Shown here: positions 1 through 64,000 of the stretch, piece by piece
How the letters are laid out: every line of letters starts with the position of its first letter
How positions within the stretch are numbered: the stretch's first letter is position 1
DNA from: Dictyostelium discoideum
Taxonomy: Eukaryota
Direction of reading: 5' to 3'
Assembly (NCBI GenBank): GCA_000004695.1
Contig: CM000151.3
Location: 4,096,001 to 4,160,000, forward strand
DNA: 64,000 nucleotides
Notes under the pieces: model-generated
Database searches by the model: none
What the model was told of the DNA's origin: nothing
What the model saw: only the letters and a program-made list of their open reading frames with translations
Made by a program: the position numbers and the translations under genes

Positions 1-123
1 TTTATGAAAATTAAATCCTTGTACATCTTCATTTGGTATATTAATTATAGTTTTTGATTTAACACCATCAATAATTATATCTTAAAAAATAAAAATAATA
101 TTAGAATCAATAATAATAATAAT

Positions 124-158
<35 letters not shown>

Positions 159-931
159 TATATAATAATAATTTTTACCTTTTTTAATTGCAGAATCATC
201 CATAACTTTATATTCTAAATTTTTAATTGATAATTCATAACCATAACCTTGAAGATTTAATTTTTGATTTGATTCTTGAACAACATATCTTAGACAATAT
301 TTGATTTTACCCATTTGAGAGAATTGTTTTAATTTTGGATGAACCAATTTAAAGAATTCACTCTTAATATCAACATATAAAATTACAATTGGAATTGATG
401 ATGGTGATGATGATGAGGATGAAACAGTATTTGCAAGTGTTGGAAAAATATGGTCAAAATCATATAATCTAATAAATTCATTTTCTTCATCGTCGACAAC
501 TGCTACATCTTTAAATAATGATTCATTAATTTCATTTACATCTGTTATAATTTTATTTTTGATTTGAACCCAACCACCACTATTAAAAAGAGTAATGGTT
601 TTATTATCAGCAGTGGTGATGGAATGCTCAATATTATTTAATTTCATATTTGAAATTGCTAATTGTCTATAGGTTTCAACTCTTGGTGAATAAGTTCTCA
701 TTGCAAGATCAATACTAAGGAATTCACTTAAAAATTGGGTATTACTTGATAAAACTGATTTCATTAATGAAATTGTTGATTCATAATATATTTTATCGCT
801 ATAATTTGTACTGAAATCAATTTTATTAAATTCTTCAATAAATTTCCAAAATAATGATTTATCTTGATTATGTAAAAATTCTCTTTTTTTTAAAAAAAAA
901 AAAAAAAATATTAGTATATATATAAATTTAG

Positions 932-966
<35 letters not shown>

Positions 967-1175
967 GGAGAGGATAAAAAAGAAAAAATATATTATAATA
1001 ATAATACTTACGCAGCTTCCAAATAAGAAGGTGTTTCACCCCAATTTGAAACTAAAGATAATTGAATTGATTTTGATGAAAATGAATTATCTCCTTCATT
1101 TGATTCTACCAATAGTAATACATTTGATATAAAAACAATTAATAAAAATACAAAGAATTTAAATATCCTTGCCAT
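1..1175 (-). CDS. ggtA: UDP-glucose:glycoprotein glucosyltransferase (UGGT), N-terminal part. Exons 1175..1012, 882..179 and 80..1; the gene continues beyond the window start.
   Basis: Signal peptide MARIFKFFVFLLIVFISNVLLLVES. UGGT N-terminal motifs align with human UGGT1: VSNWGETPSYLEAAEFL with TTKWFSTPLLLEASEFL; LFWKFIEEF with KFWNFVE; LQGYGYELSIKNLEYKVMDD with LSGYGVELAIKSTEYKAKDD; NEDVQGFNFHK with IDEVQGFLFGK. Splice sites worked out by hand: minus-strand donors GCG|GTAAGT (~1011) and AAG|GTAAAA (~178); acceptors ..AAAAAG|A (883/882) and ..TTAAG|AT (81/80). Reading frames are consistent across the junctions. Confidence 0.75.
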
Positions 1176-1176
1176 T

Positions 1177-1220
<44 letters not shown>

Positions 1221-1611
1221 CACACAATAAAAAAAATATTAATTTTTATTGATGATGGTTTTTAATGATGATCATAAAAAAAAATTTTTTAAAAAAAAAA
1301 ATAAAAAATTAAAAAAAAAAATTAAAATTTTTTTTTTTTTTTTTTTTTTTCAAATAATCACCAAAAATGAATTAAAATTTTTTTTTATTTTTTATTTTTT
1401 TTAAATTTTTATTTTTTTATTTTCAATCTCAAAAGCAAAAGCAAAAGCAAACACGTACACACGACTTTTTCATATTTTTTATTTTTTTTTATTTTTTATT
1501 TATTTATTACTTGTATTTTTATTTGTATTTTATATTAAATTATTTTATTATTATTATTATTATTTTTTTTATTTAATGGAAAAGTAAAGTGATTTCAAAA
1601 AAAAAAAAAAC

Positions 1612-1811
1612 ATGAAAAAATTGTTTGATATTATTTCTCCGAGTAAAAATATACAACAACAATCTGCAAGTGGTAAAGAATCGTCATCATCATCATCATC
1701 ATCTTCATCACCATCACCATCAAAAAATAGATCTTGTTTTAATGGAATTGGTTAGTTTTTATGAAAAAATAAAAATAATAAAAAAAATTAATAAAAAAAA
1801 AAATTATTAAC

Positions 1812-1903
<92 letters not shown>

Positions 1904-2171
1904 TAAAAATAAAAACAAAAATAAATTTTATAGGTATAAATAGTAAAATTAATAATATTAATATCCAAGAAGATTCTATTAGCAATGGAAATAATAATGA
2001 GAAATACCCACAAATTGAAAGAGATAATATTATTAAAATAGTTTTATTAGGTGGATATCAAGTTGGTAAATCATCAATAATAAGGAGATATCTTCAAGGT
2101 TGTTTCACAACATCTTACATACCAACTATTGGTATAGATTTGTCAACTTTATTATTAAAAAGAAAGCAATC

Positions 2172-2238
<67 letters not shown>

Positions 2239-2631
2239 CCATCACCACAATCATCACAGCAACCACCACCACAACAACAACAACAGCAACAGCAACAACA
2301 ACAACAACAACAACAACAAACACCTCAACGTAATAAAAATGAAAATTATGATGAGAATGATTATTTAAGTGATTATTCAGATTCAGAATCAAAAGATGAT
2401 TCATCATTAAATCAATATTTAACGCAATCACCAAATCAATATATAGTACAATTTTGGGATGTTGCCTATGCAGAGATTAAAGGTAAACATTTCTCTAGTA
2501 TTTTAAGTGGTGCTTCTGCAATCATTATGGTTTATGATTCTGTTAATGCAAGTTCAATTTTAGCAATTGATGAATGGAAAACAATTTTAAATACTTCACC
2601 ATTTATTCAAATTAATAATGGTAATAATAAC

Positions 2632-2662
<31 letters not shown>

Positions 2663-3867
2663 GTAATAATAATAGTAATAATAATAATAGTAATAATAAT
2701 AGTTTTAATAGTAATAATTATAAAAAAATACCATTGGCATTATTTGCAAATAAAAGTGATATTGGTGAACCAGTTATAAGTCCAACAGATTTAGATTATT
2801 ATTGTAATGCATGTGGTTATAGTATTTGGAGATTTACTTCATGTAAAAAGGATTTAAATATTATATCAGGTATTGATTCATTGATTTCATTAGTTATTGA
2901 AAATAAGAATCAAGAACTCTCTGATATTAGGAATAGATTATTAAATGAAAAAAAAGAAAAAAGAAAATTAATTTATCAATTAAAGAAAAATGTAAATTTA
3001 AATACAAGTGTAAAATATACAAGAAGTATTAATAAAAGTAGTAGTGGTAATAAAAATCAAGATAATAATAATGTTGATGATATTGATATAGTTAAAAATT
3101 TAACAAAAGAATTAGTTTTATCACAATCTTGTCCAAATATTTCAAATTATGGTAAAGATGTTAATAATGATGATGATGATGATAATAATAATACTATTGA
3201 AAATAATGAAAATGAAAATAATGAAAATGTAAAAAAACAACAAGAAAAAGAAAAAGAACAAAAAGAAAAAGAAAAAGAAAAATTACAACAATTTAAACAT
3301 CAAAGTGAAATTGAAAAAGTAAATGAATTATTAGAGATGACAAATGAACATTATTCAAAGTTTCAAAAATCTTTGGAAGAGATTATGTCAAAATCAAATG
3401 GTACAACTAGATATAATGATTTAGTTCAGTTGGAGAAACAAAGAAGTAATGAATACGTAAAAATATGTAATAATTTAAAGAAATTAATTCAACCAAGTGC
3501 ATTTAGACAACATCATCACCATCACCACCACCATCATCATCATAAACCTTCCCAAAAAATAACATCAGATCTACTTTCAAAGATCTTGGATGAAAATATT
3601 TTAAAATGGAATACTTTAATCTCTAATCTTCAATTGGAAATATCTTTAAAATTAAATAATCAAAATAATGTATATCAGTCAAATAATAACAACAATAATA
3701 ATGTAAAACAAAATAATAAAGTAGCACAATCCTATAATGCTGTTAGTCTTTTAATTAAAGATGATCAAGAATATAGATATAATAATAATAATAATAATAA
3801 TAACAATGGTGGTAGAAAAAATAGCTTCAGCAACAGCAGCAATAATATTAATAATAATAATAATAAT

Positions 3868-3955
<88 letters not shown>

Positions 3956-4491
3956 GTAGTATAAATAATAGTATAAAATTAAATATAAATAATAATCCAA
4001 AGTATAAGATGGGTTTTGGATTTAAACATGGTGGAAAGAATTTATCATCAAATTTTTCAATTAATGATCATAGTATTGATACTGATAATCCTTCAATGAC
4101 AAGTTCTTCAATTACTAGTAATTCCTCAATGAATAGTTTTTCATCCTCTCCAAGTAGTTCTCCACCAAATGATGATATCAATGATAATAGACATACAAAT
4201 AATATCAATAGAGTAGCTACAAATGGTGATGGTAATGTTGATGGTGGTGGTGGTGATAATATTGGTGATAATGATTCAAGCTCTTTAAATAGTAGCAGTT
4301 ATCAAAACCATCATAATCATCATAATCATCACCGACACAATTTTAATAATGATAGTAATAATAACAGTTATTCCCCATCAACTAGTCATAATGGAATTGG
4401 AGGTGATGATTTCCTCTTACCATCCCCTTCTCTATTACCCTCCTCTTATAATTTAACTGTAACTGTTTTACCTGATCTTAAATATAAATAA
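1612..4491 (+). CDS. Large Rab/Ras-like small-GTPase-domain protein, ~920 aa. Exons 1612..1750 and 1934..4491. A polyQ insert sits between switch I and II; the C-terminus is a long coiled-coil, polyN/H-rich extension.
   Basis: Exon 1 is MKKLFDIISPSKN...CFNGIG, ending at the donor G|GTTAGT. The intron contains (AAT)32. The acceptor is ttttatag|GT at 1932-33. GTPase motifs: G1 LLGGYQVGKSS; switch I TIGIDL; NKxD as ANKSD; SAK-like TSCK. The DxxG motif is divergent (WDVAYAE). Confidence 0.7.
1803..1900. repeat. (AAT)n microsatellite of ~32 units inside intron 1 of the GTPase gene
   Basis: Perfect aat repeats are visible directly in the sequence. Confidence 0.9.
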
Positions 4492-4587
4492 ATATTTGGA
4501 AAAAAAAAAAAAAAAAAAAGTTTTTTGTTTTTATTGGTGTGTTAAAAATATTTTTAGTTTTAAAATAAATTTGAGAACAAAAAATTG

Positions 4588-4621
<34 letters not shown>

Positions 4622-4889
4622 AGGGTAATTAGCAACTTATCAGATTGATTATTTTAATATACCTAAGATGTCAAGGTAATGGTAGAATCATTTGTGTCCA
4701 TAATTATTATGATAAGAGCGGCCCAACTCCAATTAATTATTTAAAAAAATAAAGTATAAAGCTTTAACAATAATTAATTAATAAATTTATGGTATTTTTT
4801 AATAATTATAAAAAAAAAAAAAAAGAAAAAAAGATAAAAATATTTTTTTTCATAATTTTCTCAACTTAGTCCTCGCACATAAAAAAAAA

Positions 4890-4903
4890 AATGAATGCGT
4901 TCA
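4890..4903. repeat. Target site duplication of the TRE5-A insertion, left copy
   Basis: aatgaatgcgttca is identical to 7311-7324. Confidence 0.8.
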
Positions 4904-5227
4904 TTTTTTTTTTTTGAATTGGATAACGCAATTATTATTTGCTTCTCCTTGAGATGCTAGATCTCATTTTATTTTTTTTTTTTTTTTACAGGGTCTTTTT
5001 GATTAAAACATCTTTTTTGTCCAAACTTTTTTCTAAATCTTTTTTTATTTTATCGTCTGGTTCGTGATTGATGTTTATGACGTATTTGAATTGTTTTTTT
5101 TTTAATTGAGTTTTATCCACAATTTCGCTTATTTTTTGTAGGCATTTGTGTTGCTTAATATTTGTGGTGTTGTTTGTGATTTTCATTTTATTTTCTTTCT
5201 ATCTTTTTTATTTTTCTGATTAACTTG

Positions 5228-5271
<44 letters not shown>

Positions 5272-5567
5272 TTATAGAAAGTACTGAGTGAATTATTGTA
5301 TTTTTTGAGATGTTTAGGAAGTTCTATTGCGGGTGTTGATGATGATTTGTGACACCCCTTGTCCTGTTTTATCAATTGGTGCGTGGTGTGTTATTTTGTT
5401 TTTATATTGTTGATTTATTGAGTAAATTTTATTTGTTTTTATATTTGTTTCAGTTAGAAGTGCTGCGTCCAGCTTGTTGTTGTCTAAAACGGTGTTTATT
5501 ATGCTGGCAGATTGGATGGTGTTGGATCCTTGGACGTTCCAAACACCTATTCTTATTGTGTTTTTCT

Positions 5568-6902
5568 TTATAGTTTTATTTGGGGTAGATTTTTATCTAC
5601 CTTTTGAAGTTTCTGGTTTATTTTGTCTTCTAACTGATCTTTACTTTGTTCATTGTGTTGTTGGTCTTGTGTGTTTGTGGGGTTTTTTGATTTATTGATT
5701 TGTTTTAGAATTTCCTTGTTGAAGTTGTCTATATCTTCATCCATTTTTGTTTTTATGCTTTTTTGTCCATATTCACCCAATTTTGGTTTGACTGGTGTTT
5801 TGTTGGTCTTGTTTGTTTTGCCTTGTTGTTTCTTTTTTGGTGTGTTTAACAATTTACTTGGTGAATCGATAATTTTCGATGGTGTACCATAGGTTGGGCT
5901 GAAACTCATGATATGTTTTATTGGAGAGGAGAAGAACCATTGATTTGAAGGGATTGAAAGTGGGAATTCTATTTTTCTTATTGCATCAGTGTTTGGGCTG
6001 GTGAAGTCGAAGATATCATTTGCCTCTCTAAGTTTTTCTTCCGTTGTTAGTCCCTTTGTTTCGCCGTGTTGTTTTATTGGTGTATTGTATGGAGATGGTG
6101 GTTCGATAGGTTTTTCTGATTTTGTTTTAATTTCTTGATTGTTTATCGATTGTGTATTGATCTCATTCTCTATTCTTGTTAGTTCATCTACGTTTTCTAG
6201 TGATGCTTCTATTACCTTTTGAGCTGTATCATCTAGGGCCATAAATGTTTTATCATTAGATGAGGATGTGATTGGTGGGATAATGATTGTTCTTTTTCCT
6301 TGTTTTGGTATTTGTTCTGATGTAGATTGTGGTTGTTGTTCATCTGATTGTTTTTTATTTTTGTTTTCTTCTTGATTTTCTGGTAATGAGGTTTGATCTC
6401 TCCATCCTTTGTTGGAGTGTCCAATTAATGTTAGATTGTCTAGTTCAATGATAGTGTCAAATTCTTCTACGACTCTTTTCACTGTTTTGATAATTAGAGT
6501 TTCGCCTTTAATTTCTGATTTAATTAGTTTACATCCTTCATTTTCTATTACCCATTCTATTTCTGTGAGTGATTTATACCAATCAAAATCTGTATACATA
6601 TTTTTTGGTCTTATAGTGGTTATAAATTGTCCTTTTAATTCTGCATCAAACATATTTACAAAATAGATTACTGTACTAATACTGTCTGTGAGAATTTTGA
6701 ATGTATTATTACTTTTGATTAAAACATCTTTTTTGTCCAAACTTTTTTCTAAATCTTTTTTTATTTTATCGTCTGGTTCGTGATTGATGTTTATGACGTA
6801 TTTGAATTGTTTTTTTTTTAATTGAGTTTTATCCACAATTTCGCTTATTTTTTGTAGGCATTTGTGTTGCTTAATATTTGTGGTGTTGTTTGTGATTTTC
6901 AT
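5568..6902 (-). CDS. TRE5-A ORF1 protein, 444 aa (~51 kDa)
   Basis: Uninterrupted 444-codon ORF inside the TRE5-A element. Its first 63 codons are duplicated at 4986..5186 as part of the 3' B-module copy. Confidence 0.7.
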   Translation of the reverse strand: MKITNNTTNIKQHKCLQKISEIVDKTQLKKKQFKYVININHEPDDKIKKDLEKSLDKKDVLIKSNNTFKILTDSISTVIYFVNMFDAELKGQFITTIRPKNMYTDFDWYKSLTEIEWVIENEGCKLIKSEIKGETLIIKTVKRVVEEFDTIIELDNLTLIGHSNKGWRDQTSLPENQEENKNKKQSDEQQPQSTSEQIPKQGKRTIIIPPITSSSNDKTFMALDDTAQKVIEASLENVDELTRIENEINTQSINNQEIKTKSEKPIEPPSPYNTPIKQHGETKGLTTEEKLREANDIFDFTSPNTDAIRKIEFPLSIPSNQWFFSSPIKHIMSFSPTYGTPSKIIDSPSKLLNTPKKKQQGKTNKTNKTPVKPKLGEYGQKSIKTKMDEDIDNFNKEILKQINKSKNPTNTQDQQHNEQSKDQLEDKINQKLQKVDKNLPQIKL

Positions 6903-6965
6903 TTTATTTTCTTTCTATCTTTTTTATTTTTCTTTAAAAAGTTAAAAATCTGGAAATTTTCTAAT

Positions 6966-6977
6966 TAACTTGGTTCC

Positions 6978-7028
<51 letters not shown>
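6966..7028. repeat. Poly(T)63 tract (poly(A) on the element strand) between the TRE5-A 5' repeats and the B-module
   Basis: Homopolymer run read directly from the sequence. Confidence 0.9.
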
Positions 7029-7031
<3 letters not shown>

Positions 7032-7310
7032 TCTTTTTTATATGAAAAATGAAATAATCAAAAAAAGAGATTGTTGTTGTTGTTTGTTTTTTTCGATCTG
7101 ATTATTTTTTGCTTTTTTTTTGAAAATTTTGCTACGCAAAATTCTCAAAACGAAACAAATAATAAATTACAATAAAGTAAAAAGATGGCTTTTTAAAATA
7201 GTTTATTTATTTATTTATTTGTTTTTTAAGTCTTTTTTATATGAAAAATGAAATAATCAAAAAAAGAGATTGTTGTTGTTGTTTGTTTTTTTCGATCTGA
7301 TTATTTTTTC

Positions 7311-7324
7311 AATGAATGCGTTCA
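7311..7324. repeat. Target site duplication of the TRE5-A insertion, right copy
   Basis: aatgaatgcgttca is identical to 4890-4903. Confidence 0.8.
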
Positions 7325-7356
7325 ATAAGGATTAAAAAAATAAACTTTCATATAAA

Positions 7357-7439
7357 GCAAGGGTAGGAAAGTCTGGTTAAATCCGTGTGACTTAAGATCT
7401 CATCCATTCGGTTCGCGAGTTCGAATCTCGCCTCTTGCA
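7357..7439 (+). tRNA. tRNA-Leu(UAA), type II with a long variable arm, 83 nt
   Basis: Cloverleaf folded by hand. Acceptor GCAAGGG/CTCTTGC with discriminator A. D-stem GGA/TCC. Anticodon stem TGTGA/TCTCA with one U-U mismatch. Anticodon loop CTTAAGA is identical to human tRNA-Leu-TAA. Variable arm is 12 nt. T-arm GCGAG-TTCGAAT-CTCGC. Confidence 0.8.
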
Positions 7440-7466
7440 AGTTTTGTGGAAACGAACATTAGGTCA

Positions 7467-7478
7467 GGTGTTCGATTC
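7467..7478 (+). promoter_or_regulatory. External B box (ex-B) downstream of tRNA-Leu
   Basis: GGTGTTCGATTC lies 28 bp after the tRNA 3' end and matches the B-box consensus GGTTCGANTCC. Dictyostelium tRNA genes commonly carry such an ex-B box. Confidence 0.55.
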
Positions 7479-7566
7479 TATGCCAATATTCCCAAATATT
7501 GGAGGCTAATATTTAAATTTTGCGATCAATAAAACGTTTTTCAATTGTGTTGATTATATTATGAAA

Positions 7567-7593
7567 ATTATTCCTTGAAAAAGATCCATAGTC
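7567..7593. repeat. Target site duplication of the TRE3 insertion, left copy
   Basis: Identical 27-mer at 10352-10378. Confidence 0.8.
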
Positions 7594-7624
7594 TAAAAAA
7601 AGAGAAGAACAACTTAAACAAGAA

Positions 7625-9085
7625 TTGAACAACTATTGCGAAGAAACCTCACTCAAGTACATCTCCGCGAGAATCAAGAAAAGACACAATGATTTCACCA
7701 TCAACGCAGTAAAAGATGCACAAGGTAGAACAATCAACAAACAGGAATTGATCGAAGAAGAATACGTAAAATATTACTCAAATCTTTATGACTACAAAGA
7801 AGATGACGCACCATCTCATTATGAAATGTTGGAAAATTGGACAGTGACCAGGGACTCAACATGGGACAACCTTGAAAATGAATTCACAACACAAGAGATC
7901 CTAGAAGTAATAAAACAATTGAACCCACACAAATCTCCAGGCCCAGATGGAATTCCAAACTTATTCTACATAACACACAAAGAAAAACTAGCTCCAATAC
8001 TGGCCTCAGCATTCAACGACACTCTAAGAAATCCTCATCTAATTAGCAAAAATTACAAAGAAGGCCTCATTATCACGATACCTAAAAAGGGAGACCCCGA
8101 ACTAATCAAAAACAGAAGACCAATTACACTGGCTAACTGTATATATAAAATCCACTCAAAACTAATAAACAATAGAATAATCCCAATACTAACGAAAGTG
8201 ATCAACCACAATCAAAAAGGTTTCGTACCAGGCAGATTCATTATAGATAATATCATATCAATGAACGAATTAATCAACTATTGTAATGATAAAAGAATTA
8301 ACGGAATAATTACACTATATGATTTCGAAAAAGCTTTTGACTCGATTTCACACGGTTCAATACTCAGATCACTACAACACATCAACATTCCAACCAATAT
8401 AATCAACCTGATAATGAATCTACTCACCAAATCTGAAGCAAGAATTGAAATTAATGGTAGAACTACTATACCCTTTGAGATCAAAAGAGGAGTCAAACAA
8501 GGAGATCCACTATCACCCACCCTGTTCGTCCTTGTAATAGAGGCTTTAGCTAGAAAAATTTTACAAGATGACCGAATTACTGGCCTTCCTCTAAACAACA
8601 GCGACCACAGAGAGAAATTCCAAAGCTTTGCAGACGACTCGGCTTCAATGGTCCCAGACTCTCAACAACTTGAATTAGTACTACAACACTTCAATTCATT
8701 TTGCAAAGCCACTTCCTCAAAACTAAACATCGACAAATCTTCATCAATTCTTATAGGCAACCCAGACAATACCAACCAAAGAATACCAATATCTACAAAT
8801 CCAGAAAGATACTTGGGATACTTCTTCACAGGCAAAGGGATAACAAGAAAAATACCAGAAATATTAAACACAATAAGATCATCCTTAGTACTATGGAAAA
8901 CCACTGACTCAACAATCAAAACCAAAACCAACATCCTCAAAGCATTCGCACTCTCTAAATTAACCTACTATTCATATGTAGAGAACTTTAAGGAAGAGGA
9001 ATTAAACCAAATCAATAAATTAGTCGAATGGTTTTTATCGGCACCAAACACAAAAATGCTAGTGGATTTCAAGTTATTAATTTAA
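7625..9085 (+). pseudogene. TRE3 ORF2 fragment, reverse-transcriptase domain; shifts frame into the next ORF
   Basis: RT motifs are present (…YDFEKAFDSISHG…, QGDPLSPTLF, SFADDS). This ORF overlaps 9028..10209 in a different frame. Confidence 0.65.
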
Positions 9086-10209
9086 TGAGAACCAAAGAAG
9101 CAGATACCACTAAAGTAGGGGGCTGGAACATTTGGAATATAGAATTGAGACAACTGGCGCAGAAACTTTGGATCATAAACCAGTTCATCCTAGCACTAGA
9201 AACCAAACAAACAAACTCATCTCATCACAAAAGCTGGGAATATCAGATCCAAAAAAACAAATTCACATCCAGATACCTAAAAGAAAACTTAGATGAATGG
9301 AACAAAATAAGAATAAAAAAAGCAATCTTCAACAATAATCTCACATCCATAAAAAACGAAAATGGACAACCACTTTCACTGGCAGAATGGTATACCACAA
9401 TTCAAGACCAAAATCCAACCATCCCTAAAACGGAATTCCAATCATCTCTAAACTTAAGAGGCTACAGCTATAATCAACTCTTCAACAACATACTGAAGAT
9501 AAAAGACCCTAAAACAAGAGACACAATGTTTAGATTCCATGCCAGATGCCTTCCAATAAACTACCTTCACAACAAACAATGCCCACTCTGCAAAGAAGAT
9601 ATGAGCAAAGACCCATACGGTCACCTGTTCTTCTCATGCAAGAAAACAAAACAATTCATAAAAATAAATAAACTCAAAAATTTCATCTATATTACCACAG
9701 GCAAAGGTAAAAACTGGCACCATACAAGAATTAGGCAAAATAACAATTTCATTAATAGAATAACTCCAAAATTATCACCGACAGCCAAAAAAGATCAAGA
9801 AGTGAATGCAGATTACGCCAACCACAGATTCCACAAAGAATACTTTGAATGGAACTATAAAGCAATAGACTATGATCTAACCAGATCATTCGCATATAGA
9901 AACCTAATGGCCCTTATCCTCCACAACATTTGGATTTGGATTTGCAATCAAATATACAGTGAAGATCCTTTAACAGATGAATCACTATCATACAGCTCCC
10001 TTCTAAAGAAATGGCACAAATTGGCCACTCTAGAATACATCAAAAAAGCAAAAGATCTGAAAAACTTATCAGCAAAAGACCATAATAACTTCAAAGATCC
10101 TAAGATCCTTCTCACTTCAACGATCAAGCTAAGAAAAACAACAGCTAATTACTATTGTATTCCAGAATCATCTCTCCCAAATATTATATCTTTTGATCAA
10201 TTCATATGA
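9028..10209 (+). pseudogene. TRE3 ORF2 C-terminal fragment with a zinc-knuckle-like domain
   Basis: Homologous to the minus-strand fragments at 10680..11393 and 12028..12669 (KDPKTRDTMFRFHARCLPINYLHNK.C..C….DPYGHLFF.C). Confidence 0.65.
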
Positions 10210-10306
10210 TTAAAATAACCCTTCAGCTTAAATGATAAGCCTTTAAATAAATATTAAATAAAACTCGTATTAACACAGATGGACATATATCAATCTTGTT
10301 AATCCA

Positions 10307-10351
<45 letters not shown>

Positions 10352-10354
<3 letters not shown>

Positions 10355-10378
10355 ATTCCTTGAAAAAGATCCATAGTC
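10352..10378. repeat. Target site duplication of the TRE3 insertion, right copy
   Basis: Identical 27-mer at 7567-7593, directly after the A41 tail. Confidence 0.8.
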
Positions 10379-10679
10379 GTCTCTTCTTTTATTTTAAGAA
10401 AATATTAGAATTAATAGAACCTCATGGATTGAAAAACCTGATATTCATTGAAAAGAATATAGTATTCCACAATCAGTGCTTCCAAATCTTATCTGCTTGA
10501 TCAATTCATCTAATTAAATACAATTTTATTATTTGTATAATTTGGTTTATTTGATTTATTTGATTTATTTGATTTATTTGATTTATTTGATTTCATTTTT
10601 TATTAAATACCAACATATATAAAAACAGTATACCTTAAAAAATGATAACCTCACTATATTTAAACGGTGCTACTGTAGG

Positions 10680-11393
10680 TTATTTCATCCCGATGCAATT
10701 TTTATATATAAAATATTTTAATTTGTCGTGGTTTATGAAGTTGATTGTGTGCTGACAATTGAAAAACAAATGACCATAGGGATCATTATTCATTTCATTG
10801 TTGCAAATGGGGTAAACTTTGTTGTGTAGATGATTAATCTGAAGACATCTAGCATGGAATCTTTGCATTGTATCACGGCCTTTTGGATCTTTTAATTTTT
10901 GAATTTTGACAAATAGTTGGTCGTATGTGTATTTCCATAATAGTTGTATTGATTGTTGGTGCGAAGTAAGAAGTAAATCTGAATATTTCTTACCAATATA
11001 GTCTTTTGATTTGCATTGGTGATTGTTGAGTATTGTCAAGTAGATTTCTTTGAGTGTTGGTGGTAGTGGAATATTATTAGTGGTTAATGTTTGAGAGGTT
11101 TGATTTTTTATTAATATTGGTTGTAGGATTTGAACTTTATCTTTTAGATGTCCAATTTGAGTTGCATAGTTTTCCCATTCTTTTTTGATTTTTATAAGGT
11201 ATGGAGAAGAGATTGATTTGTTGATGATTTGATCCATCCAACTTATCATGTATATTGAATTGTTTGCAGATTTATGCATTTGTAAAAATCTGTTGTATAT
11301 CCAAATCTTTTGAGCAACTTGTCGTAATTGTATATTCCACATACCCCAACCACCTTCTTTTAATGGTTTTAATGATCTATCATAACACATCAA
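10680..11393 (-). pseudogene. TRE3-family ORF2 C-terminal fragment (copy B)
   Basis: Protein homology to 9028..10209 (GGWGMWNIQLRQVAQKIW…KDPKGRDTMQRFHARCLQINHLHNKVYPICNNEMNNDPYGHLFFNC). The coding sequence is truncated at both ends. Confidence 0.6.
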
Positions 11394-12027
11394 AGGTATT
11401 TTTGCACGAGAATGGATGGTTGATGTGTTGTTTTCAATGGAATTGGTATTGAGAGTTGGTGATTCAGAATTTGCGGGAGAATTCTTAAACCATGAGATTA
11501 ATTTATTAATTTGAATTTCTTCATCTTTTGTAAATTCTTCAAGATATGATAAATATGTTATTGGTGATAGTGAGTAGGTGTTTATGATGGTTGTTTTGTT
11601 TTTAATGTTGTGCCACTAGTTTTCCATAGTACTAATGATTTATTCAGTGTTTTCATTGTTTCTGGTAATTTCCTATGTAAACCATTATGATTAAAGAAAT
11701 AGCCTAGGACTCTTTCTGATTGATCTTTTTTGGTTATTGGTATTCTTTTTGATTGTGGAATATTGTTTATTATGTGTTTATCAGTGATTTTGTGGGGGTT
11801 GATTTCTATTATTGCACTTTTGTCAAAATTTAATGATGATGATGTTGAAGCACAGAAATTATCGAAATGTTTGATTGATTGTTGTTGTTGTTCGTAGAAT
11901 TTTTTTTTTTTTTTTTTGATATAAATAAACTATTGTAGTATACAATTAGTATGTTATTTTTATTTATTTATTTTGGGTTTTTTAGTTTTTGTGAATTTAA
12001 AATGGTATGTTATTTTAGATTAGGTAA

Positions 12028-12669
12028 TTAATAATTAATTGGTGGTGTAATTGTTGGAATTGGTTCATTTGTGTTTATGCTCCATTCTTTTTTAAATTTT
12101 TTGATGGTTTCAGACCATTGGGTTTCTTTTTGAGTTTTTGTGAAGTTGTTTTTAATTGAGTATTGGTTAAAGTTTGATAACGTTCTTGAATATTCCAATC
12201 TTATTAGCTTGTGCCATTTTGATTTTAATATATCATAATCTAGTGTTGTGTTGTTTATTTGGTTGTTCCAATTGTCAATTGATTGAGTTATATTGATGTC
12301 AAATAATGATTTGCATAACCATATCCATATTTGGTGAATAACTAATGAGATTATGTTCCAATATGCATGTGTTCTGACTAGATCAAGATTTGTGTTTATA
12401 TAATTCCAGTTGAACCTGTATTTTTTATATTGTGCGTTTTCTGCAAAATGAAAATTAATATTGATAGTTGGATCTGGTTTAAATGCTTTGTTGTTTGTTT
12501 GTGGTTTATAAATGAGTGTGTATAATTTTGTTGTTCGGTTTTTTGTTAGTGACCAGTTTTTGTTTCCATTGCAATTTTTATATATAAAATATTTTAATTT
12601 GTCGTGGTTTATGAAGTTGATTGTGTGTTGACAATTGAAAAACAAATGACCATAGGGATCATTATTCAT
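12028..12669 (-). pseudogene. TRE3-family ORF2 C-terminal fragment (copy A)
   Basis: Shares NNEMNNDPYGHLFFNCQHTINFINHDKLKYFIYKNC with copy B. Joined at ~12840 to a 5' ORF start (12767..13042, MADDHSTELQ…), which indicates an internal deletion. Confidence 0.55.
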
Positions 12670-13227
12670 TTCATTGTTGCAAATGGGGCAAACTTGTTGT
12701 GTAGATGATTAATCGGAAGACATCTAGCATGGAATCTTTGCATTGTATCACGGCCTTTTGGATCTTTTAATTTTTGAATTTTGACAAAAAGTTGGTCGTA
12801 TGTGTATTTCCATAATAGTTGTATTGATTGTTGGTGCGAAGTAACGATGGAGGTGCAATGATATCTAATTGATTATCAAGTCCTTTGTTAAGTGAGAGTT
12901 GGTTTGTTGGGGTTTGTTTTTTAGGTGTGTCGATTTTTGCACTTTTGTTTTTTGTTGTTGAGGTTGTGGAGGTATTATTTGTATTGGTTGTGTTGTTATC
13001 TGTATGATTTAACTGTAATTCAGTTGAGTGATCATCAGCCATTGTTGAAAAGTATACAGGACGATAGCCCTTGCTTTATTGAGCAAAAATAGGGTAAAAT
13101 TAAGAGGAATGAATGTGGCGGTGAAGATATAACAGTGATTTATTTATTATATGTATAAATTCTCGTTTATTTCTTTGTTTCGTTTCTTTCTAAACCTTTT
13201 TCCACTAATTTTTTAACATTCGTAGAA

Positions 13228-13239
13228 CAGAATCGAACC
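13228..13239 (-). promoter_or_regulatory. External B box downstream of tRNA-Gly
   Basis: The minus-strand sequence GGTTCGATTCTG lies 31 bp after the tRNA 3' end. Confidence 0.55.
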
Positions 13240-13269
13240 TATGATCATTCTATTTTTATAAAAATTTTG

Positions 13270-13340
13270 TGCGTATGCTGGGAATCGAACCCAGTTCGCA
13301 TCCGTGGCAGGGATGCATCATACCACTAGACCACATACGC
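13270..13340 (-). tRNA. tRNA-Gly(GCC), 71 nt
   Basis: The reverse complement GCGTATGTGGTCTAGTGGTATGATGCATCCCTGCCACGGATGCGAACTGGGTTCGATTCCCAGCATACGCA folds as follows. Acceptor GCGTATG/CATACGC. Anticodon stem CATCC/GGATG. Loop CTGCCAC gives anticodon GCC. T-arm CTGGG-TTCGATT-CCCAG. It closely resembles human tRNA-Gly-GCC. A T-run follows on the minus strand. Confidence 0.85.
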
Positions 13341-13587
13341 TTTTTTATATTTTTCTTAAAAAATAAGAAAATAAAAATTCGAAATTTTTAAATTTAAAAA
13401 ATTTTTTTTTTTTATTAATTTATATTTAAAAAATAACAAATCAAATAAAAAAAGTATTATAAATTATATTAATTTCAATAAAAAATTAATTAGTTATAAA
13501 ATTAAAAGTATTGGTAAACAAAAATGTGGGACAAAAAAAAAAATTAAAAATTAAAAAAGCATTTCATTTTTTGTAAAACATAAAAAA

Positions 13588-14088
13588 ATGAGTAACACTG
13601 AAACTACACCCACCAAAACAAAAAGCAGCAGTAGTAATAATAATAGTATTAGTAGTAGTAGTAGTAGTAATGTAGTAAGCAAAAAGCAAATACCATCACC
13701 AAACGTAGAGTTATTAGAGAAATTAGCAGCAACATCTATTCCCATCGCTTTACCACCTTCATATAAACCTGAAGCTAAATATGAAAAATATGTCAACCAA
13801 TTAGTAGGTAAATTTATTATGTCTGCTGCAATGTTTTCAAAAGATTTTTCAACTCCTAAAATAAAAAATATAGTGTAACTATTAAATAAAATAAAATAAA
13901 ATAAATAATAGTAAATAAAATAAAATAAATAATTAATTAAAATTTACAAATTTTATCATTTATTAGATTAGCACAAAAAGGTTTATTAATAAAAGTAAAT
14001 GAAGCAATTCAAATTATAGATGGAATAAATAAAGGAACTTTACATCAAGAATTAATTAGTATATCAGGTTCAAAATGTAACTATTATT

Positions 14089-14119
<31 letters not shown>

Positions 14120-14364
14120 TTATTATAACTCACATACACACACGCATACACAAATATATATATTAATATCGTAATTATTTAGATATTATTACTACAGTTA
14201 AACCAAGAAGTTATTATGGATTAAATACAAATTTAAATGTTGGTGGTGGTATTATAATAGTTTCATTAGAGAAATATATTTTAGTTTCATTATATCCTGC
14301 TTCAATTTTACCCACTGAATCAATACCATATGTTGAAAATTATGTTATAAATACAATTTTATAA
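13588..14364 (+). CDS. Small 193-aa protein of 3 exons (13588..13874, 13967..14076, 14183..14364). N-terminal Ser-rich region. The C-terminal part weakly resembles a Roadblock/LAMTOR3(MP1)-type fold.
   Basis: Both donors are GTAACT (13875, 14077). Acceptors are tattag|A and atttag|AT. The CDS totals 579 nt and is in frame. GSK…GGIIIVSLEKYIL resembles MP1 GSKL…TGLIVSLEKEL. The family assignment is tentative. Confidence 0.5.
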
Positions 14365-14398
14365 ATCAATGTGAAAATCAAAATCAAAAAAAGTTTTA

Positions 14399-14429
<31 letters not shown>

Positions 14430-14566
14430 TAAACACACAAAATTTGTAAATATATATAGGTATAGATAGGTAGATATAGATTAAATGGATACCATGAGGA
14501 ATTTTTGACAATAAAAAAAAAAAAAACATTTTTATTTTATTTATATAATTATTTTATTTTATTTAT

Positions 14567-14885
14567 TTATTTATTCCAATCAGAGATTAATCTTCTTTCA
14601 AAATTTTTAGATATATCATTTTGTTCAATTGTAAATAAATTTTTTGCAAAAATTGATTGAGTTGGTTGAGGTGATGATAAAAAAGGATTATTATTATTTT
14701 TTATATTATTATTATTCTTATTTTTGTTGTTATTATTGTTTGCTAATAATTTATTTGGTATCCAAATCATCATCCAAATAATACAAATTAAAAACACTAT
14801 TGTTTTATAAGACATTGTTGAAACAAAACTATCTAAAACTTCTGATAATATCTCTGCAAGTATTTTTGATCTAAACAGTTATAGA

Positions 14886-14921
<36 letters not shown>

Positions 14922-15375
14922 ATTAGTTATTATTAATAAATTGAAAAAAAAAAAAAGAATTTATATATATATATTTATAATTACTTTGGTAAAGTTGAAG
15001 GATCTTTTGCAATACATAATTCCCATTCAGTACATTGTTGTTCCATTGCAGGTATTCTAGTAAGTGGTGAACATCTATTTTCACTATATAATTTTGAACA
15101 TTTTTCAAGTTGTTTGGTCAATTCTGCAGAGTATTGTTTATATTTGAAATTTACATCATGTAATATACTATTAAATGTAATGTAAATAGCAAAAAATAAA
15201 ATACAAATTAATAGAAATCTAACTATTAAATATAAATATCCTTCTAAAACTTCTGATAATTTGTATGAATTGCTTTGATTTGTAAAATTATCATTATTAT
15301 TATATAATTGATGGTGTTGTTGTTGTTGATGATGATTATTAAATAAAATTGGTGGTGATAACATTGGTGAATAAC

Positions 15376-15415
<40 letters not shown>

Positions 15416-15655
15416 GCTATTCTTTAAACCATATCTTTGAAACCATGGTTTCTTTTGCAATGCTATTTGTTGATTATGAGGATGATGACCATGTCCTGCT
15501 ATACTTGCAGAACTCTTTTTCACCTTTTTTTCATTATTTATATTTTGTTGTTGTTGTTGTTGATGATTATATTTGAAATCATCAATTGTTACTTTATTTA
15601 CAATATCATTTATATCTTTTTCTTTTTCATTTTCTTTTTCATTATTTACATTTAT

Positions 15656-15686
<31 letters not shown>

Positions 15687-16042
15687 GGTAGTGGTGGTGT
15701 ATTATTATTACTACTATTATTATTATTATCTGGTGGTGTTATTATATTATTATTTGTTTGTATATTTTTAATTTGAATTTCATCAATTGACATTTTTTCA
15801 ATTGTATCTTGTGTAATTATATTTAAATTTGGTTTAAATAAAGATGGTGTCAAGGTTGGTGGTGTATATATTTTATGATCTGGATCCCATTCCATCTCGA
15901 AATCTAATGGTGTTTCATCTTTTTCATAAAGTTTTTTTTTCCTATAAAATACACTATGATCTGTTAATGAGGGTATCTTTTTTTCATTATTACTCCCATT
16001 GAGTTCTGTCATCTCTTTTTGATTTTTTTCATTAACAAACAA
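14567..16042 (-). CDS. Brr6/Brl1-like nuclear-envelope integral membrane protein, ~453 aa. Exons 16042..14985 and 14870..14567.
   Basis: Q/N-rich N-terminus. TM1 is YLYLIVRFLLICILFFAIYITF. A four-Cys luminal motif follows: KCSKLYSENRCSPLTRIPAMEQQCTEWELC. TM2 is TIVFLICIIWMMIW. This TM-Cys4-TM layout is the hallmark of the Brr6_like_C_C family. Donor CCAAA|GTAATT and acceptor tgtttag|A keep the frame. Confidence 0.5.
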
Positions 16043-16334
16043 TGAGAGATGGCAGCATTCGACGAAAATATAAAAAAAAATAAAAAATTTTCAAAAAAAT
16101 GGGGTAATACTGAGAATTCAAATTCAAAAAAAAAAAAATAAAAAAATAAAAAAAAAAATAAAAAAATAAAAAAAAAAAAAAAAAAAAAAAAAGTAAAATT
16201 CATTTACAAAATTTTGACAAACAAACGAACAAATAGATAGAGAAATAAATTAATAAATACATAAAATAAATAAACAAGCAGTATTAAATATGCACATTTA
16301 TTAAATTCAAAATTCAAAATTCAAATAAAAAGTT

Positions 16335-16365
<31 letters not shown>

Positions 16366-16419
16366 GAATTTGTTTTTTTTTTTTTTTTATTTTATTTTAT
16401 TTGTGTATATGTAATATAT

Positions 16420-16927
16420 ATGGGGGAAAATTCTATTTTTAGAGACAAATATTTAAATTCAAAGAAAAATAGTTCTGGTTTTAGTTTTTTAAATAAACCA
16501 GTAAATGATAATCCTTTTGTTAGGAATGAATCGGCCAATCCATTTGGAAATGGTGCAATTAATCAATCACCTCTAAATCCTTTCAAAAAAGCTTCACCTT
16601 TTAAACAACAACAGCCACAACCAATACAAAGGCAACAACAACAGCAACAACAACAACAGCAACAGCAACAGCAACCACAACAACAGCAACAACAACAACC
16701 ATTTCAACCATTTCAGTATCAGTCACCAAAAAAGATACAAAATCCAAATGTACCCATTTCTTTACCTCAACCTATAAATAATAATAGCACAACAACAACC
16801 ACCACATCAAATACACCATACAAATCGCCACAAACAATACAACAACAGCAGCAACAACAACAACAAAATGTAAATAATATAAAAAACACATCACCTTATC
16901 GACAACAAACAGAACAGCAACAGAGTG

Positions 16928-17024
<97 letters not shown>

Positions 17025-17197
17025 TAACAATAATATTAATAACCCAATCGAAATTGAACTTGATGACTTTGAACTTTCATTTTCTGATGACATTTTAAAT
17101 AAAAATAGTGGTGAATCCTCTTCTGCTCCTAAGGATATGGAAGTAGACTCTTCAAATAGTAGTAGCAGTGGTACTACCAACGTTAATAATAATAGTA

Positions 17198-17291
<94 letters not shown>

Positions 17292-20200
17292 TAAACCAAT
17301 AATTATTGAAGATATGGATTTTGATATCGACTTTGAATTTGATATTGATACAAATGTTGAAATAACAGGATCATCAAATGTAATAAATTCTACAGCAGCA
17401 AAAACGTCGACAACAACAACAACAACTACTACTACAGCATCTACCACAATACCTTCAGCCACGTCTATACTCAAAAATTCAACTACATCAAATACTTCAA
17501 CAACAACAACAGCAACAACAAAACCACCAATAATAAATTTAGATACAATTTCACCACCATTACAACAACAACAAAAATTAAATGTTACTTTACCAATACT
17601 TAAAACACCGCAAATTAATAAACCATTACAACCATCATTACCAACAAAACCACCAATAAAGAATAATACAACATTACCAACAACAAATAAATCACCAACA
17701 ACAACAACAACAACAACTAAATTTATTGATAAATTTAAAGGAATGAAAAGGTATACAAAAGATTTACCAGAAGGATTTGAAATTTCAAGTGAAAATCAAG
17801 AACCTTATAGAAATGAGAAAATGATTGGAGAATTTTTATATCCAGAGGATAATATAAGAGAATATCAATTTAAATTCATTCAATCAGCATTTTTAGAGAA
17901 TACAATGATTTGTTTACCAACTGGTTTAGGTAAAACCTTTATAGCTAGTATTTTAATGTTAAATTATTATCATTGGTTTCCGAAATCGAAATTGGTATTC
18001 TTGGTTCACACGAAATCATTGGTTTCACAACAGATCGAAGCATTTCATAGGGACACTGGTATACCGAAATCAGATTCAATTCAATTCACTGGTGACACCA
18101 CATCGAAATTGAAAAGACAGTCATTGTGGAATAGCAAAAGAGTGTTCTTTTCAACACCTCAGATTTTGGCAAACGATATCGGTAGTGGTAATTGCGACCC
18201 TCGCTCGATATGTTGCATAGTTATCGATGAGGCACATCGTGCGCAGGGCAATTACGACTATTGCGTGGCGATCAAGTTGATTCTAAAGGTGAATAGGTTC
18301 TTCAGGGTCTTGGCGCTCACAGCCACACCAGGTTCGAACAATGCGGCCATACAAAAGGTGATCAACAATTTACTGATCTCCAATATGGAATTGAGGTCTG
18401 AGGATTCCGCGGATATCAAACCGTATATTCATTCAAAGAAAACCGATGTGTTGTCAATAGCATTGAGTGACGACTATAAATCGATCATTAAAGATTATGA
18501 ATTTTTCATTGTTGATAAATTAAAAGTTTTGTTTGAGTTTAATATACTAAATCCAACCACCACACCCGATAGGGTTAGTCATTCTTTTATTTTGGAGAAA
18601 ATTAAGTCAATTCAGTTTAGCAATTCTCCAGTTTACGGAAGTGGTGGTAATAAATTTAAATTGTTAAGAGCTTTGGTTACTTTACAAACACTGTATCAGG
18701 GTTATGCTTTATTAAAAGTTCACGGATTGGAAAGTTTTTATGATAAAATTTCAAATTTAGAAGATGCATCATCAAAAACAATTAAAGCTTTCTCAAAGAA
18801 TGAAAATTGGAAACAATTTATAATTAAAATAAAGAAATCAATTGATAATGGTTTAGTACATGATAAATTAATTAAATTAAATGATGTTTTAATTGAACAT
18901 TTTCAATCCAATAATCCAAGATCTTCAAAAGTTATGATATTTGTACAATTTAGAAGATCAGTTCAAGAGATTATTGATTTTATTAGTAATAATAATAATG
19001 GTGGTGGTGGTGGTGGTAAATCTTTAATTAAAGTTATGCCATTCTATGGTCAATCAGCAACTGATAAAGGTGTTAAAGGTATACATAAGAAAGAACAACA
19101 AGCTATTTTAAATAGTTTTGTTAATGGTGATATCAATGTTTTAGTATCAACTTGTATTGGTGAAGAAGGTTTGGATATTGGTGAAGTGGATTTGGTTGTA
19201 TGTTATGATGTTCAACAATCATCATTAAAGAATACACAACGTACTGGTAGAACTGGTAGAAAACGTGATGGTAGATGTATATTTTTAATCACTCAAGGCT
19301 ATGAAGAATATATCTATGAAAAGTCTCAATCAAATTTAGATTCTTTATCAAATTTAAAAGAATCATCATTTGTTTTTCATTATTCTCCAAAAATGATTGA
19401 CTCAATACCATTAGTAAAATATATTAAAATTAATGAAAATAATATTTATTCAAATGATGATAATGATATAGAATTAAATGATGGTGGTGGTGATTATTAT
19501 GAAGATGATGATAGTTTATTTGAAAATAATAAGAAATCTACAACAAGTAGAGGAGTAAAGAATTCAAAAAATTATTTAGCAGATGATCAAATTAGGTATA
19601 TGCAATTAAATCATAATGTTGTAAATCATAAAACCAATTTCAATTATAAAGAGATATTATCAAAGAATAGTCATTTAAATTCTATTTCAACAGATATTGA
19701 AGATATTAAACATTCTGATAAAACAAATATTTTAATTTCAATTTCAAAATCAATTGATGCTATTAAATATTCTTCAGATTATACTGATTTATCAAAAATG
19801 CCTGACATTGTTAAAAAAGTAGTTAGTGAAATGCCATTAGATAATAATGATAACGATAATGATGGTATAGGTTTAGCTTATGATGATTCACCAAGAGATT
19901 ATGGTTATGATAGATATGAACCATTTACAACTTCCACTACTACAACAGCAATAGGGACTTCAATACCAACTACTGCAACTACTTCAACCACTATTAACTC
20001 TACTTCATATTCAACAAGTACAAGTACAAGTACAAATACAAATACAAAAACAACACTACCTTCAACTTCAACTATAAATAAAATATCACCACCACCACAA
20101 CAAAAACAACCAATAATTTCAACATCTAGTATCAATCAATCAATGAAAACTAATCCAATAATTATTTCAAATAATACTGTATTATCAAATTTAAATAATT

Positions 20201-20895
20201 CTTTGGGAAATAATTTTATTCCGTTTGTTAGAAAAGTAAAACAACCTGAACATAAGAAAGTATACGAGATTCCAAATTTACCTCCTGATGAAGAGTTGAT
20301 ATTTGATTTTTCAAAAATTTTATTAAGGGAGAATAATGAAAATGAAAAAATCATTACAACTAATGATTATATCAATACTCAAAATCAACCACAACCACAA
20401 CAACCAACACCAACACCAACACCACCACCTCCATCAACGCCAAATCTAACCCCTATCAAAAAAACCATTTCACCAACACCAACACCAACACCACAAATTT
20501 CAAAACCATTTCCATTATCACCAACACCACCAACACCAACACCCCCTCCCCCAATAGTTTCAAATCCATTGCCATCTTTTCAACAAAAACAACAACAACA
20601 ACAACAACAAATTTACATATCACCAACACCAACACCCCCTCCCCCACAAATTTCAAAACCACTACCATTGTCACCAGTTTCAAAACCACTACCATTATCA
20701 CCAGTTTCAAAACCAATCTCAATTCAATTAACACCTATTCAACCACCTCAAAAAACAACACCTACAACACCCGATTTAACACCAGTTAAAAGAAGAAAAC
20801 CTAAAAATCTTTTTGATAAATTTGATGACAATGATGAAGGAGATGATGCAGTCATTTTCGAAAATAATAATCTTAATAATATTATCAATCTCAAA

Positions 20896-20978
<83 letters not shown>

Positions 20979-21807
20979 AATAGTTTTAGAAAAAGTTGAT
21001 AAAAAATCTATTTTTAATTTAGACGATATTGATAATAATTTATTTACATTTGGTTTAACTCAACAACAAACTCAACAACAATTTCAAAAGAAAAATAGAG
21101 ATAGATATAGATTTGGAGATAGAGACAAAAATATAGATTCGTATGGTAATGATAAATTTTTTGAAGATTCTGAAGCTGAGGAAGATTCAGAAATCGAAAG
21201 AAGAAATAGTCAAGACGATGATGATGATGATGATGAAGAAGAAGATGGAATTGGTGAAAATAAATATGATTTACATGATTCATTCATTAATGATGGTGAT
21301 GAATCAGCCGAAAATTCATTAAGTTCTCAAAGTACTACTCCAACTAAAAAGAAAAAGAAGAATAAAAGAAAAAGAAAATCAAATAATTTTATATATGCAC
21401 AATCATTATTAAGTCAAAATTCACTAGGTTTTAATGGTGGCAGTAAAAGAAAAGGTGGATTATTAAGTGTAATTGAAAAGTTTGAAAAAATTGGCCAACA
21501 TGAAGAAGAATTTATCGATGAAAATGATTATACAGGTAGTGAAGATTATGATGATGAAAATGAAAATGAAAATGATTATGAGTCTGGTAGTGATTCAATC
21601 GAAGAAATTGATAAAAGTATAAATAGTAGTGAAGAAAAAAGACAAAAAAAATATCATCATCATAATAATAACAATAATAATCCAAAACTATCGTCAATCC
21701 ATTCAAAACCAATTATAGATTCACCAAAGTCAAATAATAGCAACAACAATAATAGTAATTCTAAAAATAGAAAAGATTTTTCCAATCATGATTTATTTTC
21801 TCTTTAA
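16420..21807 (+). CDS. fncM: FANCM/Mph1/Hef-family DEAH-box helicase (Fanconi anaemia group M homologue), 1795 aa, single exon
   Basis: The helicase core aligns with human FANCM. [42 protein letters not shown] matches [60 protein letters not shown] matches CLVIDEAHKALGNYAYC. RVLALTATPGSN matches RILALSATPGS. Helicase motif VI-like QRTGRTGRKRDGRC is present. Long polyQ/polyN/polyT and Pro-rich linkers extend the protein. Confidence 0.8.
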
Positions 21808-21917
21808 AATCTATAAATAAAAATAAAAAAAATAAAAAATAAAAAAAAAATAAAAAAAATGAAAAATAATAAATAATATTGATTGTTTAATTATTATTGG
21901 AGGAAGTTATGATTTGA

Positions 21918-21948
<31 letters not shown>

Positions 21949-22686
21949 TAACACACAACAATCAAAGGTAATTCGTAGAATGGGTTTTTTTTTTATTTTT
22001 TTTTTTTAAAATCTCTAATTATATAGATTTTTTTTTTTTTTTTATTATATGGTTTATTGGAAAAATCAGTACAATGACGTTTTTTTTTTTTTTATTAAAA
22101 ATTAAATTCCCAAAGAATAAGTAATAATATTAAATTTTATATATTAAATTTCTGAGAGAATGAAAAAAAAAAAAAAATTAAAATTAAAATCAAAAGTTGT
22201 TGTTTTTTTTGTGGTTTTTGTTATTATCATAAAAATAATTTTAAGTTGTTGTTAAAAATAACCACAAATTTTCTTGATTTTGATTTTATTTTTTTTCTTT
22301 TCCTTTTATTTTTTTTATTTTTTTTTATTATTTTTTTATTTTTTTTTAATTTTTTTTTTTTAAAACTTTTAGATATTAAATGATTGTTTATGATATTTAT
22401 CATACAAAATTAAAATTCTTTATATTTTACTCGGGTTAATAAGAATTTCTATCACCCAAATTGGGCTTATAGAAATTTTGTAGTTTCGAATTTTTTTTTT
22501 TGATCTCTTTTTATTGAGATGAAATTTTTTTTGTAATTTAATCATCAATCTAAATCAGGATTGTGGTAAAAAAAAAATTAAAAAAAATTAAAAAAATTAT
22601 TAAAAAAAAAAAAGAGTGCTGGTTGATGAAAAAAAAAAAAAATTTCAAAAAAAAATAATTTGCCATTGTTTAATATTATTTTCTAT

Positions 22687-22721
<35 letters not shown>

Positions 22722-22776
22722 AGAGTATATTTCATTTAATAAACAATATTAAATTTTTTTTTTTTTTTTTTTATTT

Positions 22777-22810
<34 letters not shown>

Positions 22811-23239
22811 CATTACCATTAATGTAGTCGCATCAATAAACTTTCAATAGTTAACAATCAATTTACAAAATCTAGATATTTTCTCTTTTCTTTTTTTTTT
22901 TTCTTTTCTATTCTTTTTCAAACAAAAAAAAAAAAAAAAAAAAACAATTATACATTTTTATATAAATATATATTCTTATAAATCCAAATTTTGGTTGTTT
23001 TGATTTTTTAATAATATTTTATTTCTATTTTAATTTTTTTTTATTTCAAATAAAAAAATATTTAAATAAATAATATTCAAATAAAATTAAATTTGTAGGT
23101 ACAAGTATAAAAGACAACACAAAAATTATAAACACACACACATTGCAATTTATTCATACTCACACATAGATATATTTATCTTCAGTGACAAAAATAAAAA
23201 ATTTATAAATAAAAAATATTAAATCAAAAAAAAAAAACT

Positions 23240-23270
<31 letters not shown>

Positions 23271-23485
23271 AAATATTTAATGATTGATTAAATTTTAAAA
23301 AAAATAAAAATATCAAACAATAATATCAACTAGAACTGGTTAAATTTTTATAAATTTATAAAGGTAATTGTTTTTAAATGATGTATAATTATTTTATTAA
23401 AAATTTATTTTCTTTCCTTTTTAAATTTATTTTTTGGGCAAAAAAAAAAAAAAAAAAACCAACCATCAGATGTTAGTTACAATGG

Positions 23486-23522
<37 letters not shown>

Positions 23523-23787
23523 TAAAAAAATTACAAAAATCTTCCAAAAACAAAAATGGTTTTCTTTTTTTTTTTTTTTTTTTTTTAAATCACAATTTTT
23601 CCAAATTTCAATGATGGTCAGTAAAATATTGGTACTTTTAAGTCCTTGTTTTATATTAAAAAAAAGATTTCATATTATTTTGTATAAAACACTTTTTATA
23701 GTGGTGTTTTTAAAACTATTATTAAATTTAATGTCCCCCTCTTTTCTTTTCAATTTTTTGTAAATGTCACTTGCCTCAAATATTACC

Positions 23788-23820
<33 letters not shown>

Positions 23821-24596
23821 GAAAAAAAAAAAAAAAGAAAATGTAAAAAAAAAATCATAAAAAAAAATCAAGCACTCCACAAGATAAAATTTCAATGTTC
23901 ACAAACATTTGTCCAATAGAATCATTTTTGTTATTTTTAACTTTTTCCATACACTCCTCACTTTGAATTTATTTCAATTTTTTTTTTTCTTTTTATTTTT
24001 TTTCTTTAAAATTATTTTTTGAGTGTTGGAATCAAAAAATTTATCCAAGCTTTTAAAAATCATATGGAAATCCACAAATATTTCAAACACATGCAAACAC
24101 CCCCACACAATTGACCCCACTCATTTAAATTTTAATTTTAATTTCTTTTCTTTTTTTTTTTTTTTTTTTTTTTAATTTTTTTAAAAATATTGAGTTGTTT
24201 TTTCATTATTATTTTTATTATTATTATTATAATTATTTTTTTATTTTTTTTTTTATTTTTTTTATTAAATCAACACTAAAACTTCAAAAAAAAAAAAAAA
24301 AAAAAAAAAAAACAACTACCATCTTTTTAATGATTAATATTATTTTATATTTTTGATTAAATCAACTTCAAAAAAAAAAAAAAAAAAAAAAAAAACATTT
24401 TATATTTTCATTTAATAATTTTTGTTTTTTTTTTTTTTTTTGTCAACCAACAATAAATCTATCAATCCAATTATTAAATCAATCAAAAAAAAAAAAAAAA
24501 AAAAAAATTCCAACAATTGTATTTTTAATTTAAACCAATCAAAAAAAAAAATAAAAAAAAAAAAAACCAAAATAAAAACTAAAAATAAAATAAAAA

Positions 24597-25843
24597 ATGT
24601 TTTCTGATCAAAATAATAATAGTAATAGTAATAATAATAATAATAATAACAATAATAATAATAATAACAATAATAACAATAATAATTCTAGTCCAGTTTT
24701 TCTTTCAGAATTTAAATTATCTAAATTATCACATTTCCTTACTAACACTGAAAATATTAATATTAATAGTTCACCAATAATGCAAGGTAAAGGATTATCA
24801 GATACTAACCAAACAAAGGTTGAATTGAGAAATAAATTGATAAATAAAAATTCAAATTCAAATTCACCAATAATAAATGGTACTCCAACTCCAAACTCCC
24901 CATCACCATTATTCAACTCATCGTTACTACCACCATCATCTCCTTCCATAAATAATAATAATAATAATAATAATAACACTAATAATAGTAATAATAATAA
25001 TGTACAAAAAACTCCAATGAATACAAATTTAAATTTAAATAATATTAATTTATATAATACTATAAATAGTTCACAATCAGTACCATCATCACCACAAGGT
25101 TTGAATCAATCAAATTCATCACCATTATTAAATCAATCATCACCAAGTTGTTTTATGAAACAACCTCAATTCAATAACCAAATCCAACAACCACCAGTAC
25201 CACCACAACAGTTACAACCACAACAACCACAACAACCACTACAACCACAACAACCTCAACAATTTCCACAACTACAACAACCACAATTACCAATTCAACA
25301 ACAACAACAACAACAACAACTACAACAACAAAATCAACAATTCTTTAATGGATACCCACAACAAACTAATAGTGGACCACCATCATTTTCTGAATATTGT
25401 GATCCATCTATTTCAATAGCATCACAAAGAAGATCTTCTTACCCTGGTGTAACAACAATGTCACCAAATTTAATGGGTTTACCAATTAACAATCAAGTTC
25501 CAATTCAATTCCCACCTTCACAACAAGGTAAAGTTTATCTTTATATTTATATTTATATTTTAATATTTAAATAATTAATCTTTTTTTTTTTTCTCCAGAA
25601 TTAGGATTTTCACCACCATATTATCCAGTGTATTATACTCCACCACAACAATACTATTTTCAACAATCAATGTATCAATATCCACAACCAATGCCACCAA
25701 ATCAACAAATGTATACTAATGGACAACCAATTCAAACCCAACCAACATTTCATATTGGAACACCTCCACAACCACAACAAGCAATGTATACTAATGGAGC
25801 CTATATGAATGGTGCACCAATTCAAAACAATAATATACAATAT

Positions 25844-25874
<31 letters not shown>

Positions 25875-26758
25875 TACAAATGCAACAACAACAATTACAA
25901 ATGCAGCAACAACAAACAATTCAACAACAAATGCAACAACAACAACAACAACAACCAATTCAACAACAATCTCCACCCCAACAACAAGCAAATATACTGT
26001 CATCAACATCAACTTCATCATCATCAATACCAATAAATACAAACCCATTAATTAATGATTCAGCTGTTGATGATGACGATGGTTTAACAGAAACAAGTAA
26101 ATTAAAACCATCAAATTTAGCAGCTACTAAAATTAAAGTTGGAGAATGGGAATGTTCTGCATCATTCCCAGGTGATATCATTGCAAAATTTTATTTTACA
26201 AAAAAACAAATCGTTTGGGAACTTTTAAAACTTGGTTTAAAAAGCAAAATGGTCATTTCATTTAGTGAAATTACTGCAGTAAAGTAAGTTTTATTTTGTG
26301 ATAGTTATTAATTTCCTTTTTTTATTATTATTAATTATTTTTATTAATTATTAGAGTTGAAGATACATCAGATGATTCAGCAACATTATCAATTGAAATT
26401 AGTAAAGCACCAAAATTTTATAAAGAAGTTAATCCACAACCAAAAAAAAATACAACATGGAATTTATCAAATGATTTCACAGATAATCAAAGTGCATCAA
26501 CCTATAGAAGACATATCCTAACTTTTAAAAAATCATCATTAGCTAAGAATATCGTTAAACTACATAAAAGTGACCAAAAATTGAAAAAATTAATTGAAAA
26601 TCAACATTTTACAACAAATGATATTTATTTACCTGGTGAATCTCCAACTGATGATTATTCATATAGTAATAATAATAATAATAACAATAATAATAATAAT
26701 ATGAATAATAATAATAACAATAATGGTAATAATAATATTAATAATAATAATAATAATA

Positions 26759-26806
<48 letters not shown>

Positions 26807-27055
26807 GTATTAATAATAATGGTAATAATAATGGTAATAATAATAGTGGTAATAATAATAATAATAATAGCAATAATAATAATAATAATAATAATATGAA
26901 TAATAATAATAATAATATTAATAATATTAATAATATGAATAATAATGATAATAGTTGTAATAAAATAAATCTTTCATCTTCAATACCAACATCATCATCA
27001 AATTATAACTCATCATCCCCAATAAATGATTGTAATGAAAAGAAGAAATGTCCAG

Positions 27056-27100
<45 letters not shown>

Positions 27101-28065
27101 TTAACAATAGTAATAATAAATGTAATAATAATGTTTTTAATAGTAGTAATGGATCAGATCATTTCCAACATAATAATAACAATAACAATAATAACGATCA
27201 TTTAGTCGATTATCAAAATAATAATAATAACAATAATATTAATAATAATAATAATAATAATAATAGCAATAATAATAGTTTAACATCGTCAACAATTATG
27301 AATAATAGCACCAATTCAATATCACCATCATCAAATATGAATGGTAGTGGATTCGTTGATATACCCAATGGTAATAATAGTACAAATAATAGTTATGCAT
27401 CATATCAGTCAACTCCAATTATTACTAGTGGTGCTAATATTTCTTCTGATAATTTCTATTATGTACCACCAGTTACAAATAGTAATAATAATAATAATGA
27501 AAATATAAATAATAGCGGTGATAATTTAAACAAAAATACAAATACTACTAATAATAACAACAATAACAATAATAATAATAATCCATTATCATTTATATCT
27601 CCCCAACACAATCCATTGTATTTTGAAAATAATAATATCAATAATAGTAATAATAATAATAGTAATAACAATAATAATGTTTTAGGCGGCAATTTTAAAC
27701 AAAATTTATATTCACCAGATTATAGTAATAATAGCCCACAACTTTCAAAAGGATTCCAAAATATGGGTTTAAATTCACCTTCTATAAATTTTAATAATAA
27801 TAATATTGGTGATGGTATAATACAACAACAAACTTCACCAATATATTATGATAATAATATTGGTGTGGTTGTTGATAATAATAATAATATTAATAATGCC
27901 TTTCATAAACAAAATGCAAGATATTACTATAATGATACTAATAATATTAATATTGCAAATAATAATGGTTTGGAAAATAATAACAATAATAATACTGTTA
28001 CTTCTGAAGGCAATGATGAAATTGATGAAAAATCAAGATCAAAAAAATTAAAAAAAAATGTATAA
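24597..28065 (+). CDS. Large Q/N/P-rich low-complexity protein of 3 exons (24597..25527, 25599..26283, 26355..28065) with a small conserved central globular segment
   Basis: Donors CAAG|GTAAAG and GTAAA|GTAAGT. Acceptors ttctccag|AA and ttattag|A. Reading frames are continuous across both junctions. Central segment: GEWECSASFPGDIIAKFYFTKKQIVWELLKLG…SFSEITAVKVEDTSDDSATLSIEISKAPKFYKE. Confidence 0.6.
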
Positions 28066-28278
28066 TAGTAGTGCTTTTAATAGTATAATAAAAAAATAAA
28101 AATATTCTCCCTCTCCTCCTCTTTCAAAAAAAAAAAAAAAAAAAATATATAAATATATAAAAAAATAATCAAATACAAATAATAATATAAATAATATAAT
28201 ATTAATAATTTAAATATAAAAAAAGATAAAAAAAAAATAATCTTTTTTTTTTTTTTTTGTGTTTTTCTTGGATACAAC

Positions 28279-28320
<42 letters not shown>

Positions 28321-28398
28321 AAATAAAAAGTTATAATATAAAAAAAAAAAAAAAAAATCTTGTTTTCTAAATATACATTTTTCTTTTTTTTTATTGTG

Positions 28399-28521
<123 letters not shown>

Positions 28522-28526
28522 TATTA

Positions 28527-29207
28527 TTAAAAAGTCTTGTTTTTGTTCTCTTCAAAAAGTGGACGTAATTCACTTGACTCTTTTTCCATTTCTTCGTATG
28601 ATCTTGGTTCTCTCTCTTTTTCAATCTTTTTTATTTTTTTTTTTTTTTTTTATTTTTTTTATTTTTTTTTTTAGGTTAATATCAATATGAAGGTATATAT
28701 AAAAAAAAAAATAAAAAAAAATGAAAAATTTATAAATTACCTCGTTATAAATTTGATCGTTATTTTCAAAATCGAATTTCTTTCTTGGAATAATATGAAT
28801 ATGTACATGTTCGACAGTTTGACCTGCATTCTTTCCATCCTAATTAATTATTGTGAAATTATTAATACTTTTTTTTAAAAAATTATGTAAAAAAGATTGG
28901 GTATAAATATAAATATAAATATAAATATAAATAAAAATATAAATAAAATAAATACCTGAATTGCAAATGTTATTCCATCACCATTGAAATGTTCTTCTAC
29001 AACAGATGAAATTCTTTGAGCGGATAACCAAAGATCAGTGAATTCTTCTTTTGTTAAATCTTTAACTCTTGGTACAATTCTTTTTGGACATACTAATACG
29101 TGACCTGGAAGTACAGGTTTCAAATTAACCAATGCAAAAGATAATTCTGTAGTAAAAAATATTTCTGATTGTCTGATTAACCAAGGTCCAAAATATGTTG
29201 TTGTCAT
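28527..29207 (-). CDS. fhit: FHIT-like bis(5'-adenosyl)-triphosphatase (HIT family), 149 aa. Exons 29207..28956, 28839..28741 and 28625..28527.
   Basis: Aligns end to end with human [26 protein letters not shown] with [42 protein letters not shown] with [20 protein letters not shown] (HIT histidine triad). [17 protein letters not shown] with RSEEEMAAEAAALR. Donors CAG|GTATTT and GAG|GTAATT. Acceptors aattag|GAT and aaaaag|ATT. All exons are phase 0: 252, 99 and 99 nt. Confidence 0.85.
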
Positions 29208-29306
29208 AATTAACTATTACTATTTTTATATCTTTAATTAAACAAAAAAAAAAAAAAAAAAAATAAAAAAAAAAATAAAAAAAAAAAAATAAAAAAAAAT
29301 GATCAC

Positions 29307-29379
<73 letters not shown>

Positions 29380-30090
29380 CTCTGAAAATTTAATTTTATT
29401 TTTTTATTTTTAAATTTTTTATTTTTAAAAAATCACCAATTTTGGAAAATATAATTTTATGTAAATTTTGGAAATCCTAATTTAAAAAAAATTATTTTTC
29501 TTATAAGACTCTTTAGAAATAATTAATTATAATAATTATTGTAATGAACGACTACTGCTTTCGTTACATCCTCCAATTTTAAAATCTTATCAATCATAAT
29601 ATTTTCAAAGAATCTCTTGAATTTTTTTTTTTTTTTTGTTTAATTAATGATATACATATATTTTTTATTTTAATATTCTTTTAAAAAAAAATATAATAAT
29701 AAAAATAAAATTGAAAAAAGAATAGGGAATATTCTTATTTTTTTATTTTTAAAAATTATGAATAAATTCTTATTTTTCATTTTTCTGTGAATAAAAAAAA
29801 AAATCAATTTTTTTTTTATTTTAATTTTTTTTTTGAGAAAAATCTAGAAAAAGATTTTTTTTGTCATCAATTTTTTGAAATAAGTTGGTTTTTAAAAAAA
29901 AAAAAAAAAAATTCATTAAGCTTATCTATCATGCACGCAGTCAAAACATAATGGAATTATAAAAAAAAAAAAAAAAATAAAGTATAACAAATAAAAAACA
30001 TAAAAAAAAAAAAATATATAAAATCAAAAAAATAAATTAATAAATAAATATAAAAATAAATAAATAAATATAAAAATATTAAGAAATAAA

Positions 30091-33000
30091 ATGGAACCAC
30101 CATCACCATTAATTAAATCAAATTTAACAATTCATGAATTGAATGTTAATTTATTTGAACCAATAATTACAGAAGAGAATGATAAAAAGGTAGCCTCAAT
30201 TGATGGTATTTTAAAAGCAACTCTTCAAATTCCAATTCAATCAACAAAAAGAAAATTATTATTAATTGTAATTGTTGATAAGAGTAGATCAATTCAAACT
30301 GCATGGTTTCAAATTCAATCAACTCTTTTAAATTTATTTTCAATGATTAGTAATGTTGATCAAGAAATTATTTTAGAAATTTTATTCTTTAATAGTTTTT
30401 GTTATAGATTAAAATATACAAAAGGTAAAAAAAAAAAAAAAATAAAATAAAAAAATAAAAAATATTAACTTTTTATTTTATTTTATTTTAATTTATTATA
30501 CAGAAAATTTTAGAGAATTAATTTTAAATGAGAAACCAAATGGTAAAACATGTTTTGCAGCAGCATTTTCAATGACAGAAGATACAATTAAAAAATATTA
30601 TAAGATTAGTTCAGAATTTAAAAGTGAAAGAGATTTTGATACACAAACTGATACAGCAATTGTATTATTAACAGATGGTAGTCATACAACTACAAGAGAT
30701 CATAAAAAGGCATTTAATAATTTACGTAATACTATTGATTTGGTTAAAAATGCATCCATTGTAACAAGTACAATGGGTTTTACACCAAATTCACGTTTTA
30801 CTGATTTAGATGGTATTAGAAGATTATTGGGTAATTCACCAGGTATTTACCAATATAGTGATCCTTCCGATGGTGCATATGCTCTTCAAGAGAAATTAAC
30901 TTTTATTTTAAAATATGTTTTAAATTCAAGTAATACATTTAATTTAAATATTAAAATTGAAACAATATATAATAATAATACTACTACTACTACTACTACA
31001 ACTGATGGTTCAACTACTACTACCACTACCCCTACTACTGTTGATAATCAAAAAAGTTTAATAACATTTAATAACGAAACTATTAAAAGTTCAATTAAAA
31101 AGAATTATCAATTAACATTTGATCAATTTGGTATTGGTGAAATATCATTAGGTATAAATTCAAGTGGTTATAATATATCAGAGATTATAGTTGATTTCGA
31201 TATTAATGGTGATGAAAAATTGAGAGAAATTAAATCAATTAAAGCAACAATAAAGAATGATCAATCAGAGGAATCAAAATATTATACAATTTTAATTGGT
31301 TTAGATTCAAAGATTAATTTATTGTTAAATGAAATTGAAAGATTTAATGTAACAAATAAACCAAGTGAGAAGCAAAAATCTGAATATTTAAAACAGATAA
31401 TTCAATATCAAAGTAAATTAAGTGAAATTGATAATATGAAGTTATTTAGAATTAAATCTGCAAATCGTTCAGAATTGGTTGAATTAAAGCAACAATCATT
31501 GAATATGACATCACAGCTATTGGATTTAATTAATAGTTGGGATCGTTCTGAATGGTCAACCACATCAAATGCTCGTGTTGCTGATATTACCTATCGTTAT
31601 TTATTTAAGAATACAGGTCGTCAAAGACGTATGAATTTAAAGGTTGCTAGAAATTCAACAAATATTAAAGAGGAAGCAAATAAATTCAAAGATTTACAAA
31701 TTGATATGGATGAATTGGAGGATATTGCAGATGGTGATGACGAAAAGCAGTCATCACTTTTAGAAGCCTCAAAGCAATTATTTACCGATGTTTTATCTTT
31801 ATCAGATTGGACTGAAGCTTTGGAGGAAAAGGATATTATGGGTTTCGGTTTATCAATTCAAAGACCTGAATCTGTAATTGATGATCCAACTCAAATTCGT
31901 ATTCAAGATATTTCAACCACTTTTATTTGTAAATCTTCAATTGAGGATGCTATTGCTTTATCATTGGAGGTTCACGGTCAAGAAAAGACTACTGGTGGCT
32001 TTGAAGTTGGTCATGATAAACAGTCGGTTGCAGTTAGGGGTAGAGGTAGAGAAGCTATCAACTCTTTCTTACCATTATATTTACATAAAGAACATTGGAA
32101 ACCAATTAAATATCAATTAAAGAATATCATTGCCTATTTTGTAACTTTAGATCCATTGGCTTTCTCTTTTGATCAAATTAATGCTTTATTCTTGGTTTTA
32201 GGTACATTAATTTCAAAGAATGATATTGGTGAACGTGAACTACTCTTGGCAATTCAATTCACTCGTACATTACGTGAAGTTGCTGTTCATCTTAATTTCA
32301 TACCAAGAATGTTACAACAATTAGATGCAATTGTAAATAATCCAATTTATTTAATATCTGCTCAACCAAAGAATTTATTCGTTTTAACTTCTTATCTTTT
32401 GGTGCTCACTGATAAAGAATTGGAAACTGTATTTAAAAATGGTTCAAATGATCATTTTAAATTATGGCAAAATATTTTAGAATCTTCAATTCGTCGTGCT
32501 TGTTATACATTTTTTGATAAAATGGAACAAACTAAAATTGATTCTTTCTTATTTCAAATTTTATTTGGTAGTTCAAATGAAAAAATTCAAGAAATTGATA
32601 ATGATAATGGTAATCTTGAAAAAGAACCAAATGAATTATTTGATTTATTATTAAATTATAAATTTGATCAAATTAAATTTAATGAGCAACAAGATTATGC
32701 TGAATTATTAAATATTAAAAAGAAAACTTTCACTGATGATGATGTAGATCAATCACGTACTATTAAAAGAGTAAATCTAGAAATGGTTCAATCAATGATA
32801 AGAATTTCAAATTTATTAGAGAATAGAGGTTATCCAAATATTACTATATTATTAAATTCATTAAGATATGTTAAAACTTGGAGATCAATTTATAAAGATC
32901 AAGATAATATATTCAATGTAATCGATTCAAGATATGGTATTCCACCAACTGAATATATTGAAATTATGAAAAATGGTACAAGATCTTCTTCAACAACTGG

Positions 33001-33676
33001 TAATTCTGTTGTTAATAATAATAATAATAATAATGGTATTGGTAATTTCATTAATACAATTAATAAATTCTATGGTGATTCTTTAAATTTTACACCTGAA
33101 ATTTTATTAGATCATTTAAGAGCTATGATCGTTCAAGCAGTTTCTTATAGAATTAATAGACATGCCACTTTTGCTGTAGTTGAAAAGAAATTAGAAACTA
33201 GTGTATTCGATGATCATAAGAAATGTATTTCAAATATTACCAATGATGTTATGTATCGTGCAGCTGATGCAATTAGATCAATGAAAGCAATTTTAATGTT
33301 TTCTGCAACTATGGATAAGGCTGCAAGATCAACTACAATGGATGATTTTATCAGTACAATTCCACCTATTAGAAATTCATTTTTTATGAAATTCGTTCAC
33401 TCTTTAATGGGTTTTGGTAATAATCAATTTGGTGAATTAAAATTTGTTGTATTCCTTTCAAATATCTTTGTAACTTGTGATGATTATGGTACTATTTCAA
33501 CTAGAAAAATCAAAGATCACACTTGGGATTTTGGTAAACATTTTTATAAAGTTATGATTAGATCATTTGGTATTGATAAAACAAAACAAATCGTTCAAAA
33601 AGTTAATCATCATATTTATTTACATGATCGTAAAATTTTTTATCAAAATGATGATGGTGTTTGGGAAAATAATTAA
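30091..33676 (+). CDS. von Willebrand factor A (vWA) domain protein, ~1168 aa. Exons 30091..30424 and 30504..33676. The C-terminal ~900 aa is of unknown function.
   Basis: The N-terminal vWA fold has a MIDAS-like motif LLLIVIVDKSRS (DxSxS), then …TCFAAAF… and AIVLLTDGSHTT. No signal peptide. Donor AAAG|GTAAAA; acceptor tatacag|AA. Confidence 0.6.
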
Positions 33677-33799
33677 ATTAAATTAAATTAAAATAAAATA
33701 AATTAAAATAAAATAAAAATTGAATTTAAAAAATAATTATCATTCTGTTGCATTATTTATTTATTTTTTTTTTTATTTTTTCATTTTTTTTTTTATATT

Positions 33800-34219
33800 T
33801 TAGAAATAACAAAATGGATTTAAAAAACTAAAAAATGAACTTATAAATGATGAACTTTTATTCTTGTTAATTGGAAGTGGTTCAGGTGAACCAATGCTAA
33901 TCCAAGATGTACCATTTACAAATAAATATGAATCTGATGGAGAATTTGATAAATAAATTGAAACTTCTCTTACAACTTCATTACCATTATCAATTGTTCT
34001 ATTCAATACAATTGTTGAACTATTGAATGAAACTATTGACCTAATATTTCCAATATTTAATGGAATTCCACTATTAATTCTTACTGAATAATGATTTTTA
34101 ATTCTCTTTAAAAATAATCCACTTAAAACAATTTTATCTTTTTCTTCATTCATTTTTACACTATTTATAATTGGTTCTATATATAAATATTAAATTATTA
34201 TTATTAATATCTTTGATTT

Positions 34220-34267
<48 letters not shown>

Positions 34268-35107
34268 AAATATAATATACTTTACTTATTGGTAAAATAA
34301 TGAAATGAGCATTATCATTAAATGAAATTACATTTGTTGAATTTTCACAAATTTCAAATGATGCAATATTTTTATCATTTTGTACTTTTGGAGTATATGA
34401 AAAGAATTTATTTTTATCTTTTTCACGTGTTATTATTGGTGTTGGACATGCAAGTGGTGAATAATAAGTAATGATGTAATCTTGACCATTTCTTATTACA
34501 TCTGGTGGGTAAGTACCTGAACTACAAATGAAATTTAAAATTGTGGAAATCTTTGTTGATGTTGAATAAATACAAACTTGTAAATCATTACCATCTTCAC
34601 CAAATTTAATATCAATAACATCACTCATTTTATTTATTGATGTAATATCCTTACAAATTTGACTACCATTTACACCTGTAATTTTTTCACAAATACTACT
34701 TGCTCCACATAAACTAAAATGAATCTTTTTTTTTTTTTTTTTTAAGCCATTGAAATTAAAAATATTAATAAAAATAAAAATTATTAATTTTATTATTATT
34801 ATTGTTATTATTTATTTACCATTTCAGGATAAAATAATTTTGTAAAATCTTGACCTTCCATTTTTGATAAATCAATTGAATATGTATCAGTTGAATAAAT
34901 ACAATCTTGATGTGATGAACCAGTTGATAATCGGAAATTATTAATTTTACCTTGAACTTCAACTTCAACAACATTATCAGGAGTTTGTTTAAATGATTTC
35001 AACCATTGTTGATCATTACTTGTATCTAATATTTTTTCTTGACTTGAATAAACCAAATTATAAATAAAAATATTTATAAAAATAAAAATATAATTTTTGG
35101 AATTCAT
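33800..35107 (-). CDS. Secreted, probably GPI-anchored protein of ~367 aa with two internal Cys-containing repeats. Exons 35107..34820, 34724..34286 and 34176..33800.
   Basis: Signal peptide MNSKNYIFIFINIFIYNLVYS. Repeated modules DCIYSTDTYSIDLS and QVCIYSTSTKISTILNFICSSGT. The C-terminal Ser-rich stretch ends in a hydrophobic tail (SSSFISSFFSFLNPFCYF), typical of a GPI signal. Donors ATG|GTAAAT and ATAA|GTAAAG. Acceptors aaaaag|ATT and tatatag|AA. The CDS is 1104 nt and in frame. Confidence 0.55.
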
Positions 35108-35308
35108 TTTATTTAAATAATTATTTATTTAATAAAAAAAAAAATAAAAAAAATATTTAAATAATAATAAACTAAGCAAATAAAAAAAAAAAAAAAATCA
35201 AAAAAATATATAAATAATAATAATTTAAATTGAAATTTTTTGTTTTGATATTATCAATATTAAATTCAAAGATTACACCCACCTTCTTACATTAGCCCTA
35301 CCAACCCC

Positions 35309-35343
<35 letters not shown>

Positions 35344-35814
35344 AAACTACAAATTTTTTTTTTTATAATTATTCTTTTCATTCAAATAATTATTTATATT
35401 ATTTATATTTCAAATTTAATATAACATACAAATAAAAAATTATATATGTATATATATTAAAAAAATAAAACTGAACTTCAAAATACTTAATCTTAAAGGG
35501 TTTTTTTTTATTATAAAAATTAAAAAAAAAAAATGAAAAATAATTTTCCTTTTTTGAAAAATCAAAATCATTATGATTATTTTGATTTTCTGAATTTGGT
35601 CATAAAAAAAAACCCTTTTAAGTTTAAAAGATCTTTTTACCTTTTTTTGATTATAATTATTTTTAATTTTTATTTTTTTTTTACTTAAAATTTTTAAAAA
35701 AAAAAAAACTATAAATAAAAAAAAAAAAAAAGCATTAATATTCTCAAACAAGCCCATTTTTGAAATTATAAATTCCAATTAAAAAAATATATAATAATTA
35801 TAAAAGATAAAAAA

Positions 35815-36808
<994 letters not shown>

Positions 36809-37179
36809 AATTAACTCTTCTTTCTCTATAATCACTTTCCCCCCCCCCTCATCTCACTCACACACACCTCCAACCATTACTTTATATAATTATTACTCTA
36901 TTAATAATATTATTATACTATCTCTCTCATATGTATCTTATTTTTTTAACTAATTAAAATTAATAAAGATAAATTTAAAAAAAAAAAAAAAATATATTCC
37001 AACCATTGATCTTGTTTTAATAATTATTCTATTAATTGAAAAAAAAAAAATAATAAAAAAAGGATATTTATAAATATCTTTTTATTTATTTAATTTGTTT
37101 TTTTTTTTTTTTTTTTTTTTCTATTGTTTTAATATTTTAATATTTTATTTTATTTAAAAATTATAATTTATAACTATTT

Positions 37180-38494
37180 TTAAAATATTAATTCTTCATC
37201 TTCTACAGCTTCTGATTTTAATCTATTTAAATGAGGTAAAACATCAAATTGAGAAACGAAAAGAGTAAAAGATAATTGAGAGAAAACTAAAAATTCTGAA
37301 GCCAATACTTCTTTTTTACTGATATCAAACCTTTTTTCAACCTGTTCAAAGAATGGACCCAATGCATTCTCCATTGCTTTAGTATCATTGAATTTAGCAG
37401 CCAATAAGAGACAAGTTGAAGCGACCAATTTAAAGTTTGAACGAGGTATTAAATTTTTCATAATAAGTTTTTCAATTAATACATAAGCCAAACCCAATGT
37501 GCTAATCTCTAAACCTGATTGAATTGTGATTTTCTTTAGCTTTCTTTTAATCTTTCTAATTTTATATAATGTAATACCAGGTTGACTAATCCATTGATGT
37601 TTTTGTCTAAACTGTTCATTTAATTCCTCTTTGATTGCACCTTTCTTTATGAATGGGAAAATCGATACTTTATAACTTGGTAAATTCATTACGGTTCTAT
37701 GTTTTCCAGTTTTCAATTCAGAGTTATCTAAAAAGGTTGGGTCATATTTAAGTGGAACACCATTGCAATCTAATTCATCACCAATTAGATCATTATCATT
37801 TTCACTTGCTAATAAATGTGCATATGATATCTCTTTCTTTCCATTTAAACCAAGATTATTAAGAATTGATTCTTTACTTAAATAAAAGTTTGTACCACCA
37901 CTACCACCTCCACCACCGCCACCACTACTATTACCACTACCTCCAACACCAATACCACCATTAATTAACATTTGTCCATCACTACCACTACAATTAATAT
38001 TACCACCCATAATCATATTATTATTATCAATATTTGCATTGTTTAAAGAATTAATATTTAAATTTTCCTTATTTTTAATACCACTATGATGATGATGGTG
38101 GTGATCTTTTTTACTAGTTTTTAATTTAGTTTTACGAGATTCACCTTTAATTAAAGAAAATACAGAAATTGGATGACCATTTGGTGTTACAAATACAATT
38201 TTTTGTTGAATTGATAAATTATAATTTGAATTATATTCTTCAATTGTATTTCTTTTCTTTGTTGGTTTTTGTTTTGATAATTCTTGTTGTGATTGTAATT
38301 GTAATTGAGACATCTGATGTTTCGGTGGTGGTTGTTGATATTGTAAATGTGGTTGTGGCGGTATCATATTTTGATTCTTTAAAAGTTGTTGTTGTTGTTG
38401 TTGTGATTGTTGTTGTTCACTCCTTTGTTGAATTTGATTTAATAAATTTGGTGGTAATGAATTTGGTGAACCACTATAAAAATTATTTTGTTGC

Positions 38495-38561
<67 letters not shown>

Positions 38562-38563
38562 GC

Positions 38564-38636
<73 letters not shown>

Positions 38637-38653
38637 GCTGCTGTTGTTGTTGC

Positions 38654-38723
<70 letters not shown>

Positions 38724-38729
38724 GATTTT

Positions 38730-38760
<31 letters not shown>

Positions 38761-39094
38761 TAGATTTTGTTGAGCCTGTTGTTGAGCTATTTGATCTAAT
38801 ATAATACCATCATTTTTATCATATATATTGAGTTTATTATTTTCATAATCTCTTTCAAATATATTTTCTAAATTATTATTTTCATTATCATTATCGAAAT
38901 TATTATTATTATTATTTATAGTATCATCTCTATTATCTAATGATATTGGTTCTTTTAAAGGTGTACTATGAATTGAAGGATTTAAATTTAATATTGGTGT
39001 ACTATTATTACCACTATTAATGTTTGTATCATTCTTTTTACTATTATTCTCACCAAGACTAATACCTGTTAAAAAATTCATTGCTTCTTTTCTA

Positions 39095-39192
<98 letters not shown>

Positions 39193-39914
39193 TAATAATA
39201 AAAATTATGTTAACAATGTATAATATATATATTAATATATATAAGAATAACTTACTTGACAGTTTTTGTTGAATAATTTGAAATTATATCTAAAAATAAA
39301 GATAATTGAGAATCAGGAATTTTAGTGAAAGAACCTTTTGAATGGGCTAAATCTGATAAAACTGGATGAGGTTCAAAGATTGTTCTTGGTATTGGATCCA
39401 AGAAAATCTTATCAAATTGTACCAACACATCAAATGTTCTTTCGGTTTCACCTTTAGAGGTAGTATCATTGATTGGTTGTGGATCATGAATTACAGTTGA
39501 TTGAGAAACAATACGGTCAGTTCTTTGTTTATTTAGTGTGGATATTGAAAAAAAGAATCTATCACCTTTTTTAAGTGGTGCATCTTGTCTATTCTTTATA
39601 TTTAGTTTAACTTTTGATCCAACTTTAGCTTCAATGGTTTTATAAGTACTAATTTTTAAATTAAATATCCATGATTGGTTACCTAGACCATCAGTAGATT
39701 GACTTCTACTTTTTATATTTGTTATTGATGTTGGTATTGCTGTAGATGATGATGACGATGATGAAGATGATGAAGATGATGAGGATGATGATTTCTTTTT
39801 ACTACTACTACTACTACCACTACTACCACTACTAATACCACTACTACCACTATTATTATTATTGCCCATTTTCTTAAAAAAAGACATTTTTTCTGTTTTA
39901 CCACTACTGCTCAT
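37180..39914 (-). CDS. Cyclin-box-fold protein (CABLES-like?), ~856 aa. Exons 39914..39256 and 39091..37180. Internal polyQ tract of ~95 residues.
   Basis: Donor GTCAA|GTAAGT, acceptor tatattag|A, frame conserved. The intron contains (AAT)~30. The C-terminus has a cyclin-like helical signature (LEISTLGLAYVLIEKLI…KLVASTCLLLAAKFND…). The polyQ is encoded by ~280 bp of pure (CAA)n on the coding strand. Confidence 0.55.
38476..38760. repeat. (TTG)n on the plus strand, (CAA)n coding on the minus strand: ~95 units encoding polyQ
   Basis: Near-perfect trinucleotide array, visible directly. Confidence 0.9.
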
Positions 39915-41426
39915 TTTTTTATTTTTATTATTATTTTTATTGTTATTAATATTATAACTGGTTTCTCCTAAAAATAATAATACTACTACTACTACTTTTT
40001 TTACTACTACTAATAATGTTAGGTTTGAGCTTTCTTTTATTTAAACTTTGGGTTCTCTTACTACTAATTTTGTTGTTATTATTGATGATTTGAATTATAT
40101 TATTCTTTTTACTTTTTTCACTAAACATAATGCAGGGTTTTTTTAAGTTATAAAGTTTTTTTTTATTTATTTCTGTTATCTCTCTTTTTTTTTTTTTTTT
40201 TGTAATTTTTTTTTTTTTTTTGTGTGTGTTATCGTATTGCAATGTGCTACTCTTTTTGAATTTTTTATTTTTTTTATTTGTTTATTATTATTTTTTATTT
40301 TTTTGTGAGTGTGTGAATGTGGGAGTGAATCAAATTAATAAGAAGAATATTATTTAATTATTTTTTATTTATTTATTTTTTTTATTATTATTTATTATTT
40401 TTTTATTTTTTTTTATTTTTCTTTTTTTATTTTTTCTTTGTTTCTATAGAAAAAAAAAAAAAAAATTTTATTTTAATATTACTACTATTGTTAGTATTTA
40501 TTAAAATAACGTATTTAAGGATAAAAAAAAAAAGTTGCTTATATTAAAACACCTCTTTTATTATATTATTTTTTTTAGTATTATTATTATTATAATATTT
40601 TTTTTTTTTCTGTTTTCTCTATATTTTACTTCAAATAATATCTCTCTCGTTATTTGATGATGATTTAAATTGAAAAAAAAATAAAAAAATAAAAAAAAAA
40701 AAATAAAAAAAAATTAAATAAAAAATTTCAAATAAAATTAATTTTTTTTATTTTTTTTTTATTTTTATTTTTTTTTTTTTTTTATTGCTCAATGATTTTT
40801 TAATCACCAAAAAAAAAAAAAAAAAAAAAAAAGATATTTCGCCTTAAAAAGAAAGAAAATAACTGAGATTTGAAAGAATATTAACTTCAAAACAATTTAC
40901 TATATATTAACATTTTTTTATTTTTCTTTTTTATAATTTTATTTTTTTTTTTTTTTTTTATTTATACCAAAAATAATATTAAACAGTAATTATTTTTCCT
41001 CTTTTTAAAAAATTAAACATTAAACAATTAAAAAAATAATTTAGAGAAAAATAACCAAAAAAAATAAAATTTTAAATTAGATAAAATAATAAAAAAAATT
41101 AAAAAATAAAAATAAAATAAAAACAAAATATCTGAATTTTCAAAAAATAAGTTTGGATAAACACACATTCCCACCTGCAAATTTTTTAAAAATAAATGAA
41201 ATTGAACATCGAGTTTTCTTTTTTCTTTTTTTTTTTCATTTTAATTTTTTATTTTAAAAATAATATTTTCGTTCGCGAACAAAATAAAAAAAAAAGTAAA
41301 AAATAAAAAGAATTGAATAAAATAACAAAATAAGGAACATTCTATCTAATACTTTTAAAAATTTATAAATCAAGTAAATAATTAAAAAAAAGTAAATAAA
41401 TATTAAAAAGTAATAATACACAAACT

Positions 41427-42932
41427 ATGGATTATAATTCAGAATATGAAGGTTTTTCAGATAATGCCATTAGACTATTAAGGTAATTATAATTATATTT
41501 ATAATTATTTTTATTTATTTAATTTATTTAATTTATTTTCTAATAATAAATAAATAAATAAATAAATAAAAGTGCCCCAAAAGGTAATTCAAAATTAGCA
41601 ATGGCACATTTTATAGCAATGTCAGATTTATATAATTCAAAGAATAATCCAAATGGATATATTAGTTTAGGTATTGCAGAGAATGTATTATCATATGATA
41701 TATTGAAAGAGAAATTAATATTTGAAAGTGACGGCAATGATGGAAAAGAGATAATGGCAGCAGCAGCACCACTACAAAGTTTAACTCAATATAGTGAAAT
41801 AGGAGGTATACCACAATTAAGGGAATTAATAGCAAAAGAGTTATTACAAAATCAAATTTTCAAAGGGTACAAACCAACCAATGAAAAACTGTTGGTTAAA
41901 AAAGAGCAAATATTAATATCAGGTGGTGCAACACCATTATTAGAGAACATTTTCAATTTATTTTGTAATCAAGATGAAAAGTGTATTATACCATCGCCAT
42001 TTTATCCATCATTCGTCTATGACGCATATCAAAGATTTGGTGTAAAAGTTATCGCTGCAAAATCGGAAATTTTCAAAGACCCACTCAATAAAGGTACTAG
42101 TGAAATCATAGATTTCAAATTAGATTTAAAAGAATTTGAATCACTATACAACCAAGGTGGTGTTAAAATGGTACTACTCTGTAACCCAAACAATCCAACA
42201 GGTTACATCTTTAAACCAAGTGAAATTAAAGAACTAGTTAAATGGTGTAGAAATAAAAAAATTCATTTTGTTAGTGATGAAATTTATGCATTGTCAGTAT
42301 TTGGTAGTGAAGATGGTAGTGATGGTGGTAATGAATTTAAAAGTATTTACGAAATACTTGAAGGTGATTTAGGAGAATATGTACATGTGTTGAATGGATT
42401 TAGTAAGGATTTCTGTTTGAATGGTTATAGAATCGGTTATTTCTATTCACAGAATGAGACGGTTTTTAGATACATGTTATCTACAAGTGCATTTTATAGT
42501 TGTTCAAATATCGCTCAATATACTGCTATCAACATTTTAAAAGACAGAGAATACTTGGAACGATTCATTAAAACAAATCAATCAAATTTAAAAGAATCTT
42601 ATGAATTTGCTTCAAATTTATTAAACCAATATTCAATTCCATTCATTAAATCATCAAGTGGTGTCTTCCTATCATTGGATTTACGTGCTTGTTTAAAATA
42701 TTTACCAAATGATACTACTACTGATGACGATCAAGATAATACTGATCCATTCTCAAAAGAAATTAAATTGTGGGAAGAAATTTTCAAAAATAAAGTTTTC
42801 TTAAATAGTGGTAAACTATGTTATTTTGAAAAACCTGGTTTCTTTAGACTAGTTTTCACTCTACCAAAAGATTTCATTGAACAAGGTATTAAAAGAATTG
42901 CTCAAGTTTATAATTCATTATTAAATAAATAA
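41427..42932 (+). CDS. ACC-synthase-like class-I aminotransferase (PLP-dependent), 471 aa. Exons 41427..41482 and 41573..42932.
   Basis: ACS-family N-terminal motif NPNGYISLGIAENVL. Class I and II aminotransferase fold …SGGATPLL…MVLLCNPNNPTGY…VSDEIYALSVFG. Donor TTAAG|GTAATT, acceptor ataaaag|T, frame conserved. Confidence 0.75.
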
Positions 42933-43226
42933 ATAAATAAATAAAAATAAACATATACAACACACACTATTTAATTATACTTTATTGATGGTGATGGTGA
43001 TGATGATGATGATGGTAATGGTGATGTTTTCAAGTTTATAACTCATTATTAAATAAAAAAATAAAACATATAGGACACACTATTTTTATTAATAATAGAA
43101 ATTTATTTAATTTTGTTTAATTGATTTTTGAAGTTTATGATATAAAATAAAATTTAATATAAATTTTGAATGAGTTTTGTAATTATATTTTATTGGTGGT
43201 GATGGTGGTGATGTTGGTACGGTGTT

Positions 43227-45041
43227 TTAATAAGCATCATAAGCATTTTCAACGATTAATTTAGCTTGAGCAACTATTTCTGGATTAACAGTATAGTCAG
43301 CTTGTTGACCATTAATTTGACGAATAACTTCTTGTTCTAATTCAGAAGTGATTTCAAAAGCAGCTTCTGCCAAATCTTGGTTTTCAATTTCTTCTGGAAC
43401 CAATTGACGTTTAGAAACACCTAATCTGGCGAATAAACCTGGGTTTTCAGCATCTTCTTGATTATTACCATTTAAACCAAGACCAATATCAAGACCTAAT
43501 AAATCATTAGTATTTTCTTTTTCTTGTCTTGATTTTCTACCTTGTCTACCTTGTTTTGATTTTCTTGATTTTCTTGATTGACTTTCTTCAACTTTCTTAT
43601 TAACATTGTTTTCATTTTGATTTTGTTCTTGATTAGCATCATTCACTTGATTATCACCATTTTCTTGATTATCTTTGTTTTCTTGATTAGCTTTGTTTTC
43701 TTGATTAGCTTTGTTTTCTTGGTTTTGTTTGTTGGCAACGTTTACATCAGTTTGAATTGCAGCAGATTGTTTAGAGTTTTCACTTTGTTTTTGTGCAGCA
43801 TTATTTCCAATTTCAATACTTAGAATTGATTTATTGTTGTTTTTTTCTTGTTGATTTTGTTGAGCTTGTTGGTTTTGTTGAGCTTGTTGAGCTTGTGGAT
43901 TTTGTTGAGCTTGTTGATTTTGTTGAGCTTGTTGATTTTGTTGAGCTTGTTGATTTTGTTGAGCTTGTTGATTTTGTTGAGCTTGTTGATTTTGTTGAGC
44001 TTGTTGATTTTGTTGAGCTTGTTGATTTTGTTGAGCTTGTTGATTTTGTTGAGCTTGTTGAGCTTGTTGAGCTTGTTGAGCTTGTTGATTTTGTTGTTGG
44101 TTTTGTTGAGCTTGTTGTTGATTTTTTTGTTGTTGATTTTCTTGTTGATTTTGTTGTTGTTGTTGATTTTGTTGATTTTGTTGTTGATTTTGTTGACCCA
44201 AACCAACTTCAATGTTTAAAATTGATTTGTTACTATTTTGTTTTTGGTTATTTTGTTTATTCAACTCTTCTTGTTGTTGATTATTTTGTTGATTCAATTT
44301 TTCTTGTTGTTCATTCTTTTGTTGACTCAATTGTTCTTGGTTTATTTCTTGTTTTTCATTTTGTTCTTGTTTTTCATTCACTTCTTGTTTTTCGTTCACT
44401 TCTTGTTTTTCATTCACTTCTTGTTTTTCATTCAATTCTTGTTTTTCATTCACTTCTTGTTTTTCATTCACTTCTTGTTTTTCATTCACTTCTTGTTTTT
44501 CATTTTGTTCTTGTTTTTCATTTTGTTCTTGTTGAATTTTGCTTTGATTATTTTTATTTTCTTGATTGTTTTCTTGATTGTTTTCTTGATTGTTTTCTTG
44601 GTTTTTTTCTTGATTGTTTTCTTGGTTTTTTTCTTGATTGTTTTCTTGATTGTTTTCTTGATTTTCTTGATTAAGTTCCATTTCTAGATCTTGGAAATTA
44701 TGAGTGGCTTCAATTTGTTTAATTTCTTTATCCAAGTTATTTTCTTGTTCATTTTCATAATTGTAACCTTCATTCCATTTTTTATTAACGATTGACCATT
44801 CTGGATTTTGTTCATTATGATTTTCATCAAGGACCATTAAATGGAACATGTTCTTCCATTCATCAACGTATTCTTCCATTGATGCCAATCTATTATAGAT
44901 TGATTGTTGATATGGATTCAATTGAGTTTGGTCAATATTTTCAAACCATTTTTGTAATTTAACATCAGTAGTGGCACACTAGGAAAAAGAAAAAAAAAAG
45001 AAAAAAAAAAAGAATAAAAAAAAGAAAATTAATTTTAATAA

Positions 45042-45076
<35 letters not shown>

Positions 45077-45170
45077 GTTTTTAAAATAATAAAAAATAAT
45101 ATGAATTTGTTATACTTACAGCTACATTCACAGCCAAACAACCTACTAATAAAGCTTTAAGTAATCTCAT
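43227..45170 (-). CDS. Secreted acidic Q/N/E-rich tandem-repeat protein, ~600 aa. Exons 45170..45120 and 44978..43227.
   Basis: Exon 1 encodes the signal peptide MRLLKALLVGCLAVNVA, ending at the donor GCT|GTAAGT. Acceptor cctag|TGT. Repeat arrays (EVNEKQ)n, (QQNQQAQ)n and (NQENKA)n are encoded by 18- and 24-bp DNA tandem repeats. Confidence 0.6.
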
Positions 45171-46215
45171 TTTATTAATAATTTAATTTATTTTTTTAGA
45201 AAAAAAAAAAAAGGAATGATACAAATTGTACAATTACTATTATTTTATAATATTATTAATATTATTTTAATGGAAACTTGATACTAGATAAACCAAAAGT
45301 CAAAGTAAAAAAAAGAAAAAATTATTAAATAGTAAAAAAAAAAAAAAAAAAAAATTAAATTAATTATAATAAAGAAAAAAAAAAAAAATGAATAAAAAAA
45401 TTAATATGAATTATATATATAACAAAAAAAAAAAAAAAAAAAAAAAACTCCCACTAAACACACTAATTATATTGCAATGGTATATTTAACAAAAAAAAAA
45501 AAAAAAAAAAAATTATAATAATAAAATTATTTAAATTATTGTCATATTCACAGTCTACTAAAAATTAAATCAACACTCACATATACATTCACACATTTAC
45601 AAAAAAAAAAAAAAAAAAAAAAAAATTATTTTACACATTAATAATACACCCAAACACTCCCACTAAAAATGCAATGGTGTGTTTTTCACTACCGGCATAT
45701 TTAAATTAAAAAAAATAACAATAATAAAAACTAACACCCAGAATGAATTAAGAAAATTTACAAAATTTTTTTAATTTTTTACACAATAATTGCCAAAAGA
45801 ATCAAATAAATTAAAAAAAAAAAATAAATAAAAAATCAATAACCAATGGTCATTGGAAGAGAGATAACTAAAAATAGAAAAAAGAAGTAAAAAAAAATTT
45901 AAAAAAATAAATTAAATAAAAAATAATTTTGTGATGTAATTTACATTTTTTTTTTTTAATTATTTTTTTTAATTATTTTTTATTATTGTAAAGTAGTTAA
46001 TTGATAAAAAAAATTAATTAAAGTGAAAATAAAATTATATAAAACGAAAAAAAAAGAAATAAACATTAATGGGTCTAAATGTGACATATCACCATATTTT
46101 TTTTTTTTTTTTTTTTTAATTAATTTTTTAAATATTAGTATTTTGTTTTGTTTAGATAATTTTTTATTTTTTTTTTTTTTTTTTATTTTTTTTTATTTTT
46201 TTTTATTTTTTTTTA

Positions 46216-46464
46216 TTATTTTTTATTTTTTTTTATTTTTTTTTTATACATACAATAAATTCTTTTTTCAGTAGAAGTAGCAAAAAATAGACAAGTTTCA
46301 GATTCAATTTTAAGTTGAGCTCTATGATAAATATCTAATAGAAAGGGTTTCTTTTTATTAAGTTCTGCCATTGATCTTTCTTTAATTTCTTTAATTTCTC
46401 TTATTTCTCTATCTTTATATTCTTGAATTGCTTTTAAATATTCCACATTTGACATTCTATTCAT
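46216..46464 (-). CDS. Small protein, paralogue 1, first exon. Charged coiled-coil N-terminus; a downstream exon is probable.
   Basis: MNRMSNVEYLKAIQEYKDREIREIKEIKERSMAELNKKKPFLLDIYHRAQLKIESETCLFFATSTEKRIY. Conservation with the paralogue at 47227..47496 ends exactly at a shared GTATGT donor. A candidate second exon (acceptor cacatttag|AC ~46075) would add a hydrophobic tail, YPLMFISFFFVLYNFIFTLINFFYQLTTLQ. Confidence 0.4.
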   Translation of the reverse strand: MNRMSNVEYLKAIQEYKDREIREIKEIKERSMAELNKKKPFLLDIYHRAQLKIESETCLFFATSTEKRIYCMYKKKIKKNKK

Positions 46465-47114
46465 TTTTTTCTTAATTTATTTATTTATTTTTATTTGATT
46501 ATTTATTTTTTTTTAAAAAATTTATTTATTTTAATTTTTTTTTTATTTGTTTATTTATTTTTGTTTTTATTAAAATTACGTAATTTAAGTATAAATAAAT
46601 TAAATTTTATTTTTATATTAAACTGGGTATTTGATTAAAAATAAAAATAAAAAAAAAAAATTATTTGAAAAAATAAATTAAAAAAAAAAAAAACCATTTA
46701 AAATATTTTAAATCTTTTCCCAGAGAAACAGAAAAAAAAACCAAACCAGGAATTTTATTATTCACGAATGATAGGATTTTGTCGACAGAATAAAAATAGT
46801 AAGAAAATGTGAAAATAATAAATGTTAACCTTTCGACAAAGTAGCAAAATAGTTAAAAAAAAAAATAAAAAATAAAAAAAAAAAAAAATAAAAAATAAAA
46901 AACAAAAAATAAAATAAAATAAAAAAAAAAAACTCTGATCAAAACAAAAATATTTTTTTTTTATTTTTTTTATTTTTTTTTTTTTATTTATTTATTTATT
47001 TAATTTATATTATTACAAAAAGGATTTAAGTAAAATGTTTAAAAAATTATAAGCACTAAAAATACATAAAATAAAGAATAATATGTCTGTATTATTATTA
47101 TTATTATTTCATTT

Positions 47115-47146
<32 letters not shown>

Positions 47147-47226
47147 GGCACCAGTATTAGTAAAAATTTTATTATTATTATTATTAAAATTATTATTATT
47201 TTTTATTATCATTATTACTATTACTA

Positions 47227-47496
47227 TTATTGTTTTTTTTTTTTTTGATTAAAAAAAAAAAAAAAAAAAATCAAAATTATACACATACAGTAAACACTTT
47301 TTTCTTGTGTAGTACCAAAATATACACCAGTTTCGGCATCTATTTTAAGTTGGAATCTATTTATTCTATCTAAAAGTGATTTCTTTTTATTAAGTTCAGC
47401 AAGAGATTTCTCTTTAATTTCTTTAATTTCCTTAACTTCTCTTTCTTTATATTCTTTAATTTCTTGTCTATATGAGGAATTTGACATTTTATTCAT
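47227..47496 (-). CDS. Small protein, paralogue 2, first exon
   Basis: MNKMSNSSYRQEIKEYKEREVKEIKEIKEKSLAELNKKKSLLDRINRFQLKIDAETGVYFGTTQEKSVY is ~55% identical to paralogue 1. Same GTATGT donor position. Confidence 0.4.
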   Translation of the reverse strand: MNKMSNSSYRQEIKEYKEREVKEIKEIKEKSLAELNKKKSLLDRINRFQLKIDAETGVYFGTTQEKSVYCMCIILIFFFFFFNQKKKKQ

Positions 47497-48031
47497 TTTA
47501 TTATTTTATATAATTTAATTATTTATTTGAAATTTTATCAAAAACACTTTATTATATTATTATTATACAGGTCGGGGTTTATATATATATATATATGTAC
47601 CGGTGACTGGTAATTATGGCTATCACTTATAAAAAGCCTGTGTGATTATTTACAGTCTGTTTTTGAAAAAAAAAGAAAAAAAAAAAAAAAAAATGAAAAA
47701 ATAAAAAAAAAAAAAAAAATAAAAATAAAAATAAAAAAAAATAAAATTTGTAAAAATCTAATGGAAGACATAACATTGCTTTAAAATTTAAACAGTAACC
47801 TTATAACATGCACCAACCAAAAAAAGATTTCTTTTTTTTTTTTTTATAACAAATCAGGAAATTTTAAAAATTTTTTTTTTTTTTTTTTGTTTTATTTTTG
47901 ATTTGTTTTGATTTTTTTGTTTGATGTTTTTATTTGCACTATTATTCTTTCTCTGTTTTTTTTTTTTTTTTTTTTTTTGTTTGATTTGTGTGTACTTTTA
48001 CTTAATTTTTTTTTTTTTCTTTTCTCTTTTT

Positions 48032-48584
48032 TTAAGCATGATTTACAGAAGAAGCAGTATTACTACCACCATTTACATTTAATTGACCTTGAGATTTTCT
48101 AAAAGATTCTTTTTCAGATAATTTTGAACTGATATGTTGAACGATTAGATCTATGGCAACTACATTATCAGCACCTCTTGGAATAATGACATCGGCATGT
48201 TTCTTGGTTGGAAGGATATAGTCATCGAAAGCAGGTTTAACAAATTTTTCGTATTGATATAAAACACCCTCGAGACTACGACCTCTTTCAGCGATATCTC
48301 TCATAACACGACGAGATAAACGAGTATCAGAATCTGTGTCGACAAAGATCTTAATATCCATTTGCTCTCTCAACGATTGTGTATAGAATGATAAAATACC
48401 TTCGAATAAAATAACATCAACATCACCTAATCCTACTGTTTCTTCTAAACGTGAATGACTCTTGAAACAATATGTTGGAATTTCAATATCTTTACCATCT
48501 TTTAAATCTCTTAATGCATTTTCAACTAATGACCAATCAAAAGCATCTTAATAGTTTTTAAAAATAAAAAATTAAAAAATTAAT

Positions 48585-48620
<36 letters not shown>

Positions 48621-48859
48621 TGTGCTAGCTAGAATCGCTTACCTGGATGATCAAAGTTATAACTTGCAACAGTTTCTCTATCTTCTTTTGATAATGGTCT
48701 ATAGAAAGAATCTAAACAAATTATGGCAATTCTTTTATTTTCTAAACGTTTCATAATTTCGTCACATACTGTGGTTTTACCTGATGCTGTTCCACCAGTG
48801 ACACCAATGATGAATGGATGTTTACTATGACTGGTATTGTTGTTTTCCATATATTTCAT
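48032..48859 (-). CDS. Uridine-cytidine kinase, 243 aa. Exons 48859..48643 and 48546..48032.
   Basis: Aligns with human UCK2. P-loop [95 protein letters not shown]. Donor CCAG|GTAAGC, acceptor tattaag|AT, frame conserved. Confidence 0.85.
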
Positions 48860-49106
48860 TTTCTAAAAAAGTGTGAATGATGATGTGTAACAAAAAAAAA
48901 AAAAAAATTATTTTAAAAAAAAAAAAGAAAAAATAATTTTTTGTAACAAAACTAAATTAATAGTAATAATTGCAAAAAAAACAAATAAAACAAACAAAAC
49001 GAAAAATGAAAAAAAAAAAAAAAAAAAAAAATTTAACTTATCGTTTTATTTTTTTTAAAATTTTTTTGAATGAAATGAAACCACAAGAAATAATTTTGGA
49101 AGATTT

Positions 49107-49142
<36 letters not shown>

Positions 49143-50071
49143 AAAAAAAAAAAACAAAAATGGATTGAATTAATTAATAGAATATATATTATTAATAAAT
49201 AAATAAATAAATAAATAGATAAATAAATCAAAAATAACAAAACAAAACAATTTTGGAATATATTTATATAATTATATAAAAAACAAAAACTATTTACAAA
49301 AAATAATTAAACCGATTGTAACTTTTTAATTGAAAAAAAAAAAAAATAAAAAAATAAAAAAAAAGATATTTTTATTAATATTAATAGAATTGATGTTTTT
49401 ATTACTAAAATTATTATTTTAATAATATTAATAAAAAAAAAAAAAAAAATAAAAAAATAAAAAAAAAATGTTTTAAAAAAAAAAATAAAAAAAAAAAAAA
49501 AAAAATAAATAAAATAAATTAAATGTATCACCCAAAAAAAAAAGGTTTATTTTTATTTTTTTATTTTTTTATTTTTATAATTTTATTTATTTTTTTTTTT
49601 TGTTTTTGGTTATAAATATTAATTTTGTATATTTTTTTTTTTTTTTTTTTTTTTACTTTTAAATCAAATAAAGTATTCTCTTCATTTAAAATTATTATGA
49701 AAAATACTAGGCATCTTATTTTTTTATTTTTTTTTTTTATAATTTTGATTAATATTTTTTTTTTATTTAAAATTATTATGATTATTTTTTTATACACATC
49801 TGTTGTGTTATAATTTATTCTCAATTTGAATTGTTGTTTTTGATTTTATAATAATAAAAAAATTATTACTATTTTATTTTTTTATCTTATTTTTTATTTT
49901 TATTTTTTATTTTTATGGTTTTGGTAAAAATAGTCCTTAAAAAGAGAAATTCAAAATATCCAAAAATTGTTTTTTTTTAATATATCTGAAAAAGTCAAAA
50001 ATATTTTTTTTTTTTTTTATTTTTTAATTTTTTAAATTATTGAAAAAAACACATACCAGGAATATAGTTTT

Positions 50072-50104
<33 letters not shown>

Positions 50105-50330
50105 ATTTTTTATTTTAATTTGTTTTTTTATTATATATATATATATATTATATTGCATTATATTGAATTGTTTTAAATATATATTTTTTTTTTTTTGATT
50201 TTTAAATTAATTTTTATTTTTTTTATTTTTTTTATTTTTTTATTTTTTTAATTTTATTTTTTTTTTTGTGAAATTAATATATTTCAAATTCAAAAATAAA
50301 ATAAAAAAAAAAAAAAAAAACTTTTAACTA

Positions 50331-52870
50331 ATGGATCAAAGTTCAGAAAAAGAACTAGAGAAATATATTAATAATAGGGTGCAATGGGATTCATTACCAT
50401 CACATGCAAAATCAATATTAGACCAATCACATGTAAAATATAAACAATACTGTTTAAAATATAGTATCAAACATCAATTGAGATGGGATACAAATTTAAT
50501 TAGTAGTTTTGTTACTGATGAAAGATTATATTATCAAGAAATTGTTAGATTATCGGTTGCAAATTTAGTTGTATGTATTTAATATTGTTATTATTGAATA
50601 TATATATATAAATACTAACACATACACATATAAATAAAATAGTTATATCCATATCATATTCAAGATAAATTAGTACCAATGTTAAATGTTACACCATTTA
50701 AATATTATTTAATAATGATGATTGAAACAATGACAAATTGTAAGTAATATCTATATATATATATATATAATATATAAAATATTAAAAAATATAAATATAT
50801 TAATATGTATTGTTTAAAAAAAAAAAAAAAAAAAGCAAAATCATATGATGAAATACCAAATTTTACAGCAGTTGATTGTATAAGAGTATTAGGAATTGGT
50901 AGAAATCAATTTATAGATTTAATGAATAAATTTAGATCAAAAGGATTTTTATTTAAAAAGAAAAAAGATGTTATTAGAGGTTTATTACCAACAAGATCAT
51001 TAGAGAAGAATATTGAATATTGGTGGATACTTAGATACGGTTATCCAAATCAAGATGAGGAAAGACAGGGATCATTACCAGCTAGTGAATTGGAGGTATT
51101 GGATGATCTAAAGAGATCCAATGGTATCAATGGTAAACAAGCTGGTATCTATTGTAGAGAATCTGTGATATCATTGATTTCCAAAGGACTGGTTTACATT
51201 GATGTACCCATTCAAAATCAAGATACAATCTCTGTACCACCTTTGGAAGGATTTGTTATGAATAGAGTTTTAGGTGACTATTTCGAGAATTTACTCTACA
51301 AAATATTCGTATCAATTGATGAACGTACAACAATTCAAAAGTTATCAGAAGTTTTACAAATTAATGTTGAATTGGTTAAACAAGCATGTTCACTATATTG
51401 TAGATTAGGTTTTGCAAAGAAAAAGAATTTAGAACCATTATTACCACAAACACCATCACCATCATCAGAAGGTGATACACATTCAAAATGGCATCATTCT
51501 TGGATAACTTATTATCAAGAAAATGAAACTATAATACCACAACCAATTTTAAATAATAATAATAATAATAGTAATACAATTGATAATAGTAATAATAATA
51601 ATAATAATAATACAAATATAACATCATCAAGTAGTAGTAATACAGCAATTAATAACTCATCACAATCATCTACATTAGAGAATAATGATAATATTGTTGA
51701 AGGTGTAGTTGATGAATCATTTAATAATGGTAATGAGGAACAAAAAAGAATTGGATTTGTATTTGATAGTAGTATAACGGCATTTTTAATGATGGGTAAT
51801 TTAGGATATGGTTTAAAGAATCATGCAGTTACAATGTTTGAACGTGGTAAATTATCAAATGAAGCATTGGCTGATTTCTTACAAGAACTTGATAAAATTG
51901 ATGTAGAAGAGTTTGTAGATTCTGAAGCTAAATTATATGCAACAAATGCAATCTCTTTAAGAGATACAATTAGACATTTAAAAAATAAATATCGTATTGA
52001 TGATAGTAATAGTAGTAATAGTAATAGTAGTAGTGGTGGTGGTAGTGGTAATTTACAAGGTTTAGATTTAATTAGTTGTGAAAGAATGAATCAATTGGAT
52101 GAAACAACTAGAATTAGAGTTTTAAAAAAGAATTATTCTGTACTGATTTCAATGGCACCATTATCAATTGATTATTGTCCAGTTATTAGTTCTGTACCAC
52201 CAAATTTTGGACCGGCAGTTTATGAAGTTCATTCATTTTGGTTTAGAATTTATTTGTATAGTATGGTTGGTAAAGGCCCAAATTCTATCCTCTTACCAAA
52301 GGGTACAAGATTGAAAAGAATTCCAACCATTTTCAAAGATTGCGAGAAAATACTAGTTTGTCCAATAGATCATGATCCAACAACTGTAAACTTGTCACAA
52401 TTGTTACCATCTGTAAATGAAACTTTATTATCTTCACCAGTGTTATTATCAGCTTATACCTTTATCAAATATGATACTCAACCAAAGTTATCAAAGTTAA
52501 TGAGTCATAGTCGTTCAAATAGTATAGTATCATCTTCAAAAGATAATCAATTACTCTATCATATTCCTTTCCCATTGGATGATTTATCAGCTGATAATGG
52601 TTCACCTAAAAAATATACAAATATTATAACTAATAATACAACAACAACAACAACAACTACTACTACTACAAATACTACAAATTTAAATAATAATACTATT
52701 ATAAGTGAAGATCAATATAATTCAGATAATATTCATACTCATCCAATACTTTATAAAATTCAATCTACTTTTAATTTAAAAAATTCTTTTGGCTATATTA
52801 CATTATTAAAAAAAGAAACTCATATTTTATTAAATAATAATAATAATAATAATAATAAAAATAATATTAA

Positions 52871-52964
<94 letters not shown>

Positions 52965-53291
52965 TCAATTACACATCAAAAGGTTTTTGAATATTTACCA
53001 TTAAATGTTTATTATGGTATACCAATATTTGATGATAAATTAAATAGAGAGGTTTGTGCAAAAATTGATAAATTCAACTTATTATCTAAAGAAAATTTAA
53101 ATAGACATAGTATGGATAGTAGAAATCTTTCGTTAAATCTATTCAATTTTATATCTTCTACTTGTCCTCCAATTCATCCAGATTTAGATTCAATAGATGC
53201 CACTAAAATCAATTCAAATTTACCATCTGTTCAAAATATTCCCTTTCCAACTCAAATCATTACTTTTGTAAATGGAAATTTAGATTTATAA
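50331..53291 (+). CDS. FAM91A1 orthologue (WDR11-complex subunit), ~930 aa. Exons 50331..50570, 50643..50739 and 50836..53291.
   Basis: Strong alignment with human FAM91A1 across the splice junctions. [11 protein letters not shown]…TPFKYY with [56 protein letters not shown] with [63 protein letters not shown] matches almost identically. Donors GTT|GTATGT and AATT|GTAAGT. Acceptors aaaatag|TTA and aaaaag|CA. Confidence 0.85.
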
Positions 53292-54265
53292 TAAAATAAA
53301 TAATAAAATAATAAAATAATAAAATAATAAAATAATAAAATAATAAAATAATAAAATAATAAAAAAAAAGAAGATAATAAAAAAAAAAAAAGAAGATAAT
53401 AAATCACGCGTGTTAATAATAAAATAATAAAATTATAAAATAATAAAAAAAAAAAAAAAAAAAAAAAATTAAAATAAATAAAATAAAAAAAAAAAATTTA
53501 TTAATAGAAAAAATAAAATCTATAAATAAATATTTATTTTTTATTTTTTATTTATTTTATTTTATATTATTATTTTTATTTTAATACATTTTCTTTAATT
53601 ATTTTTTATTTTAATAAATTGGCTTTTTTACAAATAAGATTATATTTTTATTCAACCACACAAGTTTTTTAAAACTTTAAACACACACCACACAAACCCA
53701 ATTTATCCCCAGGTGTCAATATCTTTTTATTTGAAATTCAATAAAAAAATTAATATTATTATAATTTATAAAAAATTATATCAGTTAATGATTTATTTAC
53801 TTTAATAGTAAAAGTGTCTCTCAATTCATTCAATTCGAATGATTTGAAAATAAAAAAAAAAAAACAAAAAAAAAAACAAAAAAAAAAATGTGGTGTGTTG
53901 TATATTAATATGTCGAATGTTGGTGTGATAATATTATTTTTTTTTTTTTTTTTTTTTTTTAATAGTTTAAAAAAAAATGTGGTTCAAAAGTTTATTTATG
54001 TGTGTGTTAAGTAATTTAATGTATTTATGATCTCCGTCTGCCAAAATGTATAAACAAACAATCTAAAATCTGAACAATTACATGCTTATTTGAATTTTTT
54101 TATTTTTTTTTTTTTTTATTTTTATTTTTTTTATTTTTTTTATTTTTACTACTTTTAAAAATTCTTTTAATCATTATTTATTTTAAAAAATCAGTGGTTT
54201 AACGGGTTATAAAATTATTAATAATAGGATAAATAAAAAAAAATAAAAAATAAAAAACAATAATT

Positions 54266-54303
<38 letters not shown>

Positions 54304-54484
54304 AAAAAATCTATTTAAAAAAGTTTTTTTACAACATATGTGTTTAATAAATATTATTATTAATATTCAATATCGGTTCATAATTAACAATAGGAAGAAA
54401 AAATAAAAAATTAATCATTTAAAATAGAAAAATCATTTTTTTTAAATTTTTTATTTTTTATTTTTTTTTTTTTATTTCAAAAAA

Positions 54485-54515
<31 letters not shown>

Positions 54516-54864
54516 ATATATAAATATATAAATAATAAATAACTCTTGTATACTAATTTTTATATTTTGTGGTTTTAATACAAAAAAATTTAATTTGAAT
54601 AATTAAAATATTAAAATAATAAAATAATAAAAATAATAATATAAATAAATTTTAAAAAAAAAATAAATATAAAAATTAAAATTTAAAAAATAAAATAAAA
54701 AGTATATTATAATAATAAACATTATCAACTTTTTTTTATTTTTATTTTTTTTATTTTTAACTTTTTTTTATTTTTATGCTAATTATATAATTTTTTTTTA
54801 TAATTTTCTAATCACTTTTTTTTTTTTCTAAAAACTCTTTCCAAATTTAATTTAATTTTAGTTC

Positions 54865-54897
<33 letters not shown>

Positions 54898-55110
54898 TCC
54901 ATATATAAATATACATATTAATTTTAATTAATTAGAAAAACTGACTTGTTAATTAATTTTGTGTATGTTGTCAATTAGTTTAATAATTTTTTTATAAAAA
55001 AAAAAAACAATTTTTAATATTAATTTTATTTTACTATATTTAATATTTAAAATTTCAGACCAAAATCAAATAATTATTTATTTAAATTATAAAAAATAAA
55101 AATAAAAAAA

Positions 55111-56471
55111 ATGAAATTTAGAATATATCAAATTATTATAATAATAATTGTAATAATAATATCATTTAATATAATAATATTATTAAATAATCAAAATGTA
55201 ATAAAACTGAATAATAAAAATAATAATTATAGTAATAGTAATAGTAATAGTAATATTAATAGTAATAGTAATATTAACATAAACTTAAATAATAATAATA
55301 TTAATAAAAATAATAATTTAAAAATTAAAATTGAAAAAAAAGAAAAATTAATTGTTAAAGAAGATGAATTGAAAATTTCAAATGAGTTTAAACCAAAATC
55401 TAAATTTTTAAGTATAAATAAAAGGGAAACAGTACTTTCTAGAGAATGTAATTTTGTGGATTTAGTATATACATGGGTAAATGGATCAGATGCAGATCAT
55501 ATGGAAACTAAAAAACAAGTGATGTTTAATTTAACAGGTGAACACATTCAAGATTTCGAACCACATCGTTATAGAGATATCGGTGGTTTAAAATACTCAT
55601 TACGTAGTGTTAGAAAATATGCACCATGGATAAGAAATATCTATATCATTACAGCAAATCAAGTTCCAACTTGGTTCAATTCAGAAAATCCTGAAAATGT
55701 TAAATTCATTTTCCATAAAAATTATTATGGTAATATGTAAGTTTTTTAAAATACACACAAATAGTAAATAGTAACACACACTCACACACTTTTATTTTTT
55801 ATAGTTCACATTTACCAACATATAGTTCAAATTCAATTGAATCGAATTTTTGGAATTTACCAAATGAAGTTTCAAATTGTTTTTTATATTTAAATGATGA
55901 TGTGTTTTTTAATAGACCAGTTGAAAAGAGTGATTATTTTTATGATGATCAATTTAATCAAAAGATTTATGAAATTCAAGAAAGAACCCAAGTTTTTAAT
56001 GAGCAAAAGAAATTAGAACCTTATGCTAAATCATTCGCTTATTCAAATTCAATATTAAATAAAATTTGGGGAGAAGATAAGAGAAGATTTTTACCAGATC
56101 ATGGCGTTCAAGTTTATAATAAAAAGATTTGGTTAATGATACATGACCAATTATTTGATTTCGGTCTTGACCAAACTTCTTCAAATAGGTTTAGAGAATC
56201 ATCAGATTTACAATTATCCTTTATTTATAATCAGTTTGCTAAACGTTATTCAAATCAATTTAAATTGGCTTCAAAAGGTGCTAATCTTTATGTTGGAATT
56301 TGGAATGATCAGAAAATTATTAATAATGCTATTAATAGAATTTTAAACGAAAAAAATGCAATGACAATTTGTTTAAATGATGGTTTTGATTTTGTTGATG
56401 ATGAAATCCATTCAAAATTAACAAATTTATTCGATACATTATTTCCTGAAAAATCACCATTTGAAAATTAA
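55111..56471 (+). CDS. Stealth-family protein (GlcNAc-1-phosphotransferase-like), type II membrane topology, 430 aa. Exons 55111..55736 and 55805..56471.
   Basis: N-terminal [23 protein letters not shown]. Stealth CR1 VDLVYTWVNGSD. CR2 HRYRDIGGLKYSLRSV. CR3 LPTYSSNSIESNFWNLPNEVSNCFLYLNDDVFF, which spans the intron. Donor AAT-AT|GTAAGT, acceptor tatag|T, frame verified. Confidence 0.75.
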
Positions 56472-56673
56472 AAAAAAAAAATAAATAAAAATAAAAAAAA
56501 TTAAAAAATTTAAAAAAATATAATTAAAAAAAAAAAAAACTTTTTTTAAAAATTGTTTATTACTAAATGTTAAAATTAAAAAATGTGGAAAAATTGAATT
56601 ACCTTAGAAAAAAAAAAAAAAAAAAAGGGGTTTAAAAACTACCAAGTTTTCCCAGGGTTTTTAATTTATTTTT

Positions 56674-56722
<49 letters not shown>

Positions 56723-56833
56723 CAGAAATGAGATTTCAGTTTTTGTTTTTAAACAAAAGAATTGATATTTTTATATTTTCATTTTTTTTATTTTTTATTT
56801 TTTTATTTTTAATATATATATATATTATGTATT

Positions 56834-57956
56834 ATGTCAAAATTAAATATTAAAGGAATAGTTAAAAGATGTGATGATTATGGAAAATTAGTGAATAGAT
56901 ATTGTGGACCAGTTTTTGTTGGATTTGCAACATCATTAATAACATTAATTGCAATCACCTATTTCACAATTATATTTCCAGCAACATCTGATTTTTCAAA
57001 TTTATTTTTCATTTTCAATTTCTTTTGTGACCTTAGTATTTCATTATTCCTTACCTATGGTATTTATTTCAATTATATAAAAGCAATTATAACAAAACCT
57101 GGTTATCCAAATTTAAATTCAACTTTAATAAATGTATGTTATTTATTTATTTATATCTTTATATTATATTATATTAACAATTATTAACAATTATTTAAAG
57201 AATATAAATAGCAATATAAATAATAGTAATAATAATAAAGATAAAGATAAAATATTGATAATTGATAATGTTAAATGGAGTTATTGTAAGAAATGTTCAA
57301 AAGCTAAACCACCTAGATGTCATCATTGTAGTGTTTGCGATAAATGTGTTTTAAAGATGGATCACCATTGCCCATGGATTGGTGGTTGTGTTGGTTTCTA
57401 TAATTACAGATATTTCTTTTTATTTTTATCATATCTTTGGGTATCAGTTTGTTATGTATTAGCTCATTCTTTACCTTTATTATTTGGTGGTTATTTAGTA
57501 AGTAATAGTTGTAGTAGTAGCAGTAGTAGTAGTATCAGTAGTAGTAGTATAATTTATTATTATTACAAACTAACACATATTTTAAATTTTAATAGTATAG
57601 TAAAAAATATACAGAAATTGATAGATTATTAGTTATTATATCATCAATTGGAAGTTTCATAACATTTGTTGCAGTTGGATCATTTGGTGGTTTTCATGCT
57701 TATTTAATTGGTAGTGGTCAAACATCAATTGAAAATTTATATCCTCCAAAAAAGAGACCAAATTATAGTTTAACTTCAATTAAAGATAATTTTCAAATAG
57801 TTTTAGGTAAAGGTGATTATTGGTTCAGTGGTTTATTACCAATAAATTATACTCCAATTGGTAATGGCTGTGATTTTAAACTAAATATTTCAAATGAAGA
57901 TAATAATAAAAATAATGAAAATAATGAAAATAATGAAAATAATGAAATTGACAATC

Positions 57957-57999
<43 letters not shown>

Positions 58000-58075
58000 A
58001 AAAGAAGATAATATTAATGAAAATGATAATTTAATAAGCTATGATACTGATGAATATAATAGGCATAAAAAATAA
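56834..58075 (+). CDS. DHHC-type protein S-palmitoyltransferase, 358 aa. Exons 56834..57133, 57201..57497 and 57596..58075.
   Basis: [51 protein letters not shown]. Four predicted TM segments. The TTxE-like motif GQTSIEN lies after TM3, in exon 3. Donors AAT|GTATGT and TTA|GTAAGT. Acceptors tttaaag|AAT and ttaatag|TAT. Confidence 0.8.
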
Positions 58076-58285
58076 TAGAATAATAGAATAGTAATAATAA
58101 AAACAAAAAAAAGAGAGTTATCAATTTTATTTGTACATTTGGTTTTTACTTTATTTTATTTTATTTTGTTTTTTTTTTTTTTTTTTTAATTTTTTTTTTT
58201 TTTTTATTATATATATAATTCAAAAGGGTAATTGTTTTGTTTTGTTTTGTTTTGTTTCTTTTTAAATCAAAAAAAAAAAAAAGAA

Positions 58286-58785
58286 TTAATGTCTGTATGT
58301 ATTATCTTGGTTATTGTTATTATTATTATTGTTATTATTATTGTTATTAAATTGGTGATTATTATTATGTGGAATGAATTGATTTTGATTTTGATTTTGA
58401 TTTTGATTTTGATTTTGATTTTGATTTTGATTTTGATTTTGATTAAAATGTGAGTTTGGACTTGGTTTAAAATCTTTAAATTCATTTAATTTATGTTGGA
58501 AAATTTTATTTCTTGCATAATTAATACCTTTATCTGCAACCCATTCACCAGTGTTAAAGAAACCTTTAGCAACCATAGAACCAGTTTCATTCTTAATCAT
58601 TCCAACTACTTTTTGTCCTACACTATTAGTTTGTTTTTTTAAAAAAAAAAAAAAAAAATGTTAGAAAATTAATTAATTAAAAGGAAAAAGAAAATAAATA
58701 CTTACTTTAAACCAGTGGTTCTTCTTGCACCAGCGCAAATTGTTGAAATAATAACGCAATCACAAATGAGTGAAATTAAACCCAT
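58286..58785 (-). CDS. Small 141-aa protein. Cys-rich hydrophobic N-terminus, Gly/aromatic middle, (NQ)n and polyN tail. Exons 58785..58706 and 58631..58286.
   Basis: MGLISLICDCVIISTICAGARRTTGL / NVGQKVVGMIKNETGSMVAKGFFNTGEWVADKGINYARNKIF… Donor TTAAA|GTAAGT, acceptor taatag|T. The (NQ)n stretch is encoded by a (gatttt)12 tandem repeat at 58370-58445. Confidence 0.5.
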
Positions 58786-59229
58786 TTTATTTTTATTTTT
58801 ATTTTTATTTTTGTGTATTAGGAATACTGAAATATTTAAGTATGGATGAAAAGAAAAAAGATTTTTTTTTTTTTTTTTTTTTTTTTTATGAAATTGCACA
58901 TCCAAAAAAAAAAATCAAATAAAAATAAAAAAAAAAAAATTCAATAATTTCAACGAAAAATTAAAATAAAAAAACAAAAAAAAAAAATAAAAAAAGTAAT
59001 AATTACTTGTCCCCACACTTTCCAACTTTTAATAACTATTATGTGTCAAATTCAGTGATAATTTTTTTTTAATTGAATTAAACAAACTAAAATTAGTTTT
59101 ATGTACAACTAATTATTATTTATTTTATTTTTTTTTATTTTTTTTATTATCACATGATAAAAAAAAAAATTTTAAATTGAATTGTTTCATTTTTACATTT
59201 TAGATTTTATGGGCTCTATATAAAATCAA

Positions 59230-59263
<34 letters not shown>

Positions 59264-59931
59264 CATTACTTTAAAAAAATTAGAGGGTAAAAAAATATAT
59301 AAAAACAGAAACCAAATACTAAAAATGCATTAACATAAACCCAATACTAAAAAATGTTATTTAAAAATAGAATACTTAATTTTTTTTTTTTCTTTTTTAA
59401 AAAAACATAAATCAAATGATATTTTAGATTTTTTAACTTTCTAAAAATAAATAAATAATAAAATAATAATAATTAAAAATTTTTTTTTCATATAAAATTT
59501 AATCCCTACTCGTTGTTCTTCAAAATAAAACAATTACAAAAAATGGATGATAAATAATTAAATTTTAAAAATAAAATAAAATTGCTTGTTTAAAAAAAAA
59601 AAAAAAAAAAAATGAAAAAAAAAAAATGAATTGAGAAGGTTTTTTTTGTCTTCCCGAAGAATAATTGGTTTTTTTTTTTTAAACAAGCAATTTTAAAAAT
59701 AAAAATGATTGCCGAAGATAATTTTTAAAAAATAATATAATACGTAATTTTAAATCTATTTTTAAAAAAAACCTTGTAGAATATTAATAATTTAATATAA
59801 AAATGAATTTTTTTTTTTTTTTTTTCATTCAACCAAAAACCAAAAACAAAAAAAAACTAAATAAAAAACAAATATATATTTATATATTAAATAATTTTAA
59901 CTCTATAATAAACTAATTTTAAATTTCAAAA

Positions 59932-60166
59932 ATGATCGAAATTAATAATAAAATTGATTACATTTTCTATACAAATAATACTCCAAACACCTATAAAATC
60001 CAATTAATTTTACTCGAATTACAAAAGGAATATGGCATTACTTTTGAAAGTAGATTTATTAATGTATTTAAAAAAGAAAATTATTCTGATGATTATATAA
60101 AGGTAATTACAAAATCAAAATCATTTCTTTATAATTTTAATTATTTATATTTAATATTAATTATTT

Positions 60167-60234
<68 letters not shown>

Positions 60235-60922
60235 GATTAACCCAAATAAAAAAGTTCCAGCAATTGTTGATCAAACTGGTGAAAAACCATTTATTGTTTT
60301 CGAATCAGTATCAATTTTAATCTATTTAGCACAAAAGTTCAATACTTTTCTTCCAGACTTTAAAACAAACCCACTTGAAAATTCAGAAGTTATTACATGG
60401 ACAGTTTGGCAAGCAGGTATGTAATTAATTATATATCTCTATATGTATAGAATTAATATTAATGTTTTTTTTTTTTTTTTTTTTTTTAATAGCTAACCTT
60501 GGACCAGCATTTGGACAATATTTCCATTTTTCATTCTTTTCACCAACTGTTCAAGAATATTCTTTACATAGATTTAATAATGAAGCACAACGTATTCTTA
60601 GATTATTAGACGATAGATTATCAGATCAACATATATTGGTGGAAATGAATTTTCTATTGCAGATATTGCAAGTGCAGGTTGGTTATTATACTTAAACTCT
60701 GCACCATTATATAATGCAACTAAAGAACGTTTCCCAAATATTTTTAAATGGTTAGATTTAATCAATCAAAGAGAATCAATTAAACAAGTAAATCAATCAA
60801 TTTCAGATGGTTTTAAAAATTTTAATCCAAGTTTACTTCGTGCATTATTTACAAATGATCCAGAATTAATTAATGCTAAAGCTCCAATTGGTATTGAAAA
60901 TGTTATTTTAAAATATGATTAA
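59932..60922 (+). pseudogene. Ure2p/Nu-class-like glutathione transferase gene of 3 exons (59932..60102, 60236..60416, 60493..60922) with an apparent 1-nt frameshift in exon 3 near 60638-60642
   Basis: Exons 1-2 encode a GST N-domain (…VPAIVDQTGEKPFIVFESVSILIYLA…). Exon 3 encodes …RLSDQHILV in frame A. The conserved GST C-domain motif GNEFSIADIASAGWLLY…KERFPNIFKWLDLI continues only in frame +2. Restoring one G in GGTGG (read as GGTGGG) would give …QHILVGNEFSIADIA… Donors AAG|GTAATT and GCAG|GTATGT. Acceptors taatag|ATT and taatag|CT. Confidence 0.5.
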
Positions 60923-60980
60923 AAATAAAATAAAAAATAAAATAAAAAATAAAATAAAATAAAAAAAGTACATAATTTAT

Positions 60981-63900
60981 TTAATCGGAATTTGGAATTG
61001 TTTGTTGTTGTTGTTGTTGGTTATTTAAATTTAAACGATCTTCATGAGTTGCACCAGTTAATTTTAAAAATACTTGTTCTAATGAAGTTTGACTAACTGA
61101 ATAATCATCTAAAATTGAAGATAATTCTGTTGAAAGTATATTGAAAATCTCTGAAACTTTAATTGGATTTTCAGGTGGATTTGGTAATTCTAAACTTGCC
61201 ATTAAATCATGTTGATCTAAAATAGTTGCATTTGGGAAACATTCTAAAACACATTGAAGACTTTGTGGAATACCAACTTCTAAACAACTCTTTTTAAATT
61301 TAACTTCAACTGAATACCCTGCTCCAAATTTAGATTTAATATGTTGAGTTGATCCTAAACATTTGAATTGACTAATAATAATAATAAAATATTAGTAAAA
61401 ATAAAAAGTAAAAAATTAAATAATTATTATTTATATTTACCCATCTCTCATAATTGTCATTCTTGAACATAATGCTTGAATTTCAGACATTGAATGAGAA
61501 GTTAAAATGATGACTTTATTTTTACCCAATTCACTAATTACTTGACATTGACGGTATCTAATGATTGGATCACAACCTGATGATGCTTCATCGATTAAAA
61601 CTACTGATGGATTACCAAGCATTGCAATTGATAATGAAACTTTTCTTTTATTACCACCTGAATAACCACCAGTATTTGAATTTGCAATTTTACCAAGATC
61701 CATCATTTTAATGAATGCTTCAACTACTAGTGATATTTTATCATCTGGTACACCTTTGATTGCACAATATAGAGATAACTGTTCACGAGCAGTTAATAAT
61801 GTTATTAATGCATCAAATTGTGGACATACAGAAACACCACGTAAAGCTTGAGCTCTATCGGTTACTAAATCATGACCATTGATAGTTATTTGACCACTTG
61901 TTGGTAGAATATCACCAGCTAGCATACTAACGGTTGTAGTTTTACCAGCACCATTTAAACCAAGTAAACCAAATGTTTGACCTTGTGGTATACCCAATGT
62001 TGAATTATATACTGCATTTTTATTTGGATTTTTACCCTTACCAATGAATAATTTATGTAAACCTTTATATTGTAACATATCACCACCACCACCACTACCT
62101 TGGTCTGTGGATGGTATTGGTGACATTGATTCCAACCTAATTCTTTCAGCAGAGACATCAGAATCTTCATCGATAGGAGGTGGAGGTGGTAGAATGGTTT
62201 TTGGATTTCTTAAATAACCTTTAAACTCTGGTGAATAATCTATTAATAATATGAATATAGTCCAAACTACAACATGTACTGATAAAATTATTATTGGGGT
62301 TGAGGCATAATGTAGTGACCAATAATCATCGATTTTTAATGCACCTAATCTTAGAGAACCTGGGAAACCTGAAATTATGAAAATCACTCTTGAAAATGCA
62401 TATAATGGTGATAAAATATTGAATACTATATCAATGATATCTGCAATATTCTCTAGTGATGATGAATTTTTAATAATTACTTCAATTCTTAAAATTATCA
62501 TTGCAATTGTCATAATTACACCAATTGAAAAATGAATTGCAGTGATTGCACCAGTTGATTTACCAAATGATGAAAATTTGAATGAGAATAAATAAGATAA
62601 TGGTATGATTGATAATGAGAATAAAACTAATGATAAAAAGAATAACCCAAATTGATCATTAAATTTATCATCAACAATTGCTAATATAATACAAGTGATT
62701 AATAATAAAATAAATGCAAAGAAATAATCCCATAATAAATTTGATACCCAATAAATATACTTTTTACAACCTGATATATATAATAACCTTTTAATTCTAT
62801 TTGTACGCTCTTGAGAGATACTACCAGCAAAAGAACCTGCCATCAATGAAAATCCAGCCATCATAATTACAATGAAATAAACAATTGATTGAATATTCAT
62901 ACCTTGACTTGCCTTTTGAAAACTTGTTAATATATGATCAAATGGTAAAGAAGTACATTCTATACCTATACCATTATGATTTCTTAATAGAGCATCATTT
63001 ATTAAATTTACATGAACTGGCCAAGAATGAATATAATTAAAATTAAATAATGAATTATATGATATTACTTTAGTTGTATTATTAATTAATGATGATGATA
63101 ATGGTATTGTGAAATTAATTGAACCTGATGATTGTTTATAATTATTAATTAAATATTGATTAAAGTTAATTGAGTTATTTAAATACTGAAATTGATTAAA
63201 GTATGGTGAATTTGATAAGAATTTATTGAAATCAAATTCTGAAGTTGTGCCAGCCAATTGAATTGGTACGATATCATTTTTACCATACTGTTGAAGTAAT
63301 GAAAATGTTAAAGGTTCTGTTGAATTATTATAAAATATAACCTCATTATCAACTTCTTTGAAAACTATAATTGATCCAATTATAACTAGTAATGGTAATA
63401 GTAATGATAATAAAAATGCTTTAAAATCTTTTGAAGATGTTTTAACACGTTTAATTAATAATGCTTTTAATTGTTGCTTTGATTTTATACCAGTTGATGA
63501 AACTCCAATTGATCTTTTTAATTCATCATCATTGCCATTACCATCTGCAATTGAAAGCGCATCAGTATCGATATCTGTACCGATTTTCAAGAAAACCTCT
63601 TCCAAAGTGGTTACACTAATACCATAGGAATCAATATGAAAATTTGATAAATTCTCATCAAAATCTTTAAAGAATTTTGAAAATACAGGTAATGAAGCAG
63701 TTGGTAATCTAAATGAAATTTCTGAACCTGCATTTGAAAGTACAGTTACATCAGGTATTTGATCTCTTATGAATTGAGTAACTTGATCAACATTGAATTG
63801 ATCAATGGTATTCAAAGATTTACTACAAGTTAATAAATAACCAACACCATATTTATTCTTTAAAAATAATGAACTACCATCAGTAATTAATTTACCATGT

Positions 63901-64000
63901 GATATAATGGAAATTCTATCAGATAAATAATCTGCTTCATCTAAATAATGAGTTGTAAGAATTATAGTTTTACCCTTTTTATGAGATAATAAAAAGTCCC
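60981..64000 (-). CDS. ABCA-subfamily ABC transporter, C-terminal part: end of NBD1, TMD2 and NBD2. Exons 64000..61441 and 61371..60981. The gene starts beyond the window end.
   Basis: LTTHYLDEADYLSDRISIISHGKL marks the end of NBD1. Multiple TM helices follow. NBD2 has Walker A GLLGLNGAGKTT, signature YSGGNKRKVS and Walker B VVLIDEASSG. The ABCA C-terminal motif GQFKCLGSTQHIKSKFGAGYSVEVKF is present. Donor GATGG|GTAAAT, acceptor ttattag|T, frame verified. Confidence 0.8.

Follow-up and report, generated by a model that had tools for sequence, protein, structure and literature searches.

The window analysed is a stretch of 64,000 nucleotides of the Dictyostelium discoideum AX4 genome (contig CM000151.3, positions 4,096,001 to 4,160,000), and all coordinates given here refer to it. 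A gene on the plus strand (1612-4491), as are all features described below, is composed of two exons and encodes a product of 898 amino acids. Exon 1 (1612..1750) codes for residues 1-46 and the first base of codon 47, and exon 2 (1934..4491) runs as a continuous open reading frame from residue 47 to residue 898 and the stop codon. The sole intron (1751..1933, GTTAGT...TATAG) is a phase-1 intron that holds an (AAT)n array, with a tandem repeat at 1768-1924; splicing it out yields an open coding sequence of 2697 nt. The orthologue from P. violaceum likewise contains one phase-1 intron, located after approximately residue 44, and is also linked to a UGGT gene, indicating conserved linkage. Orthologues of this intact gene occur throughout Dictyostelia. 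A retroelement ORF neighbours the gene.

Sequence analysis after removal of the low-complexity inserts revealed a match to the Pfam Ras family (PF00071) with E = 1.5e-18, covering profile positions 1-157 of 162, and a match to Rab32 in the PDB with E = 7e-22, values that leave no room for a chance similarity. A first-pass annotation of this DNA had described a Rab-like G domain with intact P-loop, switch I threonine and NKSD, and all of these motifs were found. The G1/P-loop GGYQVGKS (residues 86-93, 2050..2073; G[GA]xxVGK[ST] family-wide) and the switch I/G2 motif IPTIGIDL (2119..2142, with Thr111 at 2125-2127; PT[IV]G family-wide) were read directly, as was the G4 motif NKSD (residues 319-322, 2749..2760), which is invariant in seven aligned family G domains and mostly [NH]KxD, with a few exceptions, across the wider family. 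The G5 motif TSCK (residues 348-351, 2836..2847) corresponds in the alignment to TSAK of Rab32; together with helix alpha5 it lies just beyond 2820, where the earlier description of the domain ended. The contacts to phosphates, Mg2+ and guanine base are retained in the form of Lys92/Ser93, Thr111, Asp222, NKSD and TSCK. The AlphaFold model of the G-domain core has pLDDT values >90 and superimposes on Rab32/38/29 with TM scores of 0.86-0.88. Fold, profile match, G1, the G2 threonine, G4 and G5 all place the domain among the small G domains of the Ras superfamily. The exception is G3, where DVAYAE (residues 222-227) takes the place of DxxG and the catalytic glutamine.

This degenerate G3/switch II reads WDVAYAEIKG (residues 221-230, 2455..2484) and follows the family pattern W-D-[VI]-[SAP]-[HY]-x-E-[LVI]-x-G. 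At WDVAYAE (residues 221-227, 2455-2475), where Rabs carry WDxAGQE, Tyr225 occupies the position of the DxxG glycine and Ala226 that of the catalytic glutamine. The replacement of both residues had been noted in the first-pass annotation; it is borne out here and extends to the orthologues. None of the eight orthologues retrieved from Dictyostelia and Clastostelium has the glycine, and they share the motif D[VI][AS][HY]xE; the same substitution was seen in P. violaceum, C. fasciculata, T. lacteum, A. subglobosum, S. polycarpum and Clastostelium.

The closest relatives by all three approaches used, single-sequence search (E ~1e-21), family profile and structure, were Rab32/38/29; with the family profile, Rab32 was matched at 2e-29 versus 2e-24 for Rab3C. 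Both the D. discoideum protein and Rab32/38/29 contain WD[IV]A at G3, an extended loop before NKxD and a G[YF]xxW-x-TSxK region. A glycine three residues after the conserved glutamate is a further shared signature: the E-x-x-G that follows the G3 aspartate in the family (E[LVI]xG) aligns with ERFG of the Rab32-like matches, whereas most other Rabs have ERFR. Closest similarity and shared signatures therefore assign the protein to the Rab32/38/29 subfamily. It is, however, no Rab32 orthologue in the strict sense, as it falls into a neighbour-joining (NJ) clade of its own rather than inside the Rab32 clade and has lost the glycine and glutamine of WDIAGQE. Unlike Rab32/38/29, it also lacks the prenylation cysteine, has RabF3 apparently replaced, and carries an N-terminal amphipathic helix, low-complexity loop inserts and a C-terminal extension of >500 amino acids with a helical bundle and linear motifs. 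The RabF1-F5 motifs described by Pereira-Leal and Seabra reportedly read IGVDF, KLQIW, RFrsiT, YYRGA and LVYDIT. A comparison by eye gave a partial match (IGIDL, 4/5; IVQFW, 2/5; IKGKHF, RabF3 lost; ILSGA, 2/5; MVYDSV, 3/6), which suggests a Rab-like protein and not a canonical Rab.

The G domain is interrupted by two low-complexity inserts with low pLDDT values, both lineage-specific. The first, rich in polyQ, proline and acidic residues (residues ~125-213, 2167..2433), occupies the tip of the beta2-beta3 hairpin in the interswitch region and is coded mainly by ~49 CAA repeats (2172-2319). Switch I and the G3 aspartate are 112 residues apart, in comparison with 25 in 139 canonical relatives, which sets the insert at ~85-90 residues; the polyQ/acidic segment between the switches, initially reported with ~100 residues, is present. 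The second insert, polyN of ~35 residues (~274-308, 2614..2718), had escaped the first-pass description; it occupies the loop before beta5, ahead of NKSD, expands the G3-to-G4 spacing to 97 versus a median of 62 and coincides with tandem repeats at 2613-2723. A long hairpin insert was found exclusively in D. discoideum, P. violaceum, C. fasciculata and A. subglobosum, whereas S. polycarpum and the members outside Dictyostelia have almost none. Neither sequence nor length of the insert is conserved: D. discoideum has polyQ at this site, P. violaceum an acidic/helical segment, T. lacteum polyHis, and both C. fasciculata and A. subglobosum a Ser/Thr-rich stretch. PolyQ is an expansion of the Dictyostelium lineage.

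Exon 1 encodes the predicted N-terminal amphipathic helix MKKLFDIIS (1612-1641, hydrophobic moment 0.5-0.6), followed by SPSK and a Ser-rich linker; ~70 residues separate helix and G domain in D. discoideum. The start and the N-terminal peptide are conserved in the orthologues (MIKLFESLLSPRK, MFKLIEQLLSPSK, MLKLLNSIENLLSPKK). The tail comprises ~525 amino acids (residues 373-898) and consists of a predicted three-helix bundle and low-complexity sequence with short conserved motifs. The ~550-residue coiled-coil and low-complexity tail proposed initially is imprecise in that the predicted bundle stands in place of a long coiled coil. This helical domain (residues ~503-625, 3301..3669) contains RYNDLVQLEKQRSNEYVKICNNLKKLIQP and LDENILKWNTLISNLQLE, is interrupted by a polyHis loop and has AlphaFold pLDDT values of ~90 in its helices; fold searches gave generic matches only. 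It is conserved in Dictyostelia, Clastostelium and several environmental members. Further downstream, KMGFGFK (residues 738-744, 4006..4026) is invariant in the aligned dictyostelids and present in other full-length members, with [KR]xGF[GLA][FV][RK] in Clastostelium and the environmental members P0061, P0063, P0066, P0070, P0085 and P0095. In SIDTDNP (residues 760-766, 4072..4092) the D-T-D-N-P columns are invariant; P0059 and P0095 contain the related pattern Y-x-[IL]-D-x-D-N. The C-terminal LPSSYNLTVTVLPDLKYK (4435..4488) includes LPSSY[NH]L, conserved in the dictyostelid orthologues and Clastostelium. The protein ends with ...LPDLKYK, and its last cysteine is residue 558. As the C-terminal end is devoid of cysteine, there is no prenylation signal, and the prenylatable cysteine motif (CC, CXC or CAAX-like) that characterizes a Rab sensu stricto is missing. 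A cysteine within the last five residues was found in 6/42 family members versus 109/149 Rab-type matches.

The family extends beyond Dictyostelia. Among the best 150 matches of an exhaustive profile search, ~40 clusters lacked the glycine, including Acrasis kona and many environmental eukaryotes; the remainder were nearly all Rab32-like sequences of the WDIAGQERFG type ending in Cys motifs. Family G domains were aligned with hmmalign. The glycine position was occupied by histidine in 23 of 41 sequences, by tyrosine in nine, by other residues in eight and by glycine in one, with Leu, Ser, Phe or Ala in some members. At the glutamine position most members have Ala, Pro or Ser. Essentially all members have retained G1 GK[ST] and the G2 threonine, and 40/41 have the G3 Asp/Glu. 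The glycine-less sequences and P0078 formed one NJ clade with moderate support (bootstrap 71%, 53% without the G3 columns) that adjoins Rab32/38/29 and is separated from the Gly-containing Rab32-like sequences. Common to the family are a short N-terminal amphipathic helix and, in most members, the lack of a prenylation cysteine; many additionally contain a K-x-GFGF-[RK] motif and a three-helix bundle in the C-terminal part, and some an SH2 domain. Homology of the Acrasis tail was not detectable by BLAST. Besides Amoebozoa, members are found in at least one heterolobosean (Acrasis) and in numerous uncultured eukaryotes. In Clastostelium the member was recovered as an assembled transcript, indicating that the family is expressed. 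The gene is part of a genome that has been published, and the label 'Ras GTPase domain-containing protein' is attached to two of its orthologues; no description of the gene or the family was found in the literature. Judged from its sequence, the gene encodes a real, conserved, Rab32-like G protein belonging to a wider and apparently undescribed family.

The loss of the G3 glycine has precedents in other branches of the superfamily. The RGK GTPases (Rad, Gem/Kir, Rem, Rem2) have DXWE instead of DXXG at G3 (PMC4081519), and thus resemble the D. discoideum protein as Ras-superfamily members without this glycine. They differ in being a Ras-like metazoan branch with another G3 replacement and a degenerate switch I, the threonine of which is kept here; membership in the RGK family was rejected, as G3 is DVAYAE and not DXWE and no RGK protein was among the best 60 PDB matches. 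The amoebozoan 'pseudoRab' EhRabX10 from Entamoeba also lacks the glycine (G3, DTQDME; PMC8514894). EhRabX10 is small and also divergent in G2, G4 and G5, whereas G3 alone is altered in the D. discoideum protein, and in the family described here the G3 change is widely conserved and accompanied by a distinctive N-terminus and tail. With pseudoGTPases in general the protein shares a G-domain fold with non-canonical catalytic motifs; the canonical catalytic residues, the glycine and glutamine of DxxGQ, have been lost, and this loss is conserved. In lacking a C-terminal lipid anchor and beginning with a short amphipathic helix (Met followed by hydrophobic residues) that is not myristoylated, the protein is reminiscent of Arl8 and Arfrp1; these have an Arf-type G domain in contrast to the Rab-type domain here, for which the Pfam Arf match was far weaker than that of Ras. 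The Pfam Roc profile scored nearly as well as Ras (E = 4e-17). A ROC-COR architecture was rejected, as the 898-aa protein has no COR, kinase, LRR or other Pfam domain at E<=1; the best structure and sequence matches were Rabs, with LRRK2 appearing there only as the partner of Rab29. RABL6, a large Rab-like protein, also combines a non-canonical G3 with a long tail and is a possible lead.

On balance, the product is probably a nucleotide-binding, Rab32-derived adaptor that does not act as a classical switch, and it is somewhat more probable than not that with this locus D. discoideum contributes to a conserved, non-prenylated family of G proteins derived from Rab32. The G domain would still bind guanine nucleotide, and both the canonical glycine-dependent rearrangement of switch II and intrinsic Gln-dependent hydrolysis would be lost. 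Without these two activities, the protein is expected to act as a constitutively nucleotide-loaded adaptor and not as a timed switch. It would reach membranes via the short N-terminal helix, a putative anchor as in Arl8 and Arfrp1, instead of C-terminal prenyl groups, and may recruit partners through the three-helix bundle and short linear motifs (GFGF, SIDTDNP, LPSSYNL). The GTP-binding, non-hydrolysing scaffold suggested in the first-pass annotation is, as far as motifs can indicate, in agreement with the conservation pattern. Where the glycine would be, the conserved His/Tyr could take part in catalysis or contact the gamma-phosphate.

As the catalytic glutamine is provided in trans by RabGAPs of the TBC type (PMC5902221), its loss alone is no proof of inactivity. 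The protein might accordingly still cycle between GDP and GTP like an ordinary Rab, with a GAP providing Arg and Gln fingers in trans, thereby replacing the glutamine in cis, and His/Tyr sensing the gamma-phosphate in place of the glycine; we consider this a possible but less likely reading. All nucleotide-binding motifs and the switch I threonine are kept over a deep family, as expected if the gamma-phosphate is sensed, and the non-random occurrence of His/Tyr at the glycine position (32/41) suggests a selected function. To our knowledge, however, the DxxG glycine is almost universal among switching GTPases, and its replacement is established to uncouple GTP binding from the switch II change, as in Ras G60A and Gs-alpha G226A. 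The Ala, Pro or Ser prevailing at the glutamine position and the Leu, Ser, Phe or Ala found at the glycine position of some members also argue against cycling, the latter by speaking against a specific catalytic side chain.

PseudoGTPases are grouped into classes in the classification of Stiegler and Boggon. It appears improbable that the G domain is a nucleotide-free class-i pseudoGTPase, serving solely as a folded interaction module like the pseudoGTPase domains of AAGAB and p190RhoGAP. In its favour, G3 is degenerate, the gamma-phosphate site might be blocked by a bulky aromatic side chain in place of the glycine, and class-i pseudoGTPases do exist (PMC12490416; PMC5593906). Known class-i members have lost the nucleotide-binding motifs (PMC12490416), whereas here GK[ST], the G2 threonine, the G3 Asp/Glu and, in most members, the G4 [NH]KxD persist; such deep retention would not be expected if no nucleotide was bound.

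A function of the polyQ/acidic insert itself, e.g. as a regulated disordered or prion-like module gating the interswitch effector surface, would be compatible with the other readings and is comparably doubtful. Dictyostelid orthologues with long N-terminal linkers all carry a hairpin insert (64-112 versus 25 residues), and its location at exactly the same hairpin indicates a permissive site that is persistently occupied in this group. The variation of the insert between species argues against such a function, as does its coding DNA, a near-perfect CAA microsatellite. Homopolymer tracts of this kind are very common in D. discoideum proteins, as reportedly described by Eichinger and co-workers in 2005, which also speaks against a dedicated role. 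By its sequence, the polyQ tract is an ordinary Dictyostelium-specific repeat expansion without meaning at the family level; polyQ and polyN would both be trinucleotide-repeat expansions tolerated in two surface loops with no conserved role.

That the unusual features are artefacts, be it of an incorrect gene model, of a pseudogene or of an intron left unspliced that covers polyQ or hides a DxxGQ exon, is highly improbable: the region is extremely AT-rich and repeat-rich and the protein collection lacks the exact 898-aa product (as it does seven further ORFs of the window, probably parts of multi-exon genes), but exon 2 is an open frame of 2.56 kb in a genome of 22.5% GC, the motif D..G[QETHLI] was absent from all plus-strand frames of 1500-4600 with no convincing donor/acceptor pair there, the same G3 lies in uninterrupted frames of every orthologue (which rules out a hidden intron or exon restoring DxxGQ), the aligned orthologues each carry some insert at the same hairpin position, the conserved N-terminal peptide and the comparable P. 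violaceum intron support the first exon, and the Clastostelium transcript has the same architecture.

For the wider family, it is possible, at somewhat less than even chance, that the gene represents, in a model organism, an old and so far undescribed lineage of the Ras superfamily with its origin in the Rab32 group; this lineage would be defined by a glycine-less switch II, an N-terminal amphipathic helix replacing prenylation, the three-helix bundle and the GFGF motif. Its switch II is usually also devoid of glutamine. One report mentions 'two novel uncharacterized' pan-eukaryotic Ras-superfamily proteins without giving detail (PMC13393502), and the family may be one of them. The polyQ insertion that prompted the finding is of little importance here. 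If the lineage reading is true, the gamma-phosphate would be read or locked in a novel manner, defined by the conserved His/Tyr. Rab32, Rab38 and Rab29 control lysosome-related organelles and phagosome defence, and recruit LRRK2. With these proteins as the nearest relatives, a non-cycling cousin in a phagocytic amoeba would hold some interest for cell biology. Knockouts, Tyr225Gly/Ala226Gln revertants and helix mutants are feasible thanks to the genetic tractability of D. discoideum. A family that has discarded the DxxG glycine and yet kept the nucleotide-binding motifs would be a natural experiment on the purpose of this glycine, and, at the same time, a candidate Rab-type membrane adaptor that stays 'on' permanently or does not switch.

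The Rab32-like G protein gene (window 1612–4491, + strand) encodes an 898-amino-acid product in which the P-loop (G1, GGYQVGKS, residues 86–93), the switch I threonine (G2, PTIGIDL, Thr111), the degenerate G3 motif (WDVAYAE, residues 221–227), and the NKxD motif (G4, NKSD, residues 319–322) were all found where the first-pass annotation had located them; G5 (TSCK, residues 348–351) lies just past the end of the interval it had proposed. The Pfam scan suggested at that stage, run with both low-complexity inserts taken out, gave an end-to-end match to Ras (E = 1.5e-18). The closest solved relatives are Rab32, Rab38, and Rab29 (E ~1e-21), and an AlphaFold model of residues 72–390 (core pLDDT >90, inserts disordered) superposed best on the same three proteins with target-normalised TM values of 0.86–0.88. 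The protein contains no prenylation cysteine and has lost RabF3, and it is therefore referred to as Rab-like rather than as a Rab; it was placed outside the Rab32 clade. A Roco identity was rejected, as the COR domain is absent.

The altered G3/switch II region is shared by the orthologues and reads FWDISHSEIKG in Polysphondylium violaceum, FWDIAYPEIKG in Cavenderia fasciculata, FIDVSYAEIRG in Tieghemostelium lacteum, FCDVAHAEIKG in Synstelium polycarpum, FLDVAHAEING in Acytostelium subglobosum, VLDIAYAEIKG in an unnamed EukProt sequence, and FIDVAHAEVKG in an assembled transcript of Clastostelium recurvatum. Because these orthologues carry a G3 without glycine and glutamine, the loss of both residues is real, old, and under selection.

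When 1.84 billion representative proteins were searched exhaustively with a profile, the best 150 matches, aligned to the family HMM, fell cleanly into two groups: approximately 40 glycine-less clusters, and a second group made up almost wholly of Rab32-like proteins with a WDIAGQERFG-type motif and CC or CXC ends. The G3 of the glycine-less family follows the pattern W-D-[VI]-[SAP]-[HY]-x-E-[LVI]-x-G, with His (23), Tyr (9), Ser/Phe/Leu/Ala (7), or Gly (1) at the glycine position (n = 41). The P-loop begins with GG or GA; nearly all members keep GK[ST] and PT[IV]G, and most keep [NH]KxD. Close to the C-terminus, cysteine is rare in the glycine-less members (6 of 42, versus 109 of 149 other matches). 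Neighbour-joining united the glycine-less sequences and the environmental protein P0078 in one clade (bootstrap 71%, 53% without the G3 columns). P0078 has retained the glycine and lacks the glutamine (DVAGVE, FWDVAGVELRGA), and may represent an intermediate or revertant state. The family profile matched Rab32 best among solved Rabs (2e-29, versus 2e-24 for Rab3C), and the E-x-x-G following the G3 aspartate corresponds to the ERFG of the Rab32-like matches; for these reasons we read the family as derived from Rab32. Named members beyond Dictyostelia are from Clastostelium (Amoebozoa) and Acrasis kona (Heterolobosea, annotated as 'Ras-related protein Rab'), the latter with clear similarity in the G domain only (31% identity, E = 2e-26); the remaining ones derive from metagenomes or transcriptome assemblies with unlabelled taxa. 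Two environmental members, P0153 and P0187 (G3, IWDVSSAEVD), contain an SH2 domain (in P0153, E = 2.9e-8 against Pfam SH2), placed between the G domain and a C-terminal KW-helix. To our knowledge, this combination of G domain and SH2 is undescribed.

Most glycine-less members begin with a short hydrophobic-faced peptide (MFNWLASKF, MLRWVGNIF, MATLFKSWL, MSGFFKAISGIF). The N-terminal helix has a hydrophobic moment of 0.5–0.6, similar to those of the Arl8, Arfrp1, and Arf1 helices. Directly after the helix lies a CDK-type consensus [ST]-P-x-K (SPSK, residues 9–12, window 1636–1647), also present in P. violaceum, C. fasciculata, T. lacteum, and the environmental proteins P0065 and P0091; the site may serve as a phospho-switch for the helix. 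The long coiled-coil tail of the first-pass annotation was replaced by a predicted three-helix bundle (residues ~503–625, helix pLDDT ~90) and low-complexity sequence with short conserved motifs. Fold comparison of the tail gave generic three-helix-bundle matches only. At the sequence level, the tail domain can be recognised in dictyostelids, in Clastostelium, and in several of the environmental proteins, and toward their C-terminus family members share a recurrent [KR]xGF[GLA][FV][RK] motif. An 11-His run (window 3520–3552, residues 574–584) occupies the loop between bundle helices 2 and 3; the same loop holds a His run in P. violaceum, and in T. lacteum such a run is found in the β2–β3 insert instead.

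The elements binding phosphate, Mg2+, and guanine are retained in the glycine-less family across deep divergence; replaced are the glycine that couples the γ-phosphate to switch II and the glutamine that positions the attacking water. The DxxG glycine touches the γ-phosphate through its backbone amide, and in Ras G60A and Gsα G226A, where this glycine is replaced, GTP binding is intact and the activating rearrangement is blocked. Intrinsic hydrolysis requires the G3 glutamine (PMC5902221). On balance, we lean toward an adaptor that would be loaded with nucleotide without behaving as a timed switch, would be held on membranes by the N-terminal amphipathic helix, and would engage partners via the helical bundle and the GFGF, SIDTDNP, and LPSSYNL motifs. 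It is doubtful that the protein is a still-cycling GTPase served by a dual-finger TBC GAP, with the role of the glycine assumed by His or Tyr. A nucleotide-free class-i pseudoGTPase, as the G3 replacement might suggest, is quite unlikely, since G1, G2, and G4 are retained. The closest functional analogues are RGK proteins, whose G3 (DXWE) departs from the canonical switch (PMC4081519); pseudoGTPases in general (PMC12490416) and Entamoeba 'pseudoRabs' such as EhRabX10 (G3, DTQDME; PMC8514894) are also comparable. RGK proteins, pseudoGTPases, and EhRabX10 differ from the present family in lineage and in the pattern of motif loss.

Switch I and the G3 aspartate are 112 residues apart, versus 25 (interquartile range 24–25) in 139 canonical relatives, and the insert at the tip of the β2–β3 hairpin therefore comprises ~85–90 residues, coded mostly by ~49 CAA repeats (2172–2319). 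The insert of ~100 polyQ and acidic residues described at first pass is real, though overweighted; the polyQ is unshared by orthologues. An insert of some kind occurs at this hairpin in every orthologue, with unrelated sequences and differing lengths; among dictyostelids the DxxG loss is conserved and the insert in neither sequence nor length. The site is permissive to inserts, and the polyQ tract is a D. discoideum microsatellite expansion. A functional role of the polyQ insert would be compatible with the other readings but is improbable, as conservation is lacking. A second insert, absent from the first-pass annotation, consists of ~35 polyN residues before β5 (2614–2718).

The exons (1612–1750 and 1934–4491, both +) join to an open CDS of 2697 nt across a 183-nt intron (1751–1933, +, GTTAGT...TATAG), which is mostly an (AAT)n array of ~52 copies (1768–1924) in a window of 22.5% G+C. 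Exon 1 is supported by its peptide MKKLFDIISPSKN, kept at orthologue N-termini (MIKLFESLLSPRKN, MFKLIEQLLSPSKG), and by the single phase-1 intron of the P. violaceum gene after ~residue 44. That the features are a gene-model artefact is barely credible: an extra intron restoring DxxGQ, raised at first pass as a counter-case, does not exist, no + frame within 1500–4600 encoding D..G followed by Q/E/T/H/L/I, and orthologues share the loss. Upstream and divergent lies the N-terminus of UDP-glucose:glycoprotein glucosyltransferase (UGGT; 75–1170, −; Thioredoxin_12 E = 1.3e-22); the P. violaceum orthologue and UGGT (L001 11594–14287) are likewise ~3.3 kb apart, with another relative orientation, and this conserved linkage supports orthology. 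Downstream, a tRNA-Leu(UAA) gene (7357–7439) is flanked on both sides by retroelement ORFs (4900–9100): upstream a 444-amino-acid multi-copy ORF (5571–6902, −), identical to DDB_G0274721 of D. discoideum AX4, one of 17 near-identical AX4 proteins that cluster together, and downstream a reverse-transcriptase ORF (7625–9085, +; RVT_1 E = 2.5e-34). The region resembles the TRE-type retrotransposon insertions, targeted to tRNA genes, that are typical of D. discoideum. A tRNA-Gly(GCC) gene is located at 13269–13340 (−).

The gene was already contained in the published genome, and its orthologues are annotated as 'Ras GTPase domain-containing protein' or 'hypothetical protein'; a literature search found no paper on the gene or the glycine-less family. 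A survey from 2026 refers to a pair of pan-eukaryotic Ras-superfamily proteins, novel and uncharacterised, that are 'to be published separately' (PMC13393502); one of the pair could be this family. The first-pass annotation had the anatomy right and gave too much weight to the polyQ tract, its functional reading being a sequence-based one. What is added here is the recognition of the DxxG loss as the mark of a family that is conserved, apparently unnamed, and probably Rab32-derived, with a distinctive N-terminus and tail.

Follow-up and report, generated by a model that had tools for sequence, protein, structure and literature searches.

A single tRNA-Leu(UAA) gene on chromosome 2 of Dictyostelium discoideum AX4 was almost certainly hit in separate events by tRNA-gene-targeted non-LTR retrotransposons of two families, TRE5-A.2 upstream and TRE3 downstream (a probability of about 0.95). 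Loci with elements of both kinds are already known, and this one is already part of the published AX4 reference genome; according to the literature, a TRE is present at 61% of the tRNA genes of D. discoideum, and both element types at 13%. What is new, and the sole added value of the present analysis, is that a second, near-identical D. discoideum assembly has an exact empty site where AX4 carries the TRE3 copy.

The tRNA gene and its B boxes

The window is the whole stretch of 64,000 nucleotides that was analysed (GCA_000004695.1 CM000151.3:4096001-4160000). The gene models DDB_G0274721 and DDB_G0274837 lie within it, and the genes flanking the locus include a Ras-GTPase ORF, a Brr6-like gene, and a spliced gene encoding a 192-aa profilin-like protein. 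The target of both elements and its promoter signals are located as follows:

7357-7439, plus strand: tRNA-Leu(UAA) gene, target of both elements (ARAGORN, Rfam, B-box scan)
7419-7427, plus strand: internal B-box core of tRNA-Leu(UAA) (GTTCGAWTC scan)
7470-7478, plus strand: external B-box core, 31 bp past tRNA-Leu(UAA) (GTTCGAWTC scan)

In an Rfam scan limited to a small region, the gene scored 49.1 bits (gathering score 29); it was missed by the gathering-threshold scan of the whole window. GTTCGAWTC cores occur four times in the window (at 7419, 7470, 13230, and 13282), against 0.18 expected, and all four are found at the two tRNA genes of the window or just downstream of them.

The downstream TRE3 copy

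The element downstream of the tRNA gene comprises the following features:

7594-10351, plus strand: TRE3 element, 2758 bp including the tail, between exact 27-bp duplications
7594-10311, plus strand: TRE3 body, 5'-truncated and frameshifted (RVT_1 profile, protein and copy comparison)
7567-7593: 27-bp target site duplication, left copy (exact match; single in the empty site of the second assembly)
10352-10378: 27-bp target site duplication, right copy (exact match)
~8078-8821, plus strand: RVT_1 reverse transcriptase domain (profile match, E = 2.5e-34)
10207-10209, plus strand: stop codon of ORF2, followed by the 3' UTR
10312-10351, plus strand: oligo(A)40 tail (run length counted)

Judged by its reverse transcriptase profile and its relatives, this element is a member of the TRE3 family. 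It is 97-99% identical to the D. discoideum proteins P0007-P0010 and P0161, which mark a multicopy family, and the AX4 gene model DDB_G0274837 (P0007) maps to positions 7316-7375, 7595-9076, and 9757-10206. An independent TRE3 copy at another locus (L001) shares the sequence from position 7592 into the tail. The subfamily (TRE3-A to TRE3-D) is probably TRE3-A, a call made from abundance: among the protein hits, the family of this copy outnumbers all other TRE3-type families, which fits TRE3-A (67 copies in the literature) without proving the assignment.

The copy begins only about 160 codons ahead of the reverse transcriptase domain, and ORF1 and the endonuclease region are absent; a Pfam search of P0161, the longest relative compared, gave no endonuclease match. 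Four 1-nt deletions at 9050-9114 disrupt the reading frame of ORF2, whose C-terminal zinc-finger region contains the motif CPLCKEDMSKDPYGHLFFSC (read by eye). With its 5' half missing, the copy would have been dead on arrival.

The element lies in the orientation of the tRNA gene, with 154 bases between the 3' end of tRNA-Leu(UAA) and its first base, and past the external B box at 7470-7478, which bears out the placement given in a preliminary description of the locus. The duplication spans positions +125/128 to +154 past the tRNA gene and begins 94-97 bp past the start of the external B box. In the literature, TRE3 elements integrate in the same orientation 40-150 bp downstream, about 100 bp after an internal or external B box, with a range of 14-228 bp for TRE3-A. 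The duplication grows from 27 to 30 bp (starting at 7564) if three A's that are ambiguous between tail and target are counted. The same ambiguity affects the tail: the unambiguous run has 40 bases and extends to 41-43 with the ambiguous A's.

An exact empty site in a second assembly

In the D. discoideum assembly GCA_054883475.1, the orthologous locus, which was located through an old TRE3-type fragment nearby whose ORF is intact, carries the TRE5-A.2 copy and an exact empty site for TRE3. Positions 1-7593 and 10349-22678 of the window align with it at 99.6-99.9% identity; what the two alignments share is exactly the 30-bp duplication, and the junction reads left flank, one copy of the duplication, right flank. 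Over ~20 kb, the AX4 window differs from this locus by one substitution. The preliminary description had taken the intact duplications as signs of recent insertion and had proposed a comparison with other Dictyostelium isolates; in the case of TRE3, the exact empty site now shows a recent insertion directly. Since an otherwise near-identical genome lacks the TRE3 insertion, this insertion is very young, and we infer that it was gained in the AX4 lineage.

The alternative, that the TRE3 copy is old and either disappeared from the other strain when its flanking 27-30-bp repeats recombined or was dropped by the assembly, is unlikely. Such a deletion between the repeats would indeed produce just the junction that is observed, with one copy of the duplication, and the comparison comprises two assemblies. 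However, the two copies of the duplication are still identical over 27-30 bp, and one substitution in ~20 kb leaves little time for a rare deletion mediated by 30 bp. Precise loss of non-LTR elements is also uncommon, and a collapse during assembly would not yield a clean empty site. We somewhat favour a TRE3 family that is currently mobile, with the present copy as a de novo insertion in the AX4 lineage after its split from a stock about one substitution per 20 kb away.

An older TRE3-like relic at the same site

Sequence on both sides of the TRE3 copy resembles TRE3-type ORF2:

7542-7593, plus strand: older, diverged TRE3-like relic, 5' part (ORF2 zinc-finger region; blastx)
10379-10520, plus strand: older TRE3-like relic, 3' part (ORF2 end, ...LDQFI*; self-BLAST and colinear protein match)

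When the reconstructed empty site was compared with TRE3-type proteins (blastx, small database), it gave a weak match (E = 0.001) and a second, colinear match. In a self-BLAST of the window with low-complexity filtering, the relic at 10458-10518 showed 79% identity to the TRE3 copy at 10153-10214 (E = 1.6e-7). On these similarities, the young TRE3 copy is read as interrupting an older TRE3-like relic, whose 5' boundary is taken from the weak match of E = 0.001. The whole interval up to the convergent tRNA-Gly gene is filled with TRE3-type fragments. The locus is thus not the "clean" example as which it had been introduced, with TRE3 nested in an older relic and TRE3-type fragments extending to tRNA-Gly. 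The landing of TRE3 inside an older TRE3-like relic suggests that the tRNA-Leu(UAA) gene has been targeted repeatedly; for the TRE3 family, several insertions at one tRNA gene, in tandem or nested, have been described.

The interval between tRNA-Leu(UAA) and the relic was also considered as the location of the missing 3' part of X1; the ~100 bp there showed no similarity, and this candidate was rejected.

The upstream TRE5-A.2 copy

The element upstream of the tRNA gene has the following organization:

4904-7310, minus strand: TRE5-A.2 element, 2407 bp, between exact 14-bp duplications
4890-4903: 14-bp target site duplication, left copy, AATGAATGCGTTCA (exact match)
7311-7324: 14-bp target site duplication, right copy, AATGAATGCGTTCA (exact match)
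7029-7310, minus strand: A-module region, comprising 5' UTR and promoter module (direct repeat)
7112-7310, minus strand: full A-module unit, 199 bp (direct repeat)
7029-7111, minus strand: partial second A-module unit, 83 bp (direct repeat)
6713-7028, minus strand: 5' B-module with the start codon of ORF1 and, at 6982-7028, a homopolymer run of 47 nt (repeat, run length)
5568-6902, minus strand: intact TRE5-A ORF1, 444 aa, 51.2 kDa, Ile at position 10 (ORF listing, protein comparison)
5314-5592, minus strand: ORF2 remnant, ~92 codons of a putative endonuclease N-terminus, IRIGVWNVQGS...LDAALLTETN (three-frame translation)
4997-5269, minus strand: 3' B-module with duplicated ORF1 start and a T40 run at 5230-5269 (repeat, run length)
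4986-5186, minus strand: 66-aa ORF representing the duplicated ORF1 start in the 3' B-module (ORF listing)
4916-4996, minus strand: shortened C-module, 81 nt, the 3' end of TRE5-A.2 with hairpins (published positions, predicted fold)
4904-4915, minus strand: oligo(A)12 tail, T12 on the plus strand (run length counted)

[quoted passage not shown] This agrees with the integration window given for TRE5-A in the literature (47 +/- 3 bp upstream of the tRNA gene, 5' end to 5' end) and with the 47-bp, head-to-head placement described previously. More generally, the family calls, orientations, distances, and duplications of the preliminary description all hold for both elements, and direct alignment of the duplicated pairs found both to be exact (14 bp and 27 bp); the oligo(A) tail of the TRE5-A copy, reported as A13, counts as A12 (T run 4904-4915).

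The A-module region contains a direct repeat (7003-7110 and 7202-7309) with 95% identity and a spacing of 199 bp, as compared with a module length of ~200 bp in the literature. The B-module copy at 4997-5217 is 100% identical to the one at 6713-6933; among TRE5 elements, duplication of the B-module at the 3' end is reported to be specific to TRE5-A, whereas TRE5-B and TRE5-C lack a 3' B-module. ORF1 is identical to DDB_G0274721 (P0139) and differs in 2 of its 444 residues (99.5% identity) from DDB_G0293690 (P0132), which is named 'TRE5-A ORF1' in dictyBase (PMC4263456). One substitution is private to the copy in the window, which has G361 in place of the D of other copies. The size of 51.2 kDa and Ile-10 match the 51-kDa protein and the I10* mutant of the TRE5-A literature, where this ORF1 is described as having no similarity to ORF1 of other TREs.

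Between ORF1 and the 3' B-module, ORF2 is cut to ~92 codons and the remainder is deleted; the endonuclease call on this remnant was made from the motif by eye. The C-module is shortened as well. Hairpins in this module are essential for retrotransposition, and the published mutations concern positions T15, C26, A35, and C38 from the 3' end (PMC3159450); all four match in the C-module of the window, at offset 0 only, and fall into two stems of its predicted fold. In the literature, TRE5-A.2 has lost 72 bp at the B/C junction and retains the 3'-terminal 87 bp of its C-module; in the window, 81 nt, close to that length, lie between B repeat and tail. The difference could be due to the placement of the B/C boundary or to variation of homopolymer runs.

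Because the large deletion in ORF2, the shortened C-module, and the layout A-A'-B-ORF1-B-C match the published description, the element is classified from its structure as TRE5-A.2, a non-autonomous deletion derivative of TRE5-A. This subtype is reported to be mobilised in trans by the ORF2 protein of TRE5-A.1. Since ORF1, the promoter module, and the 3' hairpin are intact, the copy is probably still mobilisable in trans by the ORF2 protein of full-length TRE5-A.1 copies.

The structure of the element alone gives no timing of the ORF2 deletion, which in principle could have occurred in place after the arrival of a full-length TRE5-A.1. [quoted passage not shown] The hallmarks of target-primed reverse transcription, an A12 tail and an exact 14-bp duplication, are present, and the TRE5-A.2 copy would have been inserted by this mechanism with its 5' end at -47; the literature ascribes the targeting of tRNA genes to the TFIIIB/TFIIIC complex bound there. 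That the flanking repeats are chance matches or pieces of longer repeats, and the elements not discrete insertions, can be practically dismissed, as both duplications are unique in the window (AATGAATGCGTTCA has only its two matches with at most one mismatch, against 0.02 by chance; the 27-mer has no other match within three mismatches, against 0.00 expected), the 14-bp duplication is not extendable on either side and neither duplication continues into a longer repeat, and the empty site proves the insertion of TRE3 and thus refutes this explanation for that element.

Comparison with known systems and implications

The upstream element resembles the published TRE5-A.2 (formerly DRE) in its AB-ORF1-BC layout with a duplicated B-module and a 444-aa, 51-kDa ORF1, in the almost complete deletion of ORF2 and the shortened C-module with essential hairpins, and in its oligo(A) tail, target duplication, and head-to-head position with the 5' end at -47. 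It differs in having 1.4 A-modules instead of one, a C-module remnant of 81 nt instead of 87 bp, and the private G361 in ORF1. The downstream element shares with the TRE3 family (TRE3-A to TRE3-D; TRE3-A was formerly Tdd-3) the non-LTR type, reverse transcriptase, C-terminal Cys/His motif, oligo(A) tail, long target duplication, 5' truncation, and an insertion in tRNA orientation 125-154 bp downstream, ~95 bp past the external B box; by contrast, it lacks ORF1 and the endonuclease region and is frameshifted. Ty3 and Ty1 of yeast likewise use Pol III transcription complexes as landmarks and spare genes by integrating upstream of tRNA genes. However, they are unrelated, integrase-based LTR retrotransposons that do not integrate downstream of tRNA genes and produce short duplications of fixed length, whereas those arising from target-primed reverse transcription vary.

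The locus is a textbook case of retrotransposon survival in a gene-dense haploid genome, with Pol III complexes serving as safe landing marks. As a dated, polymorphic insertion, the TRE3 copy could be used as a marker of strains. The literature searched yielded no retrotransposition assay for TRE3; the empty site is circumstantial evidence for ongoing mobility of TRE3 elements. If the TRE3 copy is indeed a de novo insertion, it would directly document recent TRE3 retrotransposition at the genomic level and would also show the repeated use of the same tRNA gene.

Two elements at one tRNA gene

The target gene, on the plus strand at 7357-7439, is a tRNA-Leu(UAA) according to ARAGORN; in a scan of 7250-7600 with the Rfam tRNA model, whose gathering score is 29, it reaches 49.1 bits. 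This confirms the gene named in the preliminary description. A gathering-threshold, fast-filter Rfam scan of the entire window missed it; this filter effect is relevant to long-variable-arm tRNAs in AT-rich DNA.

The element on the 5' side (4904-7310) is identified by its sequence as a TRE5-A.2.

Modules of the upstream element
7310-7112, minus: A-module, full 199-bp unit (from repeat comparison)
7111-7029, minus: A-module, partial second unit of 83 bp (repeat copies 95% identical)
7028-6713, minus: B-module with the ORF1 start codon
6902-5568, minus: ORF1, intact, 444 aa
Between ORF1 and the second B-module, minus: ORF2 remnant of ~92 codons with the endonuclease start (IRIGVWNVQGS...LDAALLTETN)
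5269-4997, minus: second B-module (221-bp core 100% identical to the first B-module)
4996-4916, minus: C-module, 81 nt
After the C-module: tail, A12

This is the AB-ORF1-BC layout published for TRE5-A.2, a subtype distinguished by the large deletion in ORF2 and by a BC junction that is shortened; among TRE5 elements, the 3' B-module is specific to TRE5-A (PMC3159450). ORF1 (5568-6902, minus) is identical to DDB_G0274721 of D. discoideum AX4 (P0139) and differs in 2 of 444 residues from DDB_G0293690 (P0132), which a published table lists under the dictyBase name 'DDB_G0293690_RTE (TRE5-A ORF1)' (PMC4263456). With 51.2 kDa and an Ile at position 10, its product agrees with the literature, which describes a 51-kDa protein and an I10* mutant. 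The four positions of the C-module at which Siol et al. introduced mutations (T15, C26, A35, and C38, numbered from the 3' end; PMC3159450) all match, but only if the base next to the tail is taken as position 1; they fall in two predicted stems. The element is head-to-head with the tRNA gene, as previously described, and its first base (7310) lies at -47, with 46 bases between, which fits the measured integration window of 47 +/- 3 bp (PMC5391098). That base, a G in element orientation, differs from its counterpart in the internal A-module repeat and may be an untemplated 5' G such as full-length LINE insertions show.

The 14-bp duplication reported for this copy (AATGAATGCGTTCA) is exact (4890-4903 and 7311-7324), cannot be extended on either side, and has only these two matches in the window with up to one mismatch (0.02 expected by chance). 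The T run past its left copy comprises 12 bases on the plus strand, which corrects the tail of A13 given earlier. [quoted passage not shown]

The element on the 3' side (7594-10351) encodes a reverse transcriptase at 7595-9085 (plus; RVT_1, E = 2.5e-34) and a second ORF with a C-terminal Cys/His region at 9028-10209. Its nearest proteins form several clusters and are all from D. discoideum (96-99% identity); other dictyostelids hold remoter relatives. The families originally proposed for the two elements are anchored by ORF1 and the C-module for TRE5-A, and by RVT_1 and the D. discoideum relatives for TRE3. As claimed, the TRE3 copy has the orientation of the tRNA gene, starts 154 bases past it, and lies beyond the external B box (core 7470-7478); its duplication begins 125-128 bases past the tRNA and 94-97 bp after the start of the B-box core. 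These features agree with published TRE3 insertions, which share the orientation of the tRNA and are located 40-150 bp downstream (14-228 bp for TRE3-A) and downstream of an internal or external B box. Among the protein matches, the family of this copy outnumbers all other TRE3-type families, which fits TRE3-A, the subfamily with the most copies (67); the copy probably belongs there.

An independent copy of the same family at another locus (L001) of a second D. discoideum assembly, GCA_054883475.1, aligns from window position 7592 into the A tail, as far as 10343, and extends further at its 5' end, confirming both boundaries of the TRE3 copy and its 5' truncation. At the 5' junction, target and element have two bases (TC) in common, a microhomology. 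Compared with L001, the window copy has four 1-nt deletions at 9050-9114 that break the reading frame; it is a 5'-truncated, defective TRE3. Together with a GA/AG swap, these deletions are packed into 65 bp, an odd clustering that might stem from errors of reverse transcription or from a fault in sequencing. The L001 copy is interrupted by ~1.5 kb (L001 9701-11245) at the equivalent of window position 8775 and adjoins an LTR retroelement and a convergent tRNA-Ile(AAU) (14054-14126).

The AX4 gene model DDB_G0274837 (P0007), which maps to 7316-7375, 7595-9076, and 9757-10206, is an artefact derived from the TRE3 copy. The first of its supposed exons runs into the tRNA-Leu gene, and one of its 'introns' skips the frameshifted zinc-finger region. 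Together with the ORF1 identity to DDB_G0274721, the model places the window on AX4 chromosome 2. The longest relative of the TRE3 ORF2 is ACTFIT_005701 (P0161; 1221 aa), whose N-terminal 340 residues have no Pfam match and do not resemble an endonuclease; this protein may have arisen as an ORF1-RT fusion through an internal deletion in a TRE3, in analogy to TRE5-A.2.

The 27-bp duplication attributed to the TRE3 copy (ATTATTCCTTGAAAAAGATCCATAGTC) is likewise exact (7567-7593 and 10352-10378), with no further match in the window at up to three mismatches (0.00 expected), and lengthens to 30 bp with three A's assignable to tail or target. The A run before its right copy counts 40 bases, so that the A41 tail of the preliminary description holds only if ambiguous A's are included (41-43).

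An empty TRE3 site in a second assembly

The orthologous 20.6-kb locus (L002) of GCA_054883475.1, labelled D. discoideum, was found via the intact ORF 12028-12669 (minus) of a neighbouring old TRE3-type fragment. Its alignments cover window positions 1-7593 (99.64%) and 10349-22678 (99.93%); the stretch of L002 that the two share is exactly the 30 bp of the duplication. L002 has no TRE3 copy, because its junction runs from the left flank through a single copy of the duplication to the right flank; it does carry the TRE5-A.2. The search for an empty site proposed at the outset has thus yielded an exact one for TRE3.

The only substitution between the window and L002 over ~20 kb is at position 5821, where ORF1 encodes G361 in the window and the consensus D361 in L002; all remaining differences are homopolymer lengths. 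The two genomes are therefore extremely close, and the G361 codon may be either a genuine private mutation or a mistake in the reference sequence. The aligned sequences are most simply read as a TRE3 insertion that took place very recently in the AX4 lineage. In this comparison of two assemblies, a secondary loss of TRE3 from L002 through recombination between the duplications is a less likely alternative.

The notion that both insertions are recent is supported for TRE3 by the exact empty site. TRE5-A.2 is present in L002 as well. Its ORF1 departs from the most frequent variant (P0131) in a single residue (G361 for D), which, along with its identical B-modules and its perfect duplication, marks this copy as young.

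Older insertions at the same locus

Contrary to the preliminary description, the locus is not 'clean': the young TRE3 sits in an older TRE3-like relic, and more TRE3-type fragments follow to the right.

Older TRE3-type sequences
7542-7593 and 10379-10520, plus: older TRE3-like relic, internally deleted ORF2 tail
10553-10597: (TTTGATTTA)5 repeat, after the older relic
~10695-11890, minus: second fragment of the P0013/P0017/P0168 family, truncated at both ends
11900-13218, minus: internally deleted element of the P0013/P0017/P0168 family

The nesting follows from the reconstructed empty site, whose plus strand itself codes for a degenerate TRE3-like ORF2 tail, with a zinc-finger-region match from ~7542 (blastx, E = 0.001) and then a colinear C-terminal match. 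Positions 10458-10518 are 79% identical to the ORF2 end of the young TRE3 (E = 1.6e-7). The relic, which starts ~100 bp downstream of tRNA-Leu, is closest to a protein of D. cf. discoideum (P0016) and may represent a poorly known subfamily such as TRE3-D.

Two minus-strand fragments of another TRE3-type family (~41% amino-acid identity to the young TRE3; closest proteins P0013, P0017, and P0168) are located downstream of a convergent tRNA-Gly(GCC) at 13269-13340. The element at 11900-13218 joins a 5' UTR and the beginning of ORF1 (12767-13042) to the 3' part of ORF2 (12028-12850), followed by an A18 tail (11900-11917). Its 5' end lies ~51 bp after the tRNA-Gly gene, just past the external B box (13230-13238). 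The putative 9-bp duplication (TTCTACGAA; 13219-13227 and 11891-11899) is uncertain because the 9-mer occurs also at 21972. The 3' truncation of the other fragment abuts the plus-strand relic, an uncommon arrangement for non-LTR elements that hints at loss of target sequence by deletion or at rearrangement between convergent insertions. Upstream of tRNA-Gly, the window contains no TRE5 element; a three-exon gene encoding a profilin-domain protein of 192 aa (13588-14364, plus; introns 13875-13966 and 14077-14182) starts only ~250 bp upstream of the tRNA.

Integration mechanism and significance

Target-primed reverse transcription would account for both insertions; the tails, variable-length duplications, 5' truncation, junction microhomology, and empty site are its hallmarks. 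The ORF1 protein of TRE5-A is thought to bind TFIIIB at the tRNA gene, and integration requires a functional B box; for TRE3, the literature offers no experimental study of site finding. TREs have been reported to hit one tRNA gene sequentially, forming tandems, and the arrangement at this locus falls within that pattern. The two families and their integration modes have been published, as has their joint presence at 13% of tRNA genes, and the reference genome contains this locus. To this, the polymorphic TRE3 insertion adds modestly.

What the first reader, a model, noticed from the sequence alone, without database searches (positions are those of the whole stretch)
46020..47500. Tandem pair of diverged paralogous micro-genes with a conserved splice donor, possibly tail-anchored
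Two minus-strand ORFs ~760 bp apart encode ~70-aa charged, coiled-coil-like N-terminal exons. The consensus is M-N-(R/K)-M-S-N…EYK(D/E)RE(I/V)(R/K)EIKEIKE(R/K)S(M/L)AELNKKK…QLKI(E/D)(S/A)ET…T(S/T)(T/Q)EK(R/S)(I/V)Y. Identity is ~55% at protein level but low at DNA level. Similarity stops precisely at GTATGT in both. For copy 1 an in-frame acceptor ~180 bp downstream adds a 30-aa hydrophobic tail, giving a tail-anchored topology. The downstream exon of copy 2 is ambiguous. Small duplicated genes of this kind are easily missed by gene finders.
Basis: partly seen in the sequence, partly recalled or inferred. Interest (0 to 1): 0.55.

Follow-up and report, generated by a model that had tools for sequence, protein, structure and literature searches.

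The report
Candidate missing Dictyostelium SPT small subunits
Two tiny neighbouring two-exon genes in Dictyostelium discoideum (one mis-annotated, one not annotated at all) are real, conserved, tail-anchored membrane proteins, and they are the best candidates so far for the small activating subunit of serine palmitoyltransferase that a 2024 study could not find in this organism.

Summary
The window is D. discoideum AX4 chromosome 2, and two minus-strand micro-genes sit downstream of a uridine-kinase gene. Each has a 69-70-codon charged helical exon, a phase-1 GTATGT donor, an intron of 179 or 202 nt, and a short exon encoding a C-terminal transmembrane helix, giving products of 100 and 93 aa. 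Copy 2's "ambiguous" exon 2 is resolved: the acceptor ends at 47087. D. firmibasis annotates both orthologues with exactly this structure. D. purpureum has one syntenic copy with the intron at the same codon. Between D. discoideum and D. firmibasis, dN/dS is 0.11 for copy 2 and 0.36 for copy 1. In AX4, copy 1 exists only as an unspliced 82-aa model (DDB_G0274711), and copy 2 is absent from the protein collections searched. The only recurring family signal is PF11779, the serine palmitoyltransferase small subunit: 18.6-22.7 bits in three of five proteins, below Pfam's 29.8-bit cutoff but above yeast Tsc3's 13 bits. 0 of 134 decoys hit it, and hhalign gives P = 6e-4 in the same register. Reverse searches do not retrieve canonical ssSPTs. 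I rate gene reality and tail-anchoring at about 0.95, and SPT small-subunit function at about 0.5.

The parts
47289..47496 (-). Copy 2, exon 1 (ATG at 47496; 69 codons + 1 nt). Encodes MNKMSNSSYRQEIKEYKEREVKEIKEIKEKSLAELNKKKSLLDRINRFQLKIDAETGVYFGTTQEKSVY: a charged helical N-terminal region plus the first half of the ssSPT-like core.
   Evidence: The orthologue P0122 in D. firmibasis is 88% identical overall, dN/dS 0.11.
47087..47288 (-). Copy 2 intron, 202 nt, phase 1, GTATGT...ATACAG.
   Evidence: Same phase and codon as the 86-nt intron of the D. firmibasis orthologue and the 125-nt intron in D. purpureum. No similarity to the copy 1 intron.
47013..47086 (-). Copy 2, exon 2 (includes stop TAA at 47013-47015). 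Encodes (Y)ILFFILCIFSAYNFLNILLKSFL: the transmembrane helix plus a 4-residue C-terminal tail. Full product 93 aa.
   Evidence: 23/24 identical to the annotated tail of D. firmibasis RB653_001951. Best 19-residue hydropathy window 2.28.
46254..46464 (-). Copy 1 (DDB_G0274711), exon 1 (ATG at 46464; 70 codons + 1 nt). Encodes MNRMSNVEYLKAIQEYKDREIREIKEIKERSMAELNKKKPFLLDIYHRAQLKIESETCLFFATSTEKRIY.
   Evidence: The public model Q556E4/XP_644023.1 reads through the donor to give 82 aa.
46075..46253 (-). Copy 1 intron, 179 nt, phase 1, GTATGT...ATTTAG. It is read through as coding in the public AX4 model.
   Evidence: The orthologous 83-nt phase-1 intron is annotated in D. firmibasis RB653_001950.
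45983..46074 (-). Copy 1, exon 2 (includes stop TAA at 45983-45985). Encodes (Y)PLMFISFFFVLYNFIFTLINFFYQLTTLQ: the transmembrane helix plus a 7-residue tail. Full product 100 aa.
   Evidence: Aligns with the P0123 tail YPIILVLFFFCVYNFINILYKIFYHLNL. Exon-2 dN/dS is 0.23 against D. firmibasis.
48032..48373 (-). Last exon of the upstream uridine-kinase (PRK family) gene. It is the syntenic anchor, not part of the micro-genes.
   Evidence: 97% identical to the PRK gene in D. firmibasis L001 and 89% identical to the one in D. purpureum L002. In both species that gene lies directly upstream of the orthologues.

Best explanation
These are two real, expressed-type protein-coding genes. They are tandem paralogues from a duplication that predates the D. 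discoideum/D. firmibasis split; D. purpureum has only one copy in the syntenic locus. Each gene has two exons separated by a phase-1 intron at a conserved codon. Each product is about 90-100 aa. It has a 45-residue Lys/Glu-rich cytosolic helix, a conserved juxtamembrane motif (Q-L-K-I-D-A-E-T-G-V-Y-F-G-T-T-x-E-K-x-V-Y), and one transmembrane helix carrying a conserved Y-N pair, ending 4-7 residues before the C-terminus. That is a tail-anchored topology. All of this part is shown. The inferred part is the function. I propose they are the dictyostelid small activating subunits of serine palmitoyltransferase (SPT), counterparts of human SPTSSA/B, plant ssSPTa/b and yeast Tsc3. On this reading, the C-terminal core of about 40 residues packs its helix against SptB (LCB2) in the ER membrane and places the juxtamembrane residue (Phe60 in copy 2, equivalent to human Met28) at the acyl-CoA tunnel, stimulating the SptA/SptB heterodimer. 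The long N-terminal helix would be a lineage-specific extension, as in Tsc3. Copy 2 is the conserved 'housekeeping' subunit, and copy 1 is a fast-evolving paralogue.
For: Gene reality:
- D. firmibasis annotates both orthologues, adjacent and in the same order after the PRK gene, with two exons and the same hydrophobic tails.
- D. purpureum has a syntenic copy with a phase-1 donor at the same codon and an alignable tail.
- dN/dS is 0.11 for copy 2 and 0.36 for copy 1, and below 0.25 in exon 2.
- Introns are unalignable while exon 1 is 76% identical.
- AF2 predicts a confident helix (pLDDT 86).

SPT link:
- PF11779 is the top Pfam hit for copy 2 (22.1 bits, E = 1.2e-4), P0122 (20.6 bits) and P0123 (22.7 bits, E = 7.5e-5), and a weak hit for D. 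purpureum (10.9 bits). All are in one register.
- 0 of 10 and 0 of 134 composition-matched or natural AT-rich TM-like decoys hit PF11779.
- The hhalign score against 59 vertebrate and plant ssSPTs rises with added sequences (17.8, 22.0, 23.4; P = 6.4e-4). It beats all 200 permutation controls for the five-sequence profile, including zone-preserving ones.
- The Pfam and hhalign registers coincide. They map T56, Y59, F60, E65, K66, Y69, Y82 and N83 of copy 2 onto T24, Y27, M28, E33, R34, F37, Y50 and T51 of human SPTSSA (N in plants).
- The experimentally proven yeast subunit Tsc3 scores only 13.0 bits on PF11779, with the same layout of N-terminal extension plus core at the C-terminus.
- Listian et al. 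[quoted passage not shown]
- The ssSPT core is a stretch of about 33 residues around a single TMD with a cytosolic N-terminus, and its terminal extensions are dispensable (PMC6148460).
Against: - No protein reaches Pfam's gathering score (29.8 bits).
- Copy 1 of D. discoideum gives no PF11779 hit at all, and for D. purpureum it is not the top hit.
- Reverse searches fail. A dictyostelid profile run against 1.84 billion representatives retrieves only dictyostelid proteins. Run against PDB sequences it does not retrieve SPTSSA or the Arabidopsis subunit at E <= 10.
- With my narrower vertebrate-plus-plant HMM the proteins score only 3.8-11 bits, barely above natural decoys at 7.8 bits.
- Several of the most conserved canonical residues are not conserved: W32, N38, S39 and G52 of human SPTSSA.
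- The unspliced copy 2 ORF also scores 19.3 bits, so most of the signal comes from about 25 juxtamembrane residues.
- The D. discoideum GFP-Sac1 pulldown reported SptA, SptB and the Orm-like protein but no small subunit (PMC10550967). However, copy 2 is not in the reference proteome and each protein yields only about three soluble tryptic peptides of 7 or more residues.
- There is no transcript or protein evidence from these tools.
Confidence: 0.5

Rival explanations
1. The genes are real tail-anchored proteins, but the resemblance to SPT small subunits is chance similarity between short juxtamembrane-plus-TM segments. They would be a Dictyostelium-restricted small membrane protein family with some other role, for example a subunit or regulator of another ER or endomembrane complex.
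For: All PF11779 scores are below the curated cutoff. Reverse searches retrieve no ssSPT. The narrower HMM barely separates them from decoys. Homologues were found only in three Dictyostelium species. Canonical W/N/S/G positions are not conserved. Pfam E-values on such peptides may be optimistic by about 2-3 fold: three unexplained decoy hits at E <= 0.01 against 1.3 expected.
Against: The same single family recurs in the same register in diverged members, and 0 of 144 decoys hit it. The profile-profile score increases as sequences are added and beats every permutation. Topology and size fit, and the organism has a documented gap for exactly this subunit. No alternative family gives any consistent signal.
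Confidence: 0.38
2. Only copy 2 is a functional gene. Copy 1 (the annotated DDB_G0274711) is a decaying or neofunctionalising duplicate under relaxed constraint.
For: Copy 1 is only 57% identical to its D. firmibasis orthologue, while flanking genes are 97-98% identical. Its dN/dS is 0.36, against 0.11 for copy 2. It has lost the G and Y of the ETG-Y motif (ESETCLFF) and gives no PF11779 hit.
Against: The reading frame, start, phase-1 donor, acceptor and hydrophobic tail are intact in both species. dN/dS is still well below 1, and 0.23 in exon 2. Human ssSPTa and ssSPTb are also strongly diverged paralogues, about 37% identical (PMC6148460).
Confidence: 0.1
3. The ORFs are chance open frames in AT-rich DNA or a recent segmental duplication, not genes.
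For: The DNA is extremely AT-rich, so spurious ORFs are common. There is weak residual similarity in the 3' flank (p about 0.005).
Against: Conservation across three species with synteny, a conserved intron phase and position, different intron lengths and low dN/dS. Paralogue introns are unalignable.
Confidence: 0.02

Closest known systems
Human SPTSSA/SPTSSB and plant ssSPTa/b (Pfam PF11779, SPT_ssu-like; structures 7K0I, 6M4N, 7YJK)
   Same: A small protein with a cytosolic N-terminus, one TM helix and a short C-terminal tail. The core of about 40 residues aligns in one register by both Pfam and hhalign. Shared positions are T-(G/A)-hydrophobic-Y-(M/F), E-(R/K)-x-(V/I)-(F/Y), and Y-(N/T) deep in the helix with identical 17-residue spacing from the E. 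It occurs as two paralogues, as in animals and plants.
   Different: Scores stay below the family threshold (at most 22.7 bits against a 29.8-bit cutoff, where true members score about 80). W32, N38, S39 and G52 are not conserved. The chain-length-determining Met/Val position is Phe (Ile in one orthologue). There is a 41-48-residue Lys/Glu-rich helical N-terminal extension that canonical members lack. Reverse searches do not recover the family.
Yeast Tsc3 (Q3E790; structures 8C80-8C82)
   Same: The architecture matches: about 80-100 aa, a long N-terminal cytosolic extension (which in Tsc3 binds Lcb2), then the core and a TM helix at the extreme C-terminus. Like the dictyostelid proteins, it matches PF11779 only weakly (13 bits), showing that bona fide small subunits can be this divergent.
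   Different: There is no detectable sequence similarity to Tsc3 itself (hhalign P = 0.21; 20 of 60 permutations score as well). The N-terminal extensions are unrelated in sequence.
Orthologues annotated as hypothetical proteins: D. firmibasis RB653_001950 / RB653_001951 and D. purpureum DICPUDRAFT_146570
   Same: Same family, same synteny (downstream of the uridine-kinase gene) and same intron position and phase. The D. firmibasis models already have the correct two-exon structure.
   Different: None has any functional annotation or Pfam domain. The D. purpureum model, like AX4's DDB_G0274711, reads through the intron and lacks the TM tail.

Membership tests
PF11779 SPT_ssu-like (canonical ssSPT) | Score at or above Pfam's gathering threshold (29.8 bits) | tested here: not met
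   Best scores are 22.7 (P0123 trimmed), 22.1 (copy 2 trimmed), 20.6 (P0122 trimmed), 10.9 (D. purpureum) and no hit (copy 1). Human SPTSSA scores 82.7, Arabidopsis 78.3 and yeast Tsc3 13.0.
PF11779 SPT_ssu-like (canonical ssSPT) | Similarity beyond composition or chance, in a consistent register | tested here: met
   0 of 10 and 0 of 134 decoys hit PF11779. hhalign gives P = 6.4e-4 and score 23.4, above the maximum of 17.6 in the 200 permutations run on the five-sequence profile. Pfam and hhalign registers coincide.
PF11779 SPT_ssu-like (canonical ssSPT) | Reciprocal retrieval: a profile of the candidates finds canonical members | tested here: not met
   An exhaustive HMM search of 1.84 billion representatives returned only dictyostelid proteins. 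A PDB sequence search returned no SPTSSA or ssSPTa at E <= 10.
PF11779 SPT_ssu-like (canonical ssSPT) | Core of about 33 residues containing a single TM domain, cytosolic N-terminus, dispensable termini (PMC6148460) | tested here: met
   There is one hydrophobic helix (19-residue hydropathy 2.1-2.3) at residues about 70-93, preceded by a highly charged region. AF2 predicts an all-helical protein. The membrane orientation itself was not tested.
PF11779 SPT_ssu-like (canonical ssSPT) | Conserved core residues (L-Y-M-L-x-x-W-E-R-x-x-F-N-S ... L-Y-x-G) | tested here: inconclusive
   The equivalents of Y27, E33, R34 (as K), F37 (as Y) and Y50 are conserved. The T51 equivalent is N, as in plants. 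W32, N38, S39 and G52 are not conserved. The selectivity residue M28 is F or I.
PF11779 SPT_ssu-like (canonical ssSPT) | Binds LCB1/LCB2 and stimulates SPT activity | not testable with these tools
   Needs co-purification or an activity assay. The published GFP-Sac1 pulldown did not report a small subunit, but the correct sequences were not in the reference proteome.
Tsc3-type small subunit (yeast) | Sequence similarity to Tsc3 | tested here: not met
   hhalign score 11.3, P = 0.21, and 20 of 60 permutations score as high.
Tsc3-type small subunit (yeast) | Architecture: long cytosolic N-terminal extension plus a core with the TM helix at the extreme C-terminus | tested here: met
   Tsc3 residues 35-77 of 80 align to PF11779 positions 4-46. 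Copy 2 residues 45-85 of 93 align to positions 4-44.
Tail-anchored membrane proteins (topological class) | A single TM segment within about 30 residues of the C-terminus, with no N-terminal signal or TM segment | tested here: met
   The TM helix ends 7 residues (copy 1) or 4 residues (copy 2) from the C-terminus, and the N-terminal 65 residues are charged and polar.
Tail-anchored membrane proteins (topological class) | Post-translational insertion (GET/TRC or EMC pathway) | not testable with these tools
   Experimental only.
SNARE proteins | SNARE motif recognised by Pfam models | tested here: not met
   Neither spliced product nor any orthologue gets a SNARE or synaptobrevin hit. The only SNARE hit (E = 0.34) was on the unspliced copy 2 artefact.

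The most novel reading that the evidence does not exclude
The two genes are the long-missing SPT small subunits of dictyostelids, in a new structural variant with a 45-residue Lys/Glu-rich helical arm fused to a minimal, highly diverged ssSPT core. The two paralogues would tune SPT differently, for example copy 2 for the major C18 long-chain base and copy 1 for the minor C20 base reported in D. discoideum. That would be analogous to ssSPTa versus ssSPTb, but using Phe/Ile rather than Met/Val at the selectivity position.
Probability: 0.2. Interest if true: 0.7.

Novelty: new variant of a known kind. Interest (0 to 1): 0.55.

Why it matters
Serine palmitoyltransferase catalyses the committed step of sphingolipid synthesis. 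Its small subunit raises activity 30- to 100-fold and sets long-chain-base length in yeast, plants and animals.

D. discoideum is increasingly used to study sphingolipids in phagocytosis and infection. Its SPOTS complex has been detected, yet a 2024 pathway reconstruction stated explicitly that no small subunit could be found.

This work supplies two concrete, testable candidates with corrected gene models. It also explains why they were missed: one model reads through its intron and loses the membrane anchor, the other gene is absent from the proteome, and the core is as diverged as yeast Tsc3.

Even if the SPT link fails, the result corrects DDB_G0274711 and the D. purpureum model DICPUDRAFT_146570. 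It also adds an unannotated, strongly conserved gene to a reference genome.

Tried and rejected
1. Alternative splice acceptors for copy 2 (ending at 47224, 47218, 47056 and 46933) were rejected. Their tails do not align with copy 1 or with any orthologue, and none is in the protein collection.
2. The unspliced models are contradicted by the D. firmibasis annotation and by exon-2 conservation.
3. Using Pfam scores to choose between spliced and unspliced copy 2 discriminated only weakly (22.1 against 19.3 bits).
I worked around this with window-exact exon pieces plus the D. firmibasis proteins.
5. PDB sequence searches with dictyostelid profiles gave only chance hits: a Clostridium hypothetical protein at E = 2.7 and actin at E = 0.6.
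6. My own vertebrate-plus-plant ssSPT HMM gave marginal scores against natural ORF decoys.
8. The metagenome scan found 93 pattern matches but no relative.
9. BLASTN of the gene regions was swamped by A/T low complexity. I replaced it with segment scores against a natural AT-rich null.
10. A literature search for DDB_G0274711 found nothing. The supplements held for the SPOTS paper do not contain the Dictyostelium table.
11. The Arabidopsis SPT structure paper gave no residue-level contacts for the small subunit.
12. SNARE and Tsc3 homology were tested and not supported.
Full report
**Source and observation**

The window is very AT-rich. It belongs to Dictyostelium discoideum AX4: copy 1's ORF is identical to DDB_G0274711 on an 8,484,197-bp contig. 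That length matches chromosome 2; this identification is my own inference from background knowledge.

Both minus-strand ORFs exist, at 46216-46464 and 47227-47496. Each begins M-N-(R/K)-M-S-N and runs 69-70 codons to a GTATGT that interrupts the frame in phase 1.

**Splice models**

For copy 1, the first downstream AG that keeps the frame open ends at 46075. That gives a 179-nt intron and adds YPLMFISFFFVLYNFIFTLINFFYQLTTLQ.

For copy 2, several acceptors are possible. Only the one ending at 47087 (202-nt intron) gives a tail, YILFFILCIFSAYNFLNILLKSFL, that aligns with copy 1.

The spliced products are 100 and 93 aa. They are 56% identical (BLASTP E = 1e-33), with similarity running through exon 2.

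**DNA similarity**

| Segment compared between the two copies | Result |
|---|---|
| Exon 1 | 76% identical, z = 18, alignment score 103 |
| Introns | z = -0.2 against shuffles; p about 0.09 against real AT-rich DNA |
| Upstream 200 nt | p about 0.03 against real AT-rich DNA |
| Downstream 200 nt | p about 0.005 against real AT-rich DNA |

- The maximum score among natural AT-rich null segments was 53, far below exon 1.
- No further copy exists in the window.

**Annotation status**

The exact spliced proteins are not in the 15-billion-protein collection. Copy 1 is present only as the unspliced 82-aa read-through model, Q556E4 / XP_644023.1. Copy 2 is absent in all four forms I tried, and no D. 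discoideum protein other than DDB_G0274711 was returned by any homology search.

**Cross-species evidence**

D. firmibasis:
- A profile of the two copies retrieved RB653_001951 (90 aa) and RB653_001950 (98 aa).
- They are adjacent, in the same order, directly downstream of a PRK (uridine kinase) gene.
- Both are annotated with two exons, a phase-1 GTATGT donor at the same codon, and introns of 86 and 83 nt.
- Their tails match my models, 23/24 identical for copy 2.

D. purpureum:
- An exhaustive HMM search of 1.84 billion representatives added only DICPUDRAFT_146570.
- It is a 75-aa model that again reads through the intron.
- The locus has a single copy, again downstream of the PRK gene.
- A phase-1 donor at the same codon, a 125-nt intron and the tail VIISLIVILFSTYNLLNLLFRFL give an 86-aa product.

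Synteny and rates:
- The flanking genes (FAM91-like, uridine kinase, aminotransferase) are collinear. Against D. firmibasis the FAM91-like and uridine-kinase genes are 97-98% identical and the aminotransferase 83%. Against D. purpureum the first two are 82-89% identical.
- For D. discoideum against D. firmibasis, dN/dS is 0.11 for copy 2 (88% amino-acid identity) and 0.36 for copy 1 (57% identity). Exon 2 is at 0.21-0.23.

The genes are therefore real. The duplication predates the discoideum/firmibasis split. The unannotated copy 2 is the more constrained paralogue.

**Protein anatomy**

- The N-terminal 45 or so residues are Lys/Glu-rich and confidently helical. The AF2 model of P0123 is a single helix over residues 3-97, pLDDT 86, dipping to 74-80 at the juxtamembrane motif.
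- Residues invariant across the five proteins cluster in Q/F-L-K-x-[DE]-[AS]-E-T … T-x-x-E-K-x-x-Y and in F…Y-N within the hydrophobic helix.
- The single hydrophobic helix (19-residue hydropathy 2.1-2.3) ends 4-7 residues from the C-terminus, which is a tail-anchored topology.

**What it is**

| Protein | PF11779 score |
|---|---|
| Copy 2 (trimmed) | 22.1 bits, E = 1.2e-4 |
| P0122 (trimmed) | 20.6 bits |
| P0123 (trimmed) | 22.7 bits, E = 7.5e-5 |
| D. purpureum product | 10.9 bits |
| Copy 1 | no hit |

All scores are below the 29.8-bit gathering score.

Controls and supporting tests:
- 0 of 10 reversed or zone-shuffled sequences hit PF11779.
- 0 of 134 decoys hit it at E <= 1. The panel was 55 natural TM-like ORFs from the same AT-rich DNA plus 79 zone shuffles.
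- The panel's one strong stray hit (Mitofissin) turned out to be a genuine gene fragment.
- That left three unexplained hits at E <= 0.01 against 1.3 expected, so E-values are at most a few-fold optimistic.
- Independent hhalign against 59 vertebrate and plant ssSPTs gives scores of 17.8, 22.0 and 23.4 with 2, 4 and 5 dictyostelid sequences (P = 6.4e-4).
- The five-sequence score is above every one of 100 full and 100 zone-preserving column permutations (maxima 15.9 and 17.6).
- The Pfam and hhalign registers agree. Copy 2 T56, Y59, F60, E65, K66, Y69, Y82 and N83 correspond to human T24, Y27, M28, E33, R34, F37, Y50 and T51 (N in plants).
- M28 is the residue that sets acyl-CoA chain length. 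It is Met25 in the numbering of the review PMC6148460. That equivalence is my inference from the 68/71-aa isoform offset.
- As a benchmark, human SPTSSA scores 82.7 bits and Arabidopsis ssSPTa 78.3. The experimentally proven yeast subunit Tsc3 scores only 13.0 bits, with the same 'extension + core at the C-terminus' layout.

**Biological context**

- Listian et al. [quoted passage not shown]
- Schäfer et al. 2023 pulled down SptA, SptB and the Orm-like protein with GFP-Sac1 and reported no small subunit (PMC10550967).
- With copy 2 missing from the proteome and few usable tryptic peptides, failure to detect it is unsurprising.
- D. discoideum makes a major 18:0;3 and a minor 20:0;3 long-chain base. 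In mammals, chain length depends on which small subunit is present.

**Counter-evidence**

- The reverse direction fails. Dictyostelid profiles retrieve no canonical ssSPT from 1.84 billion representatives or from PDB sequences.
- My narrower HMM barely separates the proteins from decoys.
- The canonical W, N-S and G positions are not conserved.
- Most of the Pfam signal comes from about 25 juxtamembrane residues, because the unspliced copy 2 still scores 19.3 bits.
- No similarity to Tsc3 itself was found.
- No more distant relatives were found in metagenomes.

**Verdict**

Gene reality, the two-exon structure and the tail-anchored architecture are established (about 0.95).

The best functional explanation is that these are the dictyostelid SPT small subunits, diverged about as far as Tsc3 and carrying a lineage-specific helical N-terminal arm. 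This rests on consistent but sub-threshold, one-directional sequence evidence plus a documented gap in the pathway, and I put it at about 0.5. The main rival is an unrelated Dictyostelium-specific tail-anchored protein (about 0.38).

Formal membership of PF11779 is not met, so I classify this as a new variant of a known kind rather than a member.

Noticed in passing
window about 58785 downward (minus strand); exon 1 ATG at 58785, GTAAGT donor after codon 27, exon 2 about 100 nt downstream: Another small two-exon gene. The spliced product MGLISLICDCVIISTICAGARRTTGLNVGQKVVGMIKNETGSMVAKGFFNTGEWVADKGINYARNK... matches Pfam Mitofissin (PF08520) at 43.5 bits, E = 2.8e-11, above its cutoff of 27. It surfaced because its exon 1 was one of my natural decoys. 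I did not check whether it is annotated in AX4.
   Followed up: partly
L002 6001-6228 (D. purpureum GL870941.1): The public model DICPUDRAFT_146570 (75 aa) reads through the intron, like AX4's DDB_G0274711. The corrected model is exon 1 at 6001-6190, a 125-nt intron, and exon 2 starting at 6316, giving 86 aa with a TM tail.
   Followed up: yes
L001 5294 (D. firmibasis) versus window 47496: The D. firmibasis orthologue of copy 2 lacks the first ATG and starts at the Met equivalent to M4 of the D. discoideum protein (upstream codons are R-I-K). The first three residues (MNK/MNR) may therefore be dispensable, or M4 may be the real start.
   Followed up: partly
window 43227-44921 (minus strand): A 564-aa ORF lies immediately downstream of copy 1. 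It is made largely of Q/N/E-rich repeats (NQENNQE..., EKQEVN..., QQAQQNQQ...). Genes of 572 and 509 aa with no Pfam domain occupy the same position in D. firmibasis and D. purpureum.
   Followed up: no
window 45783-45982 versus 46813-47012: The 200 nt downstream of the two stop codons are somewhat more alike than real AT-rich DNA from the window (score 43; p about 0.005). This could be a remnant of the duplication or a shared 3' element. Long T-runs may also explain it.
   Followed up: partly
window 45983-47496 versus flanking genes 48032-48373 and 50805-53291: The micro-genes evolve much faster than their neighbours. Copy 1 is 57% and copy 2 is 88% identical to D. firmibasis, against 97-98% for the uridine-kinase and FAM91-like genes.
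   Followed up: yes
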